Position numbers and translations under genes: made by a program. From assembly GCF_009914755.1 (NCBI RefSeq), contig NC_060933.1: a DNA stretch of 64,000 bases; one strand, written 5' to 3'. Below the pieces are notes generated by a model. That model was not told the origin of the DNA and did not search any database. It was given only the letters and a program-made list of their open reading frames with translations. Shown here piece after piece: positions 1 to 64,000 of the stretch (the stretch's first letter is position 1; each line of letters begins with the position of its first letter). Source of the stretch: the human T2T-CHM13v2.0 reference genome, Homo sapiens.

Positions 1-1269
1 AATAAAACATAGATAGCCTGGTAGCATAGTGCTACTCTTGGACTTTGAGAAGAGACCAGGCTGAAATAAGGACTTTTTTTCTACTCTACATTAGATCACA
101 CAGAATCTAAGTAGTAGAAAAACTAGACAGAACTAGTGACTGACAAAAATTGCAACATGAGTATAAGAAGTGGCAGAAGAAATTAAGTCAAGTTATCCAA
201 TGTACTAAGGAGCACAGGGTTTTGGGCACTGAGGGATAAGACAGAGATGGCTCAAAAGTGAGATCATCTCTATTTATGCTCCCTGTGGGGCAGCACCCAT
301 GTGAGGAAGTCCCACCTGCATTGAAGGAATTGAGTCAGTGATGGTCAATAGAAGAAAGCATTCCCTTTACCTACAGATCTTTGAGGAGTCTATGGTAGTT
401 GAAATGTAAAACAGAAATCCAAAGTAAAAGACTAGAGCTACTTCTAACTTGTGAGAGTAAGAGCACAATACCTTCCCATGTGTTAACAGGCAATTATTGT
501 AATTTCATAACATAATAAGTTAATTCATGCATAGCACTTAATAGTGCCTGGAAAATCCAAAATCCCCAATACACATCAACTATTTTATTATTTTTAGTGT
601 TGGGTATACTTTAATAAGTCTTAAAGCTTTGAGTTGGCATGCAATTTTTATCCTTTTTTTTAGGGCATAACTAATGCTATTAACTCTCTTAGCTTCGAAT
701 CTACTTTTCTATGTTCTGCCTTGTTAGTTAGGGTTGGCACACTAAAAATCACATTTCATTTCTCTTTTGTTAACTAGCTTCTGTTAGACTCTACCAGAAG
801 AAGTGCTAGAGGGTAAATGAAAGCTTCGATGAAAGTAAGGGATTTGCCCCTCCCTATTTGCTTCCCATTCCTGTCAGCATCACCCCAGCTTTAGTTCTTC
901 ACTATGACAATTAGCTGCTTCCAATATTGGTTTTAGTTCCATCTATTTTTCTCCATAATCCAGAATTAATAATCTACCAGCACCATATCCTCAGAGTTTT
1001 AAGTCTGTCACTTGGCTCTTATTTCTGGTAAATTATAAGGCCTATCAAGTTTTTAGTCTCTCTTGAGGTATCTTTAAAAGCAATGAAATATGCGACTATC
1101 TGCTTGAGAAATGTAGCAAATCAGATGGATAATAAGCAATAGACTGGGTCAAGCAAGACATTTTCTTTTTCTTCTGCAGTTGCTTTCTTGTTTTTAAACT
1201 GTAGACTATTAAAAGTCTCTTTAGTACACTCTCAAATGGAATAATTATAATAATTATATAATCATTATA

Positions 1270-1920
1270 TAATAATCAGAGCCTCAGGGAAATGTGAGAC
1301 AATACTAAGAGTACCAAGACACACATAATGGAAATAACAGAAAGAAGAAGGCAGAAAAAAATACTTATTTAAGTAATTGCTAAAAACATCACAAATTTGA
1401 TGAAACACTAGTCTATACATCCAAGAAGATCAATGAATTTTAAGTAAGGTAAACTAAAAAGAGATCTACACTCAGATACACCATAGTCAAAATATTGTAA
1501 GATAAAGAAGAAAAAAAAAACACCTCATAAACATCAAGAGAAAACTGGTTCATCATGTGTAAGGGAGCCACTATAAGATTAACAGCAAACTTCCCATCAG
1601 AAACAATTGAGGCTATATGGCAATTGGATAACATATTCAAAGTCCTGGAAGAAGAAATAAAAAACAAAAATAAAAATAAATGTCAACCAAGAAGCCCATG
1701 TTCAGCAAAACCATATTTCAAAAATAAAGGTGAAATAAACGTGTTACCTGATAAACAAATTGAGATGATTCTTTGCAGGCAGACTTACCTTATGAAGATA
1801 CTAAAGGAAGTTCTTCAGGATAAAAAAAAAGTAATACCAAACAGCAATTCAATGCACACACATACACAGAAGGTAATTCAAAAATACACTTTAAAAAATA
1901 AGTAAGTGAATTAAAATGCT
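1270..1920 (+). mobile_element. Old L1 (L1M-type) ORF1-region fragment
   Basis: A-rich; ORF 1555-1905 resembles the L1 ORF1 C-terminus (IRLTANFPSETIEAIWQLDNIFKVL...CQPR); boundaries approximate. Confidence 0.75.
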
Positions 1921-2752
1921 ATGTTAGCTTATGTGGTTAGGCTGCCTAAAATTTTCTTGTAAACCTGCATGTTCTTTTTGGTTTATTTTGGAGGGAGAAG
2001 AAAGGACATTTGTTCACTTGTTTTAAAGGAATTTCTTTACAGAACTATTCCACTCAACTGCTTACAATACTGTCAACATCTGGCCCTTGGGAAATGCACA
2101 GACTTTTTTGTTCCACTAAACTCTGAAAACACAGTTCCTTTCCCTACATTGTTATTTCTCCATGCTCTGCTGCTAAGCGTGGGCAGCTTCAGCCCAAGCC
2201 AATATTCCCCAGTAAGAAATGCCAGTCCCTTGAATTTTAAGATGCTTTATAAATAGCTCTCTTGAAAGATCACCTTCCCTTGTAGGTGGTTGTGGGGTTG
2301 GGGGTAGAGAAGGAAGAGATTATGGTGATGGTAGAATGTACATCATAATCATCTTTGCCCCTACAAAATTCACACAACTGAGGTTCAAACTCTACTACAT
2401 TCTTCACTTTCTCTCACAGATCCTGGGAGTGTGTGACAAACTAATGTGTACAAAGAAGTGGTTTCACAGTTTTTTAGCATGTTCTAAACAGGTAGTCCAT
2501 AAATTCACTTTAGTACATAGGAGTTTAGAGTACCTATTATATTGCTCTCTGCTGTTAGAGCATCTGACACAAAATGATATAATGCTAAATGAAATACCAA
2601 ATATAAAAGTATATCTATGTCATAATCACTTTTAAGTGTTTAAGCCAGCCCTACAGAAAAAAAGAATTCCCTAACCAAGCCTGAATATGACATTGTCCAT
2701 TGTCCTTGCCCATATTTCCCACACACCATTAATTTTATGACTGGTTACATGG

Positions 2753-3119
2753 TGATATGGTTTGGACTTGTGTCCCCGCCCAAATCTCATGTCAAATTGG
2801 AGGAAGTGCCTAGTGGGAGGTGATTGGATCATGGGGGCAAATTTCCCCCTTGCTGTTCTTGTGATAGTGAGTGAGTTCTCATGAGATCTGATGGTTTTAA
2901 AGTGTGTGGCACTTCCCCCATTGTGCTCTCTTTCTCTCCACCATGAGAAGATGCACCTTGCTTCCCCTTTGCCTTCTGCCATGATTGTAAGTTTCCTGAG
3001 GCCTTCCAACCATGCTTCCTGTTAAGCCTGTGGAACTGTGAGTCAATTAAACCTATTTCCTTCATAAATTACCAAGTCTCAGGTAGTTCTTTATAGCAGT
3101 GTGAAAACAAACTAATACA
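2753..3119 (+). mobile_element. MaLR solo LTR (MSTA/MSTB-like)
   Basis: Begins TGATATGGTTTGG, ends AAACTAATACA; 5-bp TSD CATGG at 2748-2752 and 3120-3124. Confidence 0.9.
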
Positions 3120-3637
3120 CATGGCCACAGTTTCCTTAAAAAGTCTAAAATTTTTAGCTAGTTACAGAAGATCTCATAAAGATAGATCAAAAGATGACTG
3201 AAGCCAAACAACAGATTTAAAAGGGGAACTCTAGCACTTTACTGATATATTTAATCCTTTTGATTTTCTCCAAGTGCCTGACTAGAATTCTCCTTCGTCT
3301 CCATCCCAAATGAAATAAAGCAGAATGTTCAAAAGAATAAGAACTCACACTCATGAAAGAAAATTTAAAAAATCGTTCTTCATTTCTGCTGTTCATATAG
3401 GATAGTAAATTAAATAGGTCTTTCTAACTAATACTACCAAAATGAAATCTGAACTACATTCAATCTCCATGCTTAAGGCACAGTCTTTGCTTACTGCATC
3501 TGTTGCTATGAAACAATAAATATTTTAGGATCCCTCTAACTGTAATACAATTGGATATCAAATAAAACTGACATTGATATAAATTTGGCATTACAAAAAG
3601 TGGATATTTTCCCTAAGGAACCTCTTATTTCATGCCC

Positions 3638-4010
3638 TGTGGTAGTCATTAGTGCTGTTCGCTGCACATTCTGGTTCTCCTTTTAGGAATACAGAAAAAT
3701 TGCTATTCCCCTTGAAACTGGACCCAAATTTTCTTTGCTGTGACCAGTGAGGTTCTAATGGAAGTGGTATTTATTGTTCCCAGATAGAAATATTTATTTG
3801 CCAGTGAGAGATCCTTCCACTCCGTCTTCCCCTTGCCAGGTGGAAAAGTACATTTCAAAATGGAGCCTCCATTAGTCTATGTCCCTGAGTGACTGTCAGA
3901 ACCTTCCTGCCACTCATGACACATTATACACGTAGCAGAATCAATAAGTAAACCATTATTGCAAAAAGCCACAGAGGTTGAAAGGATTTGTTATTACATC
4001 CTAACCATCC
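3638..4010 (+). mobile_element. Old MaLR LTR (MLT1-like)
   Basis: TGTGGTAG start, 'gatttgttatt...cctaacc...cctgacaca' end, typical of MLT1; diverged. Confidence 0.5.
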
Positions 4011-4769
4011 TACAGCCATTCCTGACACACAAACCCAAACACACAAATAAAGGAAAAAGCTATGAGATGAAACAAAGTGAGATGACCTGCAAAAAAGGCA
4101 GTAATAAGATTAGATTGTTGGAAAATGCCAGTATCAGCTCTGCAGATGGATTTTTAAATAAAAATTTGGAGATTTGAATCTGGGACTCCTCCATTAGACC
4201 TGAACCCTCTACTAGGGCCAAAGGGGCTTTTCAGGGTCACTGTGGATGATTTTACAAGATGTACTTACACAATTTCACAACATTCAGTAATAAGCTATTC
4301 ACAACCTAGAAAGCATAGACTTGAAAATTTATCATAGCAATTTTCAGGGAGATAGAAGTAAAGTATTTTGTTTTAACACTATCAACAGCATAATTTCTTA
4401 AAAGCTGGAGATCAAATGTCCTAAGATGAGTCACATTTTCCAGTGCTCACACATGTAACATATAAGCTAGCAGCAGCACTTAATGGTTTCACGTTAGTAC
4501 CACTTGCTTATTCCCAGCAAAAGCAGATCAAATGCTCTCTGGAGGAAATAATCTTCAGTTTAATTCTGCAGGATACCCAAAGAAAAATTGAATTTACACT
4601 CACAAATCACTCAACACAACAGAAGTAAACCGCCATTAGTGAGAGTCCACACTCACAATAACCAGTCATTGTAAATGAACTAAACTCATAATTTTTAAAG
4701 TAGTATTATTATAATAGACATATAATATTTTATTTTAAGGGAATACATAACTTTCATTTTATTTTAATA

Positions 4770-5320
4770 TGTATGTTTTCTACTACATACAACAACATAG
4801 GGGTTGAAGTAAAAAGAAGGAAAAAGTATACTAGGCAAGTAACAATCAAAAGCTGATGTTTCTATATTAATATGTGACAAAATTGATTTAAGATCAAAAA
4901 GCATTACTAGAAGTAAAAGAGGAAGTTGCATTATGATAAATGTTTATTTAATCAGTAAAACATGAATTGTAAGCTTTATTCTCCTAATAAAACAGCCTCA
5001 ATATATAAAAGAAAACTCAATATAACTACATATCATCTTAAGCACTGAAAGAATAAACAGACAAATATAAGGATCAACAGATTTGAACAAAAACATTAAC
5101 GAGCTTATCAGCCCAACTATTATGGAATATAGATTCTTCTAAAACACATTTGAGACATTTGCAAAAATTGATATTATGTTAGGCTGAAAGCAAGAATCAG
5201 TAAATTTTAAGGAAGCAATATTAAACAGTCATATTCTCTTTCCTATATATGATTAAATTAAAGGTAATTAATTAATTTAAAAGTTCCATAACCTGAGACA
5301 ATTAAAACGCACTTCTAAGT
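4770..5320 (+). mobile_element. Old L1 ORF2 (endonuclease-region) fragment
   Basis: Degenerate L1 EN-like sequence (ctatattaatatgtgacaaaattgatttaagatc..., gatttgaacaaaaacattaac). Confidence 0.6.
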
Positions 5321-8300
5321 GATTGAGTAGCAGCGATGTTCAAAATATTTAACTTCTGTGGCAAGTGTTCTAGTAAATTAGAATAAATATTTGCCATAAA
5401 CAACCAGTGTGGCCATAGTAATTAGTGTGTGCCAGCAGTGTCAGCCCTTGCTCATAGGTAAGAGAAAAAAATTACAAACAAAAAAATTAAAATTACAACC
5501 CCCAAATTAAAATCTCATAAAACCATGCTTAAGACTGCAGCCAGTAGTACAGCTGTATTACTTGTTTATAGTTGGTGTCCATTCTGATCGGGTGGCAGCT
5601 ATGCCATAGTCTTTGTTAAATACATTCACTATTAATCCTGCTAAGAAATAAAGTGTACTTGAATAATGCATATTAACCTTTACCAGGTTCAGAAAAAGTA
5701 ACTTTTTCTGGAAAATGTTTATACTTAAATTCTTGTAGAAAACTTGACTTCATAAGGAAGAAAAAAGGAAGGAAACAAAAGGAAAGAAAGACAATGAGAA
5801 GGAACAATCTAAGTAATTTGAATTCAGAGAGGATATGCTAAGCATTTTGCTATTTATTCATATTATACTATTTCTAATTAAATCTTCATAGTAATAGTGA
5901 AAATTATATTTTCTTGTTCTTAATTTACAGCTGAAGAGACTAAGATTCCTAGAGGTTCTAAGTGGAAAAGCTATGTTTCTTTTCTCTAGATGCCTGCTAG
6001 TCAGGAGGGAAACATCTGAAAGTCCAGTTGCTTCTGAGTCATGAAAAATAATCCAAAGGTATTAGAAGGCAAGAGAGTTAATAAAGAGAGTTAAGTTACT
6101 GGATTTTACCTTGGCATTTCTCTAAAGCTGTTAAACTGGATACTTAGATTAATTCGGGGGACTATGATGACCAAGTCCTGTGATGATTGTGGCCGTGATG
6201 TAGAGTGGATAATAGTTTGACCTTTTCTTGATCCCAGTATTGCATCATCCTCTTGAGAAATTTATGGATATCCCTGTACTCACAGGTAAAGGACAGTAAG
6301 CGCTAGGACCAAGGGCTTTAACCAGAAAAACTGCTGAATAAACCTGGGGTCATGGGTTTTCAGCGCGATGTACTTTAGGGAAGATGAGAGGGTGCAAGAA
6401 ATTTTTGTTAATTAAGAGAGACAGAAAAACTTAGTGGTAAGGAGACTAAATATGTTGTCAAACTGCTTAGATTGGAATCTCACCTCCACATCTATCTTGC
6501 TTGCCTATGCAAGTGATTTAATGTCTTTGAACCTCAGTTTTCTGATGTACTGTGAAGGTTAAATGTACCAGCTCACTCATCCACATTTACAGCATTTCTC
6601 TCACTGTAGAGAAAGGATGCTTAGTTCAACAAATCAAGGAGGTGGAGAAATAGGGGAGGTTAATTATAAGCAGGTTTACTTGAGGTGATAGCGAATCACC
6701 AGGTTGATGGAATCCAGCCGGTATATGGAGATGCAAATTAAAACACTAATGATGGACATTCCATTTGATGCTATAGATGGTGTAATTCTTGATGCAAATA
6801 TTATAGGTAATGCAGAATATGAGAAAAGTAGAGCAACCGTTACTAACTTCACCCCACCTTCTAAAGAAGAAAGAAATACAAGCACTAAAAGAGAGGCAAG
6901 CAGGCTGTCCAAGGGGTGGAAAAAGAGGCATGGCTATGTAGTCTCAGAGATCACAAAATGAAGAGCCTCCAAAGCCAAAGGGACTAACCTAACTCTAAGA
7001 ATGGATATTAGAGATACTAACATCAAAAATATCAGAGATACCCGTGTAGAAAGAAAGACTCTGACCCAATGAGTTCAGAAATGGTTCCTCTTGGGCATAT
7101 TGGAGAGGAAACTCTACACCAGTGAAAAGTCCAAAGTTGTCAAGATCAGTAGGACTCTAAACAAAGACGATAGAGCAATTATTTTGCTGAGCCTAGAGAG
7201 GAAATTATTTTGACTGTCTCTGGACCAACATCCATAAGGTTTCTAGAGAAATGGGAAAACGAAGAAGGCGACTTTTCCTCGTTGCAAATTAATTAAAAAT
7301 GAAACAACCACTTCAGTGACTTATGTTTTCTGTAGCTCAGGTAAGGGAACACATTAGACATCATTTATGTCACAAATACATTTAATCCTCATAAAAACCT
7401 GAAGATATACATAATTTACACAATAAAGAACAGGTAGTCCAAAAAAGTTATATGAATTGCCCTAGGTCATACAGCTAGGAAGCCACACTGTGGAGGGTGG
7501 AGTGCAACTAAAGAGATTCCAAAATTCATACACTTCTTATTACCGCACCGTAGCGCTCCATTTTTTTCTGATTGCTAAAAGACCTGCCAAGACCTCTCTA
7601 TCCACCTCTGTAGCAAATAGATAATGACAATGTACAGCTCTATATGACCTTTAACCGTGTAAAACAGAGTGCTTCCAGACAGGCCAACCAACTCAGGAAG
7701 ACCATTTCTTTTCTATTTGTTATCTCTAGCCTGGTAATTTTCTCCCACAGGAATATAAAACACAGTCTAATATTTACACCTGAGCAGGCAACTACATCTC
7801 AAAGGACATCATTAAAAGCTGACTGACCTACTTCTCTCTGGTACAAATAGGTTACATAGGGATGATATCCCACGTGCCTGCTAACAGTCTAAAGTCAAGC
7901 TTGTTAAAGTGAACTTGTAACTTTTTAACAACACTCTTCCCTCCACAAGTTTTCTGAAGGGAATCTAGGGCTGTTCCTAGGAGATTGATTTCTCCTCTTT
8001 AGTTGTAACTAAACAATAAAAAAGGAGCGTATGAGATCATCATGTGGAAAATTTAAAATGGATAATCACTTTATTCTTGGTAAAGAGAGCGGTCCTCTAT
8101 GAACTGCCATCACCAAGTCATTTAGAAAATGTAATTAGACAGGCTAAAGAAGACTTATTCCAATAGAGACATAGAGTCACAAACTAGTGAGAAAGGGAAT
8201 ATGATAACACATGTATTTTGTTTGGTCACATGGAATTAATGAGATTTGCCACAGTCCTCACCCTTCTATATTGCTTCACATCCAGTCTGTTTCATTCAAA

Positions 8301-9759
8301 TACATCAATTGCATAGCAGTGAAGATATTTGAGTTTGTGACCCCAGAATACATTAAATTATTCAGGTATTTCAATTTCATCCTGGGAAATTAATTCAGGG
8401 CCTACATAATTAATGTTATGATTTAAAAAAAAAAAGAATTAGAGTTGTAAGGAAATAGAATGGATCCAACTTTTGGAATGGAGAGTTTTTTCTCCTGCAC
8501 TGTTCACATATCCAGGACAGCCATGGGATGGAACAATATAAAGGACAATCCTGCAGCACCAAGGATAGGATTCATTAAGACTTTTTTTCCCAACTCTGAT
8601 TTACGTAATCTACAAAGACACTTAAAGATGGCACAAAGTAAGAGCACAGGGCCAGTAAGATGACTGGCAAATAAACAAAGAATGGTAAGTAAATGATCAT
8701 ACTAATCAGCATGCCTTTGTAATCTGACTATCCATCATGCTGATTCAGAATCACTGTGGAAACTATGACCACCCCCAAACAACAAACTGTTTATTCATCT
8801 GAATCTATATAGGTGATATTCTATTAAGTGAGGATACCCAAGCTTTCTAGCAGAGGTTGTATCATAAGTATCTATGAGATGCTTCATTGAGAGTATATTA
8901 TATTGAATATAACACAAATGTGAGCAAGTGTTCAAGGGTTGATCATGCTGCTTAACTTTTTGTCATGATTGCTCAAATTTGTGATGAAATTTGAGAACTT
9001 AAATTTGAATGTCTCAAATAATTATACCATTATTAACATTATTTAGCACCAATCGCAACTAAAAATGTATCTGTATCTGTCCCTTTGACATCTGGTAGCA
9101 TTTGACACAGGCATCTGCAGTGAGAAGGGAATTGGACCATGCTGACCTTCCATCTCCAGTGTTTCTGCCATACTATGCTCTTCACCCACCCCCACTTCAC
9201 GCAGAGCTCCAGGAGAAGCATGATGCTCTAGTTCAGCCCTGGCTATTGGGTTGGTTTGAAAGAGCTCAGGTCTTTTAGGGAGCTGAGGCTCTAGGACATA
9301 CTAGTGAATGTTGCTGGAATGACAGTCCTGAGCTTTGGAAGTATGAGCCATGCTTCTCTCAAACATTTTCTGGTTTATTTTATAGGAACCTGTGCTGCAT
9401 GTGAAAAAGAAGAACATGTAGTCAGATTGTAGCATTTTCTCTCATTTTGAGACAAATTTCACTGTCCAGAAGAGTATTCTCACAAGACACCAAGTTGTGA
9501 CCATTTCCCAGTTTGCTATGATTGCGAAACTAGGCCCTGACAGGGATTTATTTTTTAATTAAGAAGTAAGACATAGGCAACAATCAATCATTTAACAAAT
9601 CTCAGCTGGTATGACATGCTGATAAGCAGAGTAGTGGTTTGAAATGTATCACATTTTGAGAATATCTGCCATGCAACTACCTGGAAAATACACTGAAGGA
9701 AGGGAATAGTGGAAGTTGAGAGACCAGTTAGGAAGCTGATGCAAAATGCCATTTTATCT

Positions 9760-10185
9760 TATTTACAATTGTCAAGATTGAATATATTCAAGGTATATAT
9801 GTATACATTGTGTAATGATTATCAAAATCAAATTAATTAACACATCCATCACCACCTATGCTGTACTTTAGTTATCTTGTTCATCTTTTTTTTTTTTTTT
9901 TTCCGAGACAGGAGCTCACTCTGTCACCCAGCCACGGGTCACTGCAACCTCAATCTCCTGGGCTCAAGTGATCCTCCCACCACAGCATCCCCATAGCTGG
10001 GACTACAGTCATGCACCCCCTTGCCCAGCTAATTTTTTGTAGAGACGGGATTTCACCATGTTGCCCAGGCTGGATCTTGTTCACCTAATAACTGGAAGTT
10101 TGTACCATCTGACCAATACCTCCCCATTTTCCCCACTCCCAACCCCTGGCAACCACCATTCTACCTCTGCTTCTATGAGTTTGAC
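9760..10185 (-). mobile_element. L1MA-type 3' fragment interrupted by a truncated Alu (~9886-10073, minus)
   Basis: L1 3'UTR motif 'cccctggcaaccaccattctacctctgcttctatgagtttgac'; Alu right arm with poly-T, flanked by TSD atcttgttca. Confidence 0.75.
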
Positions 10186-11367
10186 AGTAATGCCATAATA
10201 AGCAGGAACTCAGGACTCGTCAGAGTTGTGTCCTACTCATCTTTGTGCCTACTAACGTGCTTGCTGAACTACATTGACGTGAATACACTTACCAAAAAAA
10301 AAGAGCCTCTTCTAATTTAGATGAAATTATCTTAGACAACTTGCTAATACTTTGTTTAATCAAATTCAATAAGTTTATAATTTTGTCTATTAGAAGCAAT
10401 ACATATTTTTCTCAACTCATCAGGAATAGATTTCATTCTTTGGAAACAGTGATTCATTTTGATATTCTTTCCACTGATTTATATAACTTCATACTGAAAC
10501 AAAATGATTTCATGTCTGTTTTATTTACCAAAATCAATTGAAAGTGATTATTTTTGGCATCAATATTAAGCAAACTATACTCAGATTCACTGATTTATAA
10601 TCAAATGTAACAATGTTAACCGTTTTTTAAGGAATTCCTATTAAATGCCAAGAATCAAGATAATCACCCTTTAAACTTTACCACATAACAGTCCTGCAAG
10701 ATTATTATAACACTAATTTTATAGCTTATTAGAGGTCATCAAGCTACAAATCAGGAAACTGAGGTCCTAATCCATGTATTTCCAACTCCAAAGTCATTCT
10801 CCTTCTGTAAAAGCAAGGTGCATATTTACAGTCATCAATACTTTTCTAATCAATATAATTAGAAGAGTGGCAAGCACTCTTACTGAGTATCTACTATGCC
10901 TCCATAACGATGTTAAATTCTTCATATGCATAACCTCATTAATTCTCAGGATAACAACATCAGGTAGGCATTTTTAAGTTTCTAATTTCACATATGAGGA
11001 AATTGAAGCTTATAGAGGTGCAGTAACCTTCCTAAGATCATAGAAGCAGTGTTTGACAAAGTGGGGCTAATTCCAGAATCTATGCTCTTAAAGAGTTCAT
11101 TCTTAACTCTTACATGACAGAGAGTGCTTTGCTCCATAGAGTCCTGTAAAACCAGTAACCACAAGCAGTATGCATAGGAGGGGTCCTTATTTATCATAGA
11201 GAACCTCACATTCCTAAATAGTCTCTTCAGCAATACAAGTACTTAATTATTTTTTTAAAAACACATGGAGAATGGCTGAAGGAACATAGAACAATAGACC
11301 AGACCAGGACAGGAACAGCTATCTGTAAATACTTAAAAAAAAAAAAAAAAAACAAAAAAAAACTGTC

Positions 11368-11731
<364 letters not shown>

Positions 11732-14700
11732 TCAACATATCTATATATCTATACCTATAGATATATAATATATATAGTTGACTGTAAATAACTTTCTAAT
11801 AATTAGAATTGTACAAAAATAACTTGTGTGGCCTCAGGAAGTGTTCTAATCACCACTAGGTCTGCAGGCAGAAGTAAGGTAGTCACCAGCCATACTGTAG
11901 ATGTGTTTCTGTCATCTCATAAGGTTTAGGACTAGGTTTAAGATAATTTCCACCTCTAAGATCCAATTATGTAGAACTTGATTATTTCACTGGTATGATT
12001 GTATTTCAGTATGTATGTAATTATCTTTACCTCTACTTTCATAATTCATTATTGAGGTGATTAAGGTTATGCAAAACAATAGAAACACCCCCTTAAAGAA
12101 TGTTATAATTATTATTACAGAATTGTTTATAATAGTAAAGAAATGAAAGGAAGATAAATCCCCATTAATTGAAAATAGATCAAATAAAGCTTGAGATATA
12201 AATAGAACAGAATACTATGTGGCCTTTATAAATCATGTGTTCCCTGAGTATTTGATAATATGTAAAAAATTACTTGTGATATAGTGTTGAGTATAAAAGG
12301 ATGCAAATTAAAAGTAAAGGTAGAAGAAATATTATAACCTGTAATATAAAGTTACTTATGTTTATCTTTAAAATTTATGACCCTATCTTTTTCTACCATG
12401 TCCAAGTTTATATCAAGGCTGATCACAGAGTCTAGCCCATAGCAGGTATTAAATAAATATTTTGTGAATGAATAAGGGGGGAACTGTGAGACATAGCTTT
12501 AATAATCCATTTTGGAAAAATCAGTTAATATTTTTACAATGTAAATCTGGTCTATGCCTGAGACATAAAACAACATAGTTATCATATGGATGGAACGAAA
12601 AAATAAGTCATAGAAGAATATTTCATTGAGGCTTTTTCATATCATATTAAAATCTTACCTCAATTTTTTTAAAAGCATGTTAAAAATAAGAAGAAAAGAC
12701 ACAGTTTGAAAGATATTTGCAGAAAATTTGAAGAGCAAAGTGTTAATCATATAATCTAATTAATAGTTCATACATTGAAGAGGAGAGAGAATATAATAAA
12801 CACAAAGAAAATGTTCAATCTAACCACCAATCTTAGAAATAAAATATAAAACAAAGTAACATTTTATACAAATAGAAAAGAATACATATATTTTCTGGTT
12901 CTAGAAAATGTACAAAGAATGTTCTGTGCAAATATTTCAAGAAAAATATGAAGTGTAATTGGGGGAAACAATTCTGCCTGTGTACTAAGAATTCTCTCAT
13001 AATTCATATCTTTGTATTCTGTAGTTCTATCTCCAGAAATTTATCTTATCTCTAGTTGAAGCAACAGCAGATTAGATAGCCAAGTACATAGATATCAATC
13101 GTAATTACATAAAAATCTCAAAAAATTAAAAAATATGCCCAATAATATGAAAATTGTAGGCTATAGTAATTCCACTTAATAAAATATTCTTTAAATATTA
13201 AAAAAGAATATTACATACACTATAAAAAATGCAAAATCACAGAAAATTATTGATGTAAAGTGGCAAACGCTAACTAAAATTTATTTCTGCTGCAATTCTA
13301 CTGGTATAAAGAAAAATGTTTGCATGTTGTCTGGAATTAACAAAAATATGAAAAACAGAAAGAATTTAAACAGTTGAAATGTAGGATTCTATAGAGTTAA
13401 CTTAGTATTATTTACGCAGTACAAAAAAAATCAAATCTGTGAATTTGTGAGAAAAGTTTAACTTTTCTGAGAACTTTCGGACATTCTAACTGGAGCCCCA
13501 ACTTATTATAATGCCATCAAATACAGATATATTCAATGAATACTCCAAGAAATGTATGGCTGGGGAAGGTTTTCTTTAGATCAGAATAACTGAGTCTTTG
13601 GAATATGCAGAAGTCAGGAACTGTATCCCTAGAGAATCCTATAATTTTTTTACTTACAACCTTAGGGACGGAAGAAGTTTGTAAAAGTAATTGCTGAATT
13701 CACCTCCAAAAAACTTGAGTCTCCCTTGAGTAAGCACCAACTTAAGAACAAATTATGGGAAAACTAGAGTTACATCATTGATCATTATGCTTAATATATT
13801 TTATTTCCTTGATATCCTCTTAAGAATATTCACGTACAGCCAAATTGCCTGATTGTGCCTACTCTTCCTCACATTTCTTTTTAGGAAAGAGGAGGCACCG
13901 TATCCAAATTGAGAATCTTCTGGTATCATCTGAAACGTACAAATGAAATTCAAATTCCTGGGAATTTTTTCTATTACTTAACAGCATGGAATGGTATGGA
14001 TGATTTTAAAACCCAGTCAGGAGGAAAGATAAAGAGAGAAGTTTTTATTATGATTATTTCAAAAGAAAAACATCTTATCAACAAAGATTTTTGAGTTGAC
14101 ATGGTCATTGCTTGTGGTATTTCAAAAATATAAATATTTAATATATATATCAAGGAAAAAAATGCAAAAACTCAGTCATCACCTACCAGACCAGGAGATT
14201 TTATTTAAATTTTTCTCTTTAATTCCAAAATAATCCAGTGGCGTGCAGTCTCTTTTGAGATCACAGAATTAATTCATGTGAGGAAAAGAAAGTTGTTTAC
14301 AATGCAACAGACTCATAAATAATAGGCTAATGGTTATTGTACTCAAGTATCTGGTCCACTAAGTCTTAAGTAACAGTAACATGGAGAAAGAACACACGGC
14401 AATTTATATATTATTCATATATAAACTATGCCTAATAAGGGTTTGAGAAAGCATATAATTAAAGGTATTTGCAGTAAAAATAGAATTAACAACAAGTAAT
14501 ATGAAAGAGAGGTGAGAAATAATTATAACTGAGTGTTAGTTCGAACCCCAGGCAGCCAGGGTAAAAGAAAAAACATTAAATTTTTGTGAGTTCTTATTTA
14601 CATAATAAATCAAATTCCACTATACTAGCCCTTAATTTCCCACAATAGACCTGAAAGGAATTTGGGGTAGGCTTTCATTTGAAGTCATTATTGTAGATAA

Positions 14701-14877
14701 TGTCTTTATAAATGGTTTCCAAAAGGGGTAAATTTATTCTCTATGTGCATAATTATCATAAAGACCCTTTTTGAAAGTTCATCTAATTAAATTGTGGTTT
14801 TATAAAATTTTTGTACTTTAAAATAAGTGAACACTGCAGAACAGTGGTATCCTTTACTACTATCAGATATTGAACAT

Positions 14878-14934
14878 TTTCTGCATTGATCCCGCTGGGA
14901 GCTACAGACCGGAGCTGTTGCTATTCGGCCATCC
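14878..14934 (-). mobile_element. Isolated 5'-terminal ~57 bp of a primate L1PA
   Basis: Reverse complement reads gatggccgaatagcaacagctccggtctgtagctcccagcgggatcaatgcagaa, matching the L1PA 5'UTR start. Confidence 0.8.
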
Positions 14935-16990
14935 TTTGAAATCTCAAATTAGTTTCTTTGTAAAAAAAAAAAAAAAAAAAAATTCATAGTAGTATTTGGG
15001 TTATTTTGACAATTAAGTGATAAAAATTATATGAAATGTCAAATACATACTAATACTTCACATGTTATAAATTGCCCTTCCCTTTGTGAGCTAAAATAAT
15101 ATGTCTTTCCTCATGGTGTATTAATTGAGGGTTAGAGTATATCTATAAATTGATAGTTGGCATGTCCATTAAACTTTGTGTAATATCAATGGTCTTAACT
15201 GATCTCTTTAGAAAAGCTGGAGATTACAAGATTGTTTCTTCTAGGGAGTATTTAGGATACAGATGTTACACGGTTTTGCTGAAAAAAAAATTAGTACTTT
15301 AAATATTAGGCCTTCAAGTAGCTAAGTTAATAAAGCAAAGCAAAACAAGGTTAGATGTTTTTCTAGAAAGTTAGAGTTTGACTTCTGGCTTGAATTAAAA
15401 AGTCACAAACTTTGCTTAGGCCTATTGCAACACTAAAGCAGCCCCAGAGCATTGAATCATAGACTGGTTGTTTCTTACAGGGGCTGGGAGAGAGGGATTT
15501 GAGGTGGCAGGATTCCAGCTAGTTTAAAGCCTGCTGCAAATACAAACTTCATCTTCTAGTAACAATTCTGTTCTAGGCATTAATGGTCTGCAATCTCCTT
15601 TGAGATCCTCTGATTAAGTTAGGAACTCAAGTTCTTTATCTTGGTTACCTCCAGAAAATAATAAAGACTGTTACCCAGAAGATTTTAAGTGTAGGGATAT
15701 AAATGCTCTAGATCCAATACAAAAACTAGTGAGTTCCTGTGGATAATTGGAAAGGACACACCGGCACAATTCAGCCACATTGTGCAATCTCTAGACAAAA
15801 TTGCTGTACTATTTCAATTGTTTCAACATTTTTTACTCTGAGTTAGTCTTCCTAACATAAGTATAGACAACTGCTTCAGCATTTTTCACTTTTGTTTACA
15901 TTTTACTTTTATATATATTTATTTAGAAATGTAGATATTCAGAAAAGTAGAAAAAAGTTATCTAAAATAACCATTCACATTTTGGATATTTCTTTCCAGT
16001 CTTTATTTTCTGTCTGGGTTACCTTGGTTTGTTTAGGTTTTGGTTTTGCACACAATGTTATAATATAAACTTTTGTTTCTGTTTTAACTTAATTATCTTA
16101 AGATAATTTAAACATGACTTTTATGTTCATACAAACTCCTCACAAACATCATATTAATAGGTGCGTAAAGGCCCATTACATGAGTGTACTATGATTATTC
16201 AACAATTCCACTAACATTAGACAAAAATAAAAACTATTTTAAAAGATAATATCCAATAATAGCAAAGATCTGGAAAGAATAAAATTATTTGATACTAGAA
16301 GTCCCATGGAAAGTGATTTATTAGAAACTATTCAGCATCTTAACAATCTTCATTCCCTGTTCCCAAGAAGATTCTGGGAATCCATGTTAGGAAATTAAAC
16401 CTAAGGGCAGAAAAACTGTAGGCACAACGCCTACAGGGTGTTTGTTGCTCTCTTCTTAAATTACACCAGCATTGCAAGAGTAATTCAAATAATTTATTCT
16501 ATATTTTAATCTGAATAAACTTTAATTTATTATAAAGCGTCCATTATCCCTTTTTTCCCATTTGAAAGCATCGAAGCAGACTGGTGATTTCTCTTATAAG
16601 TATTTGCAAGTGAAATTATGATTGCAGCAACCATCTTAGGGCTGTTAGGATACTATTTATACCATAATTATTTTCCAAAATTAATTTCCAAATAGGAATC
16701 AATGTTTAGATGTTTCAACAAAAGAAAAGAGAGGGCAGTGTACCTGATTCATATCTTGCCTGAAAAAACTTCAATGCAGAGAGGCCTCTATGAAAATTTC
16801 ATTGACAGATTCAGAGTAGGTTAATATATGCAGCTATAGTCATTCAAATTCCTATCTTACTACCAAAAAAAGTGTATGCTGGCCTACCTAACACTTTCTA
16901 CCTTCTTTGTAATTTATGCCTAGAAAGTGGGATGCAGCTTGAACTAGTTGAAAGCCCTCATTTCCATAGCCAATAGACATATAAGCATCC

Positions 16991-17287
16991 AGCCAGGCGT
17001 AGTGGTTCACGCCTGTAATCCCAGCACTTTGGGAGGCCAAGGGGAGCAAATCACTTGAGGTCAGAAGTTTGAGACCAGGCTGGCCAACATGGTGAAACCC
17101 CATCTCTACTAAAAATACAAAAATTAGCCAGGCATGATGGCAGGCACCTATAAACTGGCTGCTTAGGAGGCTAAGGCAGGAGAATTGCTTCAACTCAGGA
17201 GGCAGAAGTTGCAGTGAGCCAAATCACGCCACTGCACTCCAGACTGGGTGGCAGAGTGAGACTCCGTCTCAAAAAAAAGGAAAAGAA
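16991..17287 (+). mobile_element. Alu (AluSx-like)
   Basis: Full Alu; TSD-like ataagcatcc / acaagcatcc. Confidence 0.95.
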
Positions 17288-17929
17288 ATACAAGCATCCT
17301 TTTACGCTGACTATGTTGCCTGACCATTGTAAACTGGAGTTTTCATAGAAAGCAGCACAACTTGTGGGCAAATGACTAGCACAGAAATGGCAAATCCTGT
17401 ACCAGAAACAAAGCCATTTGTTTAAAATATTAAGTCAAAATTCATTCATTGTATCAATTTTTTTCTGCTAGGGATATATTTTAAAGCTAGATAGAATACC
17501 ATGAGGATGTTGAGATGTTTTCAAAATGATATTCTGTGATTTATTTGCTGTAAAGAAGAAGGTAATCTGCTAATACCTACGCTTTAAGTTTTTTCAGATT
17601 AAAGTCATTTGTTCCATGTTCTTTGGTGCACTACTCAGGTGCCTGAACTGGACTAATATTCCTTCTTTAGAAAAATACCAGCCCTAACTGCAAATTCATC
17701 AAGTAGAAGAGGAATGAATTTCATATGGACAGAGGTAAAAGGCAGGTTCTTCTCTGTGCAATTTGGTTGCTTGCATATATAACCAGAATTGATTGCAATA
17801 AACTACACAGAGGTATCTTCATGTTTCAGCAGTGTTCAGTTTAGCATTGTCTATTGTCCAATTGCTATTTTACACAAAATTGAAGTAGCAAAGCACTCCA
17901 GTGATATTGGAGTCAGATGGTCTGAAAGG

Positions 17930-18650
17930 CCTTGCTACTCAGGTATGTTCTGTAGACAAGCAATATCAGCATCACCTGGGAACATGTTAATAAATGCAGG
18001 ACTCAGAACCACCACAGATTTATTGAATCAGAATGTTTTACAAAATTCCCCACATGATTTGTATGAAGACCAAAGTTTGAAAGCACTCCACAAGATAGCT
18101 GGGTCTCTTCCTCAGTTGTAAATTAAAATCATGTGAAGAGTATTATAAAAAAAGAAAAGATGCCTGATTCCCACCCCTTCGATTGAACTTACATCATTTT
18201 GGGAGGGTTATAAGGTATAGTTTTAAAAAAAGGGATTTAAAAACAAAAAAATGAAGCTTTGCATAACAACTCCCTCCCTTACTATAATTGTATATAAGTT
18301 TCTCAATAGTCTTCATTTTCTTCAGAGAATTATAATAAAATGAATAATATAAGAACATATTTGTAAACTATAAGAAACTAAGCCAATGGCATTGTTATTT
18401 GCATGGTATAAAATCAAATTACAAATCTTTTTCAAACAGATTAAAGCATGCTCTCTTCAAAATATTGATTTTCAAAGTGGGATCTGTGGATCAACTGCAT
18501 GAGAAGTAACAGATGCTTGCTAAAAATGCAAATGAGTCCTCCCTGCCTCATACCTCTTGCATCACAATCTCAAGAAATGGAATACAGAGGCCTGCAATTT
18601 TTAATAAACTACCAATATAACTAACATGTGTCTTCAATTCACTGCTTTAT
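17930..18650. mobile_element. MER5-family (hAT-Charlie) fragments with an intervening MIR-like piece
   Basis: 'cagcatcacctgggaacatgttaataaatgcaggactcag...tgaatcagaat' and 'ttttcaaagtgggatctgtggatc'; paralogous copies at ~57660-58340. Confidence 0.6.
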
Positions 18651-18801
18651 GAGCTAGAAAAGGAATCCCAGAAGCTAACCTCAAAGCTGTTACCACCACT
18701 CTAGCTAGCGGAGATACACTTGCCCCTCCCACACCAATTATCTCTCACTTCATATGTTAATGCTGTACAGACTTGTTAAACTCCAGGTATGAAAAAATAA
18801 C

Positions 18802-19738
18802 ATGGAAAGGACCAATTGGACAGAGATAGAGTTCATTCTGCAAGGACTTTCAGGGTACCCAAGAGCTGAAAAATTCCTTTTCGTGATGTGCTTAGTGATG
18901 TACCTGGTGATTCTCCTAGGTAATGGCACCTTGATCATTCTGACACTCCTGGATGCTCGTCTCCACACACCCATGTACTTCTTCCTTGGGAATCTTTCCT
19001 TCCTAGACATTTGGTACACATCCTCCTCCATCCCCTCAATGCTGATACACTTCCTATCAGAGAAGAAAACCATCTCCTTCACTAGATGTGTGATTCAAAT
19101 GTCTGTCTCTTACACTATGGGATCCACCGAGTGTGTGCTTCTAGCAGTGATGGCATATGACCGTTATGTAGCCATCTGCAACCCTCTGAGATATCCCATC
19201 ATCATGGGCAAGGCACTTTGTATTCAGATGGTGGCTGTCTCTTGGGGACTAGGCTTTCTCAACTCATTGACAGAAACTGTTCTTGCAATACGGTTACCCT
19301 TCTGTGGAAAAAAATGTCATTAATCATTTTGTTTGTGAAATATTGGCCTTTGTCAAGCTGGCTTGCACAGATACTTCCTTGAATGAGATTATTATAATGT
19401 TGGGCAATGTAATATTTTTGTTTTCTCCATTACTGCTGATTTGTATCTCCTACATCTTTATCCTTTCTACTGTACTAAGAATCAATTCAGCTGAAGGAAG
19501 GAAAAAGGCCTTTTCCACCTGCTCAGCCCACATGACAGTGGTGATTGTGTTTTATGGGACAATCCTCTTCATGTACATGAAGGCAAAGTCCAAAGACTCT
19601 GCTTTTGACAAACTGATTGCCCTGTTCTATGGCATAGTCACCCCCATGCTCAATCCTATCATCTATAGCCTGAGGAATACAGAGGTGCATGGAGCTATGA
19701 GGAAATTAATGAGTAGACCCTGGTTCTGGAGGAAATGA
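18802..19738 (+). pseudogene. OR13D2P: Olfactory receptor family 13 pseudogene with a single +1 frameshift (symbol tentative)
   Basis: Two overlapping ORFs (18802-19323, 19283-19738) together carry [25 protein letters not shown] and [13 protein letters not shown]7 run at 19308-19314 where GGA AAA AAT needs A6. Symbol recalled from cluster order, not verified. Confidence 0.9.
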
Positions 19739-21639
19739 TGACACACTGACACCTTTGAGTTTATGCACAAAATACGCTCACAAGTTTGAGACAACACTTT
19801 TAAAGATAGACAGAAGAAAAGCAATTAAGGTCATGTTGAGTCAGAATTTCAGAGTTAGAAAAAATTTGAAGATTAAGAGTTTAACGATATTGCTTTATGA
19901 AAATGACTGATTTCATTAAAATGTAGAAACAAGTGGTCTGTGAGAGCAAACTTTTGGAAACAAGAAAAATATTTTAAGTAAGTCTTTCTAAGAAAATCCA
20001 GCTCATTAATTTTAACAATTAAAACACATTTTTCAGCCTCTTTTAAAAAAAACTATTTTGTATTTTTGTTCTTTTATTCTTGCTTTTTATTTTATCCAGG
20101 GACTGGATCTGGTCCCATCTTTCCCTTCCAGCTACATATTTCAACCTCTTTCCCTGTCCTTTCCCTCCCCCTACCTCTTTGCATAAGCTGTGTTCTATTT
20201 ACTATGTAATTACCAAATTATATCATTTTCTTTCACACCTAATGACAATAGCACATGCTATTCCATCTGCATTTTCACATTTCTCCTTCTCAGGTGAAAT
20301 CCTAACAATCTCATAAAGGACAGGTCAAGTGTCATATTCTCTGCAACACAGTCCAAAGCTTTCCCAGAGTTAGCTATTCCCTCCTCCGTGCTGCCCTGGA
20401 GTTTATCTGTACTAAGCGATTTTTCTTTTATACTCTAATCATTTATTACCTTCCGAAATTCTTCCCAATAGCAGAACTATGGCTCACTATCCTCCGCATA
20501 AAATCTAATGTCAAGTTAATTAAAAACAGTTGGCAATAATTAACTGTTGAATTAAAAATTTTAAAGGATGGTAAAATACGGTCTAAGTACCTGATTTAAT
20601 ACAGGGAGATAACTGAAATTTATACATTATTCCCTTTACCAAACTACAATTCTAAAAGATTTTGGTAAAATAACAGCTGATTTTTAAACATGGAGAAAAA
20701 TAAGGGAAGATAAAGTCTGAATAGAATATACTGAAGAGATCATTTTGGCTAGGTAAGACCAAAAATCCTACTGCTTATTATTATCAAATAAGCAATTGCT
20801 GAGGAAAATATATCAATTGTATAAATTCTTATGGAACACTGACAATTTCAATTTCTTTCAAAAGCAATAGTCTCATTTAAAATATTTTCATTACAGTCTC
20901 ATTTAAAATATTTTCCTTTCATTAGAAAAAACCTTGGACTGGCTAGTGAATAATATATAGTTGTATTTTTTAGAAAATATATATTTGCATAATATATAGT
21001 TGAGCTGCCTGGTACACTATCATAGCCTGAGCTGGGTGAGGAACTCAGCTCAGGCTATGAGCTGAGGCTATGAACTTACTTGTTCAGTAAAACCAGTAAA
21101 GATTTTTATAACCCAATGGCATTGAGAAAGGCATCCTTACTTGCTCTGCCCAGTATGATGTTTTGGAGCCTGTCCAGAATAAGGAAGATGTCAACGTGGA
21201 AGAGAGGCTCAGTTCAGGGTGTCAAAGTCCAAGCAGCATGAAAGGAGCATACACACAAGAGGAAGGTGTGGATCCTAGCACCTGGTTGAGGACCACTCAT
21301 GCAAAGAAAAGCTGAGTGATAGAAGATATTAGAACACAAGTGGGATAAGGAAAACACCTGCACACCATAGGCATGTGGTCTGGAGTGAGTTGTCAGAGTC
21401 CTCATGGGGTAAGAAAAGCATCCGTGGTGGGATGGGGAGGTTCAGAATATGGGTGTCCAAGTCTGAAAGGGGTGAAGAGAGAATCCCTGAAGAAAGACCT
21501 AAATGGAGTGAAAAGAGCTCACCTGAGGAGGGGAGAAGAGTCAAGGTGTGTGAGAAACAGATTAGGGTGAAGTGGGCATTCTTGAAGGAAACAGCTTTGC
21601 CTGAAGTGTTGGAACCCAAGCCAGTTGAGAAGAATGTCA

Positions 21640-21881
21640 GCAATCACAGCTCACTGCAGCCTCAACCTTCACTGGCTTAGGTGATACTCCCACCTCAGCC
21701 TCCTGAGTAGCTGGGGCTACAGGCACATGCCACCACACTCAGCTAATTTTTGTAATTTTTTGTAGAGATGGGATTTTGCCATGTTGCCCAGGCTGGTCTC
21801 AAACTCCTGGGCTAAAGTGATCAACCTGTCTTGGCCTCCCAAAGTGCTAGGATTACAGGCATGAGCCACCATACCAAGCCA
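21640..21881 (-). mobile_element. Alu (AluJ-like), partial
   Basis: Antisense Alu lacking its tail. Confidence 0.9.
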
Positions 21882-21889
21882 GGATTTCT

Positions 21890-23560
21890 TTCAAGGTAAG
21901 ACTACTAAAGAATAATTATTTGTGTAGATGGAGGGAAGTTAGGGGGAGAGTCTGGAAATGTTTTCATTTTGTTCTCAATTTTAAAGGATTTTTCACTGAG
22001 TATACACTTGTTGGTTGGCAATTTTTTTTCAACACTTAAAAAATGCTGTTCTTTATATTTGGTATCCATTGTTTCTGCTGAGAAGTTGCCTCTGTTTTGT
22101 TGCTGCTTCTTTGAAAAAATGTGTCTTTTTTTTCTTTTCATTGCTTTTTATATTTTCTCTTTAGAGTTGGTCTCTGAAATTTTATAACAAGGCTCTTATA
22201 GGTGGCTTTTTTTTAACTCATCCTCCTTGATGTTGTAGATCTCCTTAAATCTGTGGCTTGATGTCTTTTATAAGTTTAACAATTTCATTTGACATTTGCC
22301 ATTTTTTCTTCTATTACATTTCTCTTTCTCCTCTCCCTCTGAGCAACTAGTTATATATATGTTAGACTTCCATTATATTCCACGTAGCTCTCACAGTCCT
22401 TTCTGCATTTTCCTTCCTTTGTCTTCTCCATGTGTCCAGTCTGGTTATTTTCTACCGATCTACCTTCCAGCTTGTTAAGCCCTTCTTCAACTTTGTCTAT
22501 TTTGCTATTAAATCTATGTATTTAGTTCTTAATACCAGTTATTGTGGTTTGGAGGTACATAATTTCAATTTTTTTAATATAATATTAAGTTGTCTGGTGA
22601 AGTCCTCATCTTGTTATCTATGCTCACGGCAGGTTAACATTAGTTATTTTAAAGTCTGCGTCTGATTACTTCTAAATTTAGATCACCTGATGGTCTTTCA
22701 ATTAACTGTTTTTGTCTCTTGGTCCTGTTTTCTTATTCTTTGTAATTTTTTTATTAAATGCCAGATATTGTAGATGAAAAAAATGTAGAATCTCTGGGTG
22801 ATGTTTTATTTATCCAAAGAGGATTTACTTTATTCTCTAGTAGAAACCCAGAGTAGGGGAGATTGTCTTAGGTCAAAGACGGGTTGAAATAACTTACAGT
22901 TGGATTTCAGACTTTGTAAATATAAGCCAAAATCTAATTCACCTCCTTTTCTTAGATTCTTTTCTCCAGAGTCTCCAGAGTCCCAACTGAGATTCTGGAG
23001 ATTTCATTAAAAAGCTTTTTTTTCCTTAGGTCCCAGACTCCAATTTTGATCTCATAAACACAAGAGGCAGTCACAATCTCAACTAACATTCTTAGTTATT
23101 TTTTGTACAATCCTGGCTTCTTGTTCTGACTAGGCTAGAGTCAGCAAATGCCTGATGTGGAAAACCAATGACAACGGTGGGGACCACTCATCTGCACATC
23201 CCTTCAGTTTGGGACCTTGGCCTCTCAAGAACAGGGTGTCTTAGCTGGTCCAAAGTTCATGTTTTGTCTTCCTAGACCCATGACAATGCCAAAATCTATT
23301 TTCACTTTTTCTGTCTCTTAGTAGCAGCCCTCTGCCCAGTTTCTCAGCCTATCAAGCAACAATTAAGAATCAGCAAATGTCCCAAGAGAATAAAAGAGGA
23401 GTACAGAATGTTTGGCTCATTTAAATAAACTTCTCTTTTCTTCAGAATCTTAGCTTTTCATATCCTGACTTCTACAGAAATAATAAAGTCCATTTACTTT
23501 TTATTCTACGTAGATTTCTTTACTTTTCTTAGTAGAACCATTAGCTACTCCACCATATTA
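21890..23560 (-). mobile_element. Old L1 (L1M/L1ME) antisense fragments
   Basis: T-rich; minus ORF 21905-22141 contains the L1 ORF1-like 'NFSAETM'. Confidence 0.6.
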
Positions 23561-23777
23561 CGAAGTGGATGCACAATATGGTAAACCTTTTTTTTTTTTT
23601 TTACATTTTTTTTATTTGACTCCCTGGCTGGAGTATGAGCTCTATGAGAGCAAGAATGCCTGTTCTGTTTACCACTGTATCTTGTGTGCTTAGAACAGTG
23701 CTAAGGACATGTTAGGCACCAGGAAATAAATGTTTAATTGAATTGAACATTGCATTGTAAAGATTTTTTTTAAATTT

Positions 23778-24282
23778 TGTATATTATGATGCTTTGACAT
23801 TGTAAAAAACATTCCTGGCTTGGAAGAGACTGCCCTCCATGGGCTAGTGAATTCTTAGAGATAGCAAAAAGCTCAGGTAGGAGCATGCCTCTGACATGGA
23901 AACTAACGAATCCAGAGCCATACCTTCTTTATCTGGCCCTCAAACCCCAGTTCCCAGTGACAATTGCCAGACAACCAGAGATCACTCCTTTAGCCCAAAG
24001 CCTGCAGAAATTATTCAAACCTTCCAATCCTAAACTGTTCATTGTGCCTTGACTTGCCTTTCCTGTGGAAATTCCAATAAAGGCAGTGGCCTAAACCTTC
24101 CCTGCACACCTGTTTTTTGCCTCCTGACCATCCTGGTGGCTTCCCCATGTGGCCCTGTATGATATATCATGCCCCTTATCTCTAAGACTTGTGGGTATAA
24201 TAAACTTTGCTTTCCTGACCCTCTTCTGTGTCTCCTCATGTGGCTGCACCTGACTAACGATTTCCTAAAAGACTACAAAACA
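23778..24282 (+). mobile_element. ERVL-type solo LTR (subfamily uncertain)
   Basis: TG start, 'gactgccctccatgggctagtgaattcttagagatagcaa', CCAAT, AATAAA, CA end. Confidence 0.6.
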
Positions 24283-25443
24283 ACTATGTTTTGGGGACCT
24301 GATATTGGATCTGTGGTGGAAGGAAGATTGCTTCTGGTTATTGCTCTGCATATGTTTAGCACTTTAGAGTGTACCAGTGCTGGCTGCCTTGTGCTATCCT
24401 ATTCTTCTTATAATTGATATTCGGGATCAAAAAACATTTTAACCCTGGATATAGCTGTCACAAACACAAGCAATATTTATTATCACAGTATTTAGGAGCT
24501 GAGAAAAATAAGGTAGAATGAGAAAACTTTATTTGAAAAATTTACTGTTGCCTGGCATTGGCTATGGGCCATTTAAAACTAGGTTTTGAGTTCTGTAAAA
24601 ATTAAGATTCTCTTTTCAGCAAATTGCAGAAAACATAAAATATTTTTAGCACCAAAATATTATAGCAAATGTAAAGCCAATTTCATACGAAGTGTATAAA
24701 TGAGCTCCCAGGAATCCTATAAAACATTTTTCTAATGATATTAGTAAGGCAGCACAGAAGAAATGCAAATAAGTAAAAAAACACCTGGACACTATCTGGT
24801 GTATAATAAATATAAAGGAAATTACAAATATCAAAGTAAATTGTGGAAAACATCATTATAATAGAGTCTCTTGGTAGATCTTGATGTGGCCAACGTAACT
24901 GCAGTATGAGTAGATTCTGAGACAGGATTTCTTGTGCCTGGGAGACTAAGAGATGGAGGCCCAAACCTCAGTGGAAAGCTTCACCTATTTTAGCACAGAC
25001 CAGGGTCAATTGTCCTGAATATTTTATGTTCCAACTTACATTCTGCCTGGAACCCAGTAATTGGAACTCATATCACGAAGCATTTGAAAACTTAAGGTGA
25101 AAAAATATACTTGAGGATAAAGCTTTCTTTTTTTTGAGAAGATGAAAAGGTTATCTATACTAATTGAGTCAGTGTTATTAACAATAAGCTGACATCCCTT
25201 CTAACTGGATCCAAACATTAAAAACTGAGCATACCTCTTTTTTTAATAAGTATGGATCTATTTATTAAATATTCTGCCAAAATGTAACAGCAGCTAAATA
25301 CTTTAAAAACTGTATGTTTCTGACCAACATTTTCCATGGGGTCTAGGAAAACTAGACACAAATCTACATGTCTGCAAATTTAAAGAGTATTACAGAGAGT
25401 AATGTTCTTTAGACTCATGGAGATTTCAGCATGAAAAAATATT

Positions 25444-25770
25444 ACAGTCATAAAAACAGGGGTACAGTCTGAGAAATGCATAATTGTCAAATCTTATTAT
25501 GTTGTAAACATCACAGGGTATATTTATGCAAACCTAGATGATATAGCCTATTATACACTGAGGCTACATAGCATAGCCTATTGCTCCTAGGCTACAAAGC
25601 TGTACAGCATGCTACTGTACTGAACACTATAGGCAATTGTGTCACAATGGTATTTGTGTATCTAAAATAACAAGAAAAGTCACAGTAAAAATATAAAATT
25701 ATAATCTCCTGAGACCACCATTATATGTTATCTGTCATTGATCAAAACGTTGTTAAATGGCACATGACTT
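25444..25770 (+). mobile_element. Tigger3-family DNA transposon relic
   Basis: 'aaacctagatgatatagcctattatacac...gcctattgctcctaggctacaaagctgtacagcatg'; CAGTCAT / ATGACT ends. Confidence 0.8.
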
Positions 25771-26649
25771 TAGTTCCTTGTAGCTCTAGTTTACCTTAGA
25801 TCAGCATTCATTCTGTATGCAGGGCATGGCCTCCAGAATTTCCCCAGAACCTCCAAATTTCCATGACATTGGTCTGAGCAACAAAGTGTCTTCACATAAA
25901 GAAGACACTTAATGAACTATATATGGAAACCCTGGAGACTTAATCTTTAGAACTCAAGGTAGTTCATGGCTATGATAACTCAAGATAATATTAAATAATA
26001 TATTTTCCCCCAGGTTTTCATAGATAACAGAACATCAGTTTCCCCAGGCCAGTGGAGAATGAAAACTATGGCTTTTAATGTTAGTCTTTTCAGAATCATG
26101 GCAGACAACACATCCTGACATCTTCAAACTACCCCAGTATTTAGGGACCGAGAATAACATCTCATTTTTAAAGATTTCATTTTACGTAGCTTTTAGTATA
26201 ATAGAGGCTGTCTGTAAGAGCCTGAAAAGGCTAATTGCAAAAAGTATATCAAGGATGTCTTATAAAGCAATGGCATATACAAATCCATAGAACAAAAAGA
26301 AGTATATGTGCAAATGTATAGCTATGAGGCAATTTTAAGAGAACTGTCGAATCCCTAGCAATGATGGGGAATAAGGGATTATTTGAAATTTTCTATTTGT
26401 CTATAGATATTATCCCATTACATTTTAATGTTAACAATAAGTTATAGGCCAAGGTGTACAAGCTCAAAATAGACTCATCACTATATACCCCTCATCTCAC
26501 AAAATACAAGCCAATAAACATAATTTTCTAATAAGAGAGCTAACATGTTCCAGCAAAAAATGTAGAGTTGTTTTGTTTTGAACCCTCATTCTTTTACTTG
26601 TTATTTAATGATCACATATCATTTTAGATGAGTTGGTTGCCAATCTCTC

Positions 26650-27052
26650 CAAAATAAAAAAGACAACCAAAGACGTAAAAGAACTATACACTGAAAACTA
26701 TAAAACATTGATAAAAAAATTGAAGAAGACATAAGTAAATCGAAAGATATTACATGTTCATGGATTAGAAGAATTAATATTGTGAAATGTCCATATTACC
26801 TAAAGCAATCTACAGATTCAATGCAATCTGTATCAAAATTCCAATGTCATTTTTCATAAAAATTGAAACAACAATCCTAAAATTTACATGGAACTAGAAA
26901 AGACCCTGCCTGGGCAAAGCAATCTGAAGCAAAAACAAAGCTGAGAGCACCATATGCTGCAGTTTTAAAATATGTTATAAAGTTATTGTAATCAAAAGAG
27001 CATGGTACTCAGATAAAAATAGACATATCAACCAATGGAACAGAATAGAAAC
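26650..27052 (+). mobile_element. L1 ORF2 fragment
   Basis: 'catgttcatggattagaagaattaatattgtgaaatgtccatattacctaaagcaatctacagattcaatgcaatc'. Confidence 0.85.
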
Positions 27053-27484
27053 TTATTTCCAAACACTGAAATTTATTTATTTACTTCTTTTCATTATGTA
27101 TCGCAATCAGAGAAGTGTATTTTGGAGCTTTAGAACTTCGAGAGATGAATGTGAAACAGCAACGAGAACCTATCTGTTTAACCTTGGTTTCTCTAATTGA
27201 TTTCCATATTGTGATTATAAAATTACTCTCACCTTTCTCATTTACTTGTTAAAATTTTTTCTTCTCAGTAGGTGTTTTACTGCCTCCTTCACATCCTTGT
27301 TTCTAAGACTGTAGATTAAAGGATTCATCATGGGAGTCATCACCCTGTAGAATATGAATATAAGTTTGTCAGTGGCATCCAAGTCATCTGAATTAAGTGT
27401 CTCTTGAGACTTGGGCTTCATGTACATGAGGAAGATGGTCCCACAGAATGTTATCACCACAGTCAGACGAGCTGAGCAGGTAGA

Positions 27485-30342
<2,858 letters not shown>

Positions 30343-31444
30343 TTGCACATTTCGTTGTATTTGACTATTTTACAATAAGCACATATTTCCTTTGGAATTT
30401 TAGATATATAAATAAATTAAAGGTATTTGTCATCCAAAAACAGCATAAAAAATTTCATAATTTCAAAGATAAAATTTTACTTACACACCATAAATTAGGA
30501 GCCCCTGTTTTTGTAAAGTGAGTGTTATCTTTACTAAAAAAAAAAAATCTATTTTTTATAGTCTTTTCTGGAAGATTAGAGCTAATATCAAATTCCTCCC
30601 CTTCTCATATCTCAATTAATGTCAGGTATTCCCCTAATTTAAGATTTAATTCCTATCAATTGTGATTAAGCATCATTTTTGGACACAACATGTGATGGTG
30701 TCAAGGTTCTTTTATAAATAATTAAATTAATTTTCTTTTTTAAGTTATTTTCCGGAAATTTTATATACTTGCTATGAAAGTTGAGAAGCAGGTAATAGTT
30801 TCTTTGGTCATTATAGATATGCTGCCAAGAAATACTGGTGTTAGATGTCATGACAAGCAATGTGGAAAAGTAAACATGCTGTAGTATAAAGAATAACTAA
30901 CTCAAGAAAGAATAGCCAGGTGTGTATGCTTGTCTTTAACTTGCATACTTTGAGGTTTGGACAAGATGTATTAACTTCCATAAGCTTTGTGGCCTCATCT
31001 ATGAGATAGCGACACTATAGCCCAGATCACAGGATTTTAGAGAGATGATGTATGTGAATTAGCTGATAGCCAATATATTGCTACATTTTTAAGTGTTCAT
31101 TTTAGAAGTCCCCAGGACCCTAAAAAGTTGACATAATCTCAAGCTTAGAATATTTGGAAATTGGTCAGGCATAAAAGTGTACGAAGATGATGAAATAATT
31201 TATTGGATTAAGAGCAATGTAATTTTGCCTTTTTTGCTGTATCTCTGCTCTTAACCAAATCATGAACCTGTCTTGGGACTTCAGCGGGATATAAAAGTAT
31301 GTGCTTCGCTCCAGTTGCACCTCCTTCCATATAATTTTCCTATTCATGGATATAAATGTATATTGAATCATATTATAAATGTCATGCTCTAAATTGAGTG
31401 CAATGGGAGTAAAGATGGTAAGAATATAGAGAAATACTTACCTT

Positions 31445-33683
31445 TGTAGATTTTGCTATCTGGTAGAAAAATCACCAGGAACATGCACACACTACACATA
31501 CACAAACTGAACACACACACACACTCACACATGCACACAGATACATGCCTGGTATATCAGATAAGTTTATCTTACCTTGTCTCCAAATTAGAAAAAAACA
31601 GGTTGCTAACAACAAAATCATCCTCCTTAAGCTTTTGAAATAAATTTTCTGAATGAAAACTCCTCTAGAGGCCCAAATATTAAAATAAAGCATTATGTCA
31701 GTATTATAATGATTGTGTATTTTGCCCAGCAAATTTGAACACATAAATATATCAAGACAGGTAACATGCCTGTATTTTCTTCAGATCTTGATTCTACAAC
31801 CTGTGAGAGAAAAACTGTCCTAATATTCTCCTGTGAGGAGAAATGTGTGTTTTTAAATTTCTTCTTGCTTTAGTTAATTTTCCATCAAAAATTTATAAAT
31901 CTGATATAAGACTATGGAGCTACCACAGTCACCCCAGAGAATTTATGAAAGTGGCTGGATTTAAGCTGTGAAGGAAAACAAAATCAGCATTTGAGCATTC
32001 AAGACAGCCTACCTGTGGGTCAAACATAAAATGCCTGACTTCCAGGGCTTTCTACCTACCTGGAATTCTTAGTGGGTGCAAAAAGTCCAATGAACTGGTG
32101 TATGGGAACTAATAGATTCTCATAGCCTATTTTGTCAGGATGTAAATTTAATTATCAATGATCTCAACTCTTACCATCAGATTTAATCTGTAAACAGCTA
32201 TGATGGATATATTTAAATATAGTTTGTGACTGTTTAATATTCCTTCAACTAAAATTAACAAGTGAACTTGGGAAGATTAAATGAGTGACTAAACCCAAAA
32301 GATTCCACAAGCAGGTAATTCTTATTTGCCTGTGCAAAATATGTTTATGCCCAATATAATCTAAATTCACTGGTCCATTAATAAAAATTGATTCAGCCAA
32401 ACTGATTACCTAGAATGTGGTTCACTCCTGAACACACTTCATCATTCATCTTGGGCTGTAAATTTAAAATGTCCTTCAATAGAGAAAAAAGTTGACGTAA
32501 AAACCAAGGAAAAGCAAGGTAGTATCTGACTTTCCCCAATCCTCTTCTTCCTCAAATCAAACTAGTTAGTAACAGAGACAAGACATCAATAGTATTCTTA
32601 CTAAAAATTAAGAGCTTGGACATTCTTCTAAGATTTGGAAAAATATTGGAATTCCCTCGGGACAGCAAAGAAATCTGGCATCTTCTAAATGGGCATTGAT
32701 ATGACACTCCATTCAGCCCAAAAGTAGTCCACATTATTATCTAGACCAGTAGACTGATTTTCAAACCCATTTTTAATTTTGCAAAATGTTCTTTAGAGCC
32801 AACATGTAAGTTAAAGCAAAGAAAGACCATAAAGCAGGATATCCTGACTGATTGCATAGGCCCTGCTTTTAAACTCTATTTATCTACTGCCCTTTGATAG
32901 TCCCAGATACTCAACTTCACACACACACAAAATTTAATACAGAAAAAGAAACTGGTATTTAGTGGCTTAACAGGATCTGGAGATTAACGTGAAACTATAA
33001 CACAAGGCTTGTCCCTGGAAAATGTGAGTACACTATGTTGGGGTTTTTCTGTTTTGCTTTTTCTACAACAGAGGGCTTTATTTATTTTGAAAGATTCTAT
33101 GAAATGTTGCCTATGAAATAACATTATGGAAAAAAGTGAACATAAAAAGGCACATCACACCCAATTCCAATGCAGAAAAAAAAACCCATAATATGAAAGT
33201 TACTGTTCAAAATGTTGAAACGGGGCCATTTCCCACTAGTAGAGTAATAGGTAACCCCTCTTTCTTCTTCATCCTACTGCCCTGTATCTTGCAAATTCTC
33301 TAGAGTGGACATGCAATAATTTTGAAATGCTGTATCTCATTATTTTAACATAATATATGAAAATGCATAAAAATAGTAAAAGTACCCAAAATTCTAACAT
33401 AATTCTGAAGTTTCAACAATATCAAGTGTGTTCATATTCCAGTACATTTTGCACTCACTTGCTAAAGAACCTTCTGTTCAGTAGGTGTTTTACTGCCTCT
33501 TTCACATCCTTGTTTCTAAGACTGTAGATTAAAGGATTCATCATGGGAGTCATCACCCCATAGAACATGGATATAATTTTGTCGGTAGCATCCAAGTCAT
33601 CCGAATTAAGTGTCTCTTTAGACTTGGGCTTCATGTACATGAAGAGGATGGTCCCATAGAATATTATGACCACAGTCAGATGG
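31445..33683. repeat. Duplicated block B (OR13C2 3' flank plus 3' CDS), paralogous to 43034-46260
   Basis: Continuous alignment from 'tgtagattttgctatctggtagaaa' to the stop codons; second copy has an extra L1PA. Confidence 0.95.
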
Positions 33684-34411
33684 GCTGAACAGGTAGAGGA
33701 AGCTTTGCTTCTCCCCTCGGAAGAGCTAATTTTGAAGATGCTCACAATGATTAACGTGTAAGAGACAATGATTAATAACAAAGGTGTCAATATGAACAAT
33801 GTTGTGGCCACAAGCATGATGAACTCATTGTCTGAGATGTCAGCACAGGCCAGTTTCATGACAGCCAGAATTTCACAGGTGAAATGATTGATGATGTTAT
33901 TCCTGCAGAAAGGCAATTGTACCACAAACACTGATTGTACTGCAGAATTGACAGCTCCTATGATCCAGGACCCAGCTGCCATGGGTACATAGGCATCCTT
34001 ACTCATGATGATGGGATATCTCAGAGGGTTGCAGATAGCCACATAGCGGTCAAAGGCCATCATGCCCAGAAGCACACACTCTGTTGTCCCCATGGCCAAG
34101 CCGAGGAACATCTGCACTGCACAGCCAGAAAGGGAAATGGTCTTTCTTTCTGAAAGGAAGCTCACTAGCGTGGAGGGAATAGAGGTGGTGGTGTAGCAGA
34201 TGTCCAAGAAGGAGAGGTTCCCCAGAAAGAAGTACATAGGGGTGTGAAGGTGAGGGTCCAAGATGCTGATTAAAATGAGAGTACCATTCCCCAGAAGGAT
34301 GACCACATACATTATGAAGATGAGCACAAAAAAGAGTAACTCAAGTCTTGGGTGACCAGAAAGTCCCTTCAGAAAAAATTCCACCAGAATGGTGTGGTTT
34401 TCCCATTCCAT
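33455..34411 (-). CDS. OR13C2: Olfactory receptor 13C2 (318 aa)
   Basis: OR motifs present (KASSTCSAH variant); C-terminus LLNRRFFSK. Confidence 0.95.
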
Positions 34412-34424
34412 TTTACTCTCTATT

Positions 34425-34445
34425 TAACCTGTAAGAGAGAGCATG
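34425..34445 (-). promoter_or_regulatory. Predicted splice acceptor of the OR13C2 coding exon
   Basis: Minus strand ctctctcttacAG|gttaaatagagagtaaaATG (AG at 34430-34429); equivalent site in OR13C9 at 47009-47008. Confidence 0.7.
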
Positions 34446-36161
34446 TTAAGACAAATATTTATCTTACTCTGATTACTTTCAAGCATGTATCAATGAATAT
34501 GTATCATAATCCCCAGGAAAAAGAAAAATAAAAAAGGAAAAGACCAAAGAAAGAAGAGAGAGCATAAAGAAAAGTGGACAGAAAAGAGGGAATTATGAAT
34601 GGAGAGAGGGAAGGGAATGAATGAATGAGTGAATGGAGAGAGGGAAGGGAAGATAAAACTAACATGTTTCGTGCTACAGCCATTTAATTCATTTAATATC
34701 ATCACAGTTCTAGGAGAGGCGTATTAGTATCCATATTTTACAGATGAATAAATCAAAGCAGATATGTTAAGTAAACTTGACCAAAGGTAAATACTATATA
34801 GCAGAGCTAAGATTCAAACCTAAATCTTCCTGTTGAAGTCTGAACTTTTTGTCATATTTGTCATCACATACATAAACTGTAGGTTATAATAGAAATGAGC
34901 ATTGTATTACATATACTTGAACACTAAACTATTTTTATTGGCTATAAATCACCACACAATAGATCGATGCTCTTGTCACTCCTTGAAATTATACTATGTT
35001 ACGTATGTTGTCTCTCTTTCCCAGTAGAATGTAAACTTCATTAGGGCTGGTACTTATTCTTGCTTATTTCCACAGCCCCTGTAGCTAGAATAGAACAGAC
35101 ACAGATGCAAATGTTCAAAAACATTTCTTGGATGAATGAACAAAATCAAAGGCAAAATAATTGCTACATTTCTTACTGTGTGCCAATCCTCTATTAATTG
35201 TTTTCTTTGTGCATTACATAATGGAGTCTGAATAGCAAGCCTATGAGGTAATTACTGTTACTATTAGTATCACCAAGCCTATTGTGTAGAGGGGAAAATA
35301 AGGCACAGAAAAGTTAAGTAATTTGCTTAAGGTCAATTTCATAAAGACAAATAAATGAAAGAGCAAGGACTTAAACCCAAGCAGTATGGCTTCAGAATTC
35401 GAGCTCTAATACTCATTTGGCAAAGAGAATTTGGCTCACAGACTAGAATACCTTGTATTCTAATTAACAATACTAATATTTCAAAAGAAATATCAGATAA
35501 AAACTGTGATCAGATAAAAAAAAGAAGATTTCAATATGGTAATTTGATAGCAGTTGATTTTATACTTTATATTTTGCTAGAAAAGTACTCATTTCTATAA
35601 CAAATATTTTGTCACAGAGTTGCATTTGATCATTATAATTCTTGTGTCCTCCCTTACATGAAAAGTTCTCATTTTCATTATGATGCCTGTTTGACTTTTT
35701 TTTTTCCTTTATTCGACTCACAAGGGGTTTTCCTATATTACAGGTCTTTAAAAAAAAAAAAAAACAGCTTTAGGTTAGATTTATCCTCGTGACTTTTTGA
35801 GTTTCATTAAGTTTCTGTCTTCATAAGTTTCTTGTTTATTCGGATCTATTTTTCTAAGTTTCTGATTTCTAATTTCTATGTTCTCTATTCTAATACTATT
35901 TATCTAATTTCTTGAAATAAGAAGAAAAATTCTTATTTCCTCCTCCTTACTCCTCTATTTCTTGCTCAAATAAAGGCACTTAGAACAGTTTTTGTTCTAT
36001 TATAGACTTAGTTTTCTATGAGAATTTTTTTTACTGGTTTCTAGATAATTTTTTTGTTTTTCTCTTTAGTTCCTCTTAAATCCAAGCATCTTTCTTCATT
36101 ATTTAGTGATTAGGCATTTTCATTCTATTTTTATTATTTATTTCCCATTTTATTTAATTAA

Positions 36162-36468
<307 letters not shown>

Positions 36469-36514
36469 CCATTTTATTTTAATAGAAAACATGACCTATA
36501 ATTCTCTAGTTATG

Positions 36515-38530
36515 GACTTTTGTGCAGCCAATTGCATGATGTATGTTGTAAATGTTAACAAAAAAATGTGATTTCTCTTTGGGAAGATACATAGTTTTAA
36601 ATACATGCACAAAACAGGTATACATGTAAAATTTATTAAATATATTATTAAAATCTTTGAAATAACCTATTTTCTGCTGCCTAGATTTAATGAATTCTAT
36701 GTAAATATTGTTATCAAATTCTTGTATACCTAGAATCCTTTTGTTATATAGGCTTAGTTTCTATGTTAGTGTAGTGTAGATAGATTTATGGTTAATATAT
36801 CATCTTCATAAATTATAACTTATCATTAATTGATGTATCTTTATTCTATTTGACACTTTAAAGTTTAATTCTACTTTTATGATATTGATATTACACTCCC
36901 GCTTTCTTTTAGTTTGCTTTTGTCTGCTATCTCTTTGTACAACTTCTTATTTTTAACTTCTCTTTTTCACTTTGTTTAAAGTATACTACTTTTAAATAAC
37001 AAATATCAGAGTATGTTTTAACTACTTTTTAAATGTTTGGGTCATTTATGAGAATATTCAGACTATTCTATTTACTTTAACATAATTATTAATGTACTAC
37101 ATCTTATTCTTTCCATCATACTTTATTTTTATTCATTATTTGAATTATTGCATTCTCTTTTTCCCAGTTTTTTATTTTTGCTAATTGACGAAGTTGTCAT
37201 TCACTATTTGTTTTCATTAAGTTGAACACTACTCATTTTTTTCATTCAGGAAGTGATTGCCTTCTTTTTCTCTCCTCATAATTTAACTTCTAAGGCCATA
37301 AACTGTTTTCTCCAATAGGGTGTGCTCTAATCACCTTAATTATCCCTGAAATCTAAATGAAGCCAAAACTCAAAATACTTTTACTCCACTTTTATTCTAA
37401 TCTCCTAATTCCTAGGTTTTACTGGTATAATACTTACAAAGTCCTTACAATCTGCCTTTTTAAGAGTTCCTTTTCAGCCTTTAGATTATACAAGCTTGGA
37501 TAGTCAATATGTCTAACTATCTATACATATATTCATTGATCATCATTGATCCCTTTTTTTCACTCTCTTGAGGATTGTATTTATTGTTTTGTGTTTGATT
37601 ATAGTATATTTGCAGCAATTTTCCTCGATGAGAATGTGAGTAATATATACTCACATCAATCCCTATAGATTACCAAATGTCTTCCTTTTATATCACAGGC
37701 AAAAGTTTATGAATTTTGGCCCACACATTCTGTGTCTGAGATATAGCCTAAGGAAATAATAAAGATAGTTATATACAAAATGGAACACATAGTTATATAT
37801 TTTATATATAGAAAATATATCTTATATGCAACATAAATATACAAATATTATATATACAGTACACACAAAAAAAAATTGTGACTGTTATCATTAATTGACA
37901 TATCTTTATCCTATTTGATACTCTGTTATTAGCTGAAAAGAATATTTAAGAAACCAGTGACCAAAATCCCAGGGAACTTTCAAACAGAAATTCCCTAATA
38001 CCTCCCACTCTGTGGCAATATTTATCAAAATAACAAATACATATATATATAACATTTGACCACAGACTGACTTCTCAGTAATTATCATACAGGTATACTG
38101 GCACATGCCAAAGAGATTTTAATAGAAATGGATTCATTAAAGTATCATTTGTAACAGCAGATGTAGCAAACAATTTAAATTTCCACAAGAAGAAAACATA
38201 GAAATAATGCAATATTGTACTGCCGTCACAAGGAGTAAGGATGTTTTGTGCACTGATGTGGAAAGATCTTCAAGAAACATTAAATGGAAAAGTAATAGAA
38301 CAGTATATATGGTACACTATCATTTGTGTAAAAAAGATTATATATATATGTGTATGTGTATATATACATGCATGTATTTTTGTTCACACATAGAGTATCT
38401 CTAGAAAAATAAACAATAGTTTTTATCCCCAGAAAAGGGAATATATAGCTTATTAATTGGGGCGGGACTGTTAACAGTATACCCTTTAGCACATTTTTAA
38501 AATTTTGAACCTTGTGAATGTATTTCCTAT
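36515..38530. mobile_element. Old L1M/L1ME fragments (both orientations)
   Basis: T-rich antisense L1-like stretch, then sense L1ME 3'-like stretch; highly diverged. Confidence 0.5.
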
Positions 38531-39937
38531 TAATAAAATAATATTTAAGCTAAAGAGTTCTTGTTTGTGGGATTCCTAGCCTTTCTCCTTTCACCTTTCC
38601 AATAGCATACTACATTAAAGCCATCCGTTGCCATAGGACATGACCACATGCATTTGAAAACTGTTCTAACTTGTTCAATATCACACACTAAATGGTAATT
38701 GCTGAGGATGAACAGGTACTTTATAGTCACATTCCCAATACTTAAGATAATTTATTTAGTATCAGTAGGACTTGCAGTACTATGTCTGTCTCATTTCCTA
38801 CCAACAAGCTCTAGGCTATTCTTTGACCTGGCTTAGGGTCTAACATCCAATTCCATGTCACTTTTTTTCCACGAAACATTTTAATGTTTTTATGATCTAG
38901 AAAATTTCCTGGAATAAAATTATGGTTCAGTAAATGTTGGCTATTATTCTTTTCCATTTTCAGGTTCAAGGAGCCTTTTATCTTCAGAATATTTCCTCCA
39001 CCTAACATTATGAGGTACTTTGCTGTGAATCTCAGGTCCATCTTCTCAATTTCGAGACATAATTAGTCTCCTCAGGATCACTTCAAACCCAACCTGATTT
39101 CCCTATTCTAAATTCCCCCTATCGTTCTGTAGCTTTTCATACAATTTACATTTTCTAGAATTTTTCAGATTTTCTGGATTAAGGTATTAACTACTTGAGA
39201 CCCCAGAGGGCATTTTACAATGCGGAGTTCTTTGAATAATGGAGATTATATGCAAACCTGTAAAAATCTGCTCTCTGCAAAAATTATTGTTTCATGAGCT
39301 ACCTCTGTGCTACAAGATATACCATCAAGCATATTTCATAATATTGTCAAGGTCACAGACTTTGGAAGAGGCTTGGTTCAAATGCCATCTCTGCCCCTTA
39401 TTAACTAGGTGACCTGGACATGTCTCTGATCACCATAGTCATCAGTAGAATGAAGATATGGACAACATCTATACCATGTACTTGTGCATAAGATTAAATG
39501 AAATGATGTGTATAACTCACTTAGCACAGCAAGGGTTCCTATTGTTAGTGGTTTCCTTCATGCTTGGCTTTAATGACTTTTCATTCTGTTAAGAGTTTTT
39601 TTGACATCCCTGAACTAGTCATTATCATCCTTCCATGAGGTCAGGTATATGTGGCTTACTTAGTCAGATCACACACTATGTTCTAATAAATGGTATTATT
39701 TTCATTTTTTAAAAATTAGGATACGTTTTATCACAGTCACTCCAACACTTTGGATGCCAGTGAATTAGGTGGCAGAAAAGAAAAATCATCCAAAAGATCC
39801 ACCTTTTATCGAAGTCAATTTATTTCATAAAAAAGATAGGATTTTATTTTTTTTCATGTTGATAACAGTTTATTGTGTCCTCTTATATTTGACAGTTTTA
39901 TTGGATATAAAACCTTATCTTTTTTTTGAAGTCTTCT

Positions 39938-40056
39938 TTTTATTATTATACTTTAAGTTCTAGGGTACATGTGCACAATGTGCAGGTTTGTTACATATGT
40001 ATACATGTGCCATGTTGGTGTGTTGCACCCATTAACTCATCATTTACGTTAGGTAT
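39938..40056 (-). mobile_element. L1PA 3'-end stub
   Basis: ttattattatactttaagttctagggtacatgtgcacaatgtgcaggtttgttacatatg. Confidence 0.9.
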
Positions 40057-40869
40057 AAAAGATAAGATTTTAATAAGGTGCCAGTGTGTTGCTAGTTTTA
40101 AAACACATGACTGAGTTTTTCTTGACTGAAACTATTTTAACATCTTGAGCAAGCCTATTAACATAAAAGAGGAAAAGGAAAGTTACTCACTATTACAATC
40201 ATGACCTAATGACAGAAAAGCAAATATTCAAAATAGTCGCCAATGCTAATGCAAACACATAAGGATATTCCCTAAGATGATCTCTTTCTGACTATGCATT
40301 CCTTTGGCAAATTATATATTTCAGATCCCAAGAGATTATTTAGTTTTTTTTTTTATTTTCCAAATTTGTCATAATGTTCTCCTCACATGATACTGTTGTA
40401 TAAAGAGTCCCTGTCATATTACCTAGCACACCGTTCAACTGGTTCACTGGTAACTGAACCAAATTGACCTGAGTTACTGCTAGGGAACCACAGTCAAGGA
40501 TTTGTTTAATATGAATTCTATACTAAAGAACACACAATCTGCTATTTACTGTGTAATAAGCTTTAATTAGCTTAAGTAGATGATACAGTGTCCAAATACT
40601 TTGTAATGTCATAAAAAACTGCACACTGACATAAAGTAATTCACAAGGGCTGGGCAAATTCAGTTTTTGTTCAATTGCCTTTGCATGCAGAACTGCTCTT
40701 TTGGTCTCATGGTTTTTATTTTGTTCCTACTACATCCCAGTGAATAGACACTTAAATTCCATTTCCAATATTCAAAGTCACTCTCAAATCAGAAAAAAAA
40801 AATGTCATTTTCAAACTGATTTAACCAATCAGTCCAAGTCTCTCTTACAGTTGAAACATTGTTCTTGTT

Positions 40870-41440
40870 TTTGCAATAACTTACCTCCAAACCAGAGGTT
40901 GCCTCTCTTTATAGGGTGCAACAGCAACAGACAATTTTGTCTTACTTTTCTACTTGCAGCCAGTCTTCATAGCCACTCATTAGTAGCTGAATCTCCAAAG
41001 AGGCAAGACGAGTGAGTAATCATTTTGTCATAGAAATTGATTGACTAGTTGATGTTTACAGAAACATGGTGTTATGGACATGATTACTAGGATAAAGTGT
41101 CATGAAATTCTTCTAGTTCAGAAAAAGTATCATCAGATTCCTCTAGTTTAAAAATAGAAAGAAAATTAATATTTGGCAATAAATTTTAGGAATAGGGCAA
41201 ATTGAATTTGCCTCTGAAGTGCATGCTGAAATACCATCCCATTGTGGAGACCCACAAATTCCTAAAGATCTGCCTCAGGATTTAAGAGACAATTTAAATA
41301 TTTAAGGACTCTTCTAAACCTCTGTGCACAACTTTAAATTGCCTCCAAGATGAAAGGTGTATAAAACTTATGAAACTTCAGAAATAAAGCCCTGAAGACC
41401 TAATTATGGGAGGCCTATTACTCTATTTCATACACAAAAT
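40870..41440 (-). promoter_or_regulatory. Candidate promoter and non-coding exon 1 of OR13C2
   Basis: Paralogous to 50800-51390; minus-strand donor AG|GTAAGT at 40885/40884; TAATTA at 41401. Confidence 0.6.
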
Positions 41441-41589
41441 CAGAAGGGAGCTTCTCTCTCTCTCTCTCTCTCTCTCTCAATCTCTCTCATCATTTTGGAA
41501 GTATAACTGATGTTTTCTGTACACAAATTTCCCATTCACTTTATGGATTTAGTTTACAGTAAAAGTTGACTCTGAATAAACATATATTT

Positions 41590-41880
41590 ACAGATGGTGT
41601 GAAATAATATGCATTGAGTAAAAACTGTACTTCAAGAAACATACAACCATTCTACTTTTCATCTTCAGCACAATATTCAATAAATTACTTAGGATATTCA
41701 ACACTTTAATATAAAATAGGCTTTGTGTTACATGATTCTGCCCACCCATAGGCTAATGTAAGTCTTCTGAGCACATTTAAGGTAGGCCAGGCTAAGCTGT
41801 GATGTTTGGCAAGTTAGATAAACTAAATGCATTTTCAATGTATGATATTTTCATGTAAAGATGAGTTTATTGGTATACTC
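41590..41880. mobile_element. Tigger4-like DNA transposon fragment
   Basis: 'ggctaatgtaagtcttctgagcacatttaaggtaggccaggctaagctgtgatgtttgg'. Confidence 0.75.
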
Positions 41881-42953
41881 TTTGACATTGATATATTTTC
41901 ATTTATTCTAACGGTGATATATACTGTAAAAAAAAGAATGAAAGGACAGAAGGAAGAGAAGGATGGAGGAATGGGAAAAGGATAAAGGAAGGAAGAGAGG
42001 GAATAAAAGAGGAAAGAAGACAGGGACAGAAAGAGAAGGTAAAAGAAGGCAAGACAAGAAAAGATATCCTCAAGCAGTATATAATGGTGTAAAAAACAAA
42101 GCCAAGAATAAACTATAATTAAATAGCCTGGCAAAAACCACAGTTCAGAAAGAAGGCTGATACTAATCATAAAACAATGTAATAACTTAGGCTAAAATAA
42201 TTTGCCTTTCTCTAATGAGAGCAAACTGAGGCATCTTAAGGCTGAACACTTCTGAATGATTGTTTTCATTTTTTCTCTTCTTTATTTTTAAAATTTATTT
42301 TTATCAAAATAATTTCAAAATTTATTCAGACAGAATTCTAAAAGTGAAATGAGTGGGTCAAAATCAATGAAGATTTTTTATGAATCTAAAAGGATAATAC
42401 TAATGTAGTGTTATGGTGTCGCTAATTTTATCTTCCTCTTATCAACACTGGATGTTGTCAATAATTTAGATTTTCAATCTAATCTAAAGGGCTTAAAATG
42501 GTATCTTGTCATTATTGTAAATGGCATTTTAATCTTTATAGATATTTACTATTTACATTTTGGTGTGTCTTAAAGAGTTTTATTTTCTTTCATGTGAGTT
42601 GTGCACTCATGTCCTCTATTCATTTTTCTATTGTGTATTTTACATTTTTACACTGGTTTCTTAAATATTCTTTTCAGCTAATAACAAAGTATCAAATAGG
42701 ATAAAGATATATCAATTAATGATAACAGTCACAATTTTACATTTTTAAATCACTTGTTTACATGAAATGTATTATATATATATACTCTATGAAACTTGTA
42801 GAAAGAACATCTGCAAATATAAAAATGCCTCAGACACAGTCCTCACCTTCAAGAATCATATAGTTAGTAAGAAAAACATTCATGTAATTAGTGAATTTCA
42901 ATACAAAGTGGTGAAAGCTGTGATTAAAGTGATGGCTTAGTGTGCTATGGAAG

Positions 42954-43021
42954 TGAAACAGGAAAAATTCCCTTATCCCCCTGGCAGAGCATGTGATGGG
43001 GGTGTGGCTTGCTTCTTCAGT
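42954..43021. mobile_element. ~68 bp terminal stub of an ERV1 LTR (MER48-like, from memory)
   Basis: tgaaacaggaaaaattcccttatccccctggcagagcatgtgatgggggtgtggcttgcttcttcagt, then abrupt truncation. Confidence 0.6.
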
Positions 43022-43033
43022 TACACTAAGAAT

Positions 43034-43110
43034 TGTAGATTTTGCTATCTGGTAGAAATTTTTGCTATCTGGTAGAAATGGCAGATTTTGCTATCTGGTA
43101 GAAATGGTAG
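43034..43110. repeat. Four tandem copies of ~20-23 bp ttttgctatctggtagaaa
   Basis: Single copy at the paralogous site 31445-31470. Confidence 0.9.
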
Positions 43111-43170
43111 ATTTTGCTGTCTGGTAGAAAAATCACAGGAACACGCACACACTACAAACACACACACACA

Positions 43171-43206
<36 letters not shown>

Positions 43207-43568
43207 ATACATGACTGTTATATCAGATAAGTTTATCTTACTTTGTCTCCAAATTAGAAAAAACAAATTGCTAACAACAAAATGATCCTCCATAAGCTTT
43301 TAAAATAAAATTTCTGAATGAAAACTCCTCTAGAGGCTCAAGTATTAAAATAAAGCATTATGTCAGTATTATAATGATTGTGTATTTTGCCCAGCAAATT
43401 TGAACACATAAATATATCAAGACAGTTAACATGCCTTTATTTTCTTCAGACCTTGATTCTACAACCCTGTGAGAGAAAAACTCTCCTAATATTCTCCTGT
43501 AAGGAGAAATGTGTGCTTTAAAATTTCTTCTTCCTTTAATTAATTTTCTATCAAAAATGTATAAATCT

Positions 43569-44455
43569 CTAATATCCAGAATCTACAAAGAACTTAAACA
43601 AATTTACAAGAAAAAAACAAACAACCCTATCAAAAAGTGGGCAAGATATGAACAGAAACTTCTCAAAAGAAGACATTTATGCAGCCAACAGACACATGAA
43701 AAAATGCTCATCATCACTGGTTATCAGAGAAATGCAAATCAAAACCACAATAAGTTACCATCTCACGCCAGTTAGAATGGTGATCATTAAAAAGTCAGGA
43801 AAAAACAGGTGCTGGAGAGGATGTGAAGAAATAGGAATGCTTTTACACTGTTGGGACTGTAAACTAGTTCAACCATTGTGGAAGACAGTGTGGAGATTCT
43901 TCAAGGATCTAGAACTAGAAATACCATTAGACCCAGTGATCCCATAACTGGGTATATACCCAAAGGATTATAAATCATGCTACTATAAAGACACATGAAC
44001 ACCTATGTTTATTGCGGCACTATTCACAATAGCAAAGACTTGGAACCAGCCCAAATGTCCATAATGATAGACTGGATTAAGAAAATGTGGCACATATATG
44101 CCATGGAATACTATGCAGCCATAAAAAAGGATGAGTTCATGTCCTTTGCCGGGACATGGACGAAGCTGGAAACCATCATTCTCAGTGAACTATCACAAGG
44201 ACAGAAAACCAAACACTACATGTTCTCACTCATAGGTGGGAATTCAACGATGAGAACACTTGGACACAGGGTGGGGAACATCACACACTGGGGCCTGTCG
44301 GGGGGTAGGGTGTTGGGAGAGGAATAGCATTAGGAGAAATACCTAATGTAAATGACGAGTTGATGAGAGCAGCAAACCAACATGGCACATGTATACCTAT
44401 GTAATAAACGTGCACATTGCGCACATGTACCCTATAACTTAGAGTATAATAATAA
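43569..44455 (+). mobile_element. 5'-truncated L1PA (approx. PA6-PA7) inserted in block B copy 2
   Basis: ORF2 C-terminal remnants and 3'UTR; TSD aaaaatgtataaatct / aaaaatggtataaatct; empty site at ~31886-31902. Confidence 0.92.
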
Positions 44456-46031
44456 AAAATGGTATAAATCTGATGTAACACTATGGAGCCACCTGAGTCA
44501 TCCCAGAGAATTTATCAAAGTGGCTGGATTTAAGTTGTGAAGGAAAACAAAATTAGCATTTGAGCATTCAAGACAACCTGACTATGAGTCAAACATAAAA
44601 TGCCTGACTTCCGGAGTTTTCTACCTACCAGGAATTCTTAGTGGGTGCAAAAAGTCCAATGAACTCGTGTATGGGAACTAATAGATTTTCACAGCCCATT
44701 TTGTCAGGATGTAAATTTAATTATCAATAATTTCAACTCTTGCCATCAGATTTAATCTGTAAACAACTATGATGGATATATTTAAATATAGTTTGTGACT
44801 GTTTAATATTCTTTCCACTAAAATTAACAAGTGAACTTGGGAAGATTAAACGAGTGACTAAACCCAAAGATTCCACAAGCAGGTAATTCTTACTTGTCTA
44901 CGTAAAATATGTTTATGCCCAATATACTCTAAATTCACTGGTCCATTAATAAAAATTGCTTCAGCTAAACTGATTACCTAGAAGGTGGTTCACTCCTGAA
45001 CACACTTCATCATTCATCTTGGGCTGTAAATTTAAAATGTTCTTCACATAGAGTAAAATGTTGACGTAAAAACCAAGGAAAAGCAAGATAATGTCTGACA
45101 TTCCCCAATCCTCTTCTTCCTCAAATTAAGCTGGTTAGTAACAGAGACAAGACATGAATAGTATTTGTACTAAAAATTAAGAGCTTGGACATTCTTCTAA
45201 GACTTGGAAAAATATTGGAATTCCCTCGGGATAGCAAAAAAATTGGGCATCTTCTAAATGGGCATTGATAGGACACTCCATTCAACCCAAAACTAGTCCA
45301 CATTATTATCTGGACCAGTAGACTGATTTTCAAACCTATTTTTAATTTTGCAAAATGTTCTTTATGCTAAAGCCAACCTATAAGTTAAAGCAAAGAAAGA
45401 CCATAAAGCAGGATATCCCGATTGATTGCATAGGCCCTGCTTTTAAACTCTATTTATCTCCTGCCCCTTGATAGTCCCAAATACTCAGCTTCACACAAAA
45501 ATATTTAAATACAGAACAAGAAAATAGTATTTAATGACTCAACAGGATCTGGAGATTAATGTGAAACTATAACACAAGGCTTGCCACTGGAAAATGTGAG
45601 TGCAGTATATTGGGTTTTTTTCTGTTTTGCTTTTTCTACAACAGAGGGCTTTATTTATTTTGAAAGAGTCAATGAAATGTTGCCTATGAAATAACATTAT
45701 GTAGAAAAGTGAACATAAAAAGGCACATCACACCCAATTCCAATACAGCAAAAATTTAAAAACCATAATACGAAAGATACTGTTCAAAATGTTGAAAAGT
45801 AGCCATTTCCCACTATTAGAGTAATAGGTAGCCCCTCTGTCTTCTTCATCCTACTGCCCTGTATCTTGCAAATTCTCTAGAGTGGACATGCAATAATTTT
45901 GAAATGCTGTATCTCATTATTTTAACATAATATATGAAAATGCAGAAAAATAGTAAAAGTATCCAAAATTCTAACATAATTCTGAAGTTTCAACAATATC
46001 AAGTGTGTTCACACTCCAGTACATTTTGCAT

Positions 46032-46988
46032 TCACTTGCTAAAGAACCTTCTGTTCGGTAGGTGTTTTACTGCCTCTTTCACATCCTTGTTTCTAAGACT
46101 GTAGATTAAAGGATTCATCATGGGAGTCATCACCCCATAGAACATGGATATAATTTTGTCGGTAGCATCCAAGTCATCTGAATTAAGTGTCTCTTTAGAC
46201 TTGGGCTTCATATACATGAAGAGGATGGTCCCATAGAATATTATGACCACAGTCAGATGGGCTGAGCAGGTAGAGAAAGCTTTGCTTCTCCCCTCAGAGG
46301 AGTGAATCTTGAGGATGCTGGAAATGATTAATGAGTAAGAGATAACTATCAAGAGCAGTGGCATCAATGTGAACAATATTGTGGCCACAAGCATGAGGAA
46401 CTCATTGCCTGAGATGTCAGCACAGGCCAACTTCATGACAGCTAGAATTTCACATGAGAAATGATTGATGACATTCTTCCTGCAGAAAGGCAATTGTACT
46501 ACAAATGTAGTTTGTACTGCAGAGTTGACAATCCCTGCAAACCAGGACCCAACAGCCATGGGTACATAGGCATTCTTGCTCATGATGATGGGATATCTCA
46601 GAGGGTTGCAGATAGCCACATAGCGGTCAAAGGCCATCATGCCCAGAAGCACACACTCTGTTGTCCCCATGGCCAAGCCAAGGAACATCTGCACTGCACA
46701 GCCAGAAAAGGAAATGGTCTTTCTTTCTGAAAGGAAGCTCACTAGTGTGGAGGGAATAGAGGTGGTGGTGTAGCAGATGTCCAAGAAGGAGAGGTTCCCC
46801 AGAAAGAAGTACATAGGGGTGTGAAGGTGAGGGTCCAAGATGCTGATTAAAATGAGAGTACCATTCCCCAGAAGGATGACCACATACATTATGAAGATTA
46901 GCACAAAAAAGAGTAACTCAAGCCTTGGGTGAACAGAATGTCCCTTCAGAAAAAATTCCACCAGAATGGTTTGGTTTTCCCATTCCAT
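46032..46988 (-). CDS. OR13C9: Olfactory receptor 13C9 (318 aa)
   Basis: OR motifs including KAFSTCSAH; distinctive [20 protein letters not shown] and LPNRRFFSK. Confidence 0.95.
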
Positions 46989-47689
46989 TTAAATGTCTCT
47001 CTTTTACCTGTAAGAAGTCAAAAAAATTAATATAATTTATTTACATGGTAAATCCAAGTATACCAATGTACAAATATAAAAATTTGCCACGGACCCATAA
47101 AAGTATTGAAGAAAGAGAAAATAGGGAAGAGGAGGAAGGAATATACGGAAATGGAATGAAAAGAATTAACAATGCAGGAAGAGAAATATGAGGGGAAAGC
47201 TTATGATATTGATCACTCATTCTTGGCCAGGAACTTTGTGATTTTTTTTCACATTACTTAATTTAAACTCCACATTATCATTTGAAAGATAAGAAAACCT
47301 AAAGTGAGAGAGTTCAGCCTAAAGTCATATAACTAATGTGTAGCAAAGCCTAGGCTCCAAGACTACCTGTTTGTGTCCCATACTTGCCTGAGGTTTTTTA
47401 ATGAATTATAAAAGCAATACAGAGTGTATTGCATAAGAGATTTGGTAATTTACTTTAAAACCTCACTCCCAGGTCAGGAGAACTCAACAATAACCCATAT
47501 GTATTCCAACACTGAAAGAAGTGTGTCAATCTGGAGGGAGAATCATCAGAAATGAACCCAACCAGTGATTACTGCATTCCTGATTATCCAGAGAACACGA
47601 CCAATTCATGTAAAGCCCAATAATATGAAATCTTCGTGTTAAAGTGCAAACACCTTTTTCTTTGGTTAGGGGTGGAATTTTTTTGTTGT

Positions 47690-48745
47690 TTTTTAAAATT
47701 ATCATACAGTTAGATGTCATACCATAAACTGACTTTTTATTTCCTAGTGTATGGTTCTGTGAATTTTAAAACATGTATAGATTCATATAACCACGGCCAT
47801 AACCAGAACACAGAACTCTTCTATTACCCCAAAACACTTCTTTGTGATATTCTTTTCTTAGTCACCTCTTCCACTTACCTGTACATCCTGGCAACCACTG
47901 ATATTTTCTATCCCTATAGTTTTACGTTTACCATAATGTCATATAAATACATATAAATAGAATCATATGAGCCACTGGGGTTGAGCTTCTTTCACTTAGA
48001 TAAAGCCTCTGAGATCCATTCAAGTTATTATTGCTAAATAGTATTCTATTGAGTAGATTACTGTATTTTGCCTATCTGTTCACCTTTTGAAGGATATTTG
48101 GATTGTTTCCAGTTTGGGGCAATTATGAATAGAGCTACTATAAATATTTCTGCCCCAATTTTTGTATAACCATAAGCTTTCATTTTTTTAGAATATCCAG
48201 GAATGAGACAATAAGCATGTTTAAATGTATAAGAAGCTGCCAAACAGTTTTCCAGAGTGGCTGTACCAGTTTTGCATTTCAACCAACAATGTATGAGAGT
48301 TCCACTTGCTTCCCATCTCATCATTTAATATTGTCAGTAATTTTTTATCCATTCTAATAGATAGTCATATTTAATTATGATTTTATTTTACATTTCCTTG
48401 ATGACTGATGATGTTTTTCCATTCTTTAGTAAAGTATCTTTTGCCCCCTTTTTTTGTTAACAAATGGGGGTCTCGCTATTTTCCCAGGCTGTCCTCAAAC
48501 TCCTGGCCTCAAGCCATTCTCCCACCTCAGCCTCTGAGTATCTGGGACTACAGATTCATGTAACTACCAGCTTAACCAGAACACAGAACTACAGGCATGC
48601 ACCACCATGCTGGTTCTATTGCTCATTTTTAATTTTTTTTCCTTGTTGAGTTTTGAGAGTTCTTTATATATTTTGGATATGAGTTATTTATCATGTGATT
48701 TGCATATATTGTCTCCCAGCAGCTGGTTTGTCTTCTCATTCTCTA
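47690..48745 (-). mobile_element. Old L1 (L1MB/MC-like) 3' fragment with an Alu monomer-like insert (~48450-48610)
   Basis: Minus ORF 48058-48324 resembles the L1 ORF2 end (LIHCW...AAS...LFIIAPNWKQSKYP). Confidence 0.8.
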
Positions 48746-50799
48746 ATGCAAACACCTTTTAGTTGCCATGTTAATTGGTTGCTGCCTAAGTCCAATTGAA
48801 CATGATGCAAAGAAAGACTACGACTAAAGAGACATGTTCTAACAGCACATCTCACTTTAGGTGATACTGCAGGAAAATATCCACTGGAAAATAGCCATTC
48901 CCTGGGAATTGGAAATGGTGGATTTTGCTTAAACTTGCCTCAGAAAGTCTCAAGCTATCTCTTTTAATTTTTTCTCAGGAACAGTCATTTCTCCCCACCC
49001 AACTACCCCTCTACACAAACAAATTTCCAGTAGTATCATTGTCCATTGATGAATATCTTCCACTTAGTTCACAAAACAAAAGTAATTTCTGAAAACAAAC
49101 CAGGCACTTAACACATAGGCCATTTTTCTTTATTCACAAAACTTGGCACAAGTTTAAGGTCTAAATTGAGTTGTTTGAACTTATTTCAACCAGCTTCTAA
49201 CTAACCAGCTCTGCCTTTGGCCATTATAAGGGTATTTCTCCTTTCAGCATATTTTGCCCTTATTTCCATCAACTCCACTTTTTATACTTTGGGATCCTTT
49301 TATACCCTAGAAATACATCCTTTTTTATCTAAATCCTAGATTCACTTTTTTAATTCTATGTTATAAATAATGCCACCTCAATTCCAATTCCCTGTTAAAT
49401 TATGACTGAGAAGCAATTTCATGGTAAGACACATTCTTCTAACCACTGCCACGATGCAGCTATTATTGTGTCAAGTCCACTTTGTCTAATAGAGAGAACA
49501 TGTGCTTAAGTCCTTTCTTGGCCAGTTACTAGCTGTGACCATGGGCAATTTATAAATTCTCTGAATCTCACTATCTTCATCTATAACATGGGGGTCTTAA
49601 TAGGCTTATAATGGGGTTCTCGGGAGAATAAATAGGCAAAGCATGTAAAGTACATAGCATGTAGTAAGCACTATTTTTGTTCCTTCTTATTTTCTACTGA
49701 CTTGTTCTTCTCTCAAGTTCTTTTATGTCTCTGTCCCCAGTATCAACCGCTGCACAAGTATCTTTGGAATTTCATCAATCACACTTTCTCATATATCAAG
49801 TCTCCTTTCATCTAAGTCAAACTATTTTTTATCACATTCATGATATGAGATAGATGCGCATTATACCAAAGTCTACTCACTTTGCAGTGAACAGTGTTAT
49901 ACCATTATAAAAAAAGTCCATTGCAGTTTAAAACAAGGAACATATAGGGTGACATTTTTAAATAGAGGCTATTTCAGTTAATTCATCTAAAATCTAAATG
50001 TGTGTGTGTATCTCACAAATGTTATATCTAAAGTCACCATACAAATGCATTACCAGCAACAAAAAAAATTAAAAATATTCAAACATCTCCAAAATACTCG
50101 CAAGCATAAGAAGCCAAAATTCTTCCTATTAACTAAAGACTCATTGCTCCTCTTCATTTGCGTTTTCACAAATTCAAAGATATATTCAAGAACAAGTAAT
50201 AAAGTGTTTGTGTTTCAAATAGTATGCCTAGTTAGAGGTTCTGGGACAGGGACCATGCTAGAACATTGTCTACTCATGATTAGTATTGGATGAACATTTG
50301 CTAAACTGAACAAAATCAAACTGAATTAGTGCTGTGATTTAAATGGCCACAGAATCAGAACTTTGGTGGTAACAGACTGCTTTGCATTCTGGACCAAGAG
50401 TACAGATTGGCAGCTTATTGAGCAACAGAAGAGAGATGATACTTTCAGATGCATATACATGTGCTTGTAATAAAGTGAGGACCACAAAACTGTATTTTGA
50501 CCAATGAATCTTTATTCCCAGTTAGAAATTATAAACCTATTCTGTAGAAGGACTGTTCATGAAAACAACTATAAACCTAAACATCATCTGTTTTGAATGC
50601 TCAAATTACTTTGGATATGCAAGTAGTCTTTTGATAATATTTTTTCTTTTTTTCTATTTTTTAACTATATCTGAAAAAATCCTCTTGGATTGTACACTTT
50701 CTCTAATAAGAAATACTACATTTTCAAAAGACATGGCTTATTTCAATTCATTTCATAAGGCTAACCACCACCCCCGCTTCGATTTGTGTTAGTAGTATG

Positions 50800-51390
50800 G
50801 CTTCAGCAATTACCTCTAAATGGAAGGTCAGCTCACTTCTTAGGTTGCAATACACAGCAGATTGTTTTGCCTTGATCTTCTGTTTTTAGGCTGTTCAACA
50901 AAATTTTCTGTGAAGCTGATGAATTTCTGAAGAAGGGATTACTGTTTGGAAGCCATGATGACACAGGGTATATTATCTGTAAAACATTGATAACAAAGGT
51001 ATTATTTCTAAGTTGTTTCAAAACAGCATACATTACATCAGCTATATTTACAAAGGAAGGCTAATGTGGTTCTGCTAGTTCAAAAGTAAGAGGAGAAGAA
51101 AATACTGGGCAGTTCACTTTGTGAATATGGCACATTTCATTTGCCCTTGAAGCCCAGGTGGAAACATTGTCCCATTGAGAAGGCCCAGGAAATTCTCTAA
51201 AGAATCTTCCTTGGGCTCAGGGAGGCAATTTAAATATTTCTTGCTCTCAGGGACTTCTGAAAATTTCTAAGTGATAACTTTAAATTGCTTCAGGCAAAAC
51301 ATATTCAAAACTTTTAGAAATTTCAAGAATAATGCCCTAAAGACTTAATCATATGAGACCCATTATTGTAATTTACATAACCAATCAGAA
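50800..51390 (-). promoter_or_regulatory. Candidate promoter and non-coding exon 1 of OR13C9
   Basis: Paralogous to 40870-41440; minus-strand donor AG|GTAATT at 50814/50813; O/E-like ctcagggag, ctcagggac, cccaggaa; TAATCA and CATTA sites. Confidence 0.6.
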
Positions 51391-51645
51391 GCCCTGAAGA
51401 CATGTCTTATCCCATTTTCAATCTATTACTATATACTGCTGAGATCCTTTCTCCAAATATATTCTAATCACTTGGTCCAGACCTTTGTTCATCCTATCAT
51501 GTCATCTTGTATGTAGTACAGTAGAAAGAACTCAGACTACATTAAGTCTTCATTATTAACAATAATAATAATAGAATACAAATTTCCAGGCATCATTATA
51601 AGGGTTTTATAGATATTATGTCGTTTAATTTGTTTTTGTTAAATT

Positions 51646-52495
51646 AACCCCATCAAAAAGTGAGTGAAGGATATGAACAGACACTTCTCAAAAGAAGACA
51701 TTTATGCAGGCAACAGACACATGAAAAAATGCTCATCATCACTGGCCATCAGAGAAATGCAAATCAAAACCACAGTGAGATACCATCTCACACCAGTTAG
51801 AATGGCGATCATTAACAAGTCAGGAAACAACAGGTGCTGGAGAGGATGTGGAGAAATAGGAACACTTTTACATTGTTGGTGGGACTGTAAACTAGTTCAA
51901 CCATTGTGGAAGACAGTGTGGCAACTCCTCAAGGATGTAGAACTAGAAATACCATTTGACCCAGCCATCCCCATTACTGGGTCTATACCCAAAGGATTAT
52001 AAATCGTGCTGCTATAAAGACACATGCACACATATGTTTATTGAGGCACTATTCACAATAGCAAAGACTGGGAACCAACCCAAATGTCCATCAGTGATAG
52101 ACTGGATTAAGAAAATGTGGCACATATACACCATGGAATACTATGCAGCCATAAAAAAGGATGAGTTCTTGTCCTTTGTAGGGACATGAATGAAGCTGGA
52201 AACGATCATTCTCAGCAAACTATTGCAAGGACAAAAAACCAAACACCGCATGTTCTCACTCATATGTGGGAATTGAACAATGAGAACACTTGGACACAGG
52301 AAGGGGAACATCACACAGCGGGGCCTGTCGTGGGGTGGGGGGAGGGGGGAGGGATAGCATTAGGAGATATACCTAATGTAAATGACGAGTTAATGGGTGC
52401 AGCACACCAACATGGTGCATGTATACACATGTAACAAAGCTGCACGTTGTGCACATGTACCCTAGAACTTAAAGTATAATAAAAAAAAGAAAAAA
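51646..52495 (+). mobile_element. 5'-truncated L1PA (approx. PA4-PA5)
   Basis: ORF2 C-terminus ([11 protein letters not shown]...[16 protein letters not shown]), 3'UTR G-tract, poly-A. Confidence 0.92.
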
Positions 52496-52874
52496 CAAGT
52501 TTTAATGTATAACTAATCTAGAAATAATTGTATTTTGCTCTGAAATTGGAATTTAGATGTTATTGTAAATGTGGGTGGCATTTTGAAATTCACAACAAAT
52601 TCAGAAATGTTTAAATCATACGATAGAAATGTAGAAGCTATTTAGCTTTTTTATTGTTACTCCAGAAGCTAATTTGTAACTTCATCTCACTCCATACCGT
52701 AAGCATTTCCAAAAAATTCACCTAAACAGATAATACTATTCCCTAGATTTATTGGCATAAAAATCTTATCTAATTTACAGTGGGAGGAGGTGATGCAAAA
52801 CCATCCCAGATCACAAGGAATTGCTTCCTGGCCATCTTGTTAAGTTCTGATCTGTCACCATGTGGCTAAGCTTC

Positions 52875-55140
52875 TGATACCGTTTGGCTGTGTCCCCACC
52901 AAAATCTCAACTTGAATTGTATCTCCTAGAATTCCCACGTGTTGTGGGAAGGACCCAGTGGGAGGTAATTGAATCATGGAGGCAGGTCTTTCCCCTGCTA
53001 TTCTCATGATAGTGAATAAGTATCATGAGATCTGATGGGTTTATCAGGGGTTTCCGCTTTTGCTTCTTCCTCGTTTTCTCTTGCCGCCACCAAGTAAGAA
53101 GTCCCTTTCACCTCCTGCCATGATTCTGAGACCCCAGCCATGTGGAACTGTAAGTCCAATGAAAACTCTTTTTCTTCCCAGTCTCAGGTATGTCTTTATC
53201 AGCAGGGGGAAAACGGACTAATACAGTAAATTGGTACCAGTAGAGTGGGGCATTGCTGAAGAGATCCCCCAAAATGTGGAAGCGACTTTGGAACTGGGTA
53301 ACAGGCAGAAGATGGAAGAGTTTGGAGGGCTCAGAAGAAGACAGGAAAATGTGGGAAAGTTTAGAACTTCCTACAGACTTGCTGAATGGCTTTACCCAAA
53401 ATGTTGATAGCAATATGGATAATAAGGTCCAGGCTGAGGTGGTCTCAGATGGAGATGAGAAACTTGTTGGGAGCTGGAGCAAAGGTGACTCTTGTCATGT
53501 TTTAGCAAAGAGACTGGTGGCAATTTGCCCCTGCCCTAGAGATTTGTGGAAGTTTGAACTTGAGAGAGATGATTTTGGGTATTTGGCTGAAGAAATTTCT
53601 AAGCAGCAAAGCATTCAATAGGTGACTTGGGTGCTATTAAAGGCATTCAGTTTTATCAGGGAAGCAGAGCATAAAAGTTTGGAAAATTTGCAACCTGACA
53701 ATGTGATAGAAAAGAAAAATCCATTTTCTGAGGAGAAATTCAAGCTGGCTACAGAAATTTGCATAAGTAACCAGGAGCCAAATGTTAATCCCTAAGATAA
53801 TGGGGAAATTGTCTCCAGGGCATGTCAGAGGTCTTCACTGCAGCTCCTCCCATCACAGGCTGGAGGCCTAGGAGAAAGTGGTTTCGCTCGCCCAGGGAAC
53901 CCCTGCTGGGTGCAGCCTAGGGACTTGGTGCCCTGCGTCCCAGCTGCTCCAGATGTGGCTAAAAGGGGCCAATGCAGAGCTCGGGCCATGGCTTCAGAGG
54001 GGGTAAGCCTCAAGCCTCAGAAGCTTCCACATGGTGTTGAGCCTGCAAGTGCACCGAAGTCAAGAATTGGGGTTTGGAAACCTCTACCTAGACTTCAGAA
54101 GATGTATGGAAACACCTGGATGTCCAGGCAGAAGTTTGCTGCAGGGATGGGGTGCTCATGGAGAACTTCTGATAGGGCAGTGCAGGAGGGAAAAGTGGGG
54201 TTGGAACCCCCACACAGAGTCCCTACTGGGGCACTGCCTAGTGGAGCTGTGAGAAGAGGGCCACCACCCTCCAGACTCCAGAATGGTAGATCTACCAACA
54301 GCTTGCACCATTTGCCTGGAAAAGCCACAGACACTCAATACCAGCCTGTGAAAGTAGCTGAGAAGGAGGCTGTACTCTGCAAAGCCACAGGGTCAGAGCT
54401 GCCCAAGACCATGGGAATGCACTTCTTGCATCAGTGTGACCTGGATATGAGACCAGAGTCAAAGGAGATCATTTTGGAGCTTTAAAATTTAACTGCCCTG
54501 CTGGATTTCGGATTTGCATGGGCTCTATAACCCCTTTGTTTTGTCCAGTTTCTCCAATTTGGAACGGTTGTATTTACCCGATGTCTGTATCCTCATTGTA
54601 TCTAGGAAGTAACTAGCTTGCTTTTGATTTTACAGGCTCATGAGTGAAAGGGACTTGCCTTGTCTCAGATGAAACTTTGGACTGTGGACTTTTGGATTAA
54701 TGCTGAAATGAGTTATGACTTTGGGGGACCGTTGGGAAGGCATGATTGGTTTTGAAATGTGAGGACATGAGATTTGGAGGGGCCAGGAGTGGCATTATAT
54801 GGTTTGGCTGTGTTCCAACCCAAATCTCAGCTTGAATTCTATCTCCCAGCATGTGTTGTGGGAGTGACATAGGGGAGGTAATTGAATCATGGGAGCCAGT
54901 CTTTCCTGTGCTATTCTCATGATAGTGAGTAAGTCTCAAGAGATCTGATGGGTTTACCAGAGGTTTCTTTTTTGCTTCTTCCTCATTTTCTCTTGCTGCT
55001 GCCATGTAAGAAGTGCCTTTTGCCTCCCACAATGATTCAGAGGCCTCCCCTGCCATGCAGAACTGTAAGTCCAATTAAACCTCTTTTTCTTCACAGTCTC
55101 AGGTATATCTTTATCAGCAGCATGAAAACAGACTAATACA
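52875..55140 (+). mobile_element. Full-length THE1 (THE1A-like) MaLR: LTR 52875-53225, internal 53226-54794, LTR 54795-55140
   Basis: Two homologous LTRs ending GACTAATACA; THE1-int sequence; TSD gcttc / gtttc. Confidence 0.93.
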
Positions 55141-55778
55141 GTTTCCCTCCTAAGAAGAAAGCGGTTTTGGACTTCTGTATTTTGTTTTGTTTCATAACTA
55201 TGTACTTTTTTTTTAAGAAATAAAAAGGTAAGCTCTTTACTCATTTTTCCCTCCTCTTTCTTGCCAAGTCACAAGGGACCCCTAAATCCTATATCCAGCA
55301 TTACTTAAGTAAAGCCTCCAAATCAGTCATATCTGAACAGTTTCAAGCTAATGAGATTGTTCACTTACTTTATTTGGCAAAGTTTTAGTTACTGTTTTTT
55401 TAACCTATTTCATTAAACCTGGGACATAGGTCATATTGTATAAAATTAAATGGTCCATTAAAGTACTCCCCCATCAGAAAATTTTTTAAAGTACAGTTAT
55501 TTCTTCTGATACAACTTGGGATGTGAAAAACATCCTAATGGACATGCAGTGCAACTCAGCCTTTATGTGTGATCTCCAGATACCTAAAGAAATTGCCCAT
55601 TTAAATTAAGATTTGACAGTTTTTACTGAGTCATCTTTCTAATATAATTATGCCCCTGCTTCCATTTATTCTTTTTGGAGTTACATTTTTCTTTTATCCA
55701 TATGTATGTATCCATACTTATGTTAAAAACTTAGAAATTTCAGAAAAGATACCAAGATAAATTTTTTGGATATTTCTT

Positions 55779-56088
<310 letters not shown>

Positions 56089-58537
56089 CTTTTGGATATT
56101 TCTTTTCAGCCTTTATTCTGAGTAAGTTTTCTTGCTTTAGGTTTTGGTTTTGTAAAACAATGCAAAATACTGTTTTTGTTTTTCTTTTAACTATATTAAC
56201 ATAAGTGTTTTTATATTAATACAAATTCTTCAAAAATGTTATTTAATAGTTACAAATATTCCACTAAATAAAATTACTATGATGATTTTATATTTCCCCT
56301 TCATCACAGTAGACAAGCATAAAAATGATAACAAAATTATCCAATCCTCCAAGTCCTACAAAAATAATTTATTAGGGACTCTTTATAGTCTTAAATTTTC
56401 AATGTCTTTACCCAAACAGAATATAAGACTTCACGTTAGAGAAAAAAAAACATAAATGTCAGAAGTCTCTAGCACAAAGTATTAAAACACAGTGCTTTTT
56501 CAATGATCAAACGTTTGGAATCTATTAACTGATTTTTAAAGAAGTTACACTAGCATTACAAGAGAAATACAAATAATGGCCTCTATGCTATTATCTTTTT
56601 TTAAAAAAATGGATCAAAAGACATGGGTGGATTCCATAGGGATGTTTGCAAGTAAAATTCTTTGGGAATAACCGTCTCGAGGATGTTCGAGTACCAAACT
56701 TACTACCTTATTCTCAGCATAAAATAAATATTTTCTTAAAGCAACTTTAAAATAGGAATAAACATTTTGGAGAAGTTAAAAGAGAAGGAATGGCTTTCCA
56801 CTTAATTCATACCTTCCCTGAAACAGGTTTAGTATGAACTCCAGACTACTGATGTTTGTTCAAAGTCTCTATTAGAATTTTGCTGTCCAACTGAGATTGT
56901 ACTCCTATAGTCAATCAAATTATAATCATAAATAGTACCAAATAGGAGTATATCTTGGCCTATCCACATTTTTCTGCTCTATTTGGAGGCATGCATAATT
57001 TAGGAAAGCTTGAATTCAGTGACAATCCTCCTTTCCAAAACCAATAGGATTAGAAATTCTCTTCTATGTTGAACATTGTTTAATTAAGGAGCAGCATAAC
57101 CTATTGGCAAATGACTATTATAAGGCAAATCCTATACCATAACCAAAACTATTGTTTGAAAATACTAAGTTATAATACTAAGTATACTCATCTATTGAGT
57201 CAATTAATGTATTTGTCTAGGGATATATTTCGCAGCTGAGGTAGAATACCATGAAGATGCAGAGTTGTTTTTAAAATGATATTCTCTGATGCATTTACTA
57301 CAAACAAGGTCACCCGCTGATAGTTATATCATTTTCTTTATGTTCTTTGGTTCACAACTCAGATGCTTGAGCTGACTCAAAATTCCTTTTTCAGGAAAAT
57401 ATGGGTCCTAACAATAAATTTAACAAGTAGAAGAAAATGACTTTCATATGTATAGAAATAAAAGGCAGGCTCTCCTGTGTGCAATTTGGTTGCTTTTAAT
57501 TCTAAAAATATCAAGAACCCAAAATTGTTTGCAATAAGCTATACAGAAGTCTTATCTCCAAGTCTCACCAGAATATTGTTTCACATCAGCTATCTAATTA
57601 CTATCCTACACACAATTAAAGCACCAATGGTCCTCTCTAAGGTATTAAAGAGAGATGGTCAGAGATACCTTGCTACTCACGTGTGTTCTGTAGATGAGCA
57701 GCATCAACATTACCTGGGAACACGTTAATAAATGCAGATCTCAGAACCCAGGTCAGACCCACTGAATCAGAATCTTTTACATAGATTCCCCAGGTGACTC
57801 CTGGGAATATTAAAGTTTGAGAAGCACATTGACTAAATCAGTTATGTTCTTCCTCAGTTGCACATTAGAGTAACCTGGAGAGCATTATTAAAAAGATGTC
57901 TGATTCCCACCCAATGAAGTATAGTTAAAAAAAAATACACGGGATTTAAAATCAGAAAACTCAGATTTAAATAGCAGCTCACTCACACTTACTCTAATTT
58001 TATATAAATTTCATCTTTCAAGATTTCATTTCCCTCAGAGAATTATAGTGATGATAAAATGAGTAATGTGTGTGATCATATTTGTAAACTATAAAATCCT
58101 AAACCAATGCTATTGTTAATGATTTGTATGGTATAAACCCAAATAAATACGTCTGTTGATCAGATTAAAGTATGCTCTCTCTGATGTTAATTTTTCAAAG
58201 TGGTCTTTGTGGATCAATTGTATCAGTAATAACCGACACTTGTTTTAAAATGCAAAGAGCTCTTCCCTTCCTCAGACCTCATGCTCAATCTCAGGAAGGG
58301 GAATACAGAAGTTTGCATATTTAATGACCTAGCAATGTAGCGCAATTGCTTTATGAGCTAAAAGAGGAATCCCATAAGCTAAACTCATTCCTGTTACCAC
58401 TATTCCAGCTAGTACTAGCATAGTTGTTGGACCTCCAACTTCTATGACCTCTTACTTTACATAATATGGGACCATTCGTTTAACTCACATACTGTGTCCT
58501 TTTCTGGATTAGTCATACTCTAGGTATGAAAAAGTAC

Positions 58538-59800
<1,263 letters not shown>

Positions 59801-60450
59801 TGAGAACCTGACATCTTTGAGTTCATGTACAAAATAAGCTCACATATTTTGAGGCAAGAATTTTAAATATAAATAGAACAGAAGAAATGACGATTATGTC
59901 TAGAAACAAAATTTCAGCATTAGAAAGAAATTTCAACATTAATAATCTAATATTTATCTTTAAGAAAATGACCATGACCTCATAAAAATACAGAGACAAG
60001 TAATCTAAGAAGTACATGTAAAGTTATGGGAGTCAGACAAAAAATATTTATAATTAAGCCTTTCCAAGAAAAGACAACATAAGTCCTTAACAAATAAAAT
60101 ATATTTGTCAGCCCTCTTTGGAATACCTTTTATATATTTATCTGTTTATGCTTATTTGTTTTTTTACCCAGGGACCTTATCTGGCCCTCACCTACATTTC
60201 TAGCTACATACTTCACCCTTTTCTGTCCATACCCATGTTGCCTCCATCCCCCTTTCCACATACTGTGTTCCATTCTCTATGTATTTACACAATTATTTCA
60301 AGCTCTTTCACACCTAAGTGCAACAGTACATGCTACTTCCTCTGCATGATAACATTTCTCCTTCTTCTCTGGTAAAATCTCAGAAGAGATGGGCAAAGTG
60401 TCATATCCTCTGCAAAGCTTTCCAATACTGTCATTAAAACAGTAAAAACA

Positions 60451-60782
<332 letters not shown>

Positions 60783-61081
60783 TTATTCCCTCTTCTATGC
60801 TACCCAGACCTTTACTTCTGCTACAGTGGTCTTTCTTTTATGCTATAACCATTTGTTAGTTTCTGAAATCTTCTCAATGGCAGGACCGTGGCTCACTGTT
60901 CTCTTTATGAAGTCCAATGCCATGTTAATTTAAAATAGTAGGCAGCAATAAACTGCTGAATGAACTAATTAATTAAAATTTTAAAAGAACAGTAAAAATA
61001 AAAGTCCAAGTATTCAAACTAAAAGAAATGAACTTTATATATTATTTCATCCCCCAAACCACAACTCCAAATACTTTTGGT

Positions 61082-61395
61082 ATAATATCAGATAATCCTT
61101 TTGTTGTTGTTCTTTGAGACAGGGTCTCCCTCTGTCACCCAGGCTGGAGTGCAGTGATGCAATCCGGGCTCACTGAAGCCTCCACCTCCTAGGCTTAAGT
61201 GATCCTCCCACCTCAGCCTCCCAAGTAGCTGGGAGTACAAGCATGCACCACCATGCCCAGACTTTTTTTTTTTTTAGTAGAGGCGGGATTTTGCCACTTT
61301 GCCCAGGATGGTCTGGAACTCCTGAGCTCAAGTGATCCACACGCCTTGGCCTCCCAAACTGCTGAGATTATAGGCATAAGCTACTGCACCTGGCC
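61082..61395 (-). mobile_element. Alu (AluJ-like)
   Basis: Antisense Alu; TSD tcagataatccttt / tcagatcatctttt. Confidence 0.92.
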
Positions 61396-61930
61396 TCAGA
61401 TCATCTTTTAGGGGAAACCAGGGGAAAAAAGATCGAATAAAATATACTGCAGAGGTCACTGGGTTGAGTAAGACAAAAAAGCATATCAGTATACATTATT
61501 CTCTGATAATCAACTGACACGAGATTACCGTCGATGACTAAACTTCTTTGAAAGAGCACTAATTCTTTCTCTCTGGTTCAGAAACAATAAATAACTTTAT
61601 TCTAAATATTTTCCCCCTATAAAAATTTTACCCTGGGTAGATAGTGAGTTATAATTATGCAATAATGTTGCCTAAGATGTTATCACTATTCTTGTCTGTA
61701 TGTTTGCCCCAATTCTGTACTACAAACTCATATTCAATTTTTAAGAACAAATTTTAAAGTAATTGCAAATATTGGGTGATGATTTTTAGAGTATATGCTA
61801 AAACACTTTGGAGTAATGTTTCTGTATTTAGCAGGAAATTCAGTTTGCAGCATATATGGAAAAACCCCGACTCAATTCAAAAAAATCAGAAGCAAAATTC
61901 TAATACTCCCTCAGAGGAATGTCAGCATAG

Positions 61931-62712
<782 letters not shown>

Positions 62713-62739
62713 TAAATCCTACAGCCACTTATTACATGT

Positions 62740-63963
<1,224 letters not shown>

Positions 63964-64000
63964 CTCTGAGCCTAAAACTCCTTATTTGTAAAATGTCAGT

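What the first reader, a model, noticed from the sequence alone, without database searches (positions are those of the whole stretch)
40870..51390. Hidden paralogous promoter/exon-1 module upstream of OR13C2 and OR13C9
Seen: 40870-41440 and 50800-51390 align collinearly although I could not align the sequence around them. Examples: ttacctccaaaccagaggtt vs ttacctctaaatggaaggtc; caatttaaatattt; actttaaattgc; gccctgaagacctaattatgggaggcctatta vs gccctaaagacttaatcatatgagacccatta. The gene-proximal edge of both is a minus-strand splice donor (GTAAGT at 40884, GTAATT at 50813). Established: OR genes have 5' non-coding exons several kb upstream, with AT-rich promoters bearing Olf1/EBF (O/E) and homeodomain (Lhx2) sites; such motifs occur here. 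Inference: exon 1 splices 40885 to 34428 for C2 and 50814 to 47007 for C9, possibly via internal exons.
Basis: partly seen in the sequence, partly recalled or inferred. Interest (0 to 1): 0.7.

Follow-up and report, generated by a model that had tools for sequence, protein, structure and literature searches.

The report
Shared promoter cassette of OR13 genes
The two look-alike blocks are real and are most likely the unannotated promoters and first non-coding exons of the smell-receptor genes OR13C2 and OR13C9, built around a short cassette that seven neighbouring or related receptor genes also carry: a useful annotation but an ordinary kind of element.

Summary
Observation confirmed. Window 40881-41446 and 50810-51391 align collinearly on the minus strand (62.7% over 590 columns, E 1e-39), and their flanks do not align. 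Whole-genome BLAST finds only these two copies, so this is not an interspersed repeat.

Profiles built from the distal ~260 nt found seven more copies. Each lies 0.65-7.3 kb upstream of an OR coding exon, in that gene's orientation: OR13C8, C3, C4, C1P, D1, F1, and OR2K2 6.7 Mb away. Conserved blocks are a homeodomain site (TAATTR), GGGAC..GTCCC half-sites and two TTTAAATTG boxes.

At OR2K2 the cassette ends 159 nt upstream of a HAVANA-annotated, RNA-seq-supported non-coding exon 1. The OR13C9 donor (50814) is a RefSeq exon edge. OR13C2 has GAG|GTAAGT at the homologous place (40885).

Not shown: the two junctions and the transcription start sites. No canonical O/E site is present. The RefSeq exon is internal to a read-through lncRNA.

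RefSeq and HAVANA 2020 give OR13C2 and OR13C9 coding exons only. This is a new member of a known kind. OR13C genes are the human "OR37" type, whose mouse promoters are published.

The parts
41136..41450 (-). OR13C2 promoter cassette (distal conserved block). Homeodomain site TAATTA at 41401-41406, degenerate GGGC..TTTCT half-site region, box A (ACTTTAAATTGC on the + strand) at 41331-41342, box B (CAATTTAAATATTT on the + strand) at 41290-41303.
   Evidence: z=54 against the OR13C9 copy. Matches the 8-sequence profile at 41449-41206, E 9e-40. Alignments.
40885..41135 (-). Predicted OR13C2 non-coding exon 1. The 5' end is not mapped: probably 41040-41135 by analogy with OR2K2, or about 41271 if box B acts as the TATA box. 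Donor GAG|GTAAGT, last exon base 40885.
   Evidence: Donor scores 7.7 bits against a background of 0.06 such sites per kb per strand. The proximal 171 nt are conserved with OR13C9, z=10.6. No RNA evidence was seen.
34412..34428 (-). Start of the OR13C2 coding exon: 17 nt of 5' UTR behind the acceptor CTCTCTCTTACAG| (AG at 34430-34429).
   Evidence: Part of the conserved island 34417-34607 ~ 46996-47184.
51086..51395 (-). OR13C9 promoter cassette. Homeodomain-site variant GATTAA at 51345-51350, box A at 51277-51288, box B at 51226-51239.
   Evidence: (51392-51139, E 1.7e-42).
50814..51085 (-). Predicted OR13C9 non-coding exon 1. 50814-50976 is an annotated exon of the RefSeq lncRNA LOC107987105, with an internal acceptor TTTTACAG| at 50977. 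Donor GAG|GTAATT, last exon base 50814. The TATA-like TAAATATAG at about 51049-51040 suggests a start near 51015.
   Evidence: Gene table supplied with the finding. Sequence. Donor scores 4.2 bits. The TSS estimate is inference from the OR2K2 spacing.
46989..47007 (-). Start of the OR13C9 coding exon: 19 nt of 5' UTR behind the acceptor TTTTTTTGACTTCTTACAG| (AG at 47009-47008).

Best explanation
Each block is the promoter region plus the first non-coding exon of the OR gene downstream of it on the minus strand: OR13C2 for 40885-41450 and OR13C9 for 50814-51395.

The distal ~260-310 nt is an old, family-specific promoter cassette. In gene orientation it reads: homeodomain site TAATTR, about 9 nt, GGGAC-N4/5-(G)TCCC, about 40 nt, CTTTAAATTG, about 45 nt, ATTTAAATTGCC, about 15 nt, TGGCNGGTCCTTTGGAG. 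It was duplicated together with the gene and kept by selection while all surrounding non-coding DNA diverged beyond alignment.

Inferred mechanism. In an olfactory neuron that has chosen the gene, LIM-homeodomain (Lhx2-type) factors and possibly O/E-type factors bind the cassette. Transcription starts roughly 100-200 nt downstream of it. The ~200-400-nt exon 1 ends at the GAG|GTAAGT or GAG|GTAATT donor. It is spliced over a 6.5-kb (OR13C2) or 3.8-kb (OR13C9) intron to the acceptor 17 or 19 nt before the ATG.

Shown: homology, copy number, placement and orientation of nine copies, splice-site consensus, one RefSeq exon edge, and one HAVANA exon 1 next to a copy. Inferred: factor binding, TSS position, and the two junctions.
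For: 1. The homology is real and island-like.

2. It is not a repeat. Whole-genome BLAST gives 2 places for the OR13C2 block, 2 for the OR13C9 block, 1 for the OR13C8 cassette, 2 for OR13C3 (itself and OR13C4) and 1 for OR13F1. Two degenerate cassette patterns hit only known copies genome-wide, plus one likely chance site on chr3.

3. A profile made from OR13C2 and OR13C9 alone found copies upstream of three genes within 204 kb: OR13D1 (E 2.6e-7), OR13C8 (E 1.4e-6) and OR13F1 (E 0.022). The 5-sequence profile added OR13C1P (E 2.2e-15), OR13C3 (E 1.3e-7) and OR13C4 (E 1.4e-6). The 8-sequence profile added OR2K2 (E 3.5e-17), 6.7 Mb away. All 9 of 9 copies lie 0.65-7.3 kb 5' of an OR coding exon and in its orientation.

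4. The HAVANA GTF of PMC7055050 (supplement 5) gives OR2K2 a non-coding exon 1 at ATG+1673 to ATG+1750. In this genome the donor CAG|GTAACT and the acceptor at ATG+49 are at exactly those offsets. The cassette ends 159 nt upstream of that exon and covers about -325 to -160.

5. The RefSeq exon 50814-50976 ends at the OR13C9 donor (annotation supplied with the finding).

6. Donors of 7 bits or more occur within 900 nt downstream of 3 of the 8 cluster cassettes, against 0.06 per kb expected. GAG|GTAA donors lie 520-589 nt from the cassette start in OR13C2, OR13C9, OR13D1 and OR13F1.

7. General OR gene structure and promoter make-up match. [quoted passage not shown] Passages of PMC12547500 describe HD, O/E and TBP motifs, with ~300 bp being sufficient.
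Against: - No RNA evidence was seen for either junction or for any TSS of OR13C2 or OR13C9.
- The only annotated use of the OR13C9 exon is as an internal exon of a predicted read-through lncRNA. Its next exon lies outside the window, so there donor 50814 does not join 47007.
- No canonical O/E site (TCCCNNGGGA with 1 mismatch or fewer) occurs in any of the 9 cassettes. Matches with 2 mismatches and plain homeodomain-site counts are not above shuffles.
- In OR13C2 and OR13C9 the GGGAC..GTCCC block is the most degenerate of all copies.
- Cassette GC content (34-37%) equals the window average of 36%, so AT-richness does not discriminate.
- Consistent orientation is expected for any element that duplicates with its gene, so it shows linkage rather than promoter function.
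- O/E sites with 1 mismatch or fewer lie elsewhere: 34510 (100 nt 5' of the OR13C2 ATG) and 48898 (OR13C9 intron). These could mark other promoters.
- The HAVANA OR2K2 exon is tagged RNA_Seq_supported_partial, so its 5' end is approximate.
- Expression of the three genes in human olfactory epithelium is very low (supplement tables).
Confidence: 0.7

Rival explanations
1. The cassette is a conserved gene-linked regulatory element (enhancer-like), or the promoter or exon of non-coding read-through transcripts. The OR13C2 and OR13C9 mRNAs would then start elsewhere, for instance just upstream of the coding exon.
For: The RefSeq exon 50814-50976 belongs to a lncRNA and is internal there (supplied annotation; acceptor seen). 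RefSeq and HAVANA give both genes single-exon models. An O/E-like site with 1 mismatch lies 100 nt 5' of the OR13C2 ATG at 34510. Orientation is conserved by descent alone.
Against: At OR2K2 the cassette sits directly upstream of the OR's own annotated exon 1. The acceptors 17 and 19 nt before the ATGs are strong, and the region around them is one of the few conserved islands. A consensus donor follows the cassette in most copies. The single-exon models reflect low expression (passage on lowly expressed ORs in PMC12547500).
Confidence: 0.15
2. The two blocks are decaying relics of an ancestral promoter that no longer drives OR13C2 or OR13C9 in humans.
For: The OR13C2 and OR13C9 copies score lowest against the family profile (133 and 142 bits, against 138-169 for the other six) and have lost the GGGAC..GTCCC block. 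Expression is very low. A passage of PMC3247239 suggests primate OR promoters may be under relaxed constraint.
Against: The two copies still share 66-68% identity over ~300 nt while the flanks are unalignable. They also share derived changes, so the variant form has itself been kept since their split. The OR13C2 donor is a perfect consensus. The OR13C9 exon is spliced in at least one annotated RNA. All three genes have non-zero counts in several olfactory samples.
Confidence: 0.08
3. Both blocks are copies of an old interspersed repeat, or a chance similarity.
For: RepeatMasker or Dfam could not be run. The genome search tool skips very common words.
Against: E 1e-39 and z=54. Only 1 or 2 places genome-wide for five different copies. 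All nine copies are upstream of related OR genes and none lies elsewhere in 204 kb at E below 0.1. There are no Rfam matches.
Confidence: 0.02

Closest known systems
OR2K2 promoter and non-coding exon 1 (HAVANA model OTTHUMT00000053636, PMC7055050 supplement 5)
   Same: Carries a homologous cassette (profile E 3.5e-17) with TAATTG, GGGACAATATCCC and both TTTAAATTG-type boxes. The cassette is followed by a short non-coding exon, a GT donor, a ~1.6-kb intron and an acceptor 49 nt before the ATG.
   Different: The intron is shorter. The sequence between cassette and donor does not align with OR13C2 or OR13C9. Its transcript evidence exists, whereas theirs does not.
Mouse OR37 / 'family 262' promoters (Hoppe et al. 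2003 Genome Res; Hoppe et al. 2006 Genomics; Zhang, Breer and Strotmann 2007 Mol Cell Neurosci)
   Same: OR13C genes carry the six-residue insertion in the third extracellular loop that defines OR37 receptors: 7 of 7 OR13C-type genes have it and 0 of 5 others do (definition in a passage of PMC3499762). From memory, these papers describe conserved motif blocks just upstream of the start sites of that family, bound by O/E and LIM-homeodomain factors.
   Different: I saw these papers only as titles in reference lists, because they are not held. Sequence-level identity of their motif blocks with this cassette is therefore untested. Here the cassette also serves genes without the insertion (OR13D1, OR13F1, OR2K2).
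Minimal class II OR promoters such as M71 and MOR23 (homeodomain plus O/E sites within ~300 bp of the TSS)
   Same: A short upstream region with a conserved homeodomain site and TATA-like AT-rich boxes, followed by a non-coding exon 1 spliced to an acceptor just before the ATG (review passages).
   Different: There is no canonical O/E site, only GGGAC..GTCCC half-sites in the reverse order of the O/E palindrome. The cassette is conserved across a whole family.
Greek Island composite Lhx2/Ebf motif (Monahan et al. 2017, PMC5608512)
   Same: A homeodomain site and O/E-like half-sites lie close together (about 9 nt apart) at fixed spacing in most copies.
   Different: There is one copy per gene, close to an exon 1, rather than an intergenic enhancer. 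The composite motif matrix is given only as a figure, so it could not be scored. That paper reports the composite motif as depleted in OR promoters.
V1R promoters conserved within subfamilies (PMC1955453)
   Same: Promoter regions duplicated with the genes and still alignable among paralogues (title and abstract; passages held nothing further).
   Different: A different receptor family and organ.

Membership tests
OR gene promoter plus 5' non-coding exon | Upstream non-coding exon with a GT donor, and an AG acceptor shortly before the ATG of the coding exon | tested here: met
   Donors at 40885 (7.7 bits) and 50814 (4.2 bits). Acceptors at 34428 and 47007 with pyrimidine tracts. This shows sequence consensus only.
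OR gene promoter plus 5' non-coding exon | The exon is present in RNA and is joined to the coding exon | tested here: inconclusive
   50814-50976 is a RefSeq exon, but of a lncRNA, and it is not joined to 47007 there (supplied annotation). There is no data for OR13C2. HAVANA 2020 gives coding-only models for 8 of 8 OR13 genes looked up.
OR gene promoter plus 5' non-coding exon | Homeodomain (Lhx2-type) site within a few hundred bp upstream of the TSS | tested here: met
   TAATTR occurs at the same aligned position in 7 of 9 cassettes. OR13C2 has TAATTA, OR13C9 has GATTAA and OR13D1 has TAATCA. Site counts alone are not above shuffles.
OR gene promoter plus 5' non-coding exon | O/E (Olf/Ebf) site TCCCNNGGGA within a few hundred bp upstream of the TSS | tested here: not met
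   0 of 9 cassettes have a site with 1 mismatch or fewer, and 2-mismatch sites are at the shuffle expectation. Only GGGAC..GTCCC half-sites are present, and they are degenerate in OR13C2 and OR13C9.
OR gene promoter plus 5' non-coding exon | Mapped TSS in olfactory epithelium (CAGE or RACE) | not testable with these tools
   No such data are held. Olender Table S8 (OR transcript structures) is not among the supplements held as text.
OR gene promoter plus 5' non-coding exon | Homology to a promoter that has transcript support | tested here: met
   The OR2K2 cassette lies at -325 to -160 from the HAVANA exon 1.
Interspersed repeat | Many dispersed copies unrelated to gene context | tested here: not met
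   1-2 places genome-wide for five queries. All nine copies are next to related OR genes.
OR37 subfamily (for the genes served) | Six-residue insertion in extracellular loop 3 | tested here: met
   Present in OR13C9, C2, C5, C3, C4, C8 and a 9p relative (7 of 7). Absent in OR13D1, OR13F1, OR2K2 and two other ORs (0 of 5).
Greek Island enhancer | Composite Lhx2/Ebf motif, intergenic position, Lhx2/Ebf ChIP signal | not testable with these tools
One copy per gene next to an exon argues for a promoter.

The most novel reading that the evidence does not exclude
The cassette may be more than a generic OR promoter. It could be a family-specific address code that confines this clade, the human counterpart of the rodent OR37 'patch' receptors and their relatives, to one neuron population. 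The code would consist of a homeodomain site, GGGAC..GTCCC half-sites in the reverse order of the O/E palindrome, and two TTTAAATTG boxes, with no canonical O/E site. It has been kept across nine genes whose proteins are only 54-66% identical.

In addition, gene conversion homogenised the OR13C2, OR13C9 and OR13C5 coding exons and stopped exactly at the acceptor. Near-identical receptors are therefore driven by promoters only 63-68% identical. OR13C5, which has no cassette of its own, may be expressed from the OR13C2 exon 1 by alternative splicing, giving one promoter and two receptors.
Probability: 0.2. Interest if true: 0.55.

Novelty: new member of a known kind. Interest (0 to 1): 0.35.

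Why it matters
RefSeq and the 2020 HAVANA curation describe OR13C2, OR13C9 and the six other OR13 genes of this cluster that I looked up as bare coding exons. These coordinates give testable first exons, introns and promoters for them. That information is needed to interpret regulatory variants and copy-number changes, and to quantify expression of these lowly expressed receptors.

The cassette also offers a compact, alignable promoter family (nine copies in one genome) in which to test which motifs set OR choice frequency or expression zone. The contrast between 90-100% identical coding exons and 63-68% identical promoters in OR13C2 and OR13C9 is a natural experiment on promoter versus coding-sequence effects.

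The general principle, that OR genes have upstream non-coding exons and homeodomain-containing promoters, is long established.

Tried and rejected
- Rfam scan of 40000-52000: 0 matches.
- Bacterial sigma-70 and terminator scan: irrelevant to a human locus, 3 sites against 1.9 expected.
- Enrichment of O/E sites (2 mismatches or fewer) and of homeodomain hexamers by count: not above shuffles.
- AT-richness: the cassettes have the same GC content as the window.
- Tandem Repeats Finder did not report the ~29-nt imperfect internal duplication I thought I saw by eye at about 41091-41148. It reported only (TC)18 and a 9-mer.
I used BLAST and IUPAC patterns instead.
Negative controls for ORs outside family 13 therefore rest on ~1.5-kb flanks only.
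- The 8 kb upstream of an OR on chr1 (50% identical, probably OR13G1) has no cassette (best E 1.8). A 9p OR13C-type gene gave only a marginal hit (E 0.019).
- Reading box B as the TATA box would put the TSS near 41271 and 51206. This is not favoured because at OR2K2 the annotated exon starts about 190 nt downstream of box B.
- The composite-motif sequence could not be obtained from text.
- Hoppe et al. 2003 is not held.

Full report

Reading the two stretches and aligning them shows a collinear, same-strand similarity. BLASTN with short words gives 40881-41446 vs 50810-51391 at 62.7% identity over 590 columns, E about 1e-39.

In 500 dinucleotide shuffles each, the blocks behave as follows:
- The distal ~310 nt score z=54.
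- The proximal 171 nt, which end in the splice donor, score z=10.6, and 0 of 500 shuffles reach them.
- The ~100 nt in between are hardly alignable (z=3.1, 6 of 500).
- The upstream flank is not alignable (z=-0.8).
- The intron-side flank is almost not alignable (z=3.7, 3 of 500).

Between the OR13C2 unit (34412-43100) and the OR13C9 unit (46989-53500), the only other matches with E below 1e-5 are Alu-like repeat pieces, another shared repeat piece in inverted orientation, and a 190-nt island at the acceptor ends of the two introns, 34417-34607 vs 46996-47184 at 63%.

**It is not a repeat**

The window's genome is held, and whole-genome BLAST gives few places for each query:
- OR13C2 block: 2 places, itself and the OR13C9 block.
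- OR13C9 block: 2 places.
- OR13C8 cassette: 1 place.
- OR13C3 cassette: 2 places, OR13C3 and OR13C4 at 91%.
- OR13F1 cassette: 1 place.

The tool skips very common words, and RepeatMasker was not available, so this test is strong but not complete.

**What it is: a cassette shared by a gene family**

I fetched 70 kb on each side of the window and searched the resulting 204 kb with profiles.

- A profile built from OR13C2 and OR13C9 alone found three further copies of the distal part. One is at window 115793-115982 on the + strand (E 2.6e-7), 7.3 kb 5' of OR13D1. One is at -8547..-8364 on the + strand (E 1.4e-6), 6.3 kb 5' of OR13C8. One is at -67791..-67635 on the + strand (E 0.022), 0.65 kb 5' of OR13F1. 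The other 4 rows had E of 0.45 or more and were ignored.
- A 5-sequence profile added three more. These are 88041-87831 on the - strand (E 2.2e-15; OR13C1P), -30364..-30457 on the - strand (E 1.3e-7; OR13C3) and -39837..-39928 on the - strand (E 1.4e-6; OR13C4). Six further rows had E of 0.12 or more.
- An 8-sequence profile was run on 30 OR loci with ~1.5-kb flanks, taken from a protein search, plus three 8-kb upstream stretches. It found one new strong copy (L048 2075-1909, minus strand, E 3.5e-17). That copy lies 1.9 kb 5' of an OR coding exon 6.7 Mb away. A 9p relative gave only E 0.019, and a chr1 relative gave nothing.

All nine copies lie upstream of, and in the orientation of, the next OR coding exon. 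Of the 11 OR13 loci in the 204 kb, three have no copy: OR13C5 and the pseudogenes OR13D2P and OR13I1P.

Two degenerate patterns taken from the alignment match only known copies in the whole genome. The first gives 4 hits against 1 for the reversed control. The second gives 3 known copies plus one site on chr3 against 0 for the control.

**Anatomy of the cassette** (alignments; gene orientation)

- A homeodomain site comes first. It is TAATTG in OR13C8, F1, C1P, C3, C4 and OR2K2, TAATTA in OR13C2, GATTAA in OR13C9 and TAATCA in OR13D1.
- About 9 nt later comes GGGAC-N4/5-(G)TCCC. OR13C2 and OR13C9 carry the degenerate forms GGGCTTTATTTCT and GGGCATTATTCTT.
- About 40 nt later comes a CTTTAAATTG box, inverted in OR13C2 and OR13C9.
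- About 45 nt later comes ATTTAAATTGCC, the most conserved word.
- The last block is TGGCNGGTCCTTTGGAG.

Overall pairwise identity of the cassettes is only 34-61%, apart from OR13C2-OR13C9 (68%) and OR13C3-OR13C4 (92%).

A canonical O/E site is absent. 0 of 9 cassettes have TCCCNNGGGA with 1 mismatch or fewer, and 2-mismatch matches are at shuffle level.

A table in Young et al. 2011 lists a homeobox matrix, raaTTTAattgaa, as enriched in mouse OR promoters. The TTTAAATTG boxes resemble it but carry one extra A.

**Independent transcript support**

The distant gene is OR2K2. Its spacing from OR13C9 is 6,710,234 bp in hg19 (Olender Table S7) and 6,706,846 bp here. It has a 316-codon frame starting at G000:C9:123499792.

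The HAVANA GTF in supplement 5 of Barnes et al. 2020 (PMC7055050) gives OR2K2 a 78-nt non-coding exon 1 at ATG+1673 to ATG+1750, tagged RNA_Seq_supported_partial. Its coding exon starts at ATG+49. In this genome CAG|GTAACT and CCTCAG| lie at exactly those offsets.

The cassette covers about -325 to -160 relative to that exon's 5' end, and CATAAAA lies about 20 nt before it. One copy of the cassette is thus demonstrably the region just upstream of an OR's own first exon.

For OR13C9, the gene table supplied with the finding lists a RefSeq exon at 50814-50976. Its extent also coincides with the proximal conserved block.

**Splice sites**

The OR13C2 donor is GAG|GTAAGT, with last exon base 40885. 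It scores 7.7 bits on a rough matrix whose frequencies I recalled from memory. Sites of 7 bits or more occur at 0.06 per kb per strand in the 204 kb. The OR13C9 donor GAG|GTAATT scores 4.2 bits.

Within 900 nt downstream of the eight cluster cassettes, three have donors of 7 bits or more (OR13C2, OR13C8, OR13C4). OR13C2, OR13C9, OR13D1 and OR13F1 all have GAG|GTAA 520-589 nt from the cassette start.

The acceptors are CTCTCTCTTACAG|G at 34428 and TTTTTTTGACTTCTTACAG|G at 47007, which are 17 and 19 nt before the ATGs. Similar acceptors precede the ATG of OR13C8, D1, F1, C1P and C3.

**Most likely mechanism**

The distal block is the promoter region and the proximal block is the 3' part of a non-coding exon 1. 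That exon is spliced over 6.5 kb (OR13C2) or 3.8 kb (OR13C9) to the coding exon. This matches the published general picture:
- Homeodomain, O/E and TBP motifs lie within a few hundred bp of the start site, and ~300 bp are sufficient in transgenes (passages of PMC12547500).

Binding of Lhx2-type factors, the position of the start sites and the two junctions are inferences. The start sites are probably at 41040-41135 and 50977-51085, by the OR2K2 spacing. OR13C9 has TAAATATAG at about 51049-51040.

**Evidence against, and limits**

- No RNA data for OR13C2 or OR13C9 were available to me.
- In the RefSeq model the OR13C9 exon is an internal exon (acceptor TTTTACAG| at 50977) of a lncRNA spanning the whole cluster. 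Its next exon lies outside the window, so that mapped junction is not 50814>47007.
- Consistent orientation follows from co-duplication and does not by itself show promoter function.
- The canonical O/E feature of OR promoters is not met.
- O/E sites with 1 mismatch or fewer lie elsewhere: 34510 and 28298, about 100 nt 5' of the OR13C2 and OR13C5 ATGs; 48898 in the OR13C9 intron; and perfect sites at 32653 and 45222 in the 3' flanks.

**Relation to what is known**

HAVANA 2020 lists all 8 of the 8 OR13 genes I looked up (OR13C5, C2, C9, C8, C3, C4, F1, D1) as single coding exons. RefSeq does the same for the genes in the window. These promoters and exons are therefore not in those annotations. 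I could not check later GENCODE releases.

The OR13C proteins carry the six-residue insertion between TM6 and TM7 that defines the OR37 subfamily. 7 of 7 OR13C-type genes have it, and 0 of 5 others do, including OR13D1, OR13F1 and OR2K2. The definition comes from a passage of PMC3499762.

From memory, Hoppe et al. 2003 and 2006 and Zhang et al. 2007 described conserved promoter motif blocks for the mouse OR37 / family 262 genes. I saw these papers only as titles in reference lists and could not read them. The cassette is probably their human counterpart, but that is untested.

This is a new member of a known kind: unannotated human promoters and first exons of an already described type.

**Side observation on evolution**

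OR13C2 and OR13C9 are 90% identical from 2 kb 3' of the stop codon up to the ATG. Identity is 95-100% in the 5' part of the coding region. It drops to about 50% within 40 nt at the acceptor, at about 34420. The coding exons were therefore homogenised, by gene conversion or replacement, while the promoters stayed old and different (63-68%).

OR13C5 is a 91% copy of the OR13C2 coding exon plus 2.1 kb of its intron (27231-30352 vs 33444-36521). It has no cassette of its own.

**Verdict**

The promoter/exon-1 reading is well supported by homology and by two annotated exons. The specific junctions and the O/E claim are not shown. Confidence in the reading is about 0.7, and interest is moderate to low.

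Noticed in passing
window 33444-34420 vs 46021-46996 (and 27231-28205): The OR13C2, OR13C9 and OR13C5 coding exons are 95-100% identical in their 5' part. The OR13C2-OR13C9 identity collapses to about 50% within 40 nt at the acceptor/ATG (about 34420). This indicates gene conversion or replacement of the coding exon and 3' flank that stopped at the intron, leaving old promoters only 63-68% identical.
   Followed up: partly
window 27231-33455: OR13C5 is a 91% copy of the OR13C2 coding exon plus 2.1 kb of proximal intron, and it has no promoter cassette. Its acceptor is altered (TTACAAG|C). Candidate sources of a first exon are the OR13C2 exon 1 (40885) or strong donors at 31442 (8.6 bits) and 31576 (7.0 bits).
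   Followed up: partly
window 32653-32662 and 45222-45231: Perfect O/E palindromes (TCCCTCGGGA) sit about 800 nt 3' of the OR13C2 and OR13C9 stop codons, inside the 90% duplicated 3' flank. The first lies 4.4 kb upstream of OR13C5.
   Followed up: no
window 41453-41488: A (TC)18 microsatellite directly abuts the upstream end of the OR13C2 cassette and marks where homology with OR13C9 stops.
   Followed up: no
window -30318..-30576 and -39790..-40049 (loci L006, L005): The OR13C3 and OR13C4 cassettes are 91-92% identical to each other. This is far more than any other pair, so that duplication was recent and included the promoter. OR13C4 has AAG|GTAAGT and OR13C3 has AAA|GTAAGT 301-302 nt from the cassette start.
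   Followed up: partly
window 37833-37959 vs 42781-42651; 39934-40057 vs 52491-52368 and 44458-44339; 43623-44458 vs 51646-52488: 85-93% identical repeat pieces, some inverted, flank the OR13C2 and OR13C9 promoter regions. The ~840-nt piece has many diverged copies across the cluster and is probably an L1-type repeat.
   Followed up: no
G000:C9:123499879 (locus L026): An upstream in-frame ATG would extend the OR2K2 frame to 345 codons. It lies upstream of the annotated acceptor at ATG+49, so it is intronic in the HAVANA model.
   Followed up: no
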